This document shows positions 1 through 64,000 of a stretch of 64,000 bases of DNA, in pieces (the stretch's first letter is position 1; each line of letters begins with the position of its first letter). Under the pieces are notes generated by a model. It worked only from the letters and a program-made list of their open reading frames with translations, made no database searches and was not told where the DNA came from. Both the position numbers and the translations under genes were made by a program. Origin of the DNA: a virus; IMG/VR virus record IMGVR_UViG_3300027973_000044, positions 17,924-81,923 of that record, one strand, 5' to 3'.

Positions 1-44
1 AAACGATATGAGTCAAATTTTCCCTGTTGGAGGTACTAGATAAA

Positions 45-2462
45 ATGGCCAGAACTATTCAAAGTCCAGGAGTTGAGATTAGAGAAGTCGATCTTACACT
101 GCGACCAGTTGTCAATCAGGGTACTAGTATTTTCATCACTGGGTTTTCCAATCAAGGACCAGTTGACGAAGTTTTAGAGCCAACAAGCATTAGCGATTTT
201 GAGCAAATATACGGTCTGCCCACCAATGCTGCAGAGCGTTATTTTTATTATACAGTCAAAGCAGCGCTGCAAGCTCCAATTCAATTGAAACTAACCAGAT
301 TGCCTTATGGTGAAGCAAAAGGTGAAGGATTTGAAGCCTGGAGATATAGTGCACTGGCTTATCCTGTTATTGGTCTCACTACAAACACAACAGCATTAAC
401 ATCGAACTACAGCTACTCATTATCTGCTGCCAGTACATATATTCTTGGCAACCCAACACATTTGGAGTTAGATCTCGATCAATACCAAGAACTGTTAAAC
501 AACAACATCGATTGGTCCAACAACCCATCACTCACAGGTGGCGCTGCTGGTACGAAGTTTAGTTATGATACACTAGGTCAAGCCGGTTTGGTCATCCTGA
601 ATCGTGCACAAACAACTGTCAACAATCGTTTTGAAGGCTATTATGTTGGCTTAACTGACAACAATAACAATAATCCTGCAACACCTTTTGATGGCATCCT
701 TGGTGTTAATGCCATTGGCAACAGTTCTACTGCTATTAATAGCTACATTGAAGTGCCAACAACTCGCTTGAACTTCACATTGAGCGCTACAAAGTTTGGT
801 GATGGGTCAAGTGTCAGTGAGGTGATGGAGAATATTACCAATTATGATCTTGGTAATGCTACATTCTCTGATACACTCACTCTGGGTATTTTCAAACTAC
901 GTCAAAGCGTATTTTCACCAGATGTTATTTCATTGGATTACGTTCTTTCTGAGCGCCATGTGGGTTCGTTAGATTATCACAGACAGATTGCCACGGAGAC
1001 TGGTGGACCTGCAGTCAGCTTCTACCTAGGCACAAATGCTGCTGTATCGCCCAATATCCGTATCCTAGGCAATCCATACGTCACAAACCGTTATCTTGAT
1101 ACATGGTTAGGCAATGATGGCTTACCTGCAAAGAAGGTGAGAATGGCTTCCAACAGTCTTGCTCAACCATTCAGGACACAGGGTTACGTGGACAATCATA
1201 CCTCTTATGTGACTCGTGTAGGTGCAGCTTCTGGTATGGTAGGGCAAGCAGTTGCTAGACTCGGTACTACAAGCACTCTTACCCCACTTGGTATCTATAC
1301 TGATACAATTGTTACAAACAAGAATATCGGCAACTTACCTTCAAAATTAGAGCGTGCATTTGAACTTGTTGAAAACCCTGATCTATATCCAATTAATCTT
1401 GCTCTCGAAGCCGGTTTAGGATCAATCTATGTTGGTGTAACAGAAGAAGCAAACAGAACTGGTACACCTCTATCCGCTTGTGGTCCTTACATTGATACAA
1501 CACCGATTAATACATTGAGCGGCTTCTTCACTACAAATAATGAACTGCTCGACAATGATGGATTGCGCATTCGTGCCAATTACAACGCTGTTGCTAGCAT
1601 ATTTGTCAATCAAGCTCAAAACCAACGCAAAGACTTCATGGTAATTCTTGATGCGTTGAGACACATCTTTGTGCAAGGTGACAATAACAAAGTCATTACG
1701 TCAAAGAAATTGTGGAGTCCCAACGCTGGTGTTGATCCAAATCCTTTTGCACCTGGTTATGTTAATACAAACTTTAGCCAACACATCTACTGGCCCTTGA
1801 GACATCAATACAGCTTATTGAATACCAGCTACGCTTGTACATATGCTACAGTTGCTCAAGTGTTAGATACAGTGAGCAATCGCCAAGTCTGGGTACCATT
1901 CTCTGGATTTGCAGCAGCTGCCATGGGTAATACTGATGCTAACTTCCAGCCTTGGTTTGCACCAGCTGGATTTACAAGGGGCACTCTGGTTGGTGTGAAT
2001 GACGTTGGCATCTATCCTAAGATGAAGCAACGTGATCAGCTCTATAAGATCGGGTTGAATCCAGTTCCATTCTTCCCTGTTGAAGGTTTTGTAATCTTTG
2101 GACAAAAGACACTACTAAAGAAACCAAGCGCATTCGATCGTATTAATGTACGCAGATTGTTCTTGAATCTTGAAGTAGCAACTCGCGATACTGTTAAGTT
2201 CTTTATATTTGAACCTAACACATTGTTCACCAGAACGCAAGTTGTAAATGTCTTGACACCTATCTTTGAGAACGCAAAGAATACTGAAGGGGTTTATGAT
2301 TACCTCATCATTTGTGATGAGCGCAACAATACACCTGAAGTGATCGATAATAATGAAATGAAGGTAGATATCTATCTCAAGCCTGTACGTGCTGCAGAGT
2401 TTATCTTGGTAAGCTTCTATGCAACTCGCACAAGTCAAAACTTCCAGGAGTTAGTCTCATAA
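45..2462 (+). CDS. Contractile tail sheath protein (T4 gp18-like)
   Basis: N-terminal SPGVEIREVDLT; C-terminal PWFAPAGFTRG, FGQKTL, FDRINVRRLFL, FEPN, DERNNTPEVID and PVRAAEFI sheath motifs. Start placed at ATG 45. Confidence 0.95.
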   Translation: MARTIQSPGVEIREVDLTLRPVVNQGTSIFITGFSNQGPVDEVLEPTSISDFEQIYGLPTNAAERYFYYTVKAALQAPIQLKLTRLPYGEAKGEGFEAWRYSALAYPVIGLTTNTTALTSNYSYSLSAASTYILGNPTHLELDLDQYQELLNNNIDWSNNPSLTGGAAGTKFSYDTLGQAGLVILNRAQTTVNNRFEGYYVGLTDNNNNNPATPFDGILGVNAIGNSSTAINSYIEVPTTRLNFTLSATKFGDGSSVSEVMENITNYDLGNATFSDTLTLGIFKLRQSVFSPDVISLDYVLSERHVGSLDYHRQIATETGGPAVSFYLGTNAAVSPNIRILGNPYVTNRYLDTWLGNDGLPAKKVRMASNSLAQPFRTQGYVDNHTSYVTRVGAASGMVGQAVARLGTTSTLTPLGIYTDTIVTNKNIGNLPSKLERAFELVENPDLYPINLALEAGLGSIYVGVTEEANRTGTPLSACGPYIDTTPINTLSGFFTTNNELLDNDGLRIRANYNAVASIFVNQAQNQRKDFMVILDALRHIFVQGDNNKVITSKKLWSPNAGVDPNPFAPGYVNTNFSQHIYWPLRHQYSLLNTSYACTYATVAQVLDTVSNRQVWVPFSGFAAAAMGNTDANFQPWFAPAGFTRGTLVGVNDVGIYPKMKQRDQLYKIGLNPVPFFPVEGFVIFGQKTLLKKPSAFDRINVRRLFLNLEVATRDTVKFFIFEPNTLFTRTQVVNVLTPIFENAKNTEGVYDYLIICDERNNTPEVIDNNEMKVDIYLKPVRAAEFILVSFYATRTSQNFQELVS

Positions 2463-2488
2463 TTAAACCGGAGAATAAATAATACATC

Positions 2489-3043
2489 ATGGCTGACGTA
2501 AAACAATTAATTTCCGACTTTTATAGAGTAGCTTCCGCGAGAGACTTTCAACGCGATTTTCAATTTCGTGTTCTGAGCATCACACCCGCAGGCACAACTG
2601 TAACATTTGATGAGAATGATCTTGTATATGCAAAAGCAGCAACATTACCTGCTCGTGCCATCAACAATGTTCAAGCCCGTTACATGGGATTGAATTTCAA
2701 TCTACCTGGCACAGTCAATTATCCAAACAGTGAAAATTACACATTAACATTCTACAACGATTCTAAGAATAATCTTAGACAAAAGTTTGAAGATTGGACA
2801 CGCGATACATTTAATGATGCCAATAGTACTGGTAATTATTTTACACCAACACAAGCTAGCACCATTGATTTGGTTCAGCTCGACACACAAATGAACAGAG
2901 TTGCTCAATATCAACTTGTGGGTGTCAGTATTCGTAATGTTGGTGCAATTGAGTATCCAATCAGTGAAGGCACTGGAACAATTATCAGCTTCCCTGTTGG
3001 TTTGGCTTATCACTATTTCACACGCAAAGAAGTCAACGATTAA
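2489..3043 (+). CDS. Tail tube protein (gp19-like)
   Basis: 184 aa directly after the sheath; KAATLPA...YMG...LPG, LRQKFEDW and LVQLD match the gp19 pattern. Confidence 0.85.
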   Translation: MADVKQLISDFYRVASARDFQRDFQFRVLSITPAGTTVTFDENDLVYAKAATLPARAINNVQARYMGLNFNLPGTVNYPNSENYTLTFYNDSKNNLRQKFEDWTRDTFNDANSTGNYFTPTQASTIDLVQLDTQMNRVAQYQLVGVSIRNVGAIEYPISEGTGTIISFPVGLAYHYFTRKEVND

Positions 3044-3080
3044 GATAATCGATTCTCCTAACCAGCCATAAATATATCAA

Positions 3081-4034
3081 ATGGCCGGTCTCAATAATCC
3101 AATTACTAATGCCTTTCAAGGGCTTACCGATAATGTTATAGGCATTGGCAGAGGTACAAATCCCCTCAGTCAACCGCAGATAACTAATTTACTTGGATTT
3201 AATATACCTGGTGTACCGCTGATCAGTACACGTGATTACTTCTTACTTCAACTTCAAAGCTGGCTGACATCAATACCATTGCAAACACAATGGATTGCCA
3301 TAGTCGATAGCTTTCCCTATGCCTTGAGAAGTGATATTATTCAAGGGCTCGAAAGAACAGATGGTGGCAAGAAAGGTTTTGATATTGACCAAGCTAAAAC
3401 ATTACTAACGAGTTATCCTTTTCAAAAAGTCATTGGATGTGTATTTGCACAAGGTGCTCAAATCCCCGGTGAAACTTATGATACTGCTGATGTGCCAATT
3501 GATAATAATAGGGGGTTTGTGCCAGGTATAGTTTCAGGAAATCGCCGCGGATATGCACAAGTACCATTGCAATTGAGTTTTCTTGAAACCAACACAAGCA
3601 TTGTTGATTTCGTTTTCCGCCCATGGGTAATGCTGGCCAGCCATTATGGGTTGGTCGCCCGGCCTGGCGATCTTCCTGGTAGTAAAGATTATTTCAATGT
3701 AAAAAGTAACATAACTTTATTGTGTTACACACGTAGCTATCAAAATATAAGTCAGATACCGCGCAAAGTTTTTACCTTTTATAATGTTACACCCACTCTT
3801 ATTAACAATATTAATCTTGACTATCAGGATGAACCCACACAGGCAACAGCATATTCTGTCAACTTTACATACACCAATTATACCATTCAAAATAGCATGT
3901 ATTTCCCGTTAGCAGATATCATACAAACAGTTGGCAACGTGACCAATGGCAAATACACACCTGTGGTATCACCATTGCAGACAACAAACGCTACAAATAG
4001 CAATCCACCTCCCAATGTGGCTGGTTTCTTTTAA
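3081..4034 (+). CDS. Tube-fold baseplate protein (gp54/gp19-like)
   Basis: AQIPGE, LSFLET..FVFRPW, FTFYNVTP and VNFTYTNY resemble the tube fold; position after the tube gene. Confidence 0.55.
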   Translation: MAGLNNPITNAFQGLTDNVIGIGRGTNPLSQPQITNLLGFNIPGVPLISTRDYFLLQLQSWLTSIPLQTQWIAIVDSFPYALRSDIIQGLERTDGGKKGFDIDQAKTLLTSYPFQKVIGCVFAQGAQIPGETYDTADVPIDNNRGFVPGIVSGNRRGYAQVPLQLSFLETNTSIVDFVFRPWVMLASHYGLVARPGDLPGSKDYFNVKSNITLLCYTRSYQNISQIPRKVFTFYNVTPTLINNINLDYQDEPTQATAYSVNFTYTNYTIQNSMYFPLADIIQTVGNVTNGKYTPVVSPLQTTNATNSNPPPNVAGFF

Positions 4035-4054
4035 TTTTTTTTCTAAATTATTAC

Positions 4055-4888
4055 ATGGATTTTTATCTCAATTGTTGGGTTCCAACGCTCAGTGGATATG
4101 CACGAATTTCTGAATTAAAAAATTCACAATTACAAGTATTGTCAAAGTATATTCTTAATGAAGATCATGCAGGCACAAGCGATTGTTTTGATTTGATATT
4201 ACAAGACAACTTACAGGACAAAGATGTAATTAAAAATCTTACTAGGTTTGATAAATGGTTTATATTTTGTTTTTTAAGAGCTACAAATATTTCTCCTGTT
4301 GTTTACATTCAATCCGCAACCAAGGACGGGGCACCGTGCAACATTGAATTGCAATTGTTTGATTTGCTTACAAAGCTTTCTGAGGCTACTCTCTCCTATA
4401 GGTCTATTGTGACGATTGAAGATCTAGATTTTAATATCCAAGCATCAAAAAATCTTTTCTCTGGAAATACACTTGCAGATTCAATTGAATCCATACATGT
4501 AAAAGATACAAACACAGTGATTAATGATAAGACTTCATTGCTGCAAGTGGTGAGTGACAACCATGGTATTGCAATTTTAATTAAAGACCATCTGGCAAAA
4601 CTGGATCAACAGTCCAATTTTAAGTTAATAGAAAATAGAAACAAGGATATAACCATCAAAGATATACCTGTGAGGCTATACGATAATACATTGTTTCTCT
4701 TTCTTAGATCAATTTATCTCCCGTTTTGCAGAGGGGTATACGTGAAGCAGTACGATTTAATGAAAAAGTTAAATATTGATTTTAAGAGCATAAAAGATCT
4801 TACTCCTCTAGAAGGAGAAATACTTCTCAATCTTCATAACGAAGCAGAAGCTGACAAGAAATCCAAAAGAAATACAGATCGGCATTAA
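4055..4888 (+). CDS. Baseplate hub assembly protein, gp26-like N-terminus plus gp51-like C-terminus
   Basis: LTRFDKWFIFCFLRATNI resembles gp26 (FDxEYIFLxLRxxS); YDLMKKLNIDFKSIKDLTPLEGEILL resembles gp51. Confidence 0.5.
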   Translation: MDFYLNCWVPTLSGYARISELKNSQLQVLSKYILNEDHAGTSDCFDLILQDNLQDKDVIKNLTRFDKWFIFCFLRATNISPVVYIQSATKDGAPCNIELQLFDLLTKLSEATLSYRSIVTIEDLDFNIQASKNLFSGNTLADSIESIHVKDTNTVINDKTSLLQVVSDNHGIAILIKDHLAKLDQQSNFKLIENRNKDITIKDIPVRLYDNTLFLFLRSIYLPFCRGVYVKQYDLMKKLNIDFKSIKDLTPLEGEILLNLHNEAEADKKSKRNTDRH

Positions 4889-4913
4889 TAGAATTACTGT
4901 ATAAATATAGTAT

Positions 4914-6314
4914 ATGGCTGATGTACAGTTAGACAATAAAGGCGATATTACTCTTTTAAGTATTACTGACAAAATTAAGAAGGCAGATCAGACTGCCAGA
5001 GAAATGTACACCAGGTTGGATAGGTTCATGGAGGCTTCAGCTAGAAAAGAAAAAAACGCTAAAGACGAAGCTAGTTTGGCCAAATCAAAAGAATCTAAGG
5101 ATAATGAACAAACTCAGAAAGAACCTGTAGCAAAGCAAGAAATTGCTGAAACTGCTAAGAGCACGGATACTGATGAATTGATGAATAGTGTCATGGGTGA
5201 GGTTTCTGACCAACTAAGCAAAGCCAATTTACAAGCAGATACACTGGAGCTGCAAGAAGATTTAAACACAAAAACTATTTTAAATGCTGTCAGTGAGCAA
5301 AACAAACAAACACCACCTCCAGTAGTACCGACTGAAGTCAAGACCTCTGAGCCTACCAAACCACAACAGCCTGCAGATCAGAAAGAATCATTCAAAGCTA
5401 GTCCTGTTGAGCCTATCAAGATCGAGGTGACAGCGGAACCAAAGCAACCCACAGAACCAGATCAAACAGAGCCACTCAAGGCTACAGAACCTGTAGAAAT
5501 GTTGACAACCACTGCACCAGTAGCAAGCAAAACATTTGAAGAGGCAAAATTAGATATGCCTGTGGTTTCACAAACACCGGTGATGGAGGTTTCTCCTGCA
5601 CAGGAACTGCCTGTTGCTGCAACATCACCTGCACCTGAATTGCAAGAAAATACCAAAACCTTGAAACCAGAGATTGCAAAAACAGAACTCCCCACAGTAA
5701 TAGAAAAGCCATTAGAGGTTGAAACATCCAAAGAACCTGTTGTAGCTGTTACTGAAGCAGTCAATTCACCAGAACCTGCATTGCCTGATGTATTTGAAGC
5801 ACCACAAGTACTCAAAATGCCACCCACATCCAATAACATAGAAGATTTTCTCAATACACCTCAGGATGTAATACCTGAAATAAGCATGCCTGAGACAGCA
5901 GAGACACCAGTCGAGCCGTTTGTTGCAAGTAGAGAATCTACATCTACACAAGAATTTCCAAACATAGTAGCTTCTACACAGGCAACAGAGCGAGAAGCTT
6001 CCTTAAATTTAACTGATGAGAGTTTGGTGACGATTGGAAAAAGTCTTGATAATATGTCACAGCAAATGAAGCAAAATCAAGAAAAAATTGCTACTTCGCT
6101 GAGCAATCTCAACAGTACTGCGGTAGAAATTTTAAAATTACTACCCACGCTACAGCAACGTAGCAGTGACCAACCAATGAGAGGTGCCTCTAATAGTCGA
6201 GTAAACACCATTGATTCAAGTAATATGATAGGAAATTTTCGTGATTCTCTTAACCTAACAACAAAGGGATACAACAGGAATACTGTGTTCCCTGGAAATA
6301 ATAGTATCACATGA
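4914..6314 (+). CDS. P/E/T-rich low-complexity protein with coiled-coil ends; possible tape measure/gp29-like
   Basis: Composition, position in the tail/hub cluster, TATAAATA upstream. Function inferred from position only. Confidence 0.4.
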   Translation: MADVQLDNKGDITLLSITDKIKKADQTAREMYTRLDRFMEASARKEKNAKDEASLAKSKESKDNEQTQKEPVAKQEIAETAKSTDTDELMNSVMGEVSDQLSKANLQADTLELQEDLNTKTILNAVSEQNKQTPPPVVPTEVKTSEPTKPQQPADQKESFKASPVEPIKIEVTAEPKQPTEPDQTEPLKATEPVEMLTTTAPVASKTFEEAKLDMPVVSQTPVMEVSPAQELPVAATSPAPELQENTKTLKPEIAKTELPTVIEKPLEVETSKEPVVAVTEAVNSPEPALPDVFEAPQVLKMPPTSNNIEDFLNTPQDVIPEISMPETAETPVEPFVASRESTSTQEFPNIVASTQATEREASLNLTDESLVTIGKSLDNMSQQMKQNQEKIATSLSNLNSTAVEILKLLPTLQQRSSDQPMRGASNSRVNTIDSSNMIGNFRDSLNLTTKGYNRNTVFPGNNSIT

Positions 6315-7762
6315 GTCTGTATGCATTTACAAATTTTGAACAACCGTTTCCGCGGTTGCAAGGTGCACCCAGACTAGTACCCGCCGGTGCTGTTGGCGGA
6401 TCAGGATCCAACTTTCTTAGTCAAGATAGTCCAGGCTATAGTTTGATTGATGTTATTAACGACTTTCAATGGACAACTTCTCCCAAATCTGGCAGACAGG
6501 AAGTACCAGCTTTGTTCTTGAAAGAGAAAAGATTAAAGACAAACGCCATGATGGCTCAAGTTGCTTATTATGGTCTTGCCTTGGGCAATGTTATTGCTGG
6601 TTCAATCGCTGGGTTTAATAATTTACCAGCCAATCTGCAGCCCTTGATAACGGGGGCCGTTGGTGGCTTGGTTGGAAATAAATTTGGGCAAATATTTCAA
6701 GGCGGTGCCACAGGGCTTGGGTCCTTTTTATCTGGCTTGGCCGGGAGCAGACCAGAGCTAGCTGCCGCTTTCAATGTATTTGGTGGTGCCACTGGTACCA
6801 TTGGGAGAACTGGTGCAATTGCTGCAGGTACTGCGATTGGTTACGGTGTTGATAGTAGTCTGCCTTCAGCAGGCTTGAATGCACTATATCAGGCTATACC
6901 ACAATTAAACAAATATATTCCACAGAGATTTAATATTGACAGCCTGGGAAGTGATATTCTTGGTCCATATGAAGGTCTTTATATAACAGAAGATACCAAA
7001 TTTCTTTATAGTTTTCCTTACTTTAGTGATGAGCAGAACTCAATATCAAATTCTTTTGGAGAGTCGGATGGGGTTTTTACGGGCATCGATCCTTTGAATA
7101 TAAATGCTCTTGCTCAAAGTATGAGGGGAGCAGCAGGCTATATATCAGGCATATCCAACTTCGATGCTCCAGGAATTTATATAGAAAAGCCAAAGTTCTT
7201 TAACTTCAAAGAAGAAGGAGAACGTATTAGATTTAGATTCCCATTAATCAATACAGGTTGGTCCACATTTGAAGATGTCTCTAGGCATTGGCAGCTTCTT
7301 TATTTGCTTGCATATCAGAATCGCCCCAACAGAAGAAGTCGCGATCTAATTGACCCTGCAGTAATATATGAAGTAACTATTCCTGGTGTTCGCTTCTATC
7401 CCTTCTGTTATATTAGCGATATGAGTATAAATTTTGTTGGAGCAAGACGTAGAATGAATATTACAGCACCTGTTGGCGGCGGGTCATCAACAGTTAATAC
7501 TATTGTGCCTGATGCATATTTGATAGATATTACTTTGACAACACTTGTATCGGAAACTCAAAACTTCTTATATTCCATGCTACAGGACAGGCAGAATATT
7601 GTAACGGTCACAGATAATAATCCTGCACTAGATATCTTACAGCGAGAAATGAAAAGATCATACAATCAAGTTAACCTCACAAGTCAAACGACAACTGATC
7701 CATCGGGGGCACAAGCATTTGGTCGTGCTGCTAGTGATATAGCCACGAGGTTGGGATTATAA
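6311..7762 (+). CDS. Baseplate tail-tube cap-like protein (gp48-like)
   Basis: ATGA overlap; C-terminal tube-like segment (YEVTIPG..CYISDMSINF..PDAYLIDITL); lies before the gp53-like gene. Confidence 0.45.
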   Translation: MSLYAFTNFEQPFPRLQGAPRLVPAGAVGGSGSNFLSQDSPGYSLIDVINDFQWTTSPKSGRQEVPALFLKEKRLKTNAMMAQVAYYGLALGNVIAGSIAGFNNLPANLQPLITGAVGGLVGNKFGQIFQGGATGLGSFLSGLAGSRPELAAAFNVFGGATGTIGRTGAIAAGTAIGYGVDSSLPSAGLNALYQAIPQLNKYIPQRFNIDSLGSDILGPYEGLYITEDTKFLYSFPYFSDEQNSISNSFGESDGVFTGIDPLNINALAQSMRGAAGYISGISNFDAPGIYIEKPKFFNFKEEGERIRFRFPLINTGWSTFEDVSRHWQLLYLLAYQNRPNRRSRDLIDPAVIYEVTIPGVRFYPFCYISDMSINFVGARRRMNITAPVGGGSSTVNTIVPDAYLIDITLTTLVSETQNFLYSMLQDRQNIVTVTDNNPALDILQREMKRSYNQVNLTSQTTTDPSGAQAFGRAASDIATRLGL

Positions 7763-7763
7763 T

Positions 7764-8156
7764 ATGATTGGTTTAAGTGCACTTGGATCGTTTAGACGAG
7801 ACCTTAGAGTTCTTGGAGAAAACCCTGAAGTTAGCTATGAAAATATCTTCAGAATGTATAGTACTGAAAATACAGATCAAGGAAATTTTCTATACTATAA
7901 TTTACTCAATAGCGTGTATCTTCCTGATACATTGAGTCCAACAACATACTATACAATAACTCTCAATCGTCGATTGCCCTGGACAGCCATAAGCTACAAT
8001 GAATATAGAACCATTGAGCTGTGGTGGTTGATAGCTTTGACTAATAAAGTGTTTAACCCTGTTCTGTATCCAGCGCCCGGTACAAAGCTTAATATAATTA
8101 AGCCCGAGCTAGTAAAAACAGTAATCAATGATATTACTACACAACTTAAGGGGTAG
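7764..8156 (+). CDS. Baseplate wedge protein gp53-like (LysM-like)
   Basis: WTAISYNEYRTIELWWLIALTN..NP...PGTKLNII is the typical gp53/LysM baseplate pattern. Confidence 0.75.
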   Translation: MIGLSALGSFRRDLRVLGENPEVSYENIFRMYSTENTDQGNFLYYNLLNSVYLPDTLSPTTYYTITLNRRLPWTAISYNEYRTIELWWLIALTNKVFNPVLYPAPGTKLNIIKPELVKTVINDITTQLKG

Positions 8157-8158
8157 TC

Positions 8159-9736
8159 ATGAGTAATGCGGTAATCGATAATTTATCTTTTGAAACAGGG
8201 TCAGAGCAGGTATACATTGGTGATACATACTATACATTTAACATGCAGCTAGTCAATAGTGATGGCAATAATGTTGGAATCAAATTTGGTAGTATTGTAG
8301 ATTTTGGTATAACTGATAGTATTACTAATTTTTTTGCAGAAGGTTATCTTATATTTCGAAATGATCTGGATGCTCTAGAGAGTGTTCAGAGCGTCTCGAC
8401 TGATGTTCGTGGAATGCCAGAAAATGCTTTTTCTCCATATGTTTTTCGTGGTGATGGTAGAGATTTGTTGGTGGTTAATATAAAACCAGCTATATCTGTG
8501 GATGACGGTGACCCTGTCAATACTATGGGTCAAAATACAAACAATAATTTTGCATTGAATTATATTTTCTCTATACACAACACTGAGGATATTATTTCTG
8601 AAAATAAAGATATGAAGCTCAAAAAGCTATACATACACGAGCAAAGTTTTCAAGTTTTAAATGAAAAAAATGCTTATTTTACAACAGGCAAGGTAAGAAG
8701 TGGTGGCAATTCTCCTGTAGGCACAAGTAATGGTGAAAGAAGTGTTGAAACAGGTGAAGCAATACGCACTTTACTATCTGAGGTACTTTCTAGAGACACA
8801 GATACGCAGCAAACTTTTGCAGCTGACTGGGATGTGGGTAGTAGCAAGATCTTCTATAGTAGCCCTGCAAACAACAAAGCAATCGATGATCTCTATTACC
8901 TATTAGATTATCATGTGAGTAGTAAAGAAAACGACTACTCTCCAGCTTTATTAAGAAAAGAAAAAAATAACACATGGTATTTGATACCCTTGACCAAGCT
9001 CTTTAAGACCGCTTACTATAAAGGCAATGAAAGCATGGGAAATCTAGGTGGAAGCAATCTTACAGAAAATTTTATAATTGCAAAGCCTAATAGTGGTGAT
9101 AGTCCACCGCTCACTGGTCCTGAAAGAAATCCCCAAGCTTCTCTATTTGCTAATAATTTTCCTGATTATTCCTATGCAGAGAATTTTGAAAATGCAGGCA
9201 TGATGTCTGATGCTAGCACCTTCGGAGTAACAACTCACATGGTTCACAATTATGATCCCAGTACCAAGACTTTTTCTATAGATATAACGGATAATAATAT
9301 TAATGATTCTATGAAGCTATACAAAAGAAATTTTGTTCAAACACAAAAAGGGATTGCTGGAAACTCTCCAGGTCAAAATTTTCCTCTGAATCAAATAAAA
9401 TCTCAAAATAAAAATATTAATCATGTGTTTAATCCTAATCCTGATCAAAATATTAGATTAAATTCTGGACGAAACAAGATACTACTCAACACAGTTTTTA
9501 ATAATAACACAATAGCATTTAGAACCAGAGGTAATACTGTGAGACAACCTGGTAAGTTTATTACTCTTGAGCGGAAAGATTTTGCAAATAACTCTACGTA
9601 TGATAATAAAATATACGGCACGTATCTTGTAGTTAGGGTTGATCATGTGTTTAAGAATGATCAATATTATAACTATATGGTGTGTACGAAGAGCTATTCT
9701 GCCGAACCCACAAGCAGCTCTAGCGACGTGATATGA
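8159..9736 (+). CDS. Baseplate hub protein (gp27/late control D-like)
   Basis: C-terminal RGNTVRQPGKFI..IYGTYLVVRVDHVF..Y hub signature; follows the gp53-like gene. Confidence 0.6.
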   Translation: MSNAVIDNLSFETGSEQVYIGDTYYTFNMQLVNSDGNNVGIKFGSIVDFGITDSITNFFAEGYLIFRNDLDALESVQSVSTDVRGMPENAFSPYVFRGDGRDLLVVNIKPAISVDDGDPVNTMGQNTNNNFALNYIFSIHNTEDIISENKDMKLKKLYIHEQSFQVLNEKNAYFTTGKVRSGGNSPVGTSNGERSVETGEAIRTLLSEVLSRDTDTQQTFAADWDVGSSKIFYSSPANNKAIDDLYYLLDYHVSSKENDYSPALLRKEKNNTWYLIPLTKLFKTAYYKGNESMGNLGGSNLTENFIIAKPNSGDSPPLTGPERNPQASLFANNFPDYSYAENFENAGMMSDASTFGVTTHMVHNYDPSTKTFSIDITDNNINDSMKLYKRNFVQTQKGIAGNSPGQNFPLNQIKSQNKNINHVFNPNPDQNIRLNSGRNKILLNTVFNNNTIAFRTRGNTVRQPGKFITLERKDFANNSTYDNKIYGTYLVVRVDHVFKNDQYYNYMVCTKSYSAEPTSSSSDVI

Positions 9737-10581
9737 ACAACAAGACAACCACAGACCCACAACTCACACAAATTAATCTTTTTTATAAGAAAGATTTCTA
9801 TCAAAAAGCTTCTAATTTTTTAAGTACCATACAGGATTACTCATCAGAACTAGAAACAGCTATTAATTTCAACAAGTCAAAAGTACAGAACGATCCAATC
9901 ACAGCACAAGCGGATTTCTTTGCAAATCTGGATAATCAAATGAAGAGCATGCAGCCACAGTTTGCTAGCTACTGGATTAATGCCTTTAATACAAGCTTAG
10001 ATCAAGTCAGAAACGAGGTACGTACGAAAATTGGTGACGGAACTTTCTTTAAGCCGTTTAGTGATAGCATTGGAAGTATTGCACGTGCAGAAAATTATTT
10101 TGATGATTCCACGCAATTGATTAGCGATATTCAGGGAAGTCAAATGATGACGCCATTGCGATATGGCTCTTCTTTGACGAACAAAATACACCCTGCAACC
10201 CTTTTGTTACACGGAGAAATGAGTAAAAAGACTAATTTAGTTTTCAGAAAAAATCTTCAAAATATTCAATCCAAGGTATCGTCGAGCACAAAAGCCCATG
10301 GCGATAACCTTGTTCCAGATACTGAACATTTCAAGAGAATGCAAGGAATCGTGAGTACATTGAACCAGAAAATTCAAAGTGAATATAAGGAACTCTACAG
10401 TGTAATAGATTTTTATTGTAAATATAATCCACGTGCTGCAACAAACAACTTACAATATGTACCGAATTATAATATTACAGTAAGTGTTGAGGGTAACCCA
10501 ATTAATCAAGATATTCTCTTTAATCAATTGCAAGACATCCAGAGTACACTTACGACGAAGAAAGTGTTGGGTGTAGGGTAA
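9733..10581 (+). CDS. Hypothetical protein
   Basis: 282 aa ORF coupled by ATGA overlap; no motif recognised. Confidence 0.7.
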   Translation: MNNKTTTDPQLTQINLFYKKDFYQKASNFLSTIQDYSSELETAINFNKSKVQNDPITAQADFFANLDNQMKSMQPQFASYWINAFNTSLDQVRNEVRTKIGDGTFFKPFSDSIGSIARAENYFDDSTQLISDIQGSQMMTPLRYGSSLTNKIHPATLLLHGEMSKKTNLVFRKNLQNIQSKVSSSTKAHGDNLVPDTEHFKRMQGIVSTLNQKIQSEYKELYSVIDFYCKYNPRAATNNLQYVPNYNITVSVEGNPINQDILFNQLQDIQSTLTTKKVLGVG

Positions 10582-11044
10582 CCGTCACTGCTTCGGCCTC
10601 AGCTTCAATTACCTTAGCATCTTCTAATATCTTTTTGAACACTTCATCCCTGGTTAAGAGCAATTTCTCATCTTTCTTGCTATCTTCTTTGAGCATTTTA
10701 CGCGATTCAATATCCATCACTTTTAAATCCTTGGCACTATCCCGCTTCATTTGTGTTATGTGAATATCTTTGATTATGGATAGAGCGCTAGAAACAGCCT
10801 TAAGCGCTTCCGATAGAGCTTCAACTTCTCGGCTCTCAGGATTACTCATGACGTATTCTTTCACACCTTCAACAATATCTAACCCCTGTGTAACAAGTTT
10901 ACCCGTACTGTTGAGTACGAAGTTTTCAAGATTTTCTCTTGGCAGATTGAAATCTGCCTTTTCAGCGACTTCTTTGCTTGTATTAGAACTTATCTTAAGT
11001 TGTTCAATCAGATCGTTTACGCTAAATTCTTTGTCATCAGCCAT
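10550..11044 (-). CDS. Terminase small subunit (gp16-like)
   Basis: GKLVTQGLDIVEGVKEYVMSNPESREVEALSEALKAVSSA parallels the gp16 helical core (..PRAYEV.GQLIK); GATAAATA just upstream of ATG 11044. Confidence 0.6.
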   Translation of the reverse strand: MADDKEFSVNDLIEQLKISSNTSKEVAEKADFNLPRENLENFVLNSTGKLVTQGLDIVEGVKEYVMSNPESREVEALSEALKAVSSALSIIKDIHITQMKRDSAKDLKVMDIESRKMLKEDSKKDEKLLLTRDEVFKKILEDAKVIEAEAEAVTVTLHPTLSSS

Positions 11045-11058
11045 ACTATATTTATCAC

Positions 11059-11086
11059 TTGAAATCAAAGTACCATAAGATATAAT
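11059..11086 (+). promoter_or_regulatory. Sigma70-type promoter for dUTPase/clamp loader
   Basis: TTGAAA (11059-64), 16 nt, TATAAT (11081-86), then 6 nt to ATG 11093. Confidence 0.6.
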
Positions 11087-11092
11087 CTTATT

Positions 11093-11536
11093 ATGAGCTT
11101 ACCTAACTACGTACCTTCAATAAGATTTGAGAAATTTCACCCAGATGCACAGCTACCCAAAAAGAACTTTGACACAGATTCAGGTTGGGATTTATTTGCT
11201 GTAGAGAGCATATCGATTCCACCTAGGAGCAGATTGGTCGTCCCAGCGGGCTTGAAGCTTGCTTACCTGGAGCCAGGATACTGGTTGAGTGTTGAATCTA
11301 GATCAGGATTAAGCTTCAAGAGCGGGGTGCTTGCCCACCCAGGTGTTATCGATCAAAATTATCGAGGAGATTTAGGTGTATTGCTCTATAATCATAATGA
11401 ACAGCCCTATCAAGTTAATAAGGGAGATAGAATTGCACAATTAGTTGTACACTATAATATTCACATGCAGGTTGATTGGGGCACGGTGCAAGCAACGGAT
11501 CGTGGAGCGAGTGGGTTTGGCAGTAGCGGTAAATAA
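11093..11536 (+). CDS. dut: dUTPase (trimeric)
   Basis: Motifs SGWDL, RSGLS, GVIDQNYRG, GDRIAQL and RGASGFGSSG. Confidence 0.97.
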   Translation: MSLPNYVPSIRFEKFHPDAQLPKKNFDTDSGWDLFAVESISIPPRSRLVVPAGLKLAYLEPGYWLSVESRSGLSFKSGVLAHPGVIDQNYRGDLGVLLYNHNEQPYQVNKGDRIAQLVVHYNIHMQVDWGTVQATDRGASGFGSSGK

Positions 11537-11537
11537 G

Positions 11538-12470
11538 ATGGACGTAGACAAGATCTGGACAGAGAAATACCGGCCACAAACCCTGGATGATATTGTACTC
11601 TCAGGTGGGACCAGAGAAATACTTGAATCATTTGTAAAGAATGATGAGATCCCTAATTTATTATTCTGTGGACATGCAGGTATAGGTAAAACGACCACTT
11701 CCAAGGTACTGATCAATTTACTGGACGCAGAAAATATATATCAGAATTGTTCTGAAGTAGGTATTGATGCAGTCCGAAATGATATTACTGGATTCAGCAG
11801 AACAAAGAGTTTCAATGGAAAGAAGAAGATTGTTTTGTTAGATGAGGTTGATGGAATGGCATCGATAGATGCTCAGAGATCTCTTAGAAACGTTCTGGAA
11901 GAATATGCAGGTCATTGTAGGTTTATTTTAACCTGCAATTATAAACACCGTGTTATTGTACCTCTGCAAAGCAGATGCCAGTCGATTGATTTAGATCCCA
12001 AGATTGCTGATGTTGTTAAGAGGTGTTATAATATATTAAAAATCGAGAAAATTAATATTGAAGAAGAGAATAAGACCAAATTAATCAATTTAATTAGAAA
12101 ATATTTTCCTGATATACGCAAGTGTATTAATGAAATGCAGAAGTTTAGCTCAACAGGGTCTTTGTTGATTCCAGATTTAAATATTCAAGATCAATTCTCC
12201 GAAAAGATCATTCAACTCGTTTTAACCAAGAAAGTATTGCAAGCTCGCAAATTTATCATCGAGAATGAAACTTCGTTTAATGGTGATTACCCTGTGCTCA
12301 TGAAGTTTGTCTTTGATAATATTTGCAATGGCAATTACGCATTAACAGAAAATCAGAAAAGACTCTGGCTTGTTACTATTGGTGAATACATGTATAGATC
12401 TGCTCTTGTTTTGGATCAAGAGATTAATTTTTATTGCTTACTATTAGCGTTGTCTGAGATTAGCGCTTAG
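11538..12470 (+). CDS. Sliding clamp loader AAA+ subunit (gp44/RFC-small-like)
   Basis: WTEKYRPQTLDD, Walker A GHAGIGKTT, Walker B LLDEVD, SRC motif, FPDIRK. Start at ATG 11538. Confidence 0.93.
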   Translation: MDVDKIWTEKYRPQTLDDIVLSGGTREILESFVKNDEIPNLLFCGHAGIGKTTTSKVLINLLDAENIYQNCSEVGIDAVRNDITGFSRTKSFNGKKKIVLLDEVDGMASIDAQRSLRNVLEEYAGHCRFILTCNYKHRVIVPLQSRCQSIDLDPKIADVVKRCYNILKIEKINIEEENKTKLINLIRKYFPDIRKCINEMQKFSSTGSLLIPDLNIQDQFSEKIIQLVLTKKVLQARKFIIENETSFNGDYPVLMKFVFDNICNGNYALTENQKRLWLVTIGEYMYRSALVLDQEINFYCLLLALSEISA

Positions 12471-13062
12471 GTAGATAACGGGCTGTGCCCTTGGAAACGG
12501 CAGGATCCTTGACACCTTCTGCAGGAGAGCTAGGAATCTTAACATTTACATTATTAAGCTTGCGATCACCCTCAGAGTCCTTCTTATCACCCAGATCGCT
12601 TGTGCCTGTCTGTCGGTGCGGGGAAGTCATAATCTCGTCTTCATCCTTAATATCCACAGGCTTTGGTTCAATGTTTATGTCACCTTTTCTTTTTAAACTA
12701 TCTGGTACTGGGGCAAGATTTGGATAGGTATCAATATATGTCAAGAGATGTGCAGGTATTGTTAAAAATTCCTTATATATGCCTGGTGCAATCTCTAGAG
12801 TAACGTCAACCAAGAAAGATTCAGCTTCGTTCTGCACGTCACCTGAATGAATAGTGGGGCGAACAGCTTTGATAGCACTTACACGCATGTTTAAACCGCT
12901 ATCATTAAAATATTTGGCTCTTTCAACGTAGTTTTGACCTTGTTTACTGAAGAATTCGTCTTTAAATGCACCCTCGATAAACTTAACAAGATCCCCTGTT
13001 AGAAAGCCACCACGTGTAAACCGTTGAATAGAGGACTCATATAATTTGACGAACTTGTTCAT
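12460..13062 (-). CDS. Hypothetical late protein, possibly virion/head-associated
   Basis: 200 aa ORF with a perfect TATAAATA 6 nt upstream. Confidence 0.7.
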   Translation of the reverse strand: MNKFVKLYESSIQRFTRGGFLTGDLVKFIEGAFKDEFFSKQGQNYVERAKYFNDSGLNMRVSAIKAVRPTIHSGDVQNEAESFLVDVTLEIAPGIYKEFLTIPAHLLTYIDTYPNLAPVPDSLKRKGDINIEPKPVDIKDEDEIMTSPHRQTGTSDLGDKKDSEGDRKLNNVNVKIPSSPAEGVKDPAVSKGTARYLPKR

Positions 13063-13068
13063 ATTACA

Positions 13069-13117
13069 TATTTATAGTTTCATAACCACTTTTAGAACAA
13101 ATATCCATGTATAAATA
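13069..13117. promoter_or_regulatory. Back-to-back T4-type late promoters
   Basis: TATAAATA on the minus strand at 13069-13076 and on the plus strand at 13110-13117, each 5-6 nt from an ATG. Confidence 0.75.
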
Positions 13118-13122
13118 ATTTT

Positions 13123-13590
13123 ATGGCAGCGATCGTTGTTAATGCTTTTAGCTTACCTGTTTCAGGGGCAATATATACGGATCTACTTTTGGATCTAAAG
13201 CTTAATTACACTCAAAACAAGCAACTAGGGAAAAGACGCGAGATCAAGGATTTACAGCGATCTGAGGATATTGGGGCTATTCAAAATAGCTTGTTCAATC
13301 TTTTTACAACTATGCCAGGTCAGAAAATACTTAACCCTATTTTTGGGTTGAACCTTGCACAATATCTATTTGTTCCGATATCTGTGACTCAAGCTAGAAT
13401 CATTGGTGAATCGATTTTTACAGGTATTAAGAAATTTGAACCTCGAGTACTTTTACGAAATATAAACGTTGAAACTGATTATGATAATAATCAATATAAT
13501 ATCTTCATGATAATTGATGTTCCTACGTTAAATATCCAAGGAGTAGGACTAAAAGGAGTATTAAACGATTCAGGATATTATTTTAATTAA
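13123..13590 (+). CDS. Baseplate wedge protein gp25-like
   Basis: AIQNSLFNLFTTMPGQKILNPIFG and IKKFEPRV. Confidence 0.9.
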   Translation: MAAIVVNAFSLPVSGAIYTDLLLDLKLNYTQNKQLGKRREIKDLQRSEDIGAIQNSLFNLFTTMPGQKILNPIFGLNLAQYLFVPISVTQARIIGESIFTGIKKFEPRVLLRNINVETDYDNNQYNIFMIIDVPTLNIQGVGLKGVLNDSGYYFN

Positions 13591-13592
13591 TT

Positions 13593-15467
13593 ATGAGCGA
13601 CATCACATCAAACCCATTTAATTTGCCTTTTAACGCCTATGCTGCGTTTGATGCAACAAATTTAAAAACACTCATGATACAGCGCCTCAATGAGGGCAAT
13701 GTATTTACAGATCAAATTTATGAGGGTAGTAATTTTAATAGCTTACTCGACGTGATTGCGTATAGCTATAATGTTCTACTTTTTTATCTCAACAAGACAG
13801 CGAGTGAGAGTATGTTTAGTCAAGCTCAGCTGTACGAGAACATGAACCGTATTGTTAAAGCACTTAATTATAATCCAATTGGATTTCAATCGAGTGTAGT
13901 TGCCTTTGAGGCTACAGCACCAACAACTCTTCCTGCAGGGGTATATACAATTCCAAGATATTCTTATTTCACTGTGAACGGTATACCATATTCTTTTGTA
14001 CAGGATGCAACGTTCATTAAAACAACAGACGCAAGAGAAGTACTTACTCAATTCAATAACTCGACTCTGTTATATCAAGGAATTTTTATACCATACCCTC
14101 TGTATGTTGCTAATGGCTCACCGTTTGAGGAATTTTCACTAGCAGCAGTTTCTGAGCAAGGTTCAAATGAATTGATAGATCATACAAATATCTATGTGTA
14201 TGTAACGAACGATGCAGGTCAATATGAACAATGGAATAGAGTTAATAGTCTATATCTAGAAGATCCAAATAGTAAGAGTTTTGAATGCAGGTTCAATGAA
14301 AACCAGAGATACACTATTAAGTTTGGAAATAATGTTAATGGCAAGCAGTTGAAACCAACTAGTGTTGTGTCTATTTTTTATCTCAAGAGCGATGGAACAG
14401 CGGGAGAAATTGGCCCTAATGTTCTTGACAATAATAAGTTATTCTTGTTTAACGAGCCACAATTCAACACAATTTTTAATGACATTAAGTCAAATCTAAC
14501 TTATGTAAATGCAGATCAAGCTGCAAATCTAACCTTCATAAATCCTGCAGCAAGTACAGCATTTACAAATGTAGAAGATGCATTAAGCATCAGAAGTAAT
14601 GCTGCTAACACATTCAAAACGCAGTACAGACTCATTACCACGAGTGACTTCGAAACTTTTATTAAAAATAATTTCAGCAATGTACTCAACGATGTTAAGG
14701 TAGTGAACAACTGGGAATATCTAGCTGAACACGTTAGATACCTTTACAATATTGGGCTTGAAGTACCTAATAACGATAGCCGGGTATTATTTAACCAAGT
14801 GACATTTGCTGATAGTTGTGACTTCAACAACATATATGTTTACGCTGTGCCAAAATTACAAAATAGTAATATGAATAGTACTAAATTAAGAAATAATTTT
14901 CTTGGAACAGGGTTAAAGGATAAGATCATTAATGAACTACTGGACGTAAAGATGACTACTTCGGAAATTGTTATTATGGATCCAGTGTATGTTGCAGTTG
15001 GTCTGGGTGTTGCTAGCAATGAAGAAATAAGCAACGACCTTCTGACATCAGATATTATTTCTGAAACCAAGCTAGTTATTGGAAGGTCTCCCAACAGTCG
15101 CTATTCTGAAAACGAGGTGAAAAACCAAGCGGTCAATATTCTCAAGGATTACTTTAGTGTGGAAAATGCTAAGCTTGGACAATTCATTAATCTTGATTTT
15201 CTTACAACTAAGATCTTCAACATCCCAGGGGTCACTTCTGTGAGCTGTACCCGGTCAGTGAATGGGCAACAAATTACAAGGAGTGGTCTCAGTTTATTAG
15301 TTTTTAACCCCGTCTATAGTGAGCCTGGAGAGGATATAAATGTAATCAATCAGAGTATTACCTTACCATATTTTAAGATTCCCTATATCTACAATCCGGA
15401 TGCTATCTTTGGCAATATCGAAATAGTTACACCTGATTCGCAGGAAGCTAGCTTACGGGAGTACTAA
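13593..15467 (+). CDS. Baseplate wedge protein gp6-like
   Basis: FTDQIYEGSNFNSLLDVIAY, ESMFSQAQ, IKFGNNVNGK and RLITTSDFE. Confidence 0.9.
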   Translation: MSDITSNPFNLPFNAYAAFDATNLKTLMIQRLNEGNVFTDQIYEGSNFNSLLDVIAYSYNVLLFYLNKTASESMFSQAQLYENMNRIVKALNYNPIGFQSSVVAFEATAPTTLPAGVYTIPRYSYFTVNGIPYSFVQDATFIKTTDAREVLTQFNNSTLLYQGIFIPYPLYVANGSPFEEFSLAAVSEQGSNELIDHTNIYVYVTNDAGQYEQWNRVNSLYLEDPNSKSFECRFNENQRYTIKFGNNVNGKQLKPTSVVSIFYLKSDGTAGEIGPNVLDNNKLFLFNEPQFNTIFNDIKSNLTYVNADQAANLTFINPAASTAFTNVEDALSIRSNAANTFKTQYRLITTSDFETFIKNNFSNVLNDVKVVNNWEYLAEHVRYLYNIGLEVPNNDSRVLFNQVTFADSCDFNNIYVYAVPKLQNSNMNSTKLRNNFLGTGLKDKIINELLDVKMTTSEIVIMDPVYVAVGLGVASNEEISNDLLTSDIISETKLVIGRSPNSRYSENEVKNQAVNILKDYFSVENAKLGQFINLDFLTTKIFNIPGVTSVSCTRSVNGQQITRSGLSLLVFNPVYSEPGEDINVINQSITLPYFKIPYIYNPDAIFGNIEIVTPDSQEASLREY

Positions 15468-15470
15468 TCT

Positions 15471-18400
15471 ATGCCGACGTTAACGGCAGTACAGATTAAA
15501 GTCACTGTATTTGATGTGGCTGATGCTGCACCTACATATACGAGTTATACGCTTGAAAATACACCTTTTCTTATCACGCCAAATTGGATAGATAGTATAG
15601 AGCAACTAAACTATAGTCAGTATGAGATAATATGGGATCTGGGTGATGGTACTTATATTACTGGAGCAAGTGCCAGACATACATACAAATACCCGGGTAT
15701 CTATAATGTAACAGCAACGTTTTTTGATAGTCAGGGTGAAGCTTATACACTAGCGGCTCCGGCGAGCTTAACAGCTTTCAATGCAGTACCCGATACAATT
15801 GTCTTTAGTAACCTTTTACCTACAGAAAATGATGGTATATATTTGTTACCAGCGGGAAAAAGAAGTAAATCTCTTGAAGTATTTCGTTTTAATAGTTGGC
15901 AGAATGATCAATTTTTAGCAGAAGATAATTACACTATTAATTTTTACGCATCTGGTAGTAATAGTAGCTTTTTATCAGTATCATCCTACTACACAGACAA
16001 ATACGCACATCTTAGAACATATTTTGGCTTTGTTGAAGCTACTGTCAATGCTGATGGAATCATTGATACAAAATTAGTTGACTCCACATCGACTTCTTCG
16101 GTCAGTGTCTACGCAGTTCCAACAAAGCGTCCATTTTCATGGGATATCGATCTTTCTTTCTATAGCATGCCTGTCGATGGTTCAGCTTTCGCTGGTACTT
16201 CCGGGTCCACGCTTGACGGTCATATTGTTAGTTATGTTGACCAAACACCTAGCGATTCTTCTAGAAATGATTTAATTTTCTTATTTGCTCAACCAAGAAC
16301 TACCAGATTTTATGATTATGGAAATATCAATAATAACTACTATCCAAGTATAAATTTTCCTACCTATGGCTACATTAACGTGCCCTGGAAGGTGCAGTTT
16401 CTAAAATCTGTCTTTAACCCTGCAGCAAGCGTTGCTATTACCAGCAACGGAATTACAGCTGAAGGTGTGCAAGACACAGTCGGTCCACTCACAGGTGAAT
16501 ATTTGCACTCTTTTAACATTTACCCAACCAAATGGACAGATACAGATATTGCATTTTGTTGCACATTCAAGGATAGTGAGAATTATACAACAAAATGTTA
16601 TCCACCAATAACCGGTTTTAGGTTTGATGGGCAAGATCCAACACAAGTTAATACGATTAGTATTGGACTATACAAATATGTGCCGCTCGACCCGTTGAAT
16701 TTTACTAACACTTCTCCAACCAGTACAATTCAAGTAACCGGGGCAACATTTACCCGTAATCCATCACCGCCTTTCTTTGAAAAGAGTGGTAGTTATTTTT
16801 GTGGTTTGTTAAACTGCAGCGAAGAAGCTCGTACTGCAGTTATTAGTGCAGCTGTTCTAATTCAGGACAGTCCACCTCTCAATTTGGGCATCACATATGG
16901 CTTTGCAGCTCAACCTGGCAGAGGTGATTTTAAAAGATTCAGAAAACGAGCTATCTTTAGTAACTGTGATGTTGAAGCACTATCATTTGATATTGTGGGT
17001 GAATCAACAACATATTCGGATGATCAAACTTCGAATGTAGGCATATCGTATGCCCCTTTGGAGGATTATAATGTTGGTCAAAATAGAGTCTATATAACAG
17101 ATTCTGACAATGATAAGATTTTTGTCTACACGGTTTCAGGTGCTCCTGTTGCAACAATTGATCTTGCTGCCGCGGCAACATATCGCGGTGTCGATGTTGC
17201 ACCAGATTTAGCTAGCTACAAAGGCAGTCTGGATAGCGCTAGCCCTTCGAATGTCACCATTGATAGCACCGGAAACGCTTGGATAAGTCTTTATGATGCC
17301 ATCTCTGCAATAAAGCTAGATGCCAGTACATTGAATGTTGTGGCACATGCAGAGCCAAATTTACAGAATATTGCATATACAGACTACAGACTTTATGTCA
17401 CACTCAAGAATCAATTGAGCGGATTTGTTGGTGAAAACTCTCTTCTGCCTACATGTGTTGATGCAGGTGTTGATGACACTGTATTTGTGGGGTACAGTCA
17501 TCCAGTGAGCGGCTTTATCTTTAAATACTCTTCCACAGGGGAGTATCTGAGTGCAGTGCCACTAAGCCCACTTTACTCTGTGCAAGAAATTATAGTTGAC
17601 AGAGAGAACAACATATGGGCTGCAGTTAAGAATCTACAATCAAATCGAAGTGCGAATCCATTTCAAAATACTGATTTAATATATAAATGGGATAGCAATT
17701 TTAATCTGCAACCTAACTTCCCAATAAGCTCGCTCGCTAATATTGGAAATATAACTATTGATTTGAACCAAAATCTTTGGGTGAACAATGGAGTATCAAA
17801 AGTCACAAAGATATCTCCAGCAGGGCAGCTAGCCGATATTATTATTGGTAGTCAAGTCAATAGTGCTAGGTATTATCAGCCCATAGGCGGCATTGCCTGT
17901 GACAATGAAGGCTTTCTCTGGGTTCTACACAATTATAATGCACAAATATATTTCTATCCTATTACGGATCTACAACAACTTCCGCTTTCGGCCATTTATA
18001 GCGGCGTGTTACCTGATACACAGTACACAGTGGCCGATGGTTCACGAGCCTTTTACAGTGTGTTTGGCGACTGGACTGGCATAAGATGGATTAACAAATA
18101 CGTTAGTCCTATTAATCCGTTTCCAAGAATTATCCGGGGAAGTAGTAACCTTTTCGATATTCTCAAGAGATCTCCAATCGTTAATAAAATTAATGAGAAT
18201 TTCGATCAAGCAGCAGCTTACAAGAGTTACATATTGCAAGAATCTCTATTTGATAGGACTAAATTGCTAGATGATTTCCTGGGTCAAATAGTTGGCAATG
18301 TTGATAGCCCACCGGAAACTCTTGGTAAAGAAATTTATGAGAAAATAGCTAATTTTGTTGGCAATATATCTGATCCCGATACATGTAATATTTCCGCACT

Positions 18401-18995
18401 CAAAAGTTTATTTGAGCAGTATGGTCTAAATTTTTATGACTTTTGTTCGCAATATCCTTCAGAGCTAACCCGTGCTATGGATATCTTGAGTATTAATCAA
18501 CGAAAACTGTTTGGTAGTCCAAATACATTCAGTGCAAATTTCGGGATAAGTGCTTATGATTATGGTGCTGGAAAAAATTTAGGCGAGCAAATTGATATTT
18601 TAACTGGAACATTTAATGTGGGTACCCCAATTGTAATATATGAAAAATTTAGCGGAATATACAAAAAAGTTTATAACACTGTTGTACCTGTAACAAATGG
18701 TCTATCTGCAGTCATTGGCCAGGAGTACCCGCTGAGTGGTGTCAATTACAATTGGGGCTGGGGATTGGTCACTGGTAACAATGCACAGTCAGGAATCGAT
18801 ATTGCACCATACTATAATTTTTATAAATACAAGGCATATATGCCTTTAGAAATGGTTGACGGGGTTATTGATTTCAAAAATAATCTCACCACAGTAACAC
18901 CAGCTCAGAGTAGTTATGAAAATTGGACTCAGTATGGTGGCACAATGGAGGCCATACTCTCTCGAGCGCTATACAATGGATTGGAGATGTTGTGA
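15471..18995 (+). CDS. Large baseplate protein: N-terminal PKD domain, central beta-propeller, C-terminal gp7/P2 gpI-like segment
   Basis: WDLGDGT..HTYKYPGIYNVT (PKD); repeated IDxxGNxWI/VDRENNIW blades; DPDTCNISALKSL; follows gp6. Confidence 0.55.
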   Translation: MPTLTAVQIKVTVFDVADAAPTYTSYTLENTPFLITPNWIDSIEQLNYSQYEIIWDLGDGTYITGASARHTYKYPGIYNVTATFFDSQGEAYTLAAPASLTAFNAVPDTIVFSNLLPTENDGIYLLPAGKRSKSLEVFRFNSWQNDQFLAEDNYTINFYASGSNSSFLSVSSYYTDKYAHLRTYFGFVEATVNADGIIDTKLVDSTSTSSVSVYAVPTKRPFSWDIDLSFYSMPVDGSAFAGTSGSTLDGHIVSYVDQTPSDSSRNDLIFLFAQPRTTRFYDYGNINNNYYPSINFPTYGYINVPWKVQFLKSVFNPAASVAITSNGITAEGVQDTVGPLTGEYLHSFNIYPTKWTDTDIAFCCTFKDSENYTTKCYPPITGFRFDGQDPTQVNTISIGLYKYVPLDPLNFTNTSPTSTIQVTGATFTRNPSPPFFEKSGSYFCGLLNCSEEARTAVISAAVLIQDSPPLNLGITYGFAAQPGRGDFKRFRKRAIFSNCDVEALSFDIVGESTTYSDDQTSNVGISYAPLEDYNVGQNRVYITDSDNDKIFVYTVSGAPVATIDLAAAATYRGVDVAPDLASYKGSLDSASPSNVTIDSTGNAWISLYDAISAIKLDASTLNVVAHAEPNLQNIAYTDYRLYVTLKNQLSGFVGENSLLPTCVDAGVDDTVFVGYSHPVSGFIFKYSSTGEYLSAVPLSPLYSVQEIIVDRENNIWAAVKNLQSNRSANPFQNTDLIYKWDSNFNLQPNFPISSLANIGNITIDLNQNLWVNNGVSKVTKISPAGQLADIIIGSQVNSARYYQPIGGIACDNEGFLWVLHNYNAQIYFYPITDLQQLPLSAIYSGVLPDTQYTVADGSRAFYSVFGDWTGIRWINKYVSPINPFPRIIRGSSNLFDILKRSPIVNKINENFDQAAAYKSYILQESLFDRTKLLDDFLGQIVGNVDSPPETLGKEIYEKIANFVGNISDPDTCNISALKSLFEQYGLNFYDFCSQYPSELTRAMDILSINQRKLFGSPNTFSANFGISAYDYGAGKNLGEQIDILTGTFNVGTPIVIYEKFSGIYKKVYNTVVPVTNGLSAVIGQEYPLSGVNYNWGWGLVTGNNAQSGIDIAPYYNFYKYKAYMPLEMVDGVIDFKNNLTTVTPAQSSYENWTQYGGTMEAILSRALYNGLEML

Positions 18996-21900
18996 GTAAT
19001 CTATATACATTTCAAAATAGTATTATTGAAGGGTCCTTAACACCACTAGATACCTACGCACCAGTTAGCTTTCTAACTTGGTTTAATCAGAAAAATTACA
19101 CAACAGTAGATCTAGATGCACTGTTTCTTCAGTATAAGCAGTATATTATTGAATGGGGCAGAACAAAAAAAGTAAATGCAGCTAAAGTAAACGAAACAAT
19201 CAGAGACTCTTATATTCAGGTATTGCGGGAGCTAATAATTGATTATAGTACTGAAGAAGAGAAACGCTTCATTACAAATGCTGATCTTTCAGATCCCAGT
19301 GATCTTGATATCGTATTGCCTTTTTTTATTAACAAGATTAAGCAGGTTTGCTTGTATTACGCCAATACAAGAGAAAATCTTAAAACAGCTCAAATACAAC
19401 ATAATCTTCGTGGCAGTAATTACGGCATAGAGAACCTTGTCAAGCAGTTAATTTTTGATGCTGCACAGACAAATCAAGTTTTGTTTGCACAGACCACTTG
19501 CAATTTTCCTCCCATTTCAGCTATTGCAAGACAACTTAGCATTTATATTGAAGAATTATATGATCTCAAATCGGATTACTATAATCAAGGAACTCCTTCA
19601 CCCACCAAGAGTACTGATATCGTCAATCTTGCCACACCAAATAAAGCATATGAGAGGTTGTATATTGATTTTAAGCAAGCAATTATAGATGCAATACGAC
19701 AGTATCCATTTTATATCACATCTCTTGGGATTAATAATTTTACTGTTAACCCTTATCTCTCTGGTACTGAGTTAAACTATTTAAAAAATCGTGACTTCAT
19801 AACCTATCTAAGCGGTGGTACTGAAGATCTTAAATTAAATTTATATAAGCGGCTTGCTCCAAAATATCTTGGCAACGATTTCTATTACCTTAGCACTGGT
19901 AGCACGCGCACTGATTTTGTTTCTGGTCTTCTGTTTTCTATAAAACCATTGACTGGTGCACCTACCTTGAATCTTTTAAACAGACAGACACCATCGGTTG
20001 CATCAGTACCAAGCCTTGAAAATCTTTACACAGAATATGAAATAGGAAGATTTTTCCTACCACAGCATCAAGGATTATTAATACATAATACTCCGCAGAA
20101 AAAATATGCCATCGACGTTGCCCAGCTTCAATCTAATACTGTGTATGCTTTTCCAGATCCTGATATTGTTGGTAACACCTCATACAACAACACTCAAGAT
20201 AATTTTCTTGCCCCTATAGCATACACGGTGGATGTTTCATGGAACAAAAGATCCAGAAGCAATCAATTTGCGTTTGGTGATGTGCTGTCAACAAGCTACA
20301 ATCAATTGTATTACGGTTATGAAAGCCGGGAGCAGGATTTGCAGCTGGATGTTTCAGGTCTCTCGCGAACATATGATAATGTGCAGTTTTGGGAAGGCGC
20401 TCGTCAAGAACAATGGGCCAATCCTGACATATGGCCAGGTCTTAGCAGACAAGAAGCACTACCTTTAGCAGATCGTCAAGCAGCTTTATTGGTTAACGAC
20501 TATACCCCCGTATACTGGGGAAGCGATATCTATAATAACGAGTACGGTCTCTTAAAAAAAGTAAGTGCACTCAAGGCTGCTTCTGCTACAACAGATAGTA
20601 ACGGCATAATGCCTAATAGAAATACTACACTCGCTACTGGTGATGCTGTCACAGATCAATCCATTGCAGCAAAGAAAGTCTTGATACCGGGCAAACTTTA
20701 CTTTAGAAATAGTATTACAAATACTGTATCACCGGCTAGTGCGGCCCTTAGCGCTGTGTTCTTCAAGTACCCTGCTGTCGTTAAACAGGAAATTAATGAA
20801 AGCTTGTATTATTTCAACATGTATTATGATACTTTTGTATTGGAAACCAAGAATTATGTTGTTGTTGATACTATCATTTTTGACTATGATACACAACAAA
20901 TTACTATTAATAGCAACCCTGGAACTTTCTTTGAAAAATCGCTACTTAATCCTAAGCTAGAGAAATTTGCTGGAGAATGGTATTCTGAGTACGATAAGAG
21001 CTTGTATCTGTGTTTTCTCACTCTTGGCAATAGGTTATCAAGTTCAAATTACAAGCTACTTTATCCAAAAATATATAGAACACCGCTTACTAATATAAAA
21101 CTATCTGTTGTGTATCCTGATCCAAGAAATGATATAACTGATATGTATTCTATCAGTGCAGGCTTTATAGAACCTCCACAAATAGATTTATACGAAATTG
21201 ATGGTGTGTCTTTCAGCCGTCTTGAGAAGAACAATCTATTTAATTTAACATATCTAGCTAAAAACACTAATAGTATGCCGTTTTTTGTTAACGAGCAAAT
21301 TCAAAAAAATGATCCATACTATTCCTCGTATGAGCCAGAAATATTTAAACCATTTTATTTCATTTACGATAACAACTATTCAAATCCCACGCTACCGTTC
21401 ATGGTTAAGTATAATGCATCTTCAACAGGTACAATGGGTGCACATTTACCTGGAGAAAAGATTCTCGATGTTGGTCAAGAGAATATCTACAATACAACCT
21501 ATCTCTATTGTGATGGTGTCAAACCTCTTCAAATCAATAACATTGGAAGATATATTATTCAATTTGATTGGGAGTCATATAGTGAGACATCTATCTTCTT
21601 GGGTTGCAATTATTATAAAGTACGCAACATTGGTAATGATTTAATTTGGAATGCCGATACTAATGATGCACAATTACTTGATACATATAACATTGATTAT
21701 TTTGGCTCATACAGAGAAGAAATTCGGTCCACAACACAAATATTCAGCACATTTGCTTTTGGAACATCTGGACTAGATACCACGCTATATGTTAATTCAG
21801 GCTATTTAACAGCGCCATTCTTGTCAGGTCAAAGAACATTTACCATGGATTTAAAATGGTCTCCAAGTCTAACCGCAGCACATACACCTGATTCATATAT

Positions 21901-23776
21901 AGCTCGAGGTCTTCCCTGGGAACCGCGGGTAATACCGCCCTTCTCTAAGTTAGCACTAGAATTCTCTTTATTATCTGGGGAAACTGTTTACTTTGTAGAT
22001 AGCTTCACGAACGATACAACTGCAACAGTAACTTTGTGTTCTCCTGTGGGTCGAGATTACCCTGCAGGTCAAACAGTTTATTTTTACAACTGGCTAGAGC
22101 GAATTGAAAATATTAATTATCAAATTCTTATTGGTACACTTTCTGCTATGGTCAAAAGACCAGTGTATCCAGATCCAAGTGTTCTTGAGATTAATCTAAC
22201 AACAAGTATACCTGGGTTTACCGGGTTAATATGTGATGCACCTGAGTCAATCTACAGACCAGTGATCATAACAAAGGCAGGAACCGGAAATGGTATAGTT
22301 TTCTCTGATCCATTCTGTGTGAATTGTGGTGATCTATGCACAGAGAGCTTTGGGTACGGTACAACTTTAACTCTTATCGCTAGCGCAGATTACTTTAGCG
22401 CATTCAATAGATGGGAAGGGGGTACTTGCAATATGCTCAACACAGATTGCATCTTCACTGTAACAACTGCAGAAAGTATTACAGCTTATTTTGACGCTTT
22501 ACCGTTTTATTTTGTAACTGTAACGACCCCAGCAGGTAGAGTGATCTCTCAAGATTTAAAATTTATTATTGATGGCCCTGGTTCAGTAACTAATCCATAT
22601 CTCGTTGGGTCTGTACTCACACTTTCAGCCTTGAAACCTGTTTCTGGTTGGGCCATGTTTGGATATGAGGGGGCAAGTACTTGTGTTGATCAGACAGAGT
22701 TTTGTAGCTTCTCTATAAACTCTGATGTCAATATTGATGTGCTGTACATACGCTATTATGAATACCAAGTAGCCGTAACAACAGTCCCGGTAAATTCCGC
22801 ATACGGCTATCTAGGCGATATTAGTGTCACAACTAATTATCCATGGTTTTATTACATTTGTTCAAGCAGTTGTACATATACATTTACCGGTACAAACACA
22901 CTGGAGTGGGGCAATCAAATCATCACTCTCAGCGGCATGCCTAGACCTGGTTATAAATTAAAATATTGGCGCGGAGCACCTTGTGGAGAAACAGAATTTT
23001 ATACTAGCACATATGTTGATCTGCCAACAAATCTTGTTAACGCGGGTGATCAATGTATTTTTGAAGCTACAGAAAATAGAAGCATTACAGGGGTCTTTGA
23101 TATTGGGTACTATAGTCTTAACATTACTATTTCAGGCTTTGGAATTGGTAGAGTCTTCACAAGCGACGAAGGCATAAATTATTTGAATGAAGACGGTAGC
23201 TTTACTAAATCATATGCCGTCTTGAGCGGCACAACATTTACATTATATGCAAGTGCGTTCGCTGGGAGCAGTATGTTGGGTCTATCAAGCAGGTACTGTT
23301 CTCCTGTATTCGGTGTATCCACATGCAACATCACAATGGATAGGGATGTGGATGTTATTGTTGAAATGTTTGCAAGCAACTTCTATACTTTGACTATGAA
23401 TCTATGCACATGCGGCGTAAGTGTTACTTCGTTCCCAACAAGCCTTGGTGGTTCGTTGAGCTGTCCTTCCATATGCACAGCCACTTACCCAGCTGGTAGA
23501 ATAGTAAACCTGGATCAATTTAATGAAACAGAATCGTGTAATATACGTGCATTTACGGGTGACGGTGTGTACTATCAATATACGCCTGGGGTTGGCGTCA
23601 CTATTGCTGGAGCAGGTGCAACATTTAACAGTGGTGATGTGTTTGGATTAATTGATAGCACAGTGATCTTGAGCCCTGAAGGCGCACCATATACAACAGG
23701 TGCCGGTATTATAATAACACCGGATGCCTTTGTCTCCATGACAGAAAATAGGAGTGTAACCGCGGTACTGGTTTAA
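18992..23776 (+). CDS. Very large virion structural protein with C-terminal Cys-rich InlB-B-like repeats
   Basis: GTG start overlapping the upstream TGA; repeats such as GTGNGIVFSDP..NCGDLCTESFGYGTTLTL..FNRWEGGTC. Confidence 0.65.
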   Translation: MSNLYTFQNSIIEGSLTPLDTYAPVSFLTWFNQKNYTTVDLDALFLQYKQYIIEWGRTKKVNAAKVNETIRDSYIQVLRELIIDYSTEEEKRFITNADLSDPSDLDIVLPFFINKIKQVCLYYANTRENLKTAQIQHNLRGSNYGIENLVKQLIFDAAQTNQVLFAQTTCNFPPISAIARQLSIYIEELYDLKSDYYNQGTPSPTKSTDIVNLATPNKAYERLYIDFKQAIIDAIRQYPFYITSLGINNFTVNPYLSGTELNYLKNRDFITYLSGGTEDLKLNLYKRLAPKYLGNDFYYLSTGSTRTDFVSGLLFSIKPLTGAPTLNLLNRQTPSVASVPSLENLYTEYEIGRFFLPQHQGLLIHNTPQKKYAIDVAQLQSNTVYAFPDPDIVGNTSYNNTQDNFLAPIAYTVDVSWNKRSRSNQFAFGDVLSTSYNQLYYGYESREQDLQLDVSGLSRTYDNVQFWEGARQEQWANPDIWPGLSRQEALPLADRQAALLVNDYTPVYWGSDIYNNEYGLLKKVSALKAASATTDSNGIMPNRNTTLATGDAVTDQSIAAKKVLIPGKLYFRNSITNTVSPASAALSAVFFKYPAVVKQEINESLYYFNMYYDTFVLETKNYVVVDTIIFDYDTQQITINSNPGTFFEKSLLNPKLEKFAGEWYSEYDKSLYLCFLTLGNRLSSSNYKLLYPKIYRTPLTNIKLSVVYPDPRNDITDMYSISAGFIEPPQIDLYEIDGVSFSRLEKNNLFNLTYLAKNTNSMPFFVNEQIQKNDPYYSSYEPEIFKPFYFIYDNNYSNPTLPFMVKYNASSTGTMGAHLPGEKILDVGQENIYNTTYLYCDGVKPLQINNIGRYIIQFDWESYSETSIFLGCNYYKVRNIGNDLIWNADTNDAQLLDTYNIDYFGSYREEIRSTTQIFSTFAFGTSGLDTTLYVNSGYLTAPFLSGQRTFTMDLKWSPSLTAAHTPDSYIARGLPWEPRVIPPFSKLALEFSLLSGETVYFVDSFTNDTTATVTLCSPVGRDYPAGQTVYFYNWLERIENINYQILIGTLSAMVKRPVYPDPSVLEINLTTSIPGFTGLICDAPESIYRPVIITKAGTGNGIVFSDPFCVNCGDLCTESFGYGTTLTLIASADYFSAFNRWEGGTCNMLNTDCIFTVTTAESITAYFDALPFYFVTVTTPAGRVISQDLKFIIDGPGSVTNPYLVGSVLTLSALKPVSGWAMFGYEGASTCVDQTEFCSFSINSDVNIDVLYIRYYEYQVAVTTVPVNSAYGYLGDISVTTNYPWFYYICSSSCTYTFTGTNTLEWGNQIITLSGMPRPGYKLKYWRGAPCGETEFYTSTYVDLPTNLVNAGDQCIFEATENRSITGVFDIGYYSLNITISGFGIGRVFTSDEGINYLNEDGSFTKSYAVLSGTTFTLYASAFAGSSMLGLSSRYCSPVFGVSTCNITMDRDVDVIVEMFASNFYTLTMNLCTCGVSVTSFPTSLGGSLSCPSICTATYPAGRIVNLDQFNETESCNIRAFTGDGVYYQYTPGVGVTIAGAGATFNSGDVFGLIDSTVILSPEGAPYTTGAGIIITPDAFVSMTENRSVTAVLV

Positions 23777-23786
23777 ATAATTACAG

Positions 23787-25736
23787 ATGAACCAACCTTT
23801 TGACGATAAAAATATTGCGATCTGGAACGACCAGCCATTAGATCTTTGGAGTGATATTGTTGTTAGTTTTGACTATTCTCGATACGCACTCAACTTCACA
23901 CCAACAGGTGGTTTTGCTGTAGTTTTTTTTGATAGTATCGTTAATAGTCCGCGCAGAGGGGGACGGGATTATAGCTTAGGTTACATATCCAATGATACTC
24001 GTGATTACTGCTTGCAAGATGGTTACACCGGCTTGGGTGCAGCATTTGTAGGTGTGGGGTTTGATCCATATGGTTATTTTGCACTTAATACATATGCACC
24101 AGGCATACCTCTTTCTGCGTTTACAGAATCACCTTCGATCATGGTTCGCAGTGGAGCATCAGAACAATATACCCTCTTGAGCAGATTAACGCTAACAAAT
24201 TTTCTTTCTACAATGCCAGCTGTATCAGGTTTTACTATAGATCAAAATGTATCAGCTTCAAGCATGGCTGAATATAGATCTGTTCGTGTTATTTTGAGCA
24301 AAGCAGGCACAGAGCTAAAGGTTCAAATTAAGCAGAGCTCAACTGATGATGAGTATGCAACAGTAATGATTCAATCGCTACCTAAAAAACGAAGAACAGC
24401 ATTAAAGGTTGCACTCACCAATACAACACAAGAGGGATTGACACAATTTAAAATAAGAAACTTTAATGTGGCTGGTTATCCAGGGTTTCCTGGTACTCAG
24501 AGAATTGCCGGTTGTGAGCAGCGCATCACACAAAATGAACCTGGCAATACAGGGAGTGTTTTATGTGTTGGTAGTGAATACATATCCAATGTATTACCCG
24601 GGAGAGTTGTTACATATGCAACAGACACAACTCAATTTACCTTGAGAAATAACTTGTATTACGGTACAGGTATAACGTTGTTTGGTCAAGATGCAGATAC
24701 AATTATTGGCAAATATAACGGTTCATCCACAGTTGCTGTGTTTGACTACCTTGGTGAAAAAATATTTCGTACTGCAAGTATTGTGACACCAGATAATGCA
24801 GAAGCCACAGCTGCAGATATTGATGGTGATACTCTGGCCATCTGCACAGGTACTCTCTCCGGTAGTGTTTACATTTACACGTACAATAGAGATATAACCA
24901 ACCCTTCAACGTTAGGAACGTGGCAACTATATCAAACAATAACATCAACTCAAGTCTCGAGTGGTGCAGGCATGGGTAATTTTGCTCAGGTTTATGGCGA
25001 TAACATGCTTATTAGTAATAGTAATGAGACTGTGCATGCGTTTAGAAAAAATATCAATCAAAGATGGGACTTTATTCAAACAATTGTATCTCCCATAACA
25101 AGTGTGACGAATTTTGGAGCCACAGTAGCTGTAGACATTGATGATATGATTATTGGTGCACCTGTTTCACAGAAATTTCAATATCCTGAACCAGCACAAG
25201 GTGAAGCATATCACTATGTATTTGATGGTGCTCTCAATCGATGGAGACTAGCAATGGCAATTGGTAGTTTTTATAATTTAAATACACCCAACGGTAATTT
25301 TGGCAATTCTGTGGCTCTGCAAAATAATTACGCCCTCATTGGCTGCCCAGGTGAAGAATACAGATACACACCTGAATCTGCACCAATTGTTAATGTCGGG
25401 AGGGTTTATGTATTTCAAAAAACTACTGGCGGGGTTTTCTCACAGGCTACTGTGATAGCACCAGCGTCTGGTACTATTGAACCGTACATGAATTTTGGTA
25501 ATAAAGTGGGCCTATTCAACAATATTGCCGCAATATTATCACCATTTACTCTAGCATATGCAAAGTCATATATTTCGATATATAATTTGGATTGCTCTTT
25601 CCCACTACCACCAGAAAATATTCCAATACCTGCGTGTGCTCTTCAGCTTATAGATTATAGCGGCTTTGTTCTTGATACTATCTCCAACACATATATGTTA
25701 TCTTATACATGTCAACTAGTAGGACCATTGCCATGA
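23787..25736 (+). CDS. L-type lectin-like domain plus FG-GAP propeller virion protein
   Basis: GGFAVVFFD..SLGY..VGVGFD (legume lectin-like); NFGATVAVD..IGAP, FGNSVAL..IGCPGE and GRVYVF (FG-GAP). Confidence 0.65.
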   Translation: MNQPFDDKNIAIWNDQPLDLWSDIVVSFDYSRYALNFTPTGGFAVVFFDSIVNSPRRGGRDYSLGYISNDTRDYCLQDGYTGLGAAFVGVGFDPYGYFALNTYAPGIPLSAFTESPSIMVRSGASEQYTLLSRLTLTNFLSTMPAVSGFTIDQNVSASSMAEYRSVRVILSKAGTELKVQIKQSSTDDEYATVMIQSLPKKRRTALKVALTNTTQEGLTQFKIRNFNVAGYPGFPGTQRIAGCEQRITQNEPGNTGSVLCVGSEYISNVLPGRVVTYATDTTQFTLRNNLYYGTGITLFGQDADTIIGKYNGSSTVAVFDYLGEKIFRTASIVTPDNAEATAADIDGDTLAICTGTLSGSVYIYTYNRDITNPSTLGTWQLYQTITSTQVSSGAGMGNFAQVYGDNMLISNSNETVHAFRKNINQRWDFIQTIVSPITSVTNFGATVAVDIDDMIIGAPVSQKFQYPEPAQGEAYHYVFDGALNRWRLAMAIGSFYNLNTPNGNFGNSVALQNNYALIGCPGEEYRYTPESAPIVNVGRVYVFQKTTGGVFSQATVIAPASGTIEPYMNFGNKVGLFNNIAAILSPFTLAYAKSYISIYNLDCSFPLPPENIPIPACALQLIDYSGFVLDTISNTYMLSYTCQLVGPLP

Positions 25737-26689
25737 ATACAAGTCAATTTCTAATTCCATCTAATACTGCAGAATTATCGACATACGATTTCTGCTCGTG
25801 GCTGGATCACCACATCTTCAAAGACACAAGCCTGAGCCCAACAGGTTATGATTTTCTGTACCCATTAACAGCATATGGTGGACCGTTGAGTGCAAATACA
25901 CCCATTGTATATAGTGCATCTGCTGTTGGAGGTCCTCTGTATGAAATCTGTTATCAAGATTTTTGTTACAAGCAAACAATTCTTAATGCTTTTGAGATCT
26001 ACTGTGTAACCACAGTGAACTTCATTTTATCTGCCTTGGATGAATCTGTGGCTAATATTATGAAGATTGTGTACGACTTTAACGATGGAAGCGAGGTCAT
26101 ATACAATGACTACAAGTTCACAAACAATCCTCCAGTGTCACCTAAAGACATAGTTGTGTCACATGTATATTACCCTCAAAACAAAACATTAACCACATAC
26201 AATCCATCTATTAGTGTAGTGTTTAGTGATTGCTGTGTTAATACATATACAGCAACAATTTGCTCTTACCGTTGTGGTATTCTAGATATATACGAAGACA
26301 CTTTTCTTTTGGATGCTGCACAGTCAAAAGATTCGTTTAATATTATATTGACCCTGGAGGATCAGGATCGTCGACAAATATTTGGTAATTTACTTGACCT
26401 AAATGAACCATTACCATTTTTATCTGCTCTGCCTGGTGAGGTGCAGCCTGTGCCTCAAGTTGAAGCTTCAACGGTAGTTAGATCAAACACGGCACGTCGT
26501 CTGCGTCGTAATCCTATTGCTGCGTCTGTCTCACAATATGATTATATTGAAGGAGCAGGCATTGACTTAATACCGGATGCGGCAACTCTCGATACACTTG
26601 AGCCTCTTCAAACATCAAACCTCTCTATACAATTGAGCGGTACCGGTGCCCCGTACGCTGGCGGTACCGGAATAACTATAAGTGCTTAA
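25733..26689 (+). CDS. Virion protein with PKD-like segment
   Basis: ATGA coupling; YDFNDGS..SHVYYP; shares a C-terminal GAPY motif with neighbours. Confidence 0.6.
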   Translation: MNTSQFLIPSNTAELSTYDFCSWLDHHIFKDTSLSPTGYDFLYPLTAYGGPLSANTPIVYSASAVGGPLYEICYQDFCYKQTILNAFEIYCVTTVNFILSALDESVANIMKIVYDFNDGSEVIYNDYKFTNNPPVSPKDIVVSHVYYPQNKTLTTYNPSISVVFSDCCVNTYTATICSYRCGILDIYEDTFLLDAAQSKDSFNIILTLEDQDRRQIFGNLLDLNEPLPFLSALPGEVQPVPQVEASTVVRSNTARRLRRNPIAASVSQYDYIEGAGIDLIPDAATLDTLEPLQTSNLSIQLSGTGAPYAGGTGITISA

Positions 26690-26696
26690 ATAATAT

Positions 26697-29600
26697 ATGT
26701 TCACCAGCTATATAACATCTAAGAATTATATAGGGCTAAGTGCCTCATATGCTTACGATAACCAATTAAATTTTCTTAATAAGAATATTGCCATTGATGG
26801 TGCACTAACCACCAGCTTTTCACCAGCTTTTTCAGGTACTAATGATTTTATCAAGAGTAACTACAGCTTGTTGCATGTGACTAAGCCCATAAGCTTGGTT
26901 GAGATTACTGATTTTAATAGACCATTTCAAGCCAGTAAAAATTATTTTTGTAACATTTTCAATCAAGTCAGCGGCACAGAAGTCTACTTAACTTTTACTA
27001 ATGCTCTGGATGAACAGCTTCTCTTCACAGTAAATTATGATCAAACTATTAACAGTCTAATATCTGGTTTAAATGATTTCTACTATTTTAACTTTGATTT
27101 CACCAAGCCTCAGATCTGCACCATATCTCATCTGTATAACAACAATGAATACTTTCTTACATTCAACCCTGCAACATTAAATCTAAATTTCGTCATTCTT
27201 TCAGCATTTACACCACTCACAGTATATAACAAAGATTTCTTCTATACGTTTAATAAAGAAGATTTAACACTTTCTCTACAGGCAAGAATCGGTGGTCAAG
27301 CTTACCAGGTAGTTCGTGATAATGCAACCAAGCGTTTGGCACTTAGCAGTACTGATGAAATTAGCTTCACAGATACACGAGCCATATTTTATTTAACTGC
27401 TTTCTTTGACCCCAATCTTCCAGAAGTTACTATTGATTGGGGAAGTTATCTGCGCTCCTTCAATCAAAATAATATTACCATTGATAATACTAAGAGCGTA
27501 TTTGATGTTAAGACAAATTTCTTAATATATGGGCAGTACTTTAATCTTGAGAGAAGTGGACTCATTACAAATCTACTACCACTCAAGACGCAACTCAATA
27601 CACAAAATCAGCAAGGCAGAGGCAATGTTTTTCTAAATGAAGAGCCTGTAAACTATAGAAATTATGTTTCTATTTTCGGTGGTCCCCGACAAGAGAAAGG
27701 ATACGAAAAATTACACCTGCAGTATGAGTCATACTCTACCCCTTTTACTTTTAATCAAGGCAAAACGACCTGGTTTCATATGCCTCAAAATATGTATCCT
27801 TATAGTCGTCTCAATATTAAAGATACAAAATTAATTGAGGCTGGCGCCATTGGTGGTGATCATCCATTGAGAAGTGATAAGGTTTTCAAGAAAATAGCTA
27901 ATTATAAAAATACCAGCAATCAAGGTGATAGCAGCGGAGAGCTCACCGGTCAATGGCTATGCAGTTGGCTGTCAGCAGCCCCTGACATATCTGTACGACC
28001 AGTTTGGGTTGACCGGTATTATAATCCAAAACTCAACACACCATTTGAAGCGCTCAGCGCATCCCCGGGCAGTGTAACATATATACCTTCATTTGATTGT
28101 TATGATCTTAGCGTTGGTATCACAGACGTTCCATCCAGCCTAACGTTTGAGCCAGGTGTGTGGTATGCGTATTCTCATATTGGAAAATCAGATGCTGAAC
28201 AAAATATCAAAGCGTTGACTATAAATCAGCAGCAAAAAAATCTTTCTTTTTATGAAAGGGTTAACGGTAGAATGCTTGATCCGTATCTTGATGAAGATAA
28301 TACTGATACATATATTTTTGACGGTACCTCTTATGGTTTGATTGACGCTCGGTTTCTTCAATTCCCGCTAAATAATTTCACCATTAGTTTCTGGGCAAGT
28401 CGAGAGGATTGGACTGTACCCACAGGATATCAGCTTGGTGGTAACTTTACCGATTACGGGTTGGGAATATATAACTATGAATTAGTTACCCCTTTGCTCT
28501 TTTACCCCTATCAAGGCAATATACTTGCATACAATCAAAATCTTGAGTTGGTTGATTATTATGAGGCACCTTTCAATCGAGGAGAACGAATTGAGTTTTT
28601 CTCAAGAAGAGACCCTCTGAACTCTTTCCATATATTCACAGACGACCAGACAATAGCCGAACTCAATTTACAAGAAACTATTATTGACGGGGTCACAGGA
28701 TTGATCACCAGGCCCATCAAAGATGTGACAAACGATGCAACAAATAGCTATTTGTTGCTCGACAATAATACATTGAGTGGTATCAATCTGGTTTCAAATC
28801 TTGCGTTCCCAGTTGTAGCTGACTACAATGTGTCAACAAGAGGAGTTTATCAAACGATACGAAAAACAAACAATAATAAGATTGTACGTGTGGATGGTGT
28901 ACAGACTATAGTTCGTGGGAATAGTATATATTTCTTGAGTGGCGGTGAAATAAAAGTTTGGGGAACTGAAAGTAATACCATAAGCTCATACATAGCTGGT
29001 CCAGTTGAACGCTTCAATATTGACAAGTACAATAATACCTGGACATCAAGCGCAAACAGGATTAACGTATATGGAAAGTTTACTGCCCCTCTTAATACAT
29101 TTACTCTGACTGCAGATTCATCACTCTCTCAATCCAGTCTAACTGCTCTTAATATTACATTTATTGAGAATTTTAATAACGGCACGCTACAGTCGAGTGT
29201 AGTAATTGCTGCAAGTGGGTCTCGAGCAAACAAGCTTGTATTGACTAAATTAAATTACGACGGAGAGATACAGAAGCAGGTTTTAATTAATGCGGATCTA
29301 TCTCTCAGCTTAAATATTGATCCATCCAATCATAATTACAATTATAGCAATGTTTATGATACTGTTAGTGGCAACAACAACTATACTTTCAAAATAAGAT
29401 TATACAATCAATTTAATACTGAAGATATAGAAATTCCAAGGGCAACAGTATATGCCGACGATTTGAATCCAGGTTATCATCATTTCTCAATTGCTGTTAA
29501 TACAGTTAAGGGATACACCAAGCTATATCTTGATGGTGAACTATATGAGACAATTAATTTTACACCAAGCAAATATTCATTTACACCTCTGGTTGTGGAT

Positions 29601-30065
29601 GACATTGTTGTTGGCGCATGTCCGTTTTATAATGGATCGCTATTTGATACTTTCCTGAGTAACAATAACCCCAAGGGTTCATACTTTGCAAAGGACATTC
29701 AATTGCAAAATCTGTATATTCATAATACAGAGTTAAATTATTTTGATATTAATATGCTCTACAAGGAAAAAAATGTACCGCAGGATCTTGTATGGGATGT
29801 ACCATCAGGTAGACGCAATTACATGGAAACAGTTTCCAGATACTTTACCCAACAAGTGCCTGGTGCCAAGAGTACACTTTTCAATGTTTATATAAATGAT
29901 AGTATTCTCAATCAAGAATGCAGAGATTACTTGCAAACTGCAATTACAAAGAAAATAAAAGACATTGTACCGGGTTATAGCAAATTAAACAAGCTGCAGT
30001 GGGTTACAAACTTGCCTGCGCAGAGTGCAGAGTATTTTCAGCCATATTTCCCAGGCAACCCCTAA
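26697..30065 (+). CDS. Large virion protein with split LamG/ConA-like domain
   Basis: FDGTSY..NFTISFW and YHHFSIAV..KLYLDGEL, with propeller-like sequence between them. Confidence 0.6.
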   Translation: MFTSYITSKNYIGLSASYAYDNQLNFLNKNIAIDGALTTSFSPAFSGTNDFIKSNYSLLHVTKPISLVEITDFNRPFQASKNYFCNIFNQVSGTEVYLTFTNALDEQLLFTVNYDQTINSLISGLNDFYYFNFDFTKPQICTISHLYNNNEYFLTFNPATLNLNFVILSAFTPLTVYNKDFFYTFNKEDLTLSLQARIGGQAYQVVRDNATKRLALSSTDEISFTDTRAIFYLTAFFDPNLPEVTIDWGSYLRSFNQNNITIDNTKSVFDVKTNFLIYGQYFNLERSGLITNLLPLKTQLNTQNQQGRGNVFLNEEPVNYRNYVSIFGGPRQEKGYEKLHLQYESYSTPFTFNQGKTTWFHMPQNMYPYSRLNIKDTKLIEAGAIGGDHPLRSDKVFKKIANYKNTSNQGDSSGELTGQWLCSWLSAAPDISVRPVWVDRYYNPKLNTPFEALSASPGSVTYIPSFDCYDLSVGITDVPSSLTFEPGVWYAYSHIGKSDAEQNIKALTINQQQKNLSFYERVNGRMLDPYLDEDNTDTYIFDGTSYGLIDARFLQFPLNNFTISFWASREDWTVPTGYQLGGNFTDYGLGIYNYELVTPLLFYPYQGNILAYNQNLELVDYYEAPFNRGERIEFFSRRDPLNSFHIFTDDQTIAELNLQETIIDGVTGLITRPIKDVTNDATNSYLLLDNNTLSGINLVSNLAFPVVADYNVSTRGVYQTIRKTNNNKIVRVDGVQTIVRGNSIYFLSGGEIKVWGTESNTISSYIAGPVERFNIDKYNNTWTSSANRINVYGKFTAPLNTFTLTADSSLSQSSLTALNITFIENFNNGTLQSSVVIAASGSRANKLVLTKLNYDGEIQKQVLINADLSLSLNIDPSNHNYNYSNVYDTVSGNNNYTFKIRLYNQFNTEDIEIPRATVYADDLNPGYHHFSIAVNTVKGYTKLYLDGELYETINFTPSKYSFTPLVVDDIVVGACPFYNGSLFDTFLSNNNPKGSYFAKDIQLQNLYIHNTELNYFDINMLYKEKNVPQDLVWDVPSGRRNYMETVSRYFTQQVPGAKSTLFNVYINDSILNQECRDYLQTAITKKIKDIVPGYSKLNKLQWVTNLPAQSAEYFQPYFPGNP

Positions 30066-30084
30066 CTAATGCAGGACTCACACC

Positions 30085-31713
30085 ATGAATGCCATAGATA
30101 CAGAATTTCAAAAAATAGATCTAAATTATGATCGCACAGTAACAGATGTGTTTCAACTGCCATATAGCTTGGATACTATATTATTACAACCAAACGAATT
30201 GGCTGTTTCACAATCCTTCAATCTCAAAATACAGAAACTGTATGATAATTTTTTATATCTGTATGGTTTGTGCAATGTGGCTGATTTTAAGATTCCACGC
30301 AGATATGAGGGTTGGGTTGGTTATACCAACCTCGAAAAACAAATTCTTTATCTGTACGACGATAGTACAACGAACGCTGTTGCAGTCTTATCCTCAGTTC
30401 TTTTTGCAAGCAACCAAGCCTTAGCCTTCTATAGCACAGATAGTCGATATGAGCAGAATTTAATATTTACAAATGGTCAGTTTATCTCTCTCAATGGAAT
30501 CAATCAGCGTGATGGTGACTATAGTCCTGTAAACCTAATACAACAAAGCAGTGTTGATCCACTCTCCGGTTCAATTAATTTTTTCAATATAACAGGCATA
30601 GCACAATACAAAGCAGAGCAGCTCTTCATAAGTGATGCAACTTATAATAATCTTTATTCTTATAATCTTGGTGGCGCTGTGAGTGATGATAATATAAGAA
30701 ATAGACAACTGTTTCAATTGAATGTTGTTGGTGGCCGGGGCACTTCTCAAGATAGAATTAAGTTTAACAACATTGGAAAAATTGCTGTTGCTGGTGATGT
30801 GGTGATAGTTGAAGACAAGGGTAACAAGACATTCAAAGTGTACGATAGAAATCTTAACTGGCTCAATTCAACCATAACACCAACGCTGTTCAATGCAATT
30901 TCAACCATCAATGCCATGGTGTATAGTGAGAAAGATAACAGACTGTACATTGCAAGCAACACTGCATTATTTTTACTCGATATATCCACAGATTATAATC
31001 TCACGTCTGCAAAGAGTTACGATTTTAGCAGCATACTAACTGGCAATGAATACTTTGTGGATATTAAATTTGCAAATTATGATAAAGATGTTTTCTATCT
31101 ACTATCAACTAGAAATTTATATAAGAAATGGATAACCAAGCCTGAGAAAAATATTGGCATGTTGAAGAATAGCGTCTTCAATGATGACAATTTCAGATGG
31201 ATAACAACATCACCTGGTGTGTCAGGGGACGATGTCTTGATATATGCTGTTTCGCAAGACTTGACCAGAAGCTACATTGCAGTGTATCGAGACAATTTGA
31301 GTCTTACAACGCTCTTTAAAACAGATAATCCTCTCATAGTGTACTCCAAGCAAGATGTTCTAATAGACCCAGAGGAGTACAATTGTTCATGGGTATACAA
31401 CAAGAGCATCAAGAAGATGCTCTACAACATGAGCTTGCTTGTGAATAATATTGGATATCGTTTCTTTACAGATGAAGATAACACCGGTACGCCAGTGTTC
31501 TTATATCGTGGTTACAATAATTTCTTTAGATATAATGCACCTCTGGATACAAACAAACATTCCAATGTGTTTATTAATGAAAACTTTCAAGCTGAAACAG
31601 TAAACAGGTGCTTCAAACAAATATATGATTATCAACAATTGGTGCTTCAAACTATCATAACCAATGACTCTGTCGTGACAGATTTAACCCCATATAGCAT
31701 CAGTAATGTCTGA
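30085..31713 (+). CDS. Beta-propeller (NHL-like) virion protein
   Basis: LFISDA, VGGRG..KFNN and IVEDKGNKTFKVYDRNLNW. Confidence 0.55.
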   Translation: MNAIDTEFQKIDLNYDRTVTDVFQLPYSLDTILLQPNELAVSQSFNLKIQKLYDNFLYLYGLCNVADFKIPRRYEGWVGYTNLEKQILYLYDDSTTNAVAVLSSVLFASNQALAFYSTDSRYEQNLIFTNGQFISLNGINQRDGDYSPVNLIQQSSVDPLSGSINFFNITGIAQYKAEQLFISDATYNNLYSYNLGGAVSDDNIRNRQLFQLNVVGGRGTSQDRIKFNNIGKIAVAGDVVIVEDKGNKTFKVYDRNLNWLNSTITPTLFNAISTINAMVYSEKDNRLYIASNTALFLLDISTDYNLTSAKSYDFSSILTGNEYFVDIKFANYDKDVFYLLSTRNLYKKWITKPEKNIGMLKNSVFNDDNFRWITTSPGVSGDDVLIYAVSQDLTRSYIAVYRDNLSLTTLFKTDNPLIVYSKQDVLIDPEEYNCSWVYNKSIKKMLYNMSLLVNNIGYRFFTDEDNTGTPVFLYRGYNNFFRYNAPLDTNKHSNVFINENFQAETVNRCFKQIYDYQQLVLQTIITNDSVVTDLTPYSISNV

Positions 31714-31745
31714 CCATATGAATAACTATTATATAGAGACATAAT

Positions 31746-32501
31746 ATGGCTGGAACATACACATTTCATAGCAAATTGCACAGGGCAAGCCACCATACAA
31801 TCTCTGGTACTACTCTACCAGATGCAGGGTTGGATCCTATTGCATCTCAAACACAACCATTTATTGGCGTATTCTTCAATACCATTCCAGATTCATTGGG
31901 ATTCTTGACCATCGACACCAACAGCTATCAATGGTGGACAGCATATGCATCTGTGAGTACTTTGTCAGGTATCTGGGCACCTTCTCTGTCACTTTATAAC
32001 ACTGTTAATACATTGTCTACCAATTGGAATTTAGGTTATGTGGGTTATTCCAACTACTCACAAATCAGTAGTTTGTACGTTTCAGTGTACACCACAGTGA
32101 GCACATTCAGTGCTGATTGGAATGCACCGTTCATAATGTTTACCAATCTAGCGCAAGAGTATACTGCAGCCAAGACATTCTCTGGAACAGATCTCAGGAT
32201 TAACAGTGGCACAAACACAGTAATTTGGGATGTGTCTTCCAATCAAGTGACCTTCATTACACTTTCCAGCAACTTAAACTTTGCAAATCCTCTCAATCAT
32301 AAAAAAGGTGGCAACTATACATTGAATGTAATTCAAAGCGGTGCAGGGGGGTATGATATCAGATTTAGCACTGCATACAGATTTAACGATACAATTGCAT
32401 TGTCTGGTGTAATTAGTACACTGTCTGGCAGCCGTACAATAATTAATTTTATGTCAGACGGAACACTACTGTACGGGGATAGGGTAGTGTTCCGCGGATG
32501 A
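31746..32501 (+). CDS. Short fibre-like protein
   Basis: His-rich N-terminus, S-x-x-W 11-residue repeats, C-terminal GGNYTL.VIQ...SDGTLLYG domain. Confidence 0.6.
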   Translation: MAGTYTFHSKLHRASHHTISGTTLPDAGLDPIASQTQPFIGVFFNTIPDSLGFLTIDTNSYQWWTAYASVSTLSGIWAPSLSLYNTVNTLSTNWNLGYVGYSNYSQISSLYVSVYTTVSTFSADWNAPFIMFTNLAQEYTAAKTFSGTDLRINSGTNTVIWDVSSNQVTFITLSSNLNFANPLNHKKGGNYTLNVIQSGAGGYDIRFSTAYRFNDTIALSGVISTLSGSRTIINFMSDGTLLYGDRVVFRG

Positions 32502-34627
32502 GCAATTTTCTTTTTCATAACAAGTTTCACCAGGCAAACCATCATACCATTGCCACTCCTGGTCTTCCAGATAGTGCAACAGATCCCATTGCATCTCAGT
32601 CTGAACCATTTCAAGGAATATTCTACAATTACTTAAATGCTCTTGTGAATCTTTCTGCAATTGATGTTTCATATCTGGAAACATTCTTAACAGATTCTAT
32701 CACCACATTTGATGGATTATCAGTCAACACAATTCAGAGCATATATGCTGCAATCACAGCTAATGTATTTACAAACAGTCAGCAGTGGTTTGAGATGTAC
32801 ACTAATATCAATGCATTGAGTACCATATATGGTCTGTATCCAACTGTTTCAACCACTGTGAACACATACAGTGGCAACTGGAACTTGGGTTATGATTTTT
32901 ATAGCAGTCTCAATGCATTGAGCGCAAATTATTTCTCCACATACACCATGGTTAACACTTATAGCGCCAATTGGCCGTTCATCGATACAACTCTGAGACT
33001 TAATTTGATGCAACAGAATACGCGTTCCAAGAATTTCAGCGGCGTTAATATTACCAGCATAAGTGTTAATACTGCTGGTGTTTCGGCATATTGGAATTTG
33101 AGTGCAGCACAGTGTGCATTTTTCAGGCTCACAGGTACTACAGTATTTAAGAATATAGTTAATTCCAATAACAAGAAAAAAGGTGGTGAGTATACCCTTG
33201 TGCTGCAGCAAGACGGGTTTGGAAGCAGAAGTGTTACATTTGAAAGTGATTATGTATTTCCAACTGTGTATTTGGGCACAGTGTCTGCAGCCTCACTATA
33301 TGGCACAGGGTACAACACTTCTGGTCAACTGGGCTTAGGAAATACTAGCAATAGAAATGTATTTACTGCATTAACTGGCAATTGGTCACAGGTGATTTGT
33401 AGTACTGCTCATACCATGGCTCAGAGTGCCGGTACCACCAATTGGTTTGGTACAGGGTATAATGGCTTTGGACAATTAGGCTTGAATGATAATAGCAACA
33501 GAAATGTATTTACTGCATTAACAGGCAATTGGTCACAGATGGTGTGTGGTGGTGCTTATACCATGGCTCAGAGTGCCGGTACCACCAATTGGTTTGGTGC
33601 GGGTTTTAATTTTAACGGTGCATTGGGCCTTGGGGATAATAGCGATAGAAATGCACTCACACCGCTCACAGGCAATTGGTCACAGATGGTGTGTGGTGGT
33701 GCTCATACCATGGCTCAGAGCGCTGGCACCACCAAATGGTTTGGCACAGGTAGTAATAGCCAAGGTCAATTGGGACTAGGCGATGATGGCGCTGGTACCA
33801 ATAGAAATGTATTCACACCACTCACAGGCAATTGGTCACAGATGATATGTGGCAGGGCACACACCATGGCATTGTCTGCTGGTACCACCAAATGGTTTGG
33901 CACAGGTGCAAATGGTTACGGTCAACTGGGTCTAGATGATACTATCATCAGAAATGTATTTACTGCATTAACTGGCAATTGGTCGCAGATGGTTTGTGGT
34001 GCAGAGCATACTATGGCGCTAAGTGCTAATAACAAGTGGTTCAGTACTGGTAGGAATGTTGAAGGTCAACTAGGTCTAAATGATAATAGCGATAGAAATG
34101 TATTTACTGCATTAACTGGCGATTGGTCGCAGATGGTGTGTGGTTATTCTCATACCATGACCCAGAGTGCAGGTACTATCAAATGGTTTGGCACAGGACA
34201 AAATTTTTATGGTGAATTGGGTCTTAGTGACAATAGCAATAGAGATGTATTTACAATATTAACTGGTGATTGGTTACAAATGGCAAGCTCTTGTAATTGT
34301 ATTCATACTATGGCTTTTGATCTGACTACTACAGACTCATACAGGACCAATGTTGTTGCTCCAACTGCTCTGAGTGTGACTGTGATTCGCTTCACATGTG
34401 ATGGGAGCAAGTTGTATGGCAAGCCAACACCTTATTATTATGAGAGAGACACAATTTGGACGTATTTTGCAGGCCCTGGTGATCTTCACACCCCCAGCCC
34501 GGCTGAATTCTATATCAATGATTACTTCATACCCATCAATGGACTCACAGTCGCAGGTGTGGTGGTCCCAGCACAAGGGTATTCTGATGGTGGTGGCATA
34601 ACTGTAGTAGAGGGGCTTCCATCCTAA
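32498..34627 (+). CDS. Fibre-like protein carrying a 7-repeat RCC1/BLIP-II propeller
   Basis: Paralog of the upstream gene; seven GxNxxGQLGL...CGxxHTM repeats. Confidence 0.85.
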   Translation: MSNFLFHNKFHQANHHTIATPGLPDSATDPIASQSEPFQGIFYNYLNALVNLSAIDVSYLETFLTDSITTFDGLSVNTIQSIYAAITANVFTNSQQWFEMYTNINALSTIYGLYPTVSTTVNTYSGNWNLGYDFYSSLNALSANYFSTYTMVNTYSANWPFIDTTLRLNLMQQNTRSKNFSGVNITSISVNTAGVSAYWNLSAAQCAFFRLTGTTVFKNIVNSNNKKKGGEYTLVLQQDGFGSRSVTFESDYVFPTVYLGTVSAASLYGTGYNTSGQLGLGNTSNRNVFTALTGNWSQVICSTAHTMAQSAGTTNWFGTGYNGFGQLGLNDNSNRNVFTALTGNWSQMVCGGAYTMAQSAGTTNWFGAGFNFNGALGLGDNSDRNALTPLTGNWSQMVCGGAHTMAQSAGTTKWFGTGSNSQGQLGLGDDGAGTNRNVFTPLTGNWSQMICGRAHTMALSAGTTKWFGTGANGYGQLGLDDTIIRNVFTALTGNWSQMVCGAEHTMALSANNKWFSTGRNVEGQLGLNDNSDRNVFTALTGDWSQMVCGYSHTMTQSAGTIKWFGTGQNFYGELGLSDNSNRDVFTILTGDWLQMASSCNCIHTMAFDLTTTDSYRTNVVAPTALSVTVIRFTCDGSKLYGKPTPYYYERDTIWTYFAGPGDLHTPSPAEFYINDYFIPINGLTVAGVVVPAQGYSDGGGITVVEGLPS
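33299..34320 (+). repeat. Seven tandem ~147 bp repeats encoding RCC1 blades
   Basis: Near-identical DNA blocks, e.g. agaaatgtatttactgcattaactggcaattggtc, recur in successive units. Confidence 0.9.
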
Positions 34628-34637
34628 ATAATAACAT

Positions 34638-35627
34638 ATGATGTCATGCAGCAATGTGGAACCAGTGAGTGCTTTTTATAGCACCAATCTTCAATCCAAG
34701 ATTGAAAGTTACGACAGATTGGGTGCACGCATTTGTCGTGCTCTTGGTGCACCATTGATCAACATTGAAATTCATGCAGATCAATTGAATGAGTTTATTA
34801 GCATTGCTTGTGAAATGTACACAAAGTTTGCAGGATACACACAAGAGTATCTGGTGTTTGATAGCAAGCTGTACGACCCAGGTGCAGGCTTGCGACTGGA
34901 TGTTCTTTTCAGTCTAACAAAAGATTTTAATTTTAGAGCCAGGTTTGAGAATGTTTCCAATGATATCAGAGCACTATACAACGTTGGAAGAATGGTCATT
35001 GGTGATCCAAAAAACCCATACTTGTATCAAGTGTTTGATCAAAACAAACCCAGAGAATTGGAATTGCTGAACAGCTACGATTATTTGATTGATAGTTACC
35101 GCAAGGTAACAGATGTGTTGGATTTTGAAGAAGGAAGTTCAGATGGCATTAACACCCTGTTCACAATTGAACAATCTTTGGCGCAACAAACCTACTTCAG
35201 CTACTCTCTAGGCAATTATGGGTTTGATTTGATCAGTTGGTACACATTGAAAAATTGGCTTGATACCCGTGAAAAGGTTTTAGCATTGCGTCGTGATGTG
35301 CGCTTTGATCCACGCACACAATACATGCAAATGTTCCCTGAACCCCGCAACACACATTTCTATGGCATTGTGACTTGCTATGTGGAAAGACCTTTAACAG
35401 ACATTATCAAAGAGCAGTGGGTGTATCAATATGCACTTGCATTGACTAAAATAGCCATTGGCACAGTGCGTGGCAAATATCAAGGCACACAATTGTTTGG
35501 TGGTGGCATTATTAATGCTGCAATTCTGGAAGATGGTAAAACAGAAAGAACAGAATTGGAGAGAAAATTATACGAAAGTGCACCAGGATTCGGGGATGCA
35601 GCACCCCCAGAATTCTTTGTAGGTTAA
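34638..35627 (+). CDS. Neck protein gp13-like
   Basis: RALGAPLINIEI..QL, WVYQYALALTK..G.VRGKY and GGGIIN. Confidence 0.85.
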   Translation: MMSCSNVEPVSAFYSTNLQSKIESYDRLGARICRALGAPLINIEIHADQLNEFISIACEMYTKFAGYTQEYLVFDSKLYDPGAGLRLDVLFSLTKDFNFRARFENVSNDIRALYNVGRMVIGDPKNPYLYQVFDQNKPRELELLNSYDYLIDSYRKVTDVLDFEEGSSDGINTLFTIEQSLAQQTYFSYSLGNYGFDLISWYTLKNWLDTREKVLALRRDVRFDPRTQYMQMFPEPRNTHFYGIVTCYVERPLTDIIKEQWVYQYALALTKIAIGTVRGKYQGTQLFGGGIINAAILEDGKTERTELERKLYESAPGFGDAAPPEFFVG

Positions 35628-35628
35628 C

Positions 35629-36084
35629 TTGAAACTCACAGTCAAAAATACCAAGTATGTGCAAGGCATTTTCAAGCCCACACACATGGAGAAATACAAA
35701 GGCCATGATTTGCCCAGATATCTGAGCAGTTGGGAATTGAAATTGTTTCGCTGGTGTGATATGAATCCCAATGTGTTGGAATGGGGCAGTGAATCCATTG
35801 TTATTCCATATGAAAGTCCTATTGATAGAAAAGTGCACAGATACATTGTGGATGCAGTGGTGAAACTCAAGACTGCCACCGGCATAAAGAAGTATCTCAT
35901 AGAGGTAAAGCCCTACAAACAGACCATAAAACCAGAGCAAACCCCTGGCAAACACAAGAAGACGTTGCTTTATGAGCAATTGACCTATATACAGAATCAG
36001 GCGAAATGGGAAGCGGCTAAATTCTATGCAAAGAAATATGGCTTCGAATTCACCATTTTAACTGAAAAGGAACTCAGGAAATAA
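35629..36084 (+). CDS. Head completion nuclease gp4-like
   Basis: SSWELKLFRWCDMNPNVLEWGSE, IPYESP, HRYIVD, IEVKP and NQAKWEAA; TTG start. Confidence 0.92.
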   Translation: MKLTVKNTKYVQGIFKPTHMEKYKGHDLPRYLSSWELKLFRWCDMNPNVLEWGSESIVIPYESPIDRKVHRYIVDAVVKLKTATGIKKYLIEVKPYKQTIKPEQTPGKHKKTLLYEQLTYIQNQAKWEAAKFYAKKYGFEFTILTEKELRK

Positions 36085-36095
36085 GTGAAATCTGA

Positions 36096-36103
36096 TATAA
36101 ATA
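36096..36103 (+). promoter_or_regulatory. T4-type late promoter
   Basis: TATAAATA 5 nt before ATG 36109. Confidence 0.75.
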
Positions 36104-36108
36104 ATAAT

Positions 36109-36783
36109 ATGGCCTTACGCTTATTAGTTGAGACACCAGCACCTGAAGACCAATACGAATACGTGGTCGAAGAAAAAAGTGGCAATCAACCCAGCACCAT
36201 GTACATCAAGGGACCATACATGCAGTGTGAAGAGGTTAACAAGAACAAGAGAGTTTATGATTCCGGTGAAATGGACAAAGAAGTTAACCGTTACATCAAT
36301 GAAATGGTGAGAACAAACCGTTCCATGGGCGAATTGAACCATCCCACGCAGGCTGAAGTTAACCTGGAGCGTGCCTGTCATTTGGTAACTGAACTCAACC
36401 GCAGTGGCAATGTTTATTATGGCAAATCCAAAGTGCTCACCACACCCATGGGACAGATTGTTAGAAGCTTGATCAATGATGGTGTGCGTGTAGGCATGAG
36501 TTCTCGTGCCCTGGGAAAACTGGAAGAGTGTGGCAATGGTGTGAACCGCGTCAAGGACTTTCGTTTGGTTGCAGTGGATTGTGTTGCTGATCCAAGTTTT
36601 CCCAAAGCTTTCGTCAATGGCATTCTTGAATCCAAGCAATTTGTAGTAACCCAAGATGGTCACTACGAAGAATATTATGATTCATTTTCCGACAGACTTC
36701 GCAACCTGCCTCGCAGAGATGTTGAAGGTTATCTCAAAGAACAAATTCTGGAGTTCTTTGGCAAGATCAGCAAAGTGCTCTAA
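36109..36783 (+). CDS. Prohead core protease gp21-like
   Basis: NKNKRVY, GELNHP, GMSSRALG and DCVADPS. Confidence 0.95.
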   Translation: MALRLLVETPAPEDQYEYVVEEKSGNQPSTMYIKGPYMQCEEVNKNKRVYDSGEMDKEVNRYINEMVRTNRSMGELNHPTQAEVNLERACHLVTELNRSGNVYYGKSKVLTTPMGQIVRSLINDGVRVGMSSRALGKLEECGNGVNRVKDFRLVAVDCVADPSFPKAFVNGILESKQFVVTQDGHYEEYYDSFSDRLRNLPRRDVEGYLKEQILEFFGKISKVL

Positions 36784-37157
36784 TGAATATCTCCCAGCCA
36801 TTCACACCTGCTGTTATTTCGGTTGGTTCAACCCAACAAAAGCCTGAATTGGCTGCCCAACTGGCCATGAAGTCACAGAAGAAGATGAAACCTGCCATGG
36901 TTGTTGCGAAAGATGAAGAATGCTATGAAGATGAAACAGGTTATGTCAACATGTGCAAAAAATGTCGTAAAGATTCACAGAATTTCGTAGGCGCGCACTA
37001 TAAATATAACAGTATGCAAGAGAGAGTTAATATTGTCAACTTTTTAAAGTTTTTGAACGAGAAAAATTATGCTGAGGCGCATAAATATTTAAAGAAAGTT
37101 ATGGAAATGAAATTAGCTAAGCGCATTGCACTAAATAAAAATGTGAGGTTATTTTAA
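36783..37157 (+). CDS. Small prohead core-like protein; may start at 37014 (47 aa)
   Basis: Lies between gp21 and gp22; internal TATAAATA (36999-37006) precedes ATG 37014. Confidence 0.5.
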   Translation: MNISQPFTPAVISVGSTQQKPELAAQLAMKSQKKMKPAMVVAKDEECYEDETGYVNMCKKCRKDSQNFVGAHYKYNSMQERVNIVNFLKFLNEKNYAEAHKYLKKVMEMKLAKRIALNKNVRLF

Positions 37158-37160
37158 TTT

Positions 37161-38030
37161 ATGACAAAAGACATCAAAACTATTCTAAAAGAAGCAACAC
37201 AAGATCTTCTCTCTGAGGAAGTTCTTAAGGAAATCGAAGCAGCATTTAATTCTGCTATTTCTGAAAAAGTGCAACTTCACGTTACAAAAGCTCTTACCGA
37301 ACAAGATGAAGATTACAGCAGCAAGCTAGAGCATCTTCTGGAAACCATCGATGCAGATCATACATCCAAGCTCGAAAAAGTTGTTGAAGCCATTGATGCT
37401 AACCACACAGAGAAATTAAAAGCTCTTGTGGAGAAGTATAGCAACGCTCTCAGCAAAGAAGCCAAAGCTTTCAAAGACAGCACCATTGACAATATTAGCA
37501 CATACCTTGAAGCGTATATCGACGAGACATTGCCTGCTAATGAAATTAAGGATGCTGTTAAGAATCGCAGAGCCTTGGAGGTTCTCGATCAACTAAGATC
37601 CATTTTGGGCGTTGATGCCGCCCTGGCGAAAGAAAGTGTTCGCGAAGCCATCGTAGATGGAAAGCGTCAATTACAAGAAGCTTCTGAGAAGCTTGAAGCC
37701 GCTAACAAAGAGTTAGCTCAGGTTAAGGCACAACTCGCCACGCGTAATGCGGAACTTACACTCGAAAAGAAGACTGTAGGTTTATCCGCTCGCAAGAAAG
37801 AGTATGTGAACAAGGTGATGAAGACCAAGAGTAGCGAATTCATTACTGAGAACATTGATTATGCCTTGAGCTTATTCGATAAGACAGAAAAAGAGCGGCT
37901 TCAAAATATTAAAGAGGAAGCGGTGCAAGATGCAGCTGCAACACAAGTGGATCGTCCAGTAATGGAAGAGACAGAAGTTGTTGCTGAATCAGTCACCAAC
38001 CCTTACCTCAAAGAACTTTCTAAGTACTAA
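37161..38030 (+). CDS. Prohead scaffolding protein gp22-like
   Basis: Acidic coiled-coil protein directly before the major capsid gene; ends NPYLKEL; GAGGT ribosome site. Confidence 0.85.
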   Translation: MTKDIKTILKEATQDLLSEEVLKEIEAAFNSAISEKVQLHVTKALTEQDEDYSSKLEHLLETIDADHTSKLEKVVEAIDANHTEKLKALVEKYSNALSKEAKAFKDSTIDNISTYLEAYIDETLPANEIKDAVKNRRALEVLDQLRSILGVDAALAKESVREAIVDGKRQLQEASEKLEAANKELAQVKAQLATRNAELTLEKKTVGLSARKKEYVNKVMKTKSSEFITENIDYALSLFDKTEKERLQNIKEEAVQDAAATQVDRPVMEETEVVAESVTNPYLKELSKY

Positions 38031-38125
38031 TTAGTACTAGTAAAGAAGTTAAAGAGGCGCAAGCCTGATTTATATTGTAGATTTTATATATTCTACAGGT
38101 CGAAAATAAAGGAGAACTAATAATT

Positions 38126-39604
38126 ATGAAATCAATCAGACCTACACAGTCTTACATTGATGAGTCTCGCGCACAAGCGTTGCTCGAAAAGTGGAAACCA
38201 GTTTTGGATTACACTTCGGCCAACGTTAAAGCCATCGAAGATGATCATACTCGTTTGAACACAGCCATGCTCTTGGAAAACCAAGAAGCTTGGTGCGTCA
38301 ATGAGGCTAATCAATCGGGTGGTGGTGCCGCTGGCACAGGTTCTGTCTTCGGCTCCAACGCCACAGGTAACTACGGGAACCAAATTCCCAATAGCTCACC
38401 TCAAGGTGATTGGTATGCTCAAGGCGATGCTCGTTTGCCTAAGATTCTCATTCCAATGATTCGTAGAACGTTCCCCGAGTTAATCACCAATGAAATTGTA
38501 GGCGTACAGCCCATGGGTGGACCAGTTGGTCTAGCCTTTGCTTTACGTTACAAGTATTCTCCATATCAGCTTGGCAACGATGGCATCGATGGTTCCGGCA
38601 CAAATGCTGGCAATCTTCTTGCCAATCCCCAACAAGCATCGCTTAACAAGGAGCTTGGTTACCAATACCTCGACACCCGCTACACTGGTACATCCAGCAC
38701 CACCCTAACCGGTGGCGCACCTGGGACAGACGCCGCAAGCCTCTTCCCTTGGATCAACCAAGATAACGGTGTGGCTCAACTTCTCAGCCAGTTCGAATTG
38801 ACGGGCAAAATCCCTCAGATCGAAGTCAGCTTTGAAAAGACAGCCGTCGAAGCCGGTACCCGCAGACTCGCTGCTCGCTGGTCGGTAGAACTCGAACAGG
38901 ATCTTAAGAACATGAACGGTATTGATATCGATACTGAGCTCACCAACGCTATGTCGTATGAGCTACAGGCCGAAATCGACCGTGAAATGATCGCTCGCAT
39001 GATCCAAGTCTCACTCAACGCTGGTGCTGGCACAGGATACTCCGTATGGAGCCCTGCTTCCGCAGACGGCCGTTGGTTGGTAGAGCGCAATCGCGATTTC
39101 TATCAGAGACTCATCATCGAGGCTAACAGAATTGCTGTTCGCAATCGTCGTGGTGCTGCCAACTTTATTGTTGCCACACCTCGCGTTTGCGCGATCCTCG
39201 AGATGCTTCCTGAGTTTCAATGGGTGCCAGTCCAAGGCAATGTCAACACTCAACCTGTTGGCGTAGCTAAGGTTGGTAACCTTGGTGGCAGATTCAACGT
39301 TTACCGTGATACACGTACAGAGGCCCAATATGAGGGTGGCTTACGTTCCGGTTACCGCGTTGAGTACGCTCTACTCGGATACAAAGGTCCGGAGTTTTAT
39401 GACACTGGTATCATCTATTGCCCTTACATCCCTGTAATGGTACAGAGAACCATTGGTCCTAATGACTTCTCGCCACGCGTTGGCTTGCTAACTCGTTATG
39501 GCGTTGTTGACAATATCTTCGGTGCTAATCTATATTATCACACGATTCTATTGTCCGGACTTGGTCAAGCGTTCACACCTGCAAGTGCTTCAGTTTATTT
39601 CTAA
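38126..39604 (+). CDS. Major capsid protein gp23-like
   Basis: LLEKWKPVLD, LLENQE, GVQPMGGPVGLAFALR, RRLAARWSVELEQDLK, EIDRE, YCPYIP and TRYG; AAGGAG Shine-Dalgarno. Confidence 0.98.
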   Translation: MKSIRPTQSYIDESRAQALLEKWKPVLDYTSANVKAIEDDHTRLNTAMLLENQEAWCVNEANQSGGGAAGTGSVFGSNATGNYGNQIPNSSPQGDWYAQGDARLPKILIPMIRRTFPELITNEIVGVQPMGGPVGLAFALRYKYSPYQLGNDGIDGSGTNAGNLLANPQQASLNKELGYQYLDTRYTGTSSTTLTGGAPGTDAASLFPWINQDNGVAQLLSQFELTGKIPQIEVSFEKTAVEAGTRRLAARWSVELEQDLKNMNGIDIDTELTNAMSYELQAEIDREMIARMIQVSLNAGAGTGYSVWSPASADGRWLVERNRDFYQRLIIEANRIAVRNRRGAANFIVATPRVCAILEMLPEFQWVPVQGNVNTQPVGVAKVGNLGGRFNVYRDTRTEAQYEGGLRSGYRVEYALLGYKGPEFYDTGIIYCPYIPVMVQRTIGPNDFSPRVGLLTRYGVVDNIFGANLYYHTILLSGLGQAFTPASASVYF

Positions 39605-39653
39605 AGCATTTGTTGGCAGCGAATAAGAAAAAATTCCCGGTACGTCCCGGTTT

Positions 39654-39683
39654 AAAAAGAGGCCTTTCGGGGCCTCTTTTTTT
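39654..39683 (+). terminator. Intrinsic terminator after the major capsid gene
   Basis: aaaaagaggcct-ttcg-gggcctc followed by a T7 run. Confidence 0.9.
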
Positions 39684-39703
39684 GTATTAAGCCAGTCAAA
39701 ATA

Positions 39704-39711
39704 TATAAATA
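39704..39711 (+). promoter_or_regulatory. T4-type late promoter
   Basis: TATAAATA 6 nt before ATG 39718. Confidence 0.75.
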
Positions 39712-39717
39712 ATACAT

Positions 39718-40803
39718 ATGGCCATTATACCGGTATCCGCTTTGAAGGATGCATTTGCAGATGGAGACACACCTGACTCAAATGATTTTATCAATTTAAT
39801 TGACACCACATGTGCTCTGCCTTCTGCAACCAACAGTAACATTGGATCCACTTACACAACAAACTTGACTCTCGTGCAAGGCATGACCGGGATCCCTGTG
39901 GTAATAAACGGTAGCACCTACTATCTTCCTGTGTTCACCACTTATGTGGCTCCAGATCAAGCAGCTTATACAGCCACTGTGAGGCAGACCTATTCAAATG
40001 CAGTCTTGGCAGAAACTGTGGGTGCAAGATGTGCCACATTCATACAGAGCGTTTGCGGATATGCGCCAGGTGATGTTGTCACAGCAGCCTGCATATGTTC
40101 AGATGATAAAAATGCTCCCATCTTCCCCAACAATACATTTGGTCAATACCCCACATCATTGCAACAATTTTCTGGACCATTTTTTGCTGGTGGCATTGGT
40201 GGTTATCCCTTCCCAGGCATTGTGGGTCTGTTTGCATGGATGAGCCATGTGACCACACCAGGTGCATTGTTTATCTATGTGCATCCCCACATTGGCATTA
40301 CTCAGAGTGGACAAGTGGGATTCATGAAGCGCAGAGGGCAGCAGGGCAATCTGTCTCAAACTTGTGGTGCAGTTAATGCAGCACAAGCCAGAATTGTTGG
40401 TACACTTAGTGCGACTCCTCCAACTTTTCCAAGTGCAGAATTCACCATCAATGATTTCCAACAATTCACCTTGGTGAATGCACTGTATTCTAACCGAACC
40501 ACCCGCAATGCATTGACAGCAGCTGCTCCGTTGCAGGGTGGCACATATGGCCAGAGAATGAAGATAGCCACTGATGCCATTCTGGTTGCAGCATTGAGTG
40601 CAGTGGAAACAATTTTACCCATATCTTATGGTGCTTTCTTTCAAGGTGAAAACACAGTGGATGTGTTTGTGCATGCAGGCACATTCATCAATGTGGACGA
40701 TGGGTACAGTGCTTACATAGACACCATTGCATTCAAGAAATACAATCCAGTCACACAGACATTCACCACCCTCACCAGCGCTTTCACAGCAGCTTTTGCC
40801 TAG
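39718..40803 (+). CDS. LCIB/LCIC-family (theta-type) carbonic anhydrase domain fused to a virion-type N-terminal segment
   Basis: ICSDD, GPF.AGGIGGYPFPG..G..A..SHV, FIYVHPHIGI..G..G..RRGQ and TCGA match the LCIB/theta-CA motif series; candidate Zn ligands Cys127, His191, Cys216. Confidence 0.8.
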   Translation: MAIIPVSALKDAFADGDTPDSNDFINLIDTTCALPSATNSNIGSTYTTNLTLVQGMTGIPVVINGSTYYLPVFTTYVAPDQAAYTATVRQTYSNAVLAETVGARCATFIQSVCGYAPGDVVTAACICSDDKNAPIFPNNTFGQYPTSLQQFSGPFFAGGIGGYPFPGIVGLFAWMSHVTTPGALFIYVHPHIGITQSGQVGFMKRRGQQGNLSQTCGAVNAAQARIVGTLSATPPTFPSAEFTINDFQQFTLVNALYSNRTTRNALTAAAPLQGGTYGQRMKIATDAILVAALSAVETILPISYGAFFQGENTVDVFVHAGTFINVDDGYSAYIDTIAFKKYNPVTQTFTTLTSAFTAAFA

Positions 40804-40862
40804 TCCGCATAATCTAGATCCCCAGCAGTAGCAGATTGTATGTATTGAGCTAAATTATTGTA

Positions 40863-41471
40863 TTGAAATTTAAAGATATATTTGTATTTGAAAAGCGGTT
40901 GGCAGAGTTCGCCGGTGCACCATTTGCTGTTTCCACATGTTGTTGTACACATGCACTAGAACTATGCTTCCGTATTCTAAAACCCAATTATGTAGAGTTT
41001 TCATGTCATACCTACATGGGAATCATCATGATGCTCAAAAATTTACATGTTCCCTTTCGAATGATTAACGATCAATGGCAGGGTGAATATAATTTTCGCA
41101 ATAGCCCCATATGGGACTGTGCCAGGAAGTTTGTACCTAACATGTATGTGTCAGGATCTTACAAATGCGTTAGTTTTGGTGAAAACAAACCTCTTGATCT
41201 TGGCCGTGGGGGTGCAATTCTCCTGGATAATGAACAACACTACAAGCTTCTAACCATGTTAAAATTTGATGGCAAAGATGTACAATATGAGCCATGGATA
41301 GATCAACAATATTTTGATGTGGGGTATCACTACAAGATGAATAACCGCGAATGCATTGTTGGTTTAGACAAACTTAATGAATTCATAACCAAAGGTGACT
41401 TCTCTTATTCCCATACACCATATAGAGACTGTCGCAGAATGATAGTCAAAGGCATGCCACTGTTTACATGA
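40863..41471 (+). CDS. Short DegT/DnrJ/EryC1-family PLP protein
   Basis: FEKRLAEFAG..AV..CTHALEL, WDCA, SFGENKPL..GRGGAIL and GYHYKM; C-terminal domain absent; TTG start. Confidence 0.8.
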   Translation: MKFKDIFVFEKRLAEFAGAPFAVSTCCCTHALELCFRILKPNYVEFSCHTYMGIIMMLKNLHVPFRMINDQWQGEYNFRNSPIWDCARKFVPNMYVSGSYKCVSFGENKPLDLGRGGAILLDNEQHYKLLTMLKFDGKDVQYEPWIDQQYFDVGYHYKMNNRECIVGLDKLNEFITKGDFSYSHTPYRDCRRMIVKGMPLFT

Positions 41472-42337
41472 AGATAGATTACGTATTTTCGTTTGCTAAT
41501 CATTTTTATAAAGAGCTCTACAAGCAGCATTTTGATTGCGCTCTTATTAATCCGCGCAATGTTCATGAGCTACAGTCTGTGGATACAGCAAAGAATATTA
41601 TATTTTTATTTGGAGACCCATACACTCTCAACTATATCAATAGGAGCAATCTTTCTGGCAAGAATATAATGTTTTTAAGACGGCATGAGTTCTATGAAAA
41701 TAATTTTGCATTGCTTCAAAAAAACCGTGTTAAGATTCAGCATTTTTTTACTTTAAATTCTTTCTTTCAAAACAAATTAAGAGACTCATACGGTATTGAG
41801 TCCACCATAGAGAAAAATTATCTGGATGAACAGCTATGGACATACAAAGGAAGAGGCCATGGCAAAGAGATTGCTTGGGTGGGTGAATTTCAGCAACGCA
41901 AATCACCAGATTATTTGAGTGAATTATTGTCTTGTTTGCCGGATTATAACATCCATTGTGCCATTTCACCAGGTCCCTCGAAACAACTGTATGTAGATTT
42001 TCTACAAAACCATAATCATAGCAATTTATTCCTGCATGATGATATTAATACTCAAGAGAAAATGAACAAATGGTTGGATGATAAAAACTATTTGGTAACC
42101 ACATCCATATCAGAGGGCTTGCCTAATAATGTCCTGGAGGCTCTGGCCAAAGGTATTAAGCCCGTAGTAAGAGATTACCCTGGCAATATATTTCATAAAT
42201 TTGCATATGAAAATATTTCTCAATTGAAATTGCACTTATCCGGTGAATACAATTCACTAGAATATCGGCACATGATTGAAGAGCATTATGGATTAAAGCA
42301 TTTTCTAGACTTTAGAGACAAGGTTATTGAGCTCTAA
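41468..42337 (+). CDS. GT-B glycosyltransferase (GT4-like)
   Basis: WVG....RKSPD and TSISEGLPNNVLEALAKG (EX7E motif). Confidence 0.85.
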   Translation: MKIDYVFSFANHFYKELYKQHFDCALINPRNVHELQSVDTAKNIIFLFGDPYTLNYINRSNLSGKNIMFLRRHEFYENNFALLQKNRVKIQHFFTLNSFFQNKLRDSYGIESTIEKNYLDEQLWTYKGRGHGKEIAWVGEFQQRKSPDYLSELLSCLPDYNIHCAISPGPSKQLYVDFLQNHNHSNLFLHDDINTQEKMNKWLDDKNYLVTTSISEGLPNNVLEALAKGIKPVVRDYPGNIFHKFAYENISQLKLHLSGEYNSLEYRHMIEEHYGLKHFLDFRDKVIEL

Positions 42338-43292
42338 CAAAGGACTTTTGTATCTTCATGTCAAAGAGGTGCGGGCATGCAGTCTTGGGGCATACAATTG
42401 GTGAATCAAATAGTTTGATTCTTAGGTTTGGATTCTCTTGAAGATTGCCAAAATATCTCTGTCGGCAACAAGCGCCCCAGATGGAACCATCTTCTTTGAT
42501 GTTAAGAGCATTTTTGCCTGCGTTACAGAAAATGCCTCTGAAGTTGTGAAAGTTATTTGCTAATATCTCCTGGCCGTCAAATGGGGTCTTTCTGCCATCA
42601 AAATATTCAACCTCTATTCTATCATTTTCAAAATTATATTTTCTATTGGATGGATTGTGCTTGATGAAATCTATTTGCTCTTGATTGTAAAGTGGAGTAA
42701 AGTGTCTTTTGTAATCATTAACATCAAGAACTCCTTTGTTATTGACAGTGATACCGTCTATTTTGAAGAACTCTTTTGATGCCTCTATTGCTACGTCCCA
42801 ATGTTCAGGGTCCATCAACACATGCAATTCAATATGCTTTTTCTTTTTTAAAAATATTTCAAAGATGCTTTTGAAGTGATCTATGTTTGCATACCTTGGG
42901 TGAAAGCTTGGATACAGAATATCAATCAAATCTACAGCTTTAGACCAGAATTCTAAATTATTACCCAGATTTGTATTCATTGCCACCAGAAAGTTAATGG
43001 ATCTCAGGTATGACATCACTTCTTCAACTCCTTTATAGAAACTGGGCTCACCTCCAGTGAGGGTTATCTTTCTTTGAGGCTTGGATTGTATGCAGGGGTT
43101 ATCTTTATATAAGTTATCAAAGAAATTTATATATATTTCAGAAGAAATATGCGGAAACATACCTTTGTGAAGAACAGGGGGGCAGTAATTGCATCGTTGA
43201 TTGCATAGATTATTAATTACAAAATTAATTGCAAAGATGTCATTGGTGATGCCTTTGATGATGGGTTGGTTAATATGGTTTTGCATGTTCAC
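42324..43292 (-). CDS. Radical SAM protein with C-terminal Cys cluster
   Basis: CNQRCNYC, LTGGEP, CNAG..ACC..CPKTAC; start could be 43286. Confidence 0.9.
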   Translation of the reverse strand: MNMQNHINQPIIKGITNDIFAINFVINNLCNQRCNYCPPVLHKGMFPHISSEIYINFFDNLYKDNPCIQSKPQRKITLTGGEPSFYKGVEEVMSYLRSINFLVAMNTNLGNNLEFWSKAVDLIDILYPSFHPRYANIDHFKSIFEIFLKKKKHIELHVLMDPEHWDVAIEASKEFFKIDGITVNNKGVLDVNDYKRHFTPLYNQEQIDFIKHNPSNRKYNFENDRIEVEYFDGRKTPFDGQEILANNFHNFRGIFCNAGKNALNIKEDGSIWGACCRQRYFGNLQENPNLRIKLFDSPIVCPKTACPHLFDMKIQKSFVRAQ

Positions 43293-44076
43293 ACTTCCAG
43301 CACAATGTATTGGATTTATTGTTACTCAATGAATTTACGATATGTTTATAAGTTTCAGAATTAACAACTTCTTCGTAGGAGCTTTCTATTAGATTGCCTA
43401 TCTTATGCTCCAAACTCCAGTCCATGCAACAAAGATACACATCTCCATTTGGTAATAAAACGTGTTGTTTGATTTTGTTTGTAGAGCATCTTATGGCCAT
43501 ATTTGCGGTGTTATCTATTTTTTTAAAGCTATCAACATTACCAGCTCTACTATTCCATCTGAAGTAATCAGGGGTTAGAAAGGAGATTTTTGCTCGGGTT
43601 TTTACTAGTAAGGGTTGTATTGAAGGGTGTGGCTCTTTTCCAAAGAAAACTATTGCATCGCTATTCTCTAGGATTTGCAGACATTTTTCAACATTATGAA
43701 TATAATTATCATCAATTACTAAGTTCATTGAATTATCATTAACCGGCAAATGCAAGATAATGTTATCATACTCTCGATTCAGAATTGTATTAATATTATC
43801 CTGGGACGCTTTATAGAGGGTTGTAGATATTCTTGTGTAATGCCCTCTGCTTCTGCAGAGGGCCACCATCTTGAAACAATCTTTATGAAAGAAAGGTTCA
43901 GAGAACCCTGTAAAATGTATTCTTGTAGAGATTGGCAGTTTGGTTAAAACGTGACTAAAATTTTCTAAAGATAGCTTCTTTATATGAGAATTGTATTTAA
44001 ATAAAAAAGAATCTTGTGGGCAATAAGAGCATTTTATGCTGCACCCCGCTATAGTGGTTATCTCTAATGCATCCAT
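43270..44076 (-). CDS. Radical SAM/SPASM protein
   Basis: CSIKCSYCPQ, GFSEP, NSRAGN, LPNGDVYLCCMDW and CWKC. Confidence 0.9.
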   Translation of the reverse strand: MDALEITTIAGCSIKCSYCPQDSFLFKYNSHIKKLSLENFSHVLTKLPISTRIHFTGFSEPFFHKDCFKMVALCRSRGHYTRISTTLYKASQDNINTILNREYDNIILHLPVNDNSMNLVIDDNYIHNVEKCLQILENSDAIVFFGKEPHPSIQPLLVKTRAKISFLTPDYFRWNSRAGNVDSFKKIDNTANMAIRCSTNKIKQHVLLPNGDVYLCCMDWSLEHKIGNLIESSYEEVVNSETYKHIVNSLSNNKSNTLCWKCEHAKPY

Positions 44077-44090
44077 ATATAATATGATAT

Positions 44091-44786
44091 ATGCCCAATA
44101 TTGTTTTACTAGCAATTAGTTACCGATCTGGTTCTAATTGTCTTAGATCAATATTGGACCAGAATAACGACATATCTGCTAAAGGTGAAATATTTAGGCC
44201 TTATTTTAAGTTGAACAATGTTAATCGTGACAGTCTTCTGGGTGAGATTGACACACGTCTGAATAGATTTAGACACAGGGAAGACAAAAATAAAGTTTTC
44301 TTATATACCAGTGTTGTTGATGAGATATTGAAGCTAGAAGAATATGACTTGATCCGCAGCATTTTACCTGACAAATCAATCTTTCTATATCGGGAAGATC
44401 TCTTGGAACAGTACTGTTCAGTCAAGGTGGGGAGTGTGACAGGTGTATACCAGGACACAGAGCAATCCAAACAAGAAAAACAAAAAATAAGAATAGAGTT
44501 TAATCTTAATGAATATTTGAATTTTGTTGCCAGAATGAATCGTCATAGAGACTTCTTTGTTGCCTTTTATAAGAAATATAAGATAAACTATATTACTGTA
44601 GAATACAAGAGCATATTGAAGCGAATAGAGGAAATATTTAAATTTTTAGGTTTAGACTATAAAGGCGAATTACCGACTACTATTAAATCTGAAAGTCGAT
44701 CATTGCACGAAATTATAATTAATTTTAAAGATGTTCCTACTAATATGAATCATAAGCTAGTAGTTGATGACATTATTCCTGCTTAA
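44091..44786 (+). CDS. Sulfotransferase (Stf0-like)
   Basis: PAPS-binding loop YRSGSNCL, GEIF, LYREDLLEQYCS and EYK..IFKFLG. Confidence 0.75.
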   Translation: MPNIVLLAISYRSGSNCLRSILDQNNDISAKGEIFRPYFKLNNVNRDSLLGEIDTRLNRFRHREDKNKVFLYTSVVDEILKLEEYDLIRSILPDKSIFLYREDLLEQYCSVKVGSVTGVYQDTEQSKQEKQKIRIEFNLNEYLNFVARMNRHRDFFVAFYKKYKINYITVEYKSILKRIEEIFKFLGLDYKGELPTTIKSESRSLHEIIINFKDVPTNMNHKLVVDDIIPA

Positions 44787-45650
44787 TGTTCTTCTGTCAA
44801 TGGGGCAAACCTTGCAGATATCGTTTTGCTTTCTGTTTGCTAGAATTTTAGCAAAAAAATCTTTTGATTTTTCTGAATTGAATATCTCACTAATAGTTTG
44901 TTTGTTTGCGTTGCCTATTATTACTTGTCCTTGGTAATCATGGCAACATGGATTACATTCACCATTCCAATTTATAACAAATGAACCAGAAAAAATTGAG
45001 CAACTATTGGGTATTTCTTCGGTAACTTTTTGTTGTGTTTGTTTATTAATTTGTTCTGTTTCAGTATATTCTGCCATATTAAAATTAGGCAGCTTGTAAT
45101 ATATGTTATCGTATAACCCTGAGAATTTATTTTTAATATTGATCAGATCTTGTGTATTGTAAGAAAATAAAACTGTTTGTATCTTTATTTTGGGTCGAGA
45201 AGGCATGTCACCATATTTGTCGAAATAGTATTTCATTCCTTCGTGTATCTTGTCTAGATCTACACCCTTTCTGTATGTTGCATTTAATTCTTTGGTTGAC
45301 CCATCAATACTAACAACACACTCATTCAGCTTGCTCTTGGCTAGTAAGTCTATATCTTCTTGTTTGTAGAAGACTAACCCGTTTGTGGATGTCCTGTGGT
45401 ACACATTCTCTGGGATCATTTGATAGAGCTGGGACCACCTGGGGTGCAGAAAAGGCTCTCCATAATTGAAAGAGACTATTTGCACCTTGTGATTCAATTC
45501 TCTTACCTCATTCATTATTTTTTGAAATAATTCATTGGAAATGAACCCTTTTTTTCTATCCAAAGAATCAGAGCCTGTAGGACATAGGGGGCATTTGGCA
45601 TTACACGTGTTGGTAAGCTCTATCATTATGGAGCTAAGATGTCTATTCAT
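44757..45650 (-). CDS. Radical SAM/SPASM protein
   Basis: IELTNTCNAKCPLCP, NYGEPFLHP, STNG, SIDG, INWNGECNPCCHD and CKVC. Confidence 0.92.
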   Translation of the reverse strand: MNRHLSSIMIELTNTCNAKCPLCPTGSDSLDRKKGFISNELFQKIMNEVRELNHKVQIVSFNYGEPFLHPRWSQLYQMIPENVYHRTSTNGLVFYKQEDIDLLAKSKLNECVVSIDGSTKELNATYRKGVDLDKIHEGMKYYFDKYGDMPSRPKIKIQTVLFSYNTQDLINIKNKFSGLYDNIYYKLPNFNMAEYTETEQINKQTQQKVTEEIPNSCSIFSGSFVINWNGECNPCCHDYQGQVIIGNANKQTISEIFNSEKSKDFFAKILANRKQNDICKVCPIDRRTLSRNNVINY

Positions 45651-46374
45651 ATACGGGATGAACAAATTTATGTTCTTTTAATTTTAGTTTTGCTTCTTTT
45701 TCATCTATAAATTCATCATAAAAATAACGAGCCCTTCCTTTCATATAAATTATAGAATAAAATTCAGCATGATCATATAGCTCTATGTTGAGATCTTGGC
45801 AAGCTATGCCCATGAGCAATTCCGTTGACAGCATATATTCACCAGGTAGCCCTCTCGCTAGAAAACTGCTTATTCTACTTGTTAGAAATTTATCGTCTTC
45901 AAAGTACTTTGCCGTTTTAAATGTCTGTATCACATTGGATCCAATTCCAAAGATTCCATTTTGTATGAATTTGGGTCGTATTAAATTTATGGGCACCTCA
46001 CCATCGTAAATCCTTCTATCAAGAGTAGATTTGAATAGAGTTCCAAACACAGTATTCTTTAACTCATTATGTAGCTTTATAGTGCCTTGCACTCTTGAAT
46101 CTGGGTCTGCCTTTATTACAACATCTGTGTTGAGATCATCATACACATTGATTATGTTGCGAAAAAAAGCACCTGGTGTTGCATTGATATGGGATCTATC
46201 AAATAGATAATATCTGAAATTATTATCGTGGCAGTATTTTCTTATATCTGGGTCATCATTTCCATCGCTCATAACAGATGTGGGACTATTAGGATAATAT
46301 TTTTGTATCTGTAAAGCACTTGTTTTTAATAAATCAAAATCTTTATACACCGGTACTATGAAGCCTATATTCAT
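45643..46374 (-). CDS. GT-A glycosyltransferase (GT2-like)
   Basis: FIVPVYKD, MSDGNDD and a DxD motif in KADPDS. Confidence 0.65.
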   Translation of the reverse strand: MNIGFIVPVYKDFDLLKTSALQIQKYYPNSPTSVMSDGNDDPDIRKYCHDNNFRYYLFDRSHINATPGAFFRNIINVYDDLNTDVVIKADPDSRVQGTIKLHNELKNTVFGTLFKSTLDRRIYDGEVPINLIRPKFIQNGIFGIGSNVIQTFKTAKYFEDDKFLTSRISSFLARGLPGEYMLSTELLMGIACQDLNIELYDHAEFYSIIYMKGRARYFYDEFIDEKEAKLKLKEHKFVHPVYE

Positions 46375-47282
46375 ATTTCTAATACTTTTTTAAATATATT
46401 ATTATTGTGGTTTCTTGCATTATTTTGAAATGCTGTCAACTCTTCTGTTAGTATATTGTACTTATTTTCATTATTCAAGATATCTATAATGTTACAGTCG
46501 GCAGAATCAATTTGCTTCAAGATATTATATTCTAGAAATTTCTTATTGGCAATGAGAGGGATTTTATTGGCTATACTATGTGTGAGAGATTCTGATGTTT
46601 TAATGCTAGTATAATCCACTTTGGAGCCATCGTAAGGTATGAGTAAGAACTTGAACCCGGCAATTTGTTTGTAAAAATCTGCATGGCTACACATGTCTAT
46701 TGCTTCTGCATTGCTTGAATGTATTTGCTTGATAGTCTTCTTGGCTCCTTCACCTAGTAACTTTATGCTGCAATTATTTTTTTGCATAAAAGAACTTATA
46801 TATTCTATGGATATCTTATTTTCAAAAAAACGAGAAGTTATTCCAATTATATTTTCCTTGCGTGCATTTAAGTTTAGCGGTGTTTCTGTTTGAAAGAAGT
46901 AGTTTTCGCTAAATGGCTTTTCATATACTCCGTTGGCTATATTTTTGGAGAGTGGAAAATGCTTTTTAATTGTGCTTTCACCATGACCCAATGGCCTATG
47001 ATGTACAAATATAAGATTGGTTGTCTCTCGAAAAACAGGATTTGTATGAAACTCAGGAATTCTATTGTTAGATTCAAGTGCAGTTATAATTATGGAAGTA
47101 TCAAAGCGCGGCACATGTGTCAAAGATAGTTTGTAGAGGTTACACAATTCTTTGAAGCCATACTTATCATTAGGGGCATGATGGTAGAACATAGGTGATA
47201 ATCCCAAACACTGTAAAGATTTGTATATTGATAGTGCTGTGGCGTGGTGATATTCTGTATTGACAATGATGCCTATTCTCAT
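46371..47282 (-). CDS. Hypothetical protein, possibly GT-B fold
   Basis: Coupled within the glycosyltransferase operon; FLLIP..KTSESLTHSIANKIPLI resembles a GT-B C-domain. Confidence 0.45.
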   Translation of the reverse strand: MRIGIIVNTEYHHATALSIYKSLQCLGLSPMFYHHAPNDKYGFKELCNLYKLSLTHVPRFDTSIIITALESNNRIPEFHTNPVFRETTNLIFVHHRPLGHGESTIKKHFPLSKNIANGVYEKPFSENYFFQTETPLNLNARKENIIGITSRFFENKISIEYISSFMQKNNCSIKLLGEGAKKTIKQIHSSNAEAIDMCSHADFYKQIAGFKFLLIPYDGSKVDYTSIKTSESLTHSIANKIPLIANKKFLEYNILKQIDSADCNIIDILNNENKYNILTEELTAFQNNARNHNNNIFKKVLEI

Positions 47283-48058
47283 TTATATTTCTCGTATAAG
47301 TTTTTTAACGTAGATGTTATCTCATTTGAATCTTCTCCCGCTTTCGATAGCAAGGAGAATACAAATGAACTAAAACATTTTTTTGATTCAGAAGACATCC
47401 ACGGTTTGCTATTGCCGTGAAAATGCAGTATAGCTATATCTTTCATTGTATCTTTTGTCACTTGGCTTGTTACTGTGTTGTATTTTTGAGGCAGAAAGGT
47501 CACAGTATCGCGAAAATACAGATTAAATGCAGACTGATCATTATACCATCTTCTTTTTTTAGCCAGATCTATCAAATTATCTTTGTGTTTTCTGTGTATT
47601 GTTTCCTTGGATAAGATCATGAGACCGCAATTAAAGAAATTCTTTTCAAGATAATTTAAATCCAAAAGCATGTCGGGGTATTTTCTGCAAGCTGCAAAAT
47701 CACCGGAAAAAAGTAATAGATCTTTTATGTCTTGCAATACAAGCATGTCTGAATCTATCATGACGATTTTGTCGTAGTTAAGATGGGACAACTCAAACAC
47801 ATCAAATCTATAATACAGGTTGTAGTTGTATTCTTCTTGTATATCTTTGCATTGAATGTAATCCTCTTTTTTAACATGAATTATTTTGATTTTATTATAT
47901 ATGTTACACAATTCAGAGATAGATTCATCTGATAGATGCCCATCAGAAAGAATTACATAATCCAGATCAAACCATGGGTTATTAATCAGTAAGCTTTTGA
48001 GTAGAGCTCTCATGCCTGGCATGAAATCATCATTTAGAGCAGTAAAAAAGGCTGTCAT
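47279..48058 (-). CDS. Glycosyltransferase family 8
   Basis: IDSDMLVLQDI, FNCGLM, DQSAFN, YN and ILHFHGNSKPW. Confidence 0.9.
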   Translation of the reverse strand: MTAFFTALNDDFMPGMRALLKSLLINNPWFDLDYVILSDGHLSDESISELCNIYNKIKIIHVKKEDYIQCKDIQEEYNYNLYYRFDVFELSHLNYDKIVMIDSDMLVLQDIKDLLLFSGDFAACRKYPDMLLDLNYLEKNFFNCGLMILSKETIHRKHKDNLIDLAKKRRWYNDQSAFNLYFRDTVTFLPQKYNTVTSQVTKDTMKDIAILHFHGNSKPWMSSESKKCFSSFVFSLLSKAGEDSNEITSTLKNLYEKYK

Positions 48059-48900
48059 ATGCTATCTTTATAATGTAAAAATTGTTCAATATCACTCTTC
48101 AGCTGCCTGTATTCTTCTTTTATTTGTATAATTCCATTGTCTCGTTTTAGCATTAATAGAGGATCAAAGTGATTATTTTCATATATTTTGTATCTATCTA
48201 TATAATTGCGTTTGCTCAGCTCTCCATGGTAATTGTGATAAACTTTGCCTGTTAAATACCCTGTCTTGAGGTGCTTGCATTTATTAAAATACTCTTGAAT
48301 GGTGTTGTAATGGTTTTGGGAGAAAGGATAGTATGCAAATTTTTCCTTAGCAAAACAACTCCGAGGATAAGGCATCATTTTTTCTTGAATGAAACACCGG
48401 GCCATGATGGCATCACCGGTGCCTGCAATATTCATATCATACAACCCTCCAAGATGCTCAAATACACTTTTTTTCATGGCCCATGCAAATCCACAATGTC
48501 CATGTCGGTTGTTCACTTGTTTGGCATAAACAAAACCGGCAACAGGGTTCAAGGGTTTATTATCTTTATCCAAATGATAGCAAGAGTCAAACAACTGAAG
48601 CACATCAAAGCCTTGTTCAAATTTTTGTAATGCTTTGGAATACCAATCTGCATCAACAAAGCAGACATCATTATCTATCCAAAAAACATATTCTATATCA
48701 TGAATATGTTTCTTGATGGCCAGATTTAACAAATTTTCTTTTAAAAAAATCTTATCTTCACTTTTGAATGTGCAATCAAAAGATATGCCATTTTCATGTA
48801 TGCCAGAGACAATTGAAACAGGATGTTTGTTCTTGAAAGTTTCTATTGACTCCTTCCTGTTTTTATTATTGAAGAAGTTGAAGTAGCTTGTGAAAATCAT
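48055..48900 (-). CDS. GT-A glycosyltransferase-like protein
   Basis: KENLLN, WIDNDV (DxD), GFAWA, GG..D..GTGD and HNYHG..R.Y; TAATG overlap. Confidence 0.7.
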   Translation of the reverse strand: MIFTSYFNFFNNKNRKESIETFKNKHPVSIVSGIHENGISFDCTFKSEDKIFLKENLLNLAIKKHIHDIEYVFWIDNDVCFVDADWYSKALQKFEQGFDVLQLFDSCYHLDKDNKPLNPVAGFVYAKQVNNRHGHCGFAWAMKKSVFEHLGGLYDMNIAGTGDAIMARCFIQEKMMPYPRSCFAKEKFAYYPFSQNHYNTIQEYFNKCKHLKTGYLTGKVYHNYHGELSKRNYIDRYKIYENNHFDPLLMLKRDNGIIQIKEEYRQLKSDIEQFLHYKDSI

Positions 48901-51900
48901 TACCCTTGAGCTTCTGTCCAAGTAACTTTGCACAGAGCCTGGTTAGTTGGAGAGGCTGACACAGGGCGAGCAAAAACTGTTAGAATATCAGGACCATCAG
49001 GGTAAACTGTATTACCGCCCAAGATTGAATTGCCTAGATTTCTTATGATATTAATATTATAATCTGTAACTTGGTTTCTGCCAGAATCTTGTTCCCCTGC
49101 CAAAAAGCCTCCAATGACTACTCCAGCACTCACAGGAGTGTTTCTGACACTTGCACCTGTATGATCCACATATTGTGCCAAACTGCCATTGCCTGCATTG
49201 ATCCAATTGCCAGACACAGGCCATAAGCTAGATTCACAATTGAGCTTTATGGTCACATTTAATGCTTGACGGGTGACTATTTGCACGTCATTTAATACTA
49301 GAATGGAGCGATTGATAAGATTGCGCACTCCTACAAAGCTGCCTATGCCATAATCCACTGCTGGTGCCAGACGAACAGAAATGAGCGGAATGTCTCTATC
49401 CAAGGTGGGGGCTGCAGATGTTGCAGTGCCTGCAGTGAACAAATAGGATTTGTCAGGAGTGAATCCACCATCCATGATGACTGAGGTTCCCCAATGTGAT
49501 AAAGTTGGTGAGCAGTTTTGATTGAATGAAAACACATTGTTGTATGGAAAGAATCGAGGAGTGGGTATGGTTGAAACACCAGCAGAGTTGGTTAGATTGC
49601 CCACATTTCTACGGTCTATTCTTAACACCTGTTCACCTGCAGAATTGGCTCTTAGCTTGCTGTAACGCATGTATTCATAGTCATACAACAGAGTGCCACT
49701 GTTGGGAAGCATGAAGGTGGCACTGGGTGAAACAGTTATGCACGATGTGGATGGGAGCATTGTCTGCACGGTTGCTATTTCTTTTTGTGTTGCAAAATCA
49801 TATCCTTTGTAATACACTTTCCGGTTTTCAGGATCTGATACAATGTTGAAACTGGCTGTTGTAGCCTGCCCACTTTGAGTCAATGGTTGTGTGGGTGGCG
49901 TAAAATTGCCAAATGGATATTGTGCAAATCCTTGAGTTATACGTATGTCATCCAAATAACTGTAAGTTGCGTTTCCGTATATCATACCGCCAAAAAAGAA
50001 TTGACCTCCTTCAAAGGTATTAAAATTTGTAGTTGATACTACAGATGCACCATCAACAAACATTTCACATCTTCCATTCAATCTCTGCAATACAACATGG
50101 TGCCATGTGCTGAGACTAAGAACAGATGTTGAAGAAGTAAAGGTATTTTGTTCATAGTAACTCCCCAGACCTATGATGGCTCTTGCTTTGCTATTGGCAG
50201 TTAGTTCTGCATGCATTCCAAACCCTGGTATACCATAATACGCTGGGGCTCCTCTATAAAAAATAGTATTGGCACTACTGTATGGGTTGTTAAAAAATCC
50301 AGGTTGAAACGTATCAAAGTAAACAAACAATTCTACTGTAAAATCACTAGGAAAGGCAGGGGTGCTGTTGCCAGTATATATGGTGCTATTGTAATAATAT
50401 GTTGGCTCAATTCTGACACTATGTGTACCAAATTTTACTCGAGTAGTGCTAAATGGTAGAAAGGAGTAGAAGGCACCGCTATATAATCTGTCATATGGAT
50501 TGGCAGCAGTTGACTGATTGTCAGGTATGTTATCTAAAGAATATAACCCCTTCACACCATCGGCTGAATTGCTATATCTATACAAGTTTGCTGACAACCG
50601 GGGGCGAAATGAAAAGTATGGCCCAGTCAAATTGTTTGCTTGCTTGACTTCTACAATTCTTGGTTCTGGCAAATCGTTTAATGTATTGTACATGGTAACG
50701 TTGGTTTGATTGGCTTGCAGAATGTACCCTCGTTGAGGTTTATTAATCACCTCAAATCTTGCAGGCAAGTTGCCAGAGCGCATGTAAGCCTCCAGATTCA
50801 CATTATTGTTCTTCATTTGATGGCAGAATATGATGCTACCGTCTGTGGCTCTCACACCCCACCGCACTCTTCCTGCACCATACCAGCTATAATCAAAGTA
50901 CAACATCTGCATTTTGTTCAGGTCAATGGTGTACCCACTAGGGCCAGTACCATCTAATTTATCCAGATTAAAATTTTCTTGATTAAAACTCACTTCTTCA
51001 GTCTTAGTATAGCGAACACCAGTAATGAACTGACCGGTATATTTTGGCACAATGGATATGAGGAAATCGCTATTGATATCACTAACATAGTAACTCATGC
51101 CTCTGATCACAATGTAATCTCCAACTCGTAGTTGTGATTCAAATTTTGTATTGAATCCAAAGACGGTTGTAGAGTTGTTGCTCACAGTTATGGTACCTGT
51201 CATGTTGTTTGTGCTGGAGCGTTTCACAACAGAGAGTTTGTTTCCATCGCATTCAAAAAAGATTCCATTTTGTTCATCGAATAGACCAGTACGAACCACG
51301 GCATCATTCCATCTTATCACATCCACCTTGCCCAACCCATCAGGAGATATGTCTGTTGGTGCTGTGAGAGTATTGAATTGAGTTGTTAGAGTACTAGACA
51401 CAGGGAGCAAAACAGTGAATGTGTTTTGATCGCCCACAGAAGCCACAGTGAACGTTGTGTTGTATCTGTTGATACCACCTTGAACGGTGAGGCCACGAAG
51501 ACGAACTGATGCTCCTTCAAGATAAGCAGAAGGTTGGGCAAAACCATGAGGTTGCTCTGTGGCAATGATCATCACATAGAAAGATGATAATCTTTGATTG
51601 TAAGCTGTGGTGTCAACAGATATGTTGCGTATGTCGTAGCTTGGCTCGAATAGTAACCCTGTACTGAATAAAATACTCTTACCAGACTGATATCTGAAAT
51701 AATTGCGGGTTTGACGAATAATCTGAGAGTTTAGACTGTTATTTGCTGATGTTATCTGTACCCCGCCATCAGTGGCTCTGTGCAAAGCATACCCTTCAGG
51801 CCGCACATACAATCTGGTATTTGTGGTGTTTAATACAGTATCACTCGCAGGAAATAACCCAGCAGTTAAATCAGATACATATGTAAATGAAGTAGGACCA

Positions 51901-52550
51901 TTAATTTGAGCTATATTAAATGCACCAATTGTATAATCTGTTGCACGTGTGCTATCAATAACCCAAATGGGTTGATCTAGGAAAAAATTATGTGGTGTTG
52001 TGGTTGTTACACGCACATTAGGTGTGCCAGAAATGGAAACCATTGAGGTGAAGGGAATAGGCGCCGTTGTATAAAATCCGCCAAGGTAAGCATTAGTCTC
52101 TGCTGTGGCATAATTGGTGTTGGGTCGAATAGCCAGTCTTTTTCGTGGTGATAAAGTGTATTGGCGGATATTGGGTGCAGCTATGACAAGAGACACACCA
52201 TCTGCTAATCCGTTTAGTGTATTCACAAGCACAATGGGTGTGCCCACGGTGTAAGAGAGAGATGGTGTGTATGTACTGGCTAAATTGAGTGTGAGTCCAC
52301 TTGTGGCTGAAGCAGCAGATAAACTTTGTATTTGATCTGCCATGAGAATAGAATCATCTGTTTTCAAGAATATCGAGGGAGTGTTGTTCATTAATTCCAA
52401 AGTTTCCCACTTGGAGGATTGCAAGGAATATTCGAAATCTGTATCAATTAACGATTGAGGGTTGCTGGTTCGTATTCTTTCAACAGCATCATTTTGTACT
52501 GGCTTTATTATTCGATTGCCAATGTCAGCGCTATTGTATGGAAAGCTCAT
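48900..52550 (-). CDS. Large virion structural protein, paralog B, with LamG insertion
   Basis: SLIDTDFEY, YFRYQSGK, DYSWYGAG and HWGTSVIMDGG; insert DFTVE..WHHVVLQR..FVDG..LDDIRITQG. Confidence 0.75.
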   Translation of the reverse strand: MSFPYNSADIGNRIIKPVQNDAVERIRTSNPQSLIDTDFEYSLQSSKWETLELMNNTPSIFLKTDDSILMADQIQSLSAASATSGLTLNLASTYTPSLSYTVGTPIVLVNTLNGLADGVSLVIAAPNIRQYTLSPRKRLAIRPNTNYATAETNAYLGGFYTTAPIPFTSMVSISGTPNVRVTTTTPHNFFLDQPIWVIDSTRATDYTIGAFNIAQINGPTSFTYVSDLTAGLFPASDTVLNTTNTRLYVRPEGYALHRATDGGVQITSANNSLNSQIIRQTRNYFRYQSGKSILFSTGLLFEPSYDIRNISVDTTAYNQRLSSFYVMIIATEQPHGFAQPSAYLEGASVRLRGLTVQGGINRYNTTFTVASVGDQNTFTVLLPVSSTLTTQFNTLTAPTDISPDGLGKVDVIRWNDAVVRTGLFDEQNGIFFECDGNKLSVVKRSSTNNMTGTITVSNNSTTVFGFNTKFESQLRVGDYIVIRGMSYYVSDINSDFLISIVPKYTGQFITGVRYTKTEEVSFNQENFNLDKLDGTGPSGYTIDLNKMQMLYFDYSWYGAGRVRWGVRATDGSIIFCHQMKNNNVNLEAYMRSGNLPARFEVINKPQRGYILQANQTNVTMYNTLNDLPEPRIVEVKQANNLTGPYFSFRPRLSANLYRYSNSADGVKGLYSLDNIPDNQSTAANPYDRLYSGAFYSFLPFSTTRVKFGTHSVRIEPTYYYNSTIYTGNSTPAFPSDFTVELFVYFDTFQPGFFNNPYSSANTIFYRGAPAYYGIPGFGMHAELTANSKARAIIGLGSYYEQNTFTSSTSVLSLSTWHHVVLQRLNGRCEMFVDGASVVSTTNFNTFEGGQFFFGGMIYGNATYSYLDDIRITQGFAQYPFGNFTPPTQPLTQSGQATTASFNIVSDPENRKVYYKGYDFATQKEIATVQTMLPSTSCITVSPSATFMLPNSGTLLYDYEYMRYSKLRANSAGEQVLRIDRRNVGNLTNSAGVSTIPTPRFFPYNNVFSFNQNCSPTLSHWGTSVIMDGGFTPDKSYLFTAGTATSAAPTLDRDIPLISVRLAPAVDYGIGSFVGVRNLINRSILVLNDVQIVTRQALNVTIKLNCESSLWPVSGNWINAGNGSLAQYVDHTGASVRNTPVSAGVVIGGFLAGEQDSGRNQVTDYNINIIRNLGNSILGGNTVYPDGPDILTVFARPVSASPTNQALCKVTWTEAQG

Positions 52551-55500
52551 CCTTGTGCCTCTGTCCAAGATACCCTGCATCTTGCAGTTGTGGAAGCAGC
52601 AGTATTGGACCGGGCAAATACAGTTAAAATATCAGGCCCATCAGGATATATCAGATTGCCACCCAGTATGCTGTTGCCCAATTCACGTATTGCATCAATG
52701 TCTGTTGTTGTGACTTGCAGACGACCCGAGCTTTGTTCATTGGCAAAATATCCCAGTATGATATCACCACCAGTTGGAAGTGGTGTAGTGCCACGAACAG
52801 AATGATCAATGTATTGCGCCAGACTGCCTGTGCCAGTATTTACCCATGTAGAAAGAGTTGTGAATTGGGTTGAATTGCTATTCAAACGAACTGTCATGTT
52901 CAATGTTTGGCCGGTGATTATGCCAATCTGCTTGAGTGTCAAGTAAGATCTGTTGATGAGACTGCGTATTCCAATGGAGGCAGGGTTACCAGTATCAGCA
53001 GCCGGGGCAAGTCTTACGGATATGAGAGGCACATCAGCAGAAGCGGGAACTGTTATATTGCTCTGATTGATGGCTGTGAAAAGATATGATTTGTCTTGAT
53101 CAAACCCACCATCCATAATAACTGAAGTTCCCCAATGGGACAGAGCAGGAGAGCAATTCTGATTGGCCGAATACACCGTGGTTTTATTCAATAAGAATTG
53201 TGGAACAGATAAGAGACCACCTGTATTTCGTGTTGCGTTAATCAATATGCTTGAAACAGGTGCTGACACAGTATCAGCTAGCTTCACATAATTAAGATTT
53301 TCGTTGCCGATTATTAGTTTGCCAGAGGCAGGCATGGTTACATTTGAAGCTAGCCGGAAAACTGAAGCGCCTGATAGAGCGCTAAACAAAGCAGGAACTT
53401 CATTGTTATCACGAAATACTCTGTAGTTTCGGTAAGTTGTGATTGGATCATTAGATGCTGTCAATGTAGCAGTAACATTACTTAAAATATTTGCTGAAAC
53501 AACAGGAGACAATGAAAAGTATATTATATCATTAGATGACTGTTTGAGTTCATACATGCCACTTGTTGATTGAGTATTGGTAATAGATACGCTAAACTGA
53601 TTGGATTGCAGAGCCACTGTGGGTTGAGATCTGTTTATGATTTCAAATCTGGCTGGTAAATTGCCTGAACGCATGTATGCTTCAGTGTTTGTATTGTTGT
53701 TGACCAATTCATGACAATACACTATCCCACCATCTTCGGCACGAACACCCCATCGTATTCTACCGGCACCATACCAACTATAATCAAAATATATCATTTG
53801 CATTTTGTTGAGATTGATTGTATAGCCGCTTGGACCTGATCCATCAAGTTTGTCTATGTTAAACTGGTCTTGTGCTGCTCTTATTTCTTCTGTCTTTGTT
53901 ATGCGGACCAAAGAAATGCTTGGCCCACGATATGCAGGACTAATATTCAAGGATGTGTCATTGGTAATTTTTGTAATCAGATATGTCATGCCTTGAATTA
54001 CAATGTTATCACCTTCCAGAAGCTGAGAAGTAAACTTAGTATTTGTACCAGTAATTACAGTGCTATTGTTGACTGCAGAAACAGTGCCAGTCAAATTGTT
54101 TGTACTGGAACGCTTCACAGCAAAAAGCTTATTGCCATCACATTCAAAATAAATTCCATTCTGCTCATCAAATAAGCCAGAACGAACCACACTATCATAC
54201 CAACCTACAACTTCCACTTTGCCTATGCCTCCAGGTGATAGGTCGGCAGGACCATTGAACACACTACCTGACACTGGCAGCTGCAAGGTGAATGTCTTGT
54301 TGTCTGTAACAGTATTCACATAATATGTTTGGTTGTATGTGTTGGGTTCAAGTGTGGTTGTGAGATTATTTAACCGCACAAAGGTTCCCTCGGTATACAA
54401 ATTTTTACCAGAAAACCCATGATCCTGTTCTGTGATCACAGTGATATCAAAGAAAGGATAAGATGAAACGTTATAGTTTGCTGTGGATGCAGAAATTCTT
54501 TGAATATCGTAGCTGGGTTTGAATAAAAGCCCAGTACTAAACAATATACTCTTTCCAGATTGATAGCGAAAATATTTGCGTGTTTGTCTTATGATTTGTG
54601 TGTTTTGTGTGCTGGTTCCATTGTTAATCTGCACTCCACCATCAGTGGCTCTATGTAATGCAACGCCTGTGGGACGAACATAAAGACTGGCGCTGGTAGT
54701 GAAGAGATTGGTTGTGGTTGGTGATCCAGATATTGCATTTACCGATGTGTACCGAAATATATTATCTGATAGTATGGAGGTAATATTGAATGGACCGGTA
54801 TGGGGGGCCGATACAGCTGCACTTGGATCAAGCAGGTATATGGGTTGCTGCAAGAAGAATTGCTGGGGGGATTGAGTTTGCACTTGAATTTCATTTGTAC
54901 CGCCTATGCCTGAAAGTGCCACAATAGGAATTCTTGCATTGCTAAAGAAACCACCAGTATAAACAGTAGTGTTGTCAGTTTTATAATTGGCTACAGCAGG
55001 GTTGGGCTGTGTGCGAATGGCCACCAGTACATCACTGGGAGTACTGGACCCTGCTGCACCTTGAGAAAAAACACCCTTCACTATGGAACTGCCATCCACA
55101 TTTGTCAGATCGGATGTTTCACGCAGAACCAATGGCATGCCTCCAAAGAATGCAGGTGTAGGTGTGTTTGTGGTTTGCAGTCTGACCAGATTTCTAAATG
55201 CTGCAGTGAACAGATCATACTGCACTCCGGCTCGGTATGGTAATTGTGTATTGACGGAGAAACCACTGTTTCCAAGAGTTAAACCATCATTTGCAACGAT
55301 AATTTTACTGTTCACGAAGAAATTCTTGAGAGGACAAACAGTGATTCTGTTGCTGCCTGGATAGAAAATATACATGGTGACTACCCCTTCGGTACCCCAG
55401 TTATTATAATAATCTACAGGTTGTTTATTTGAATTGAATCCCAGTGTGAGCACAAGAAATCGTTCATTAGCAGCTCCAATGTTTTCTCGTCTTGAATATA

Positions 55501-56347
55501 CCCGCTTTAAATCGACATAATTATTATAACCGAATGCATTACCTGCATCATTTACAACTCCACCATAGTAACTACCTGGCCAATAATTGGTAACATATAA
55601 TCCTGAAATGTCTGTTCTATTACCGAAAAACGGTGTATTTTGCCAACCAACTCCTCTGTACAACCCCTGAACATTACTTTGATCTAGATTGAAGGTGTTT
55701 ACAGTCTGACCATAGAATAGAATATTGAAAGGCAGAGTGATTGTTGCGTTAATTTGATAATTGTCATAAGTGTATTGATAATTGCCATACTGGTCAAACT
55801 GGTCTGTAAGTGTACCTGCGGCCACCTCAGTCCAACCTGAACTGATGGGGCCATTGCGGGTGCTTCGAGGATCTGTTATGAATACCTCAGAACTTACTGC
55901 ACTGAGCAATGTGGTGAAGCTGCTCACAAAAGGTGAGATGCTGGTGATCTGTTGGTTAGTAAAGCTGGGTTCATTGGATCTTATGAACACACTGGGTATG
56001 TTGTTTGTTAATGGCAGTGTTTCCCATTTGGGTGATTGCAGGGAATATTCAAAATCTGTGTCAATCAAGGATTCAGGATTGGCAGCTCTGATGCGTTCCA
56101 CTGCATCATTTTGAATGGGACGTATAAAATTGTCTGGATTCAGAATGCTGGCATCCACAATTAAATCATTGGCAATCAAGTAACTTGTGAGAGTGGGCAG
56201 AGATGTGTTGGTAACGCTGTCCACAAGGGTTTGACCAGTGATCTTTTTGTTAACATTTGTGGGCGAAACAACTATGGGTATGATATCAGATACACCCAAT
56301 GCAGATGCACCTGGCAATTCAGTGAATTTACGTTGTACCAGAGCCAT
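52547..56347 (-). CDS. Large virion structural protein, paralog A
   Basis: Same conserved blocks as paralog B; N-terminal RKFTELP..DIIPIV..NKKIT fibre-type motif; AATAAATA 6 nt upstream. Confidence 0.75.
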   Translation of the reverse strand: MALVQRKFTELPGASALGVSDIIPIVVSPTNVNKKITGQTLVDSVTNTSLPTLTSYLIANDLIVDASILNPDNFIRPIQNDAVERIRAANPESLIDTDFEYSLQSPKWETLPLTNNIPSVFIRSNEPSFTNQQITSISPFVSSFTTLLSAVSSEVFITDPRSTRNGPISSGWTEVAAGTLTDQFDQYGNYQYTYDNYQINATITLPFNILFYGQTVNTFNLDQSNVQGLYRGVGWQNTPFFGNRTDISGLYVTNYWPGSYYGGVVNDAGNAFGYNNYVDLKRVYSRRENIGAANERFLVLTLGFNSNKQPVDYYNNWGTEGVVTMYIFYPGSNRITVCPLKNFFVNSKIIVANDGLTLGNSGFSVNTQLPYRAGVQYDLFTAAFRNLVRLQTTNTPTPAFFGGMPLVLRETSDLTNVDGSSIVKGVFSQGAAGSSTPSDVLVAIRTQPNPAVANYKTDNTTVYTGGFFSNARIPIVALSGIGGTNEIQVQTQSPQQFFLQQPIYLLDPSAAVSAPHTGPFNITSILSDNIFRYTSVNAISGSPTTTNLFTTSASLYVRPTGVALHRATDGGVQINNGTSTQNTQIIRQTRKYFRYQSGKSILFSTGLLFKPSYDIQRISASTANYNVSSYPFFDITVITEQDHGFSGKNLYTEGTFVRLNNLTTTLEPNTYNQTYYVNTVTDNKTFTLQLPVSGSVFNGPADLSPGGIGKVEVVGWYDSVVRSGLFDEQNGIYFECDGNKLFAVKRSSTNNLTGTVSAVNNSTVITGTNTKFTSQLLEGDNIVIQGMTYLITKITNDTSLNISPAYRGPSISLVRITKTEEIRAAQDQFNIDKLDGSGPSGYTINLNKMQMIYFDYSWYGAGRIRWGVRAEDGGIVYCHELVNNNTNTEAYMRSGNLPARFEIINRSQPTVALQSNQFSVSITNTQSTSGMYELKQSSNDIIYFSLSPVVSANILSNVTATLTASNDPITTYRNYRVFRDNNEVPALFSALSGASVFRLASNVTMPASGKLIIGNENLNYVKLADTVSAPVSSILINATRNTGGLLSVPQFLLNKTTVYSANQNCSPALSHWGTSVIMDGGFDQDKSYLFTAINQSNITVPASADVPLISVRLAPAADTGNPASIGIRSLINRSYLTLKQIGIITGQTLNMTVRLNSNSTQFTTLSTWVNTGTGSLAQYIDHSVRGTTPLPTGGDIILGYFANEQSSGRLQVTTTDIDAIRELGNSILGGNLIYPDGPDILTVFARSNTAASTTARCRVSWTEAQG

Positions 56348-56398
56348 ATGGGTTATTTATTTATTCAAATGACATATTCTATAGTAGATATATGTATA

Positions 56399-58093
56399 TC
56401 AAGGCACATAGCTAAACGAAAAATCAGTTACTAACACTTCAAAATCACTCAGATATGAATATGCAGTGCTGTGATTTCTGATGATGCATGCTGCAGTTGG
56501 TGCCACAGTGGCAGTGCACAATTTGCGGTATGTTTTGGTCAAATATCCTGCAATGCTTCTGGTCACTGTTTGACCTGCTCCTACAGTAAATGCACACAAC
56601 GGAAACACCATGCTGGTGTTATCCAAAGAAACCCCATTGTGCAATCTGTACTGAATATAGTTCAAAAAATTATTGTAAATGGCAGAAGTCATGTTGGTAG
56701 CTGTGGAAGGGAACAAATTGTAGTCATTATTTTCACACCATAATTCTATATTGAATGCAGACAGGGAACCAGCACGAGCACTCACTGGGTTGTTGCTATA
56801 TAGAGTCAGCATATCTGACCCATTGATGCCACTCAATCCAACATAAATCAAAGGTGGTGGTGTTTGTGTGTCTGTTAAGTTTCTACATAATCTCATTCTA
56901 CCTCGGTCCAATGGAGTTATCATAGGCAGTATTCTGTTGCCACATAATTTCCTCAATTGCATGTTGAATTCAACCAAGTTGTTGGTGCCACGGAATCCAA
57001 AATTAGTCTTTTTGGAGAAAAAGAACAAAAACATGGGGTTGCCACCATTGGTTCCGACAGCAGTTCCAGCATATCTATTCGCCAGTATGATCAAATTGGG
57101 ACTGGTTACGGTGCCAGCAACGGTAGTATTGAGAGCAAATCCTTGAAAAGGTGTGTTGTTGGGGTCGTATATTGGTCTTTGTGTGCTGTACCAACCGGAC
57201 TCTGTAGTGCAAGTAGGTGTATTTCCTCTACTGAATGTACGGGGGCGAGGTATCGTGGCACTGTAAGCAGTAGAAATTGTACTATAAGCTATATAGATAT
57301 ATGCACTCAATACATTACCATGACTGGTGTTACCACCTAATGTGTTATCTACATTCAAATACCAGCCAGTAAACGTTGCAGTTGGATCTGAGGCAAAAAA
57401 AATGGGTTGTTCATGAATAACACCTTGACCTGCTATAAAGCCGGTTCTCACGCCTCGGGTGGAAGGAAATTGCGCTTGAAATTGACGGCTATAAAACTGA
57501 AATGTGGGGGCGATAGAATTACCAGAACCACCAGTGGTAAATTCATATATTAATCCATTACTTGATGAATCAGGATATTTTTGTTCTTGAGTGCCTACGG
57601 CAAAACCTGGATCAATACTGTTAACAGCTCTGTAATCAAGAGTCCAGAATTCAGGTTCATCAATGTAAACGCCTGCAACACACCCCAGCGGTTCACCATT
57701 GCCGAAGTTGGTATCACCAAAAACACCTGCCTCCGGGTATGTGCCACTCAACACAGCGCGCTGTGTGCGTGCTGCATTAATAAAGATGTGTGGCCCTTTT
57801 GTTGTTTGTGTTTGACCAGATTCTGCAAAACCTGCCATGTTCAGATTCACTGTGCCTTTCAAGTCATAGAATGTGCCTGTGGTGGCACCTACAGGCACCC
57901 CGCTGTGCTCTGGTAAGAATAGCCAGCCTTGTGTACAATTGTTCCATATGTTCAATCGTTTCATGGTCACAATCAAATCATTGATCTGAACTTTGGCAGC
58001 ATCTGCAATAGGGGTACCTAACTTGTTGAAATATGTCAGAGCTTCTGGTTCATAAATAATCCCTGCATAGTATGTGGTGACTGGTGTTATCAT
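56399..58093 (-). CDS. Hypothetical virion-associated protein
   Basis: 564 aa, ATGA-coupled inside the fibre cluster; N-terminal EALTYF..INDLIVTMKRLNIWN. Confidence 0.6.
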   Translation of the reverse strand: MITPVTTYYAGIIYEPEALTYFNKLGTPIADAAKVQINDLIVTMKRLNIWNNCTQGWLFLPEHSGVPVGATTGTFYDLKGTVNLNMAGFAESGQTQTTKGPHIFINAARTQRAVLSGTYPEAGVFGDTNFGNGEPLGCVAGVYIDEPEFWTLDYRAVNSIDPGFAVGTQEQKYPDSSSNGLIYEFTTGGSGNSIAPTFQFYSRQFQAQFPSTRGVRTGFIAGQGVIHEQPIFFASDPTATFTGWYLNVDNTLGGNTSHGNVLSAYIYIAYSTISTAYSATIPRPRTFSRGNTPTCTTESGWYSTQRPIYDPNNTPFQGFALNTTVAGTVTSPNLIILANRYAGTAVGTNGGNPMFLFFFSKKTNFGFRGTNNLVEFNMQLRKLCGNRILPMITPLDRGRMRLCRNLTDTQTPPPLIYVGLSGINGSDMLTLYSNNPVSARAGSLSAFNIELWCENNDYNLFPSTATNMTSAIYNNFLNYIQYRLHNGVSLDNTSMVFPLCAFTVGAGQTVTRSIAGYLTKTYRKLCTATVAPTAACIIRNHSTAYSYLSDFEVLVTDFSFSYVP

Positions 58094-59388
58094 GCCAAGC
58101 TACCTAATCCCCATACAAAATTATTATATTTGTATAGTAATGTGGAGGAGAAAGGTAATCGTACTTTGGAACCTGTTGCACACAGTATTGGTACTTGTGT
58201 GGAAGATATGTGCAGAGTGTTAGTGCCCAGAGTAATAAGAGTCACATTAAAATTATTGGAGAGGTCACGAGGAACAAGTACGCTAACAGAAGAGGTGGTG
58301 GTATCCACATGATATATGTTTCCATTGTCAGCATCAGAACAAGTATAACCATCTGGAAATTCAGCTAAAGTAATAGTTTTAGATATTCTGAACGTAACAA
58401 ATGCACTAATAGCACAAAGAGTGGTGTAAGCTGAAGACCAATTGGCGCTATTTGCACAAACACTTGTGTATGTGCTTGTCCATTTGGATGCATCAGCAGT
58501 AGCTGCCTGACTATTCGTCCAACCTATGGATGTTAAGATATTTCCTGTATTCACCCAACCTGCACTAAGACTCACCACAGTATCAGTTGTGGAATTCCAA
58601 GCAGGGTAACCATCAATGTTGCTGTCCACCATGAGCAGACTATCCTCTGTGATAAATTCATCTCCAGTTTCACTTATCACATAAGTGAACAATTCATTCA
58701 CAGCTGCATCATAAAAACTACTGTTGGCATTGAAAGATGTATATGCCCCAGACCATAGTCCGCTATTTGCATTTGTGGTGGTGTAATTGCTGTTCCATCT
58801 AGCAGAGGCAGCTGCTAACAAACTAATATCAACTGCAGACAGATAAGCAGCTGAGTTGCTGGTTAAATTGGTGTAAGCTTGAGACCAATTGGCACTGTTA
58901 CTCTGTGTTGTACTAAAATTACTATTCCATTGATTGCTATTGCCACCAAGTGCAATGATAATATTATTAGTACTCAAGGTACCAGACACAGTAGTATTGC
59001 CAGATATGGCCACCTTGGCAGTGCTGTCAATTGTTCTTCCTATGGCAATTCTGGTACCAGATATAATGAAAGTGTTGGTGTTGTATGACCCAGCAATTAC
59101 TGTGTCTGTATCCAATACTTCCAGTATGGGCAATCCAGTAATATCATTTACAGACATTAATGATCCAGTTAGAGCATCAGTGACACTGAACAATCTGCCT
59201 TGTGCACCATCTACTGTGAATCTGTCTAATGCTGTTAGTGCTGTGGCATAGCTTGTGATATTCAAGCCACCACCATTATCGTAATTTAGACGAACAGCGC
59301 TGTTCAATGCAGCAACTGTGGAAGCTCCAGCTACATTTCTATCAAAGAATATGGCACCAGAAACAGGTACAACTAACACATTAGGCAT
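58090..59388 (-). CDS. Fibre protein with NSANW 11-residue repeats
   Basis: GAQGRLFSVTD..SVNDITGLPILEV segment, repeated NSxxWxxxY; TATAAATA at 59395-59402. Confidence 0.7.
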   Translation of the reverse strand: MPNVLVVPVSGAIFFDRNVAGASTVAALNSAVRLNYDNGGGLNITSYATALTALDRFTVDGAQGRLFSVTDALTGSLMSVNDITGLPILEVLDTDTVIAGSYNTNTFIISGTRIAIGRTIDSTAKVAISGNTTVSGTLSTNNIIIALGGNSNQWNSNFSTTQSNSANWSQAYTNLTSNSAAYLSAVDISLLAAASARWNSNYTTTNANSGLWSGAYTSFNANSSFYDAAVNELFTYVISETGDEFITEDSLLMVDSNIDGYPAWNSTTDTVVSLSAGWVNTGNILTSIGWTNSQAATADASKWTSTYTSVCANSANWSSAYTTLCAISAFVTFRISKTITLAEFPDGYTCSDADNGNIYHVDTTTSSVSVLVPRDLSNNFNVTLITLGTNTLHISSTQVPILCATGSKVRLPFSSTLLYKYNNFVWGLGSLA

Positions 59389-59397
59389 ATGCTATAT

Positions 59398-60102
59398 TTA
59401 TAGGAAAAACCTGCTCTTTGTGGCATTATAATTCTGCAAGATTTCTGTTTGTGATAATGCACGGTTATATATAGTTACATTATACAAATTTGAGTTTGTA
59501 TCATAAGGTCTTCCTTGTGCATTTCCGATTATTAATGAGTCGGAATTAGTTAAGTTTCCTAAAGTAAAACTATTATTTGTGACAGATGATATAAGCTGCC
59601 CATTTCTATATTGTCTTAATGTATTGTTTAAGCCATTATTAGATCTTTCTGCTACAAAACTATAAAAACAAATAGAACTTAATATGTGTATTTGAGTAGA
59701 AGAGTTCATTAAATTTGGAGTAATATCATAGTAAAATCCTGTGCTATATCTAAAAGTAAATCCAGTAAATGAACCAGGACTAGTCGTCGTTCCTCTTTTA
59801 GTTAGATAACCACCAAAGCTAGCTTCAATATTAAATATATTACAAAATAAATTTATACTAAAAGAACTTGTTCCAAAATTTCCTAAAGTATTGTTTGAGC
59901 ATTGTATTGAACTACCATTAAGATTTATGCCTCCTCCATATTCATTTAAAAATGTAAAACTTCCAGCTATATTAAAATCATTATTATTATTAGATAAATC
60001 ATACCAGATATTTCCGCTTCTGGGATAACTTTTATTATTAGCAGCATCCAAGGATAGGATTAATGCATCTGTGATGATATCAGGGCCTCCGCTGACACTC
60101 AT
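59398..60102 (-). CDS. LamG/ConA-like lectin-domain protein
   Basis: LSLDAANNKSY..WYDLS and YNRALSQTEILQNYNATKSRF. Confidence 0.8.
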   Translation of the reverse strand: MSVSGGPDIITDALILSLDAANNKSYPRSGNIWYDLSNNNNDFNIAGSFTFLNEYGGGINLNGSSIQCSNNTLGNFGTSSFSINLFCNIFNIEASFGGYLTKRGTTTSPGSFTGFTFRYSTGFYYDITPNLMNSSTQIHILSSICFYSFVAERSNNGLNNTLRQYRNGQLISSVTNNSFTLGNLTNSDSLIIGNAQGRPYDTNSNLYNVTIYNRALSQTEILQNYNATKSRFFL

Positions 60103-60794
60103 AGTTTAAACCTTCCTTTCAAAGCATTATAATTTTGTAGAATTTCAGATGGTAGCAATTCACGATTGTACAGTGATACAAATGAAATATTACCAGAAAA
60201 ACGATGTGCAAAGGTCGCCCCTGGTACAGTAGCAACAGTACAATCCACAGCTGTAGTATTTAGACTATATGCATCATCAAAAGTCGTGGCAGACTTCTGC
60301 AATCCGTTTATAAAAATCTTGAAAGCGTGAGTACTGCCGCCTGCCGCATATGTGGCACTTAAGAAAACCCAATTATTAATGCCTGCCCATTCATTTGTCA
60401 TGACTGAGGTTAATAAACACTCCACCCCTATATACCCACTTGCATCTAACCATAAAGCAGATCTACTGCCCTGATAATCATTACTTCCAATTCCAAAAAG
60501 CTCTCTCCCGTCCTCTAATGTGTTTGCATTGAAAACGGCGCACATGCTTCTTGCATTTGATCCTGTTGGAAATTGAGCAGAAAAAGGTATGGAAGTATAG
60601 TTATCTCCGTTAAATACGATACTGCCTCCATTTGCAGCATCAAAAGATGGTCCATCAATCAAGGTACCATCATTACCATATCCACTCAAATCTCTCCAAG
60701 TATCACCTGAGCCAGGATAGCTCTTGCGGTTACCTGCATCCAGGCAGAGCACTAATCCATCGGTAGCTATTTTAGGTGAATGATGAAAGCTCAT
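60099..60794 (-). CDS. LamG/ConA-like lectin-domain protein
   Basis: DGLVLCLDAGNRKSYPGSGDTWRDLSG and YNRELLPSEILQNYNALKGRF; ATGA overlap at 60794. Confidence 0.8.
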   Translation of the reverse strand: MSFHHSPKIATDGLVLCLDAGNRKSYPGSGDTWRDLSGYGNDGTLIDGPSFDAANGGSIVFNGDNYTSIPFSAQFPTGSNARSMCAVFNANTLEDGRELFGIGSNDYQGSRSALWLDASGYIGVECLLTSVMTNEWAGINNWVFLSATYAAGGSTHAFKIFINGLQKSATTFDDAYSLNTTAVDCTVATVPGATFAHRFSGNISFVSLYNRELLPSEILQNYNALKGRFKL

Positions 60795-62047
60795 GTTTCT
60801 CCCCATGTCACCCAATGTGACCAAGTGCCTGATCTGTTTGTATAAACAGGGGTGCCAGAGACCCCTGTTCCCCATTTTAAATCATTTGGAAATGATCCAC
60901 ATGTGCCTCCATCCCAACCAGCACCTATGGCACCAATGGAATCACCCCAACTGCATGGATTTTGTGTGTTATTATAAATGCCATGAGCTCCGGAGGATCC
61001 AAGATGAACTCTTCTGTAAGCATACCCACTGTCTGCAGCTAAAGAAGAAACTGTATTATATTGTTGAAATGTGTTGAAATAAACAGCCGCGCGATAGTCA
61101 AGAGCATCTCTCTGAACTAATAATCCCTGCATAGGGATATTTAAATCTATTTCATTAACGGTTGCAGTAGAAGCATATGCAGATCGAAATGTGCAACAAA
61201 ATGGTTTACTATCATAATAATTAGATCTGTACTCCATTTGACGAGGCGCTGTCATTCTGCCTGCTCTGAAATAGTATGTATTGCCAGATGTTGCTCCTAA
61301 CTCTTGAGCTTGATATGGACTAATAAAAGGATAAGCTAAACTACCATCAGCAAATCTTCCAAAAACAGAAGCTGCTTGAGTTTTATAGTTAGTATAAATT
61401 TCTGTTGGTGATAATGGTCTGTTATAAATTCTTATAGCACTTATGCTGCCATTAAGATAATAAGCTCGACCACCATTGAATCCACCAAATGCACCTATTG
61501 AACAACCATTCGTATTTGTTTGAATTGTTCCTGTTTGAGTATCTGATGCTGCAAGAATACTATTAAAATAAACACGCCTATTACCACTCGTAAAAGTTCC
61601 AACTATATGGTTCCATACGTTAGTAGATATGGAGCTATATGGAACTCTCATATCACTATAGGGACTAAAATTTTGTCTAAAAACTACAGAGCCATCAGAC
61701 TGTTCAAAGAATAAACTATATTGAGTATTAACATTACCTTTTTCAAAAATAAATCCATTCTGAGCTAAAGAAGGAACATTTACCCAAGATTCAATTGTGA
61801 GTGTTTGTGTGTTAAGTCTGGATAGTTCGGGAATAATTATAACAGTATCATTTCCATTAAATGTAAATTTATTAGTTGCAAAAATAGGATTATTTACTAA
61901 TTGTGCTGCATCAGTAGAAGTGCTTGTTGAAATATCCTTCCAAGTGGTTTTACCTGCATTGAACGAATTAGGGTTGCTGGCATCCAAATATAACTGCAAG
62001 CCATCTCTTACTATTCTAGGGCCAGCAAAACCATAACTGGTAGCCAT
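60791..62047 (-). CDS. LamG-domain protein with an extra C-terminal domain
   Basis: DGLQLYLDASN, TIESWV, WNHIVGTF and IYNRPLS, then about 190 aa starting DGSLAYPF. Confidence 0.8.
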   Translation of the reverse strand: MATSYGFAGPRIVRDGLQLYLDASNPNSFNAGKTTWKDISTSTSTDAAQLVNNPIFATNKFTFNGNDTVIIIPELSRLNTQTLTIESWVNVPSLAQNGFIFEKGNVNTQYSLFFEQSDGSVVFRQNFSPYSDMRVPYSSISTNVWNHIVGTFTSGNRRVYFNSILAASDTQTGTIQTNTNGCSIGAFGGFNGGRAYYLNGSISAIRIYNRPLSPTEIYTNYKTQAASVFGRFADGSLAYPFISPYQAQELGATSGNTYYFRAGRMTAPRQMEYRSNYYDSKPFCCTFRSAYASTATVNEIDLNIPMQGLLVQRDALDYRAAVYFNTFQQYNTVSSLAADSGYAYRRVHLGSSGAHGIYNNTQNPCSWGDSIGAIGAGWDGGTCGSFPNDLKWGTGVSGTPVYTNRSGTWSHWVTWGET

Positions 62048-62048
62048 A

Positions 62049-64000
62049 TCAACACTCCACTTGCAATTGAGGTATATCTTTTCTTATGGCTGTGAACGAC
62101 CAGAAGAATTTGTATTCTCCTTTGTCAAATAGCTTCTTCTCACACTTGACTGTGAAGGTATTGTTGCTCACATCTATATCATCCACAAACAATGTTTTGT
62201 TGTGTTGATAATTGGTCAATTGAATATTCACACCTTCTTGATGCACCAAGCTAAAAATATAATCTGGAAGAGGCACCACTACTGAATCACCACTCTTTAC
62301 AGACCCGCTGCCAGTGAGACGAACACCATGATAAGGAGATTCCAAGCTTCCATATTGCAAATGCATGCCAGGTTTGGTAGGATGTTGAATATAAAATGAC
62401 TTGGTTGCTGCTGCTACATGGTTGAAATATCCAATAGCTGAAGCACTGATATTACCAGTTACAGTTAAAGAACCAGTCATGATATCACCAGACAATTTTA
62501 CAAAGTTTGTATTTACATAGGAAACACTGACACCAGAGAGATAGTTGCTGCTATTTGATATAAGATTGGTGTATGCAGTATTCCATTGATTGCTATTACC
62601 ACCTGATGCTGTAATAACACCGTTAACATGTAGTTTAGTTGCAGGAGTTGTTTGACTAATACCTACGTTTCCATTTGAATGAATAATTAATTGTTGGTCA
62701 AAATAACTATTATCGTTAATTGACATCCAAGTGGCCCCTGGTGCACCTCTGACCATGAATACATAATTTCCTGCATTAGAAGCTGTTCTTTTGAATCTCA
62801 AGAGAGGATCAGACACATCCGCCGCTTGCACTGTAAATAATTCTGGGTACCCTATTCCTGAATTATCTAAGATAAACAGTTTTGGATTTAATGCCGGTGC
62901 TCCGGTGTTGTTATTTAAAATTTGCACAAATGCCGACGACAAACCAGTCGCACTTAAGCCCCCGGTCATAACATCACCAGATAATTTTACAAAGTTTGTA
63001 TTTACATATGAAACGCTGGCGCCGGAAAGATAGTTGCTACTATTTGATACAAGATTGGTGTACGCTGTATCCCAATTGGCGCTGTTGGTGCTGACATTGG
63101 CATAAGTCCTCTGCCAGCTGCCTGTGATTTGTTGAATGTTGGTAACTCTATCGGCTACTGCTCCGATGTCGGCAGACTCCTCCCAAGTTGCCGAGAAATT
63201 CCTTACAGTTGTGTAAACATCTGTCCAATTAGCACTGTTAGTATTGGTAGTGGTCCAGTTGGAGTTCCATTTATTACTATTACCGCCTAATACTGTGATA
63301 ACACCATTACTACTAATAGCACCATTGACTGTTAATTCAGCTGATGGGAAGCTTGTGTTTATACCTACTTGACCCAAAGGATTCCCACCGCCTTGTGCAT
63401 TTCCAACATGCAGTACTTCTACACCGTCTCCATCATAAAAACTAGCCACATCATAGGGGCCGGCAGCTTGATACACATACAATGCAGGTCCTGGTCCGAG
63501 ATTAACAACACTCAAAGCACTAGTAGTAGTGAAGATAGTATTCTTAAATGTACTGGAGCCTAGGGCAGTTAAGTTACCTTGTATAGTTACATTTTGACTG
63601 AATGTTGTGTTTTGGTTGGTATAAGCAATATTGCTCGGTATACCTGTGTATGCTGTTGTTTGTGTGGTGTTGTCTGGGAATGTTATCCGCGGACCTGATT
63701 CAGATGTACCAAAGGTCCATCCGCTAAAAGATGCAAGGGTGATCCCGTCTGTGGTGTTGCTAACTTTTGTTCCAATACGAACATCATTGTCGGGATACCC
63801 CCTAGCTTCAACTAGAATTTGACTTGTTAGTGTTGGTCCAGACTCGCTTAAACTATTGAAAACTTCATATGCAATGGCGGACCTGTTGCTTTCTACATCA
63901 ACTCGGCCACCGGTTGCAAGAACTGAATCACCAACAGTATTTGTAGTTCCATTTGAGATAGAAGTTTTTGATCCAGACACTGCAATTTCACTTCCTACAA
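62049..64000 (-). CDS. Tail fibre protein, 5'-partial
   Basis: Frame is open to the window edge; GNVGISQTTPATKLHVNG and NSANW repeats; C-terminal KSFYIQHPTKPGMHLQYGSLESP..LPDY..QLT resembles chaperone-type fibre ends. Confidence 0.8.
   Translation of the reverse strand, partial: VGSEIAVSGSKTSISNGTTNTVGDSVLATGGRVDVESNRSAIAYEVFNSLSESGPTLTSQILVEARGYPDNDVRIGTKVSNTTDGITLASFSGWTFGTSESGPRITFPDNTTQTTAYTGIPSNIAYTNQNTTFSQNVTIQGNLTALGSSTFKNTIFTTTSALSVVNLGPGPALYVYQAAGPYDVASFYDGDGVEVLHVGNAQGGGNPLGQVGINTSFPSAELTVNGAISSNGVITVLGGNSNKWNSNWTTTNTNSANWTDVYTTVRNFSATWEESADIGAVADRVTNIQQITGSWQRTYANVSTNSANWDTAYTNLVSNSSNYLSGASVSYVNTNFVKLSGDVMTGGLSATGLSSAFVQILNNNTGAPALNPKLFILDNSGIGYPELFTVQAADVSDPLLRFKRTASNAGNYVFMVRGAPGATWMSINDNSYFDQQLIIHSNGNVGISQTTPATKLHVNGVITASGGNSNQWNTAYTNLISNSSNYLSGVSVSYVNTNFVKLSGDIMTGSLTVTGNISASAIGYFNHVAAATKSFYIQHPTKPGMHLQYGSLESPYHGVRLTGSGSVKSGDSVVVPLPDYIFSLVHQEGVNIQLTNYQHNKTLFVDDIDVSNNTFTVKCEKKLFDKGEYKFFWSFTAIRKDIPQLQVEC
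62473..63074. repeat. Imperfect ~110 bp direct repeat pair (about 62473-62585 and 62962-63074) inside the fibre gene
   Basis: Both copies encode YTNLxSNSSNYLSGxSVSYVNTNFVKLSGDxMTG; offset 489 bp. Confidence 0.85.

What the first reader, a model, noticed from the sequence alone, without database searches (positions are those of the whole stretch)
39704..40803. Late-expressed LCIB/theta-type carbonic anhydrase fused to a virion-type anchor, directly after the major capsid gene
Seen: residues about 85-350 carry the motif series ICSDD / GPF.AGG..GYPF.G..G..A..SH / HPHIGI / RRGQ / TCGA / DFQ / INVD. The gene has its own TATAAATA and sits right after the gp23 terminator. Known: this series marks the LCIB/LCIC (theta-CA) family, which binds Zn through Cys-His-Cys and acts in algal CO2-concentrating mechanisms and some bacteria; all three candidate ligands (C127, H191, C216) and D129 are present. 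The first ~75 aa (LKDAFADGDTPDSNDFINLID and IPVVINGSTYYLPVF) look like segments of phage fibre/decoration proteins, not of an enzyme. Inference: this may be a carbonic anhydrase displayed on the particle, altering local CO2/pH at the host surface, or a CA fold reused as a structural domain. I know of no described phage virion protein like this.
Basis: partly seen in the sequence, partly recalled or inferred. Interest (0 to 1): 0.85.

Follow-up and report, generated by a model that had tools for sequence, protein, structure and literature searches.

The report
Phage LCIB-type carbonic anhydrase with handle
An uncultured freshwater T4-like phage encodes, right after its capsid gene, an apparently intact algal-type (LCIB) zinc carbonic anhydrase with an 80-residue N-terminal add-on that may tie it to the virus particle, but neither its activity nor its place on the particle has been tested.

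Summary
ORF 39718-40803 (361 aa) follows the gp23-like capsid gene, a 12-bp terminator hairpin and a TATAAATA box. Residues about 81-361 are an LCIB/theta-type carbonic anhydrase domain (Pfam PF18599, E 3e-23; Foldseek to PtLCIB4, E 4e-15, TM 0.86). C127, D129, H177, H191, R205 and C216 are invariant in 134 of 134 family members. The protein belongs to a phage-only branch with a diagnostic 8-residue insertion. A homodimer model puts the active-site motifs at the interface.

Residues 1-80 occur only on these phage LCIB proteins. Relatives carry at least ten unrelated N-terminal types, and 23 of 134 carry none. Three other types are shared with the N-termini of neighbouring RCC1, gp9-like and fibre-like proteins, which suggests interchangeable attachment handles. 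The window's own type has only a weak match, to the N-terminus of a Flavobacterium phage structural protein.

Virion attachment is therefore inferred, not shown. The gene also looks like a moron at a module boundary. Complete relatives have no photosynthesis genes, so a role in a CO2-concentrating mechanism is unlikely.

I found no paper on phage LCIB proteins. This scan has already reported the same thing on other DNA (27 notes in at least 18 genomes).

The parts
38126..39604 (+). gp23-type major capsid gene directly upstream (context)
   Evidence: phrog_138 major head protein, E 1.2e-82; 32-34% identity to cyanomyovirus gp23
39654..39681 (+). terminator-like hairpin (12 pairs, loop of 4, T run) between the capsid gene and the LCIB gene
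39704..39711 (+). TATAAATA box ending 6 nt before the ATG; T4-type late-promoter-like, no Shine-Dalgarno in the gap
   Evidence: the same TAAATA-4-7 nt-ATG layout at 12 of 45 genes against 0.086 expected
39718..40803 (+). CDS, 361 aa: N-terminal handle plus LCIB-type carbonic anhydrase domain
39718..39957 (+). residues 1-80: N-terminal handle. Holds a conserved motif around D23-F24-x-N26-L27-I28-D29, a low-confidence Ser/Thr/Asn-rich linker and a beta-hairpin at 58-71
   Evidence: 27 invariant columns in 12 sequences; dN/dS 0.06-0.28; pLDDT 37-61; found only on phage LCIB proteins; weak match to the N-terminus of a Flavobacterium phage structural protein
39958..40800 (+). residues 81-361: LCIB/theta-CA domain, modelled as a homodimer
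   Evidence: Pfam PF18599; pLDDT mostly 84-98; Foldseek to 5b5z/5b5y E 4e-15, TMt 0.86; dimer model
40096..40104 (+). codons C127-S128-D129: first Zn ligand and catalytic Asp. They align with C46-S47-D48 of PtLCIB4
   Evidence: numbering calibrated on the S47R mutant chain; C127 and D129 invariant in 134 of 134
40117..40155 (+). residues 134-146: insertion specific to the phage branch, with invariant G142 and near-invariant Q143 and P145. It lies in the modelled dimer interface beside the active site
40246..40248 (+). codon H177, aligned with H88 of PtLCIB4 (the position of the H88A mutant)
40288..40290 (+). codon H191, second Zn-ligand position (H102 of PtLCIB4 by count)
40330..40332 (+). codon R205, invariant Arg of the RRG motif
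   Evidence: in the modelled interface
40363..40365 (+). codon C216, third Zn-ligand position (C126 of PtLCIB4 by count)

Best explanation
The gene encodes a homodimeric, zinc-dependent carbonic anhydrase of the LCIB/theta type. It belongs to a branch of that family found only in phages. It is its own late transcription unit, with a TAAATA box 6 nt before the ATG, behind the capsid gene's terminator. The 80-residue N-terminal part is a lineage-specific handle that ties the enzyme dimer to the virion. In this lineage and its sister lineage the gene sits beside head genes (capsid or portal). The particle would thus carry a few copies of a ready-made CO2/bicarbonate-interconverting enzyme to the next host. 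There the enzyme would speed bicarbonate supply for carboxylation-dependent biosynthesis (carbamoyl phosphate, purine ring, fatty acids, anaplerosis), or equilibrate inorganic carbon at the envelope. SHOWN: family membership, fold, intact ligand and catalytic positions, strong purifying selection, phage-only monophyly, and modular handles in relatives that are shared with fibre-like neighbours. SUPPORTED BY A MODEL ONLY: the dimer. INFERRED: enzymatic activity, virion attachment, delivery, and the benefit to the phage.
For: Family and fold: PF18599 at 82.7 bits against a cut-off of 25. Foldseek finds 8 PDB matches at E<=0.001, all LCIB-family chains, best E 4.2e-15 with TMt 0.86. Active site: C127, D129, H177, H191, R205 and C216 are invariant in 134 of 134 family sequences, down to about 35% identity. 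The same columns are near-invariant in 60 cellular representatives. Selection: dN/dS of the domain is 0.03-0.08 in the 9 of 11 pairs that gave a value; of the handle, 0.06-0.28 in 10 of 11. The conserved end is the C-terminal domain and the variable end is the N-terminus, the opposite of a receptor-binding fibre. Dimer: score 0.94, best of 3 controls 0.00. The mark was reached by 20 of 30 proteins solved as pairs of one chain and by 1 of 23 solved as single chains. The runs agree in at least 98% of contacts and the partner's pLDDT is at least 95. My own alignment was used, so these counts hold only roughly. The interface holds residues 128-134, 152-160, 164-177, 205-209 and 217-218. Phage-only branch: the 46 of 110 rows with the G-Q insertion form one side of a branch (SH-like support 100). 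A scan of 185,579 species genomes gave one 1.5-kb MAG contig. Handles: the alignment shows at least 10 unrelated N-terminal types. The N-termini of three types (clusters of 20, 21 and 10 members) match residues 1 to about 36 of neighbouring non-LCIB proteins (E down to 5e-16). These neighbours are an RCC1 propeller with a gp9-like connector end, a Thr/Pro-linker protein and ATASY-repeat fibre-like proteins. Context of the window's handle type: directly after the capsid gene in 5 of 39 IMG/VR loci and directly after the portal gene in 13 of 39. The late-type box is shared with tail and baseplate genes. Contigs identical to the gene occur in 2 of 4 lake metatranscriptome runs laid (X3, X5). This shows presence in RNA libraries, not proven transcription.
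Against: There is no proteomic or structural evidence that the protein is in particles. No phage carrying it is cultured: no match in 50,697 phage records. The window's own handle type has no paralogue in the 82-kb contig or in three relatives' records. Those records are only 20-40% complete. Its likeness to a known structural protein is weak (probability 41%; tblastn E about 5). The handle is modelled with low confidence (pLDDT 37-61). The gene sits at a module boundary, behind a terminator and with its own promoter box, which is also the signature of a moron or auxiliary gene. In the portal lineage the downstream genes have no structural annotation. 23 of 134 family members have at most 9 residues ahead of the domain. 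The tandem long+short cassettes in two complete genomes lie among small minus-strand genes of unknown function. CA activity is untested, and Chlamydomonas LCIB and LCIC themselves showed no CA activity in vitro according to a review (passages of PMC5876011). A few enzyme molecules on a particle outside a cell cannot shift an equilibrium, so the benefit has to be argued through delivery or a local disequilibrium.
Confidence: 0.5

Rival explanations
1. Soluble late auxiliary metabolic gene (a moron). The carbonic anhydrase works in the infected cell's cytoplasm and is not part of the particle. The N-terminal part serves oligomerisation, regulation or localisation inside the cell.
For: The gene has its own promoter box behind a terminator, at the 3' edge of the head module. 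In the portal lineage it is followed by unannotated small genes and a minus-strand endonuclease. 23 of 134 members have no N-terminal extension. The tandem cassettes lie among small genes of unknown function. Viral alpha-, beta- and gamma-CA genes have been reported as auxiliary genes (passages of bioRxiv 10.64898/2026.01.21.700432).
Against: N-terminal segments shared with RCC1, gp9-like, Thr/Pro-linker and fibre-like neighbours are hard to explain for a cytoplasmic enzyme. The late-type box is shared with tail and baseplate genes, whereas precursor supply is needed early. The branch is phage-only and old, not a recent host pick-up.
Confidence: 0.3
2. A virion-mounted enzyme with changed chemistry. 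The Cys-His-Cys zinc site of the LCIB fold, reshaped by the phage-specific insertion, acts on something other than CO2. Candidates are another small heterocumulene (as the COS and CS2 hydrolases of the beta-CA fold do; recalled) or a group on the host surface.
For: An 8-residue insertion with invariant G142 and near-invariant Q143 and P145 lies in the modelled dimer interface next to the CSDD motif, and cellular members lack it. The Pfam match covers only profile positions 14-166 of 223 at 82.7 bits, against 300-470 bits in cellular proteins. The handles are shared with fibre-like proteins, which often carry surface-active enzymes.
Against: Every residue that is invariant in the cellular family is kept. 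No residue new to the phage branch suggests different catalysis. No substrate can be named from the data.
Confidence: 0.12
3. A catalytically idle domain. The LCIB fold serves as a receptor-binding or purely structural tip, as the alpha-CA-like fold does in vaccinia D8 (recalled).
For: Chlamydomonas LCIB and LCIC lacked CA activity in vitro (passages of PMC5876011). The gene sits among virion genes.
Against: All ligand and catalytic positions are invariant in 134 of 134 sequences, and dN/dS is 0.03-0.08. The domain is the conserved end of the protein and the handle the variable one, the reverse of receptor-binding proteins.
Confidence: 0.05

Closest known systems
PtLCIB4 of Phaeodactylum tricornutum (PDB 5b5y, 5b5z, 5b60) and the LCIB_C_CA proteins of PDB 6kfs and 9vzj
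   Same: Same Pfam family and fold. Cys-His-Cys ligand positions, catalytic Asp, and the H88 and RRG positions all align. The dimer model has the active site at the interface.
   Different: Only 17-23% identity over the fold. The phage protein has an 8-residue insertion with G142-Q143 and an 80-residue N-terminal handle absent from cellular members. It is encoded by a phage, not by an alga or bacterium. R52 of PtLCIB4 is Ala here, but that position does not reach 80% conservation in the cellular family either.
Chlamydomonas LCIB/LCIC complex of the algal CO2-concentrating mechanism (PDB 5k5w, 5b5x)
   Same: Same family (E 2e-3; E 8e-9 to 2e-8). The tandem long+short paralogue pairs in some phages recall the LCIB-LCIC pairing.
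   Different: There is no sign of a phototrophic host: psbA in 0 of 5 related records, hli and NblA in 0 of 5 records (this contig and four relatives), two complete genomes included each time. The phage protein has no chloroplast targeting and is far diverged.
Viral carbonic anhydrase genes reported so far (alpha, beta and gamma classes in metagenomic vOTUs; beta-CAs of giant viruses)
   Same: A virus-encoded CA-fold gene (passages of bioRxiv 10.64898/2026.01.21.700432; weak BFVD matches to Pandoravirus and Harvfovirus CAs, E 1.5e-3 and 7.8e-3).
   Different: Those belong to other classes and are read as host-derived auxiliary genes. This one is of the LCIB/theta type, in a phage-only branch, with modular N-terminal handles, next to virion genes.
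Vaccinia virus D8 envelope protein (recalled, no call)
   Same: A carbonic-anhydrase-like fold on a virus particle.
   Different: As I recall, D8 has the alpha-CA fold, has lost its zinc ligands and binds chondroitin sulfate. Here the ligands are invariant.
N-terminal handle of Flavobacterium phage structural proteins (e.g. vB_FspM_lotta8-1 gp046, 635 aa)
   Same: Residues 5-32 align with residues 4-31 of that protein at 43% identity. That handle occurs in 17 phage records: 13 Flavobacterium, 2 crAss-like and 2 Lactobacillus phage records, the last at E 0.7.
   Different: The likeness is short and weak (probability 41%). 'Structural protein' in that record is an annotation by similarity, not a proteomic result that I saw.

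Membership tests
LCIB / theta-type carbonic anhydrase family (Pfam PF18599 LCIB_C_CA) | Profile match above the curated threshold | tested here: met
   82.7 bits against a cut-off of 25, E 3e-23, residues 109-273 on profile positions 14-166 of 223
LCIB / theta-type carbonic anhydrase family (Pfam PF18599 LCIB_C_CA) | Beta-CA-like fold as in solved LCIB structures | tested here: met
   AF2 model, pLDDT 82.6 and pTM 0.79. All 8 PDB matches at E<=0.001 are LCIB-family chains; best is 5b5z at E 4.2e-15, TMt 0.86, 272 columns
LCIB / theta-type carbonic anhydrase family (Pfam PF18599 LCIB_C_CA) | Cys-His-Cys zinc ligands (the identity of the ligands in PtLCIB4 is recalled; the paper is not held) | tested here: met
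   C127, H191 and C216 align with C46, H102 and C126 of PtLCIB4 (numbering calibrated on the S47R chain). They are invariant in 134 of 134 sequences. Zinc binding itself is not testable here.
LCIB / theta-type carbonic anhydrase family (Pfam PF18599 LCIB_C_CA) | Catalytic Asp next to the first Cys, plus the His and Arg that a review names as important (His162/161 and Arg194/193 of CrLCIB/LCIC) | tested here: met
   D129, H177 (aligned with H88 of PtLCIB4) and R205 are invariant in 134 of 134 and near-invariant in 60 cellular representatives. Review passages. The equivalence of R205 with Arg194 is my inference.
LCIB / theta-type carbonic anhydrase family (Pfam PF18599 LCIB_C_CA) | Dimer with the active site at the subunit interface | tested here: met
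   Model only: score 0.94, best of 3 controls 0.00. The mark was reached by 20 of 30 pairs of one chain and by 1 of 23 single chains. Like dimers are probably solved (5b5y holds two chains), so the pass may come from memory.
LCIB / theta-type carbonic anhydrase family (Pfam PF18599 LCIB_C_CA) | CO2 hydration activity | not testable with these tools
   Needs recombinant protein and a stopped-flow or 18O-exchange assay
Algal or cyanobacterial CO2-concentrating mechanism component (functional system) | Acts in a phototroph that concentrates inorganic carbon | tested here: not met
   psbA in 0 of 5 related records (G000 not among them); hli and NblA in 0 of 5 records (G000 and four relatives). Two 100%-complete genomes were included each time, and the Synechococcus control was positive. 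The host remains unknown.
Virion proteins carrying a shared N-terminal attachment handle | The same N-terminal segment on other virion-type proteins of the same or related phages | tested here: inconclusive
   Met for three other handle types in relatives. For the window's type there is no paralogue in G000 or in three relatives' records, apart from an internal hit at E 0.002; those records are 20-40% complete. There is a weak match to the N-terminus of a Flavobacterium phage structural protein.
Virion proteins carrying a shared N-terminal attachment handle | Presence in purified particles | not testable with these tools
   No cultured phage holds the gene
Phage moron / auxiliary metabolic gene | Own promoter and terminator at a module boundary, and close kinship to host genes | tested here: inconclusive
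   An upstream terminator and the gene's own box are present. No terminator-like site was found behind the gene. Kinship to host genes is not met: the branch is phage-only.
Inactive CA-fold attachment proteins (vaccinia D8 type; recalled) | Loss of metal ligands | tested here: not met
   Ligand positions are invariant in 134 of 134

The most novel reading that the evidence does not exclude
A phage-only clade of active theta-type carbonic anhydrases is mounted on virus particles through interchangeable N-terminal handles. The same plug-in handles carry RCC1 propellers and fibre-like proteins. Tailed phages of lakes would then ferry a CO2/bicarbonate enzyme to, or into, the next host. That would be the first inorganic-carbon enzyme known as a phage virion component.
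Probability: 0.4. Interest if true: 0.8.

Novelty: new variant of a known kind. Interest (0 to 1): 0.62.

Why it matters
LCIB-type carbonic anhydrases are known from algal CO2-concentrating mechanisms and from some bacteria. I found no paper that places them in phages. Here they form a large phage-only branch: 136 protein clusters at E<=0.001 and 39 IMG/VR loci. The catalytic residues are perfectly kept. The genes sit next to capsid, portal or baseplate genes and carry swappable N-terminal handles.

If the enzyme rides on the particle, phages would deliver a ready-made metabolic enzyme for inorganic carbon. That would be a new class of virion cargo. It would also point to a general handle-plus-cargo system in large freshwater phages.

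If it is instead a cytoplasmic auxiliary gene, it still shows that bicarbonate supply limits phage production in hosts that appear not to be cyanobacteria. Either way the protein is small, dimeric and easy to express, so the main question can be tested directly.

Tried and rejected

2. Searches with the handle alone (residues 1-80) found only phage LCIB proteins: 7 of 21 scored candidates at near lengths, and 14 hits among 8000 scored candidates with the 12-sequence profile at longer lengths. No other architecture carrying this handle was found. The word index limits sensitivity.

3. tblastn of the handle against phages gave 8 records at E 3-8. I did not count this as evidence by itself.

4. 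ESM Atlas on residues 1-80 gave a best score of 0.78, below the noise level stated by the tool. The T4_gp9_10_N lead at rank 4 was not borne out by Pfam on the handle (0 families at E<=1).

5. PHROGs on ten family members with other handles gave 0 families. NCBIfam gave nothing relevant.

6. Folding P0043 to see its 134-residue extension failed: pLDDT about 30 over residues 1-132. No fold search was made on it.

7. Capsid-targeting peptide idea (T4 internal proteins, cleavage after Leu/Ile-x-Glu; recalled). Residues 1-84 hold no Glu at all, and the first L-x-E lies inside a confidently folded helix. Rejected.

8. Cyanophage/CCM idea. psbA: 0 of 5 related records (G000 not among them). hli and NblA: 0 of 5 records, G000 included. 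Rejected as the leading reading, though fragments cannot prove absence.

9. The weak internal hit of the handle profile in the 1617-aa protein (E 0.002, window 23609-23710) is not N-terminal and rests on an F-x-L-I-D-S-T-like word. I treat it as chance.

10. Read laying. All four RNA runs are contigs, so depth cannot rank genes. Contig word depth was 2.7-4.2 on the LCIB gene and 34-422 on the capsid gene; I draw no expression level from that. No contig of any of the four runs covered 40876-41600. Cover was next to none on 39636-39729 (mean word depth 1.02 in the bin 39636-39759 of X3, 0 in the other three runs). I use this only as a reason not to assume uniform DNA carry-over, not as evidence.

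11. Jin et al. 2016 (PNAS) is not held. The roles of the PtLCIB4 residues are recalled or taken from PDB entry titles and from passages of the review PMC5876011. Supplementary files were not consulted and could bear on residue roles.

13. Paper searches for a phage LCIB; 5 papers hold both terms, 3 were listed, none on the subject; 17 hold the terms, 15 listed, none of the LCIB type by title or abstract; 7 papers, all on algae or plants. Searches are general LCIB literature.
Full report
THE OBSERVATION. The ORF at window 39718-40803 (+) gives a 361-residue protein. The gene upstream (38126-39604) is a gp23-type major head protein (phrog_138, E 1.2e-82). It is 32-34% identical to cyanomyovirus gp23.

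Upstream of that gene lie a head-completion-like gene and a prohead protease (phrog_218, phrog_207). Two further ORFs sit between the protease and the capsid gene. I read the second as a scaffold by position only, because PHROGs gave nothing for either. A terminator-like hairpin of 12 pairs lies at 39654-39681, and TATAAATA lies at 39704-39711, 6 nt before the ATG.

TATAAATA as such is not enriched: 8 found against 6.64 expected, and 40 of 100 shuffles reach 8. The layout is another matter. A TAAATA box ends 4-7 nt before the start codon at 12 of 45 called genes, mostly tail, baseplate and fibre-like genes. Only 0.086 such cases are expected if the window's 61 TAAATA sites fell at random (a simple model that ignores AT-rich upstream regions). 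So the gene carries the same start-proximal box as the structural genes. That this box is a late promoter is an inference from T4 (recalled).

WHAT THE PROTEIN IS. Pfam gives PF18599 LCIB_C_CA, 82.7 bits against a cut-off of 25, E 3e-23. Eight solved LCIB-family chains match by sequence: 6kfs at 1.4e-14, 9vzj at 1.1e-10, PtLCIB4 5b5y at 3.1e-10, and Chlamydomonas LCIB and LCIC at 2e-3.

An AlphaFold2 model built on a 77-sequence alignment has pLDDT 82.6 and pTM 0.79. Ten-residue block means from residue 81 are mostly 84-98. The exceptions are 54 for block 131-140 and 80 for the last residue. Blocks 1-80 score 37-61. In Foldseek against the PDB, all 8 matches at E<=0.001 are LCIB-family chains. 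The best is 5b5z at E 4.2e-15, with target-normalised TM 0.86 over 272 columns. Ordinary beta-carbonic anhydrases follow at E of 2e-3 and above.

The phmmer alignment to PtLCIB4 was calibrated on the S47R mutant chain. It puts C127-S128-D129 on C46-S47-D48. By count along the chain, H177 falls on H88 (the H88A mutant position), H191 on H102 and C216 on C126. That C46, H102 and C126 are the zinc ligands is recalled, because the primary paper is not held. [quoted passage not shown] It names a His and an Arg as important (passages of PMC5876011).

A PHAGE-ONLY BRANCH WITH AN UNTOUCHED ACTIVE SITE. The word-indexed search found 136 protein clusters at E<=0.001; all 120 listed carry PF18599. The exhaustive search found 563 representatives at E<=0.001. 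I aligned the window protein with the first 133 proteins by id (the 120 listed and the first 13 new ones). C127, D129, H177, H191, R205 and C216 are identical in 134 of 134. All columns that are near-invariant in 60 cellular-type representatives are also kept in 34 phage-type representatives.

Phage-type sequences share an 8-residue insertion with invariant G142 and near-invariant Q143 and P145. On a FastTree of 110 rows, from which the insertion's own columns were dropped, the 46 rows with the insertion form one side of a branch with SH-like support 100.

The long hits of 500-1500 residues are tandem-LCIB proteins joined to other domains (DUF1275, cNMP-binding, PAP_fibrillin, Na/Ca exchanger), not phage fibres. 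I take them to be eukaryote-type on the basis of those domains. A scan of 185,579 species genomes found one relative, on a 1.5-kb MAG contig. No cultured phage holds the gene: tblastn gave no match in 50,697 records. BFVD holds only weak giant-virus beta-CA matches, and PHROGs has no family for it.

Pairwise dN/dS among 18 close homologues is 0.03-0.08 for the domain (9 of 11 pairs gave a value) and 0.06-0.28 for the handle (10 of 11 pairs).

A model of two copies of residues 80-361 scored 0.94, with the best of 3 controls at 0.00. The mark was reached by 20 of 30 proteins solved as pairs of one chain and by 1 of 23 solved as single chains. The runs agree in at least 98% of contacts, and the partner's pLDDT is at least 95. 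My own alignment was used, so the counts hold only roughly. Similar dimers are probably solved, so the pass may reflect likeness only. The interface contains 128-134, most of the insertion, 152-160, 164-177, 205-209, 217-218 and 245-249. The conserved motifs of both subunits thus line the active-site cleft, as in beta-CAs.

THE N-TERMINAL PART. Residues 1-80 are conserved among 12 close relatives (27 invariant columns). Searches with this part alone or as a profile returned only phage LCIB proteins. Cellular homologues therefore lack it.

Across the family the N-terminus is a swappable module. In the 134-sequence alignment, 23 sequences have at most 9 residues ahead of the domain. The rest fall into at least ten sequence-unrelated types; the largest clusters have 21, 20, 16 (the window's type), 15 and 10 members.

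Three of these types recur at the N-termini of neighbouring proteins that have no LCIB domain:

- The MPNVPDFR type is found on a 480-aa protein with a gp9-like connector end (phrog_677), on an 847-aa RCC1 propeller protein, on a 550-aa protein with Thr/Pro-rich linkers, and on three smaller proteins in L018, L019 and L022 (E down to 5e-16).
- A second type is found on 245-aa proteins of L035 and L036.
- A third group is found on two fibre-like proteins of L039. One of these has ATASY repeats.

This is the pattern of a common attachment handle with exchangeable cargo.

For the window's own type I found no such paralogue among the ORFs of 39 loci plus the 82-kb contig, nor in G000 and three relatives' records. 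Those records are only 20-40% complete. The best outside likeness is to the N-terminus of a 635-aa 'structural protein' of Flavobacterium phage vB_FspM_lotta8-1. Residues 5-32 align with its residues 4-31 at 43% identity, with hhalign probability 41% and E 2.8e-4. That handle occurs in 17 phage records: 13 Flavobacterium, 2 crAss-like and 2 Lactobacillus phage records, the last at E 0.7. This is a weak lead, both to function and to a Bacteroidota host.

GENOMIC CONTEXT. Of the 39 IMG/VR loci, 5 (L001-L004, L008) have the gene directly after the capsid gene, as here. Thirteen (L005-L007, L009-L017, L023) carry the same handle type and have the gene directly after the portal gene (phrog_213, E 2.6e-107). 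L018, L021 and L022 have it inside the RCC1/gp9-like set. L024-L029 have a tandem pair of a long, handle-bearing paralogue and a short, handle-less one. This pair is present in both complete genomes searched, G003 and G004.

Context does not settle the matter. In the window the gene lies at the 3' edge of the head module. It comes before an island of a DegT-like protein, glycosyltransferases and radical SAM/SPASM enzymes. In the portal lineage the downstream genes have no structural annotation. The tandem cassettes lie among small minus-strand genes. A gene with its own promoter box behind a terminator is also what a moron looks like.

HOST AND HABITAT. The record is an 81,923-base viral contig, estimated 39% complete, with GC 38.7%. 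The stretch occurs in freshwater and lake metagenomes and in six lake metatranscriptome runs.

psbA was sought in five related records (G001-G005). hli and NblA were sought in G000, G001, G003, G004 and G005. Each search gave 0 of 5, with two 100%-complete genomes of 203 and 217 kb included, while the Synechococcus control was positive. A typical cyanomyovirus is therefore unlikely, and with it a role in a CO2-concentrating mechanism.

Contigs identical to the LCIB gene occur in 2 of 4 RNA runs laid (X3: 39730-40100, 40344-40499, 40483-40811; X5: 40172-40437, 40655-40849). This shows presence in RNA libraries, not proven transcription, and contig depth cannot rank genes.

MECHANISM. I commit to the following, at about 0.5. 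The protein is a dimeric zinc carbonic anhydrase, made late and tied to the particle by its handle. In this lineage the attachment site is probably near the head. The particle then carries the enzyme to the next host.

Shown: family, fold, intact site, purifying selection, phage-only monophyly, and handle modularity in relatives. Supported by a model only: the dimer. Inferred: activity, attachment, delivery and benefit.

The most plausible benefit is faster bicarbonate supply for carboxylations that feed nucleotide and lipid synthesis. As I recall, bacterial growth at ambient CO2 depends on a CA, and flavobacteria rely on anaplerotic bicarbonate fixation. A surface role at the envelope is weaker, since a catalyst cannot shift an equilibrium.

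Rivals: a soluble late auxiliary gene (0.3), a virion enzyme with altered chemistry shaped by the insertion (0.12), and an idle structural or binding domain (0.05). The last is disfavoured by the invariance of every catalytic position.

COMPARISON AND NOVELTY. The protein is a member of the LCIB/theta-CA family by every sequence and fold criterion that I could test. It is not a CCM component by context. The nearest virus analogies are the alpha-, beta- and gamma-CA auxiliary genes reported from metagenomes (passages of bioRxiv 10.64898/2026.01.21.700432), the giant-virus beta-CAs and, from memory, the inactive CA-like D8 protein of vaccinia. None of these is of the LCIB type or carries swappable handles.

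Full-text searches found no paper on a phage LCIB protein. This scan, however, has reported the same kind of gene before on other DNA: 27 notes in at least 18 genomes, with follow-ups that reached the same 'partly supported' verdict. I saw these only after my own analysis, and they agree with it.

- dN/dS values for the domain and the handle;
- the dimer model with controls;
- the insertion-defined clade test;
- the absence of photosynthesis genes from complete relatives;
- the long+short tandem pairs;
- the presence of the gene in lake RNA libraries.

VERDICT. This is a new variant of a known kind: an LCIB-type CA in a phage-only, handle-bearing form. Interest is 0.62.

Noticed in passing
window 2474-59402 (for example 2489, 3081, 4914, 13062(-), 13123, 23787, 26697, 34638, 39718, 56347(-), 59388(-)): A TAAATA box ends 4-7 nt before the start codon at 12 of 45 called genes, with no Shine-Dalgarno in the gap at 11 of the 12 (gene 2489 has a GGAG). 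Random placement would give 0.086. This suggests leaderless or near-leaderless late mRNAs. The capsid gene instead has a classical AAGGAG and no box within 40 nt.
   Followed up: partly
L018:5120-10573, L019:7860-13127, L022:4012-10744, L021:4417-8891: Sets of adjacent genes share one N-terminal segment of about 35 residues (MPNVPDFR type) but differ in their bodies: an RCC1 propeller, a gp9-like connector end, Thr/Pro-rich linker proteins, the LCIB domain, and small proteins. It looks like a handle-plus-cargo system of virion proteins.
   Followed up: partly
window 31746-34627: Two adjacent genes share an N-terminus rich in His (F-H-x-K-x-H-x-x-x-H-H-T). The longer one is an RCC1-type propeller protein (phrog_7220). 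This is another shared handle, within the window's own phage.
   Followed up: no
window 40863-48933: Directly after the LCIB gene lies an island holding a DegT-like aminotransferase fragment, GT1 and GT8 glycosyltransferases and three radical SAM/SPASM enzymes. Part of it is conserved behind the LCIB gene in L001, L003 and L008.
   Followed up: partly
window 39621-39625: RNA-library contigs covering the capsid gene stop at 39622 (X3), 39625 (X5, followed by adapter letters) and 39621 (X8). That is 17-21 nt after the stop codon and before the predicted hairpin at 39654. It may be a 3' end or an assembly break. No DNA run was laid for comparison.
   Followed up: no
G003:C1:12974-14677, G004:C1:194033-195903, G005:C1:3294-5173 (loci L026, L028, L029): Tandem LCIB paralogues: a long one with an N-terminal extension followed by a short one with 6-7 residues ahead of the domain. 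Both keep all catalytic positions. They may form a heterodimer with a single handle.
   Followed up: partly
window 15471-18995 and 18923-23776: A 1174-aa ORF overlaps by 73 nt the TTG start called for the 1617-aa ORF, so the true start of the latter is probably further downstream. The 1617-aa protein has a divergent InlB B-repeat (Flg_new_2) match.
   Followed up: no
window 23609-23710: Near the C-terminus of the 1617-aa protein there is a weak match (E 0.002 for one genome) to positions 14-47 of the LCIB handle profile, built around an F-x-L-I-D-S-T-like word. Probably chance.
   Followed up: partly
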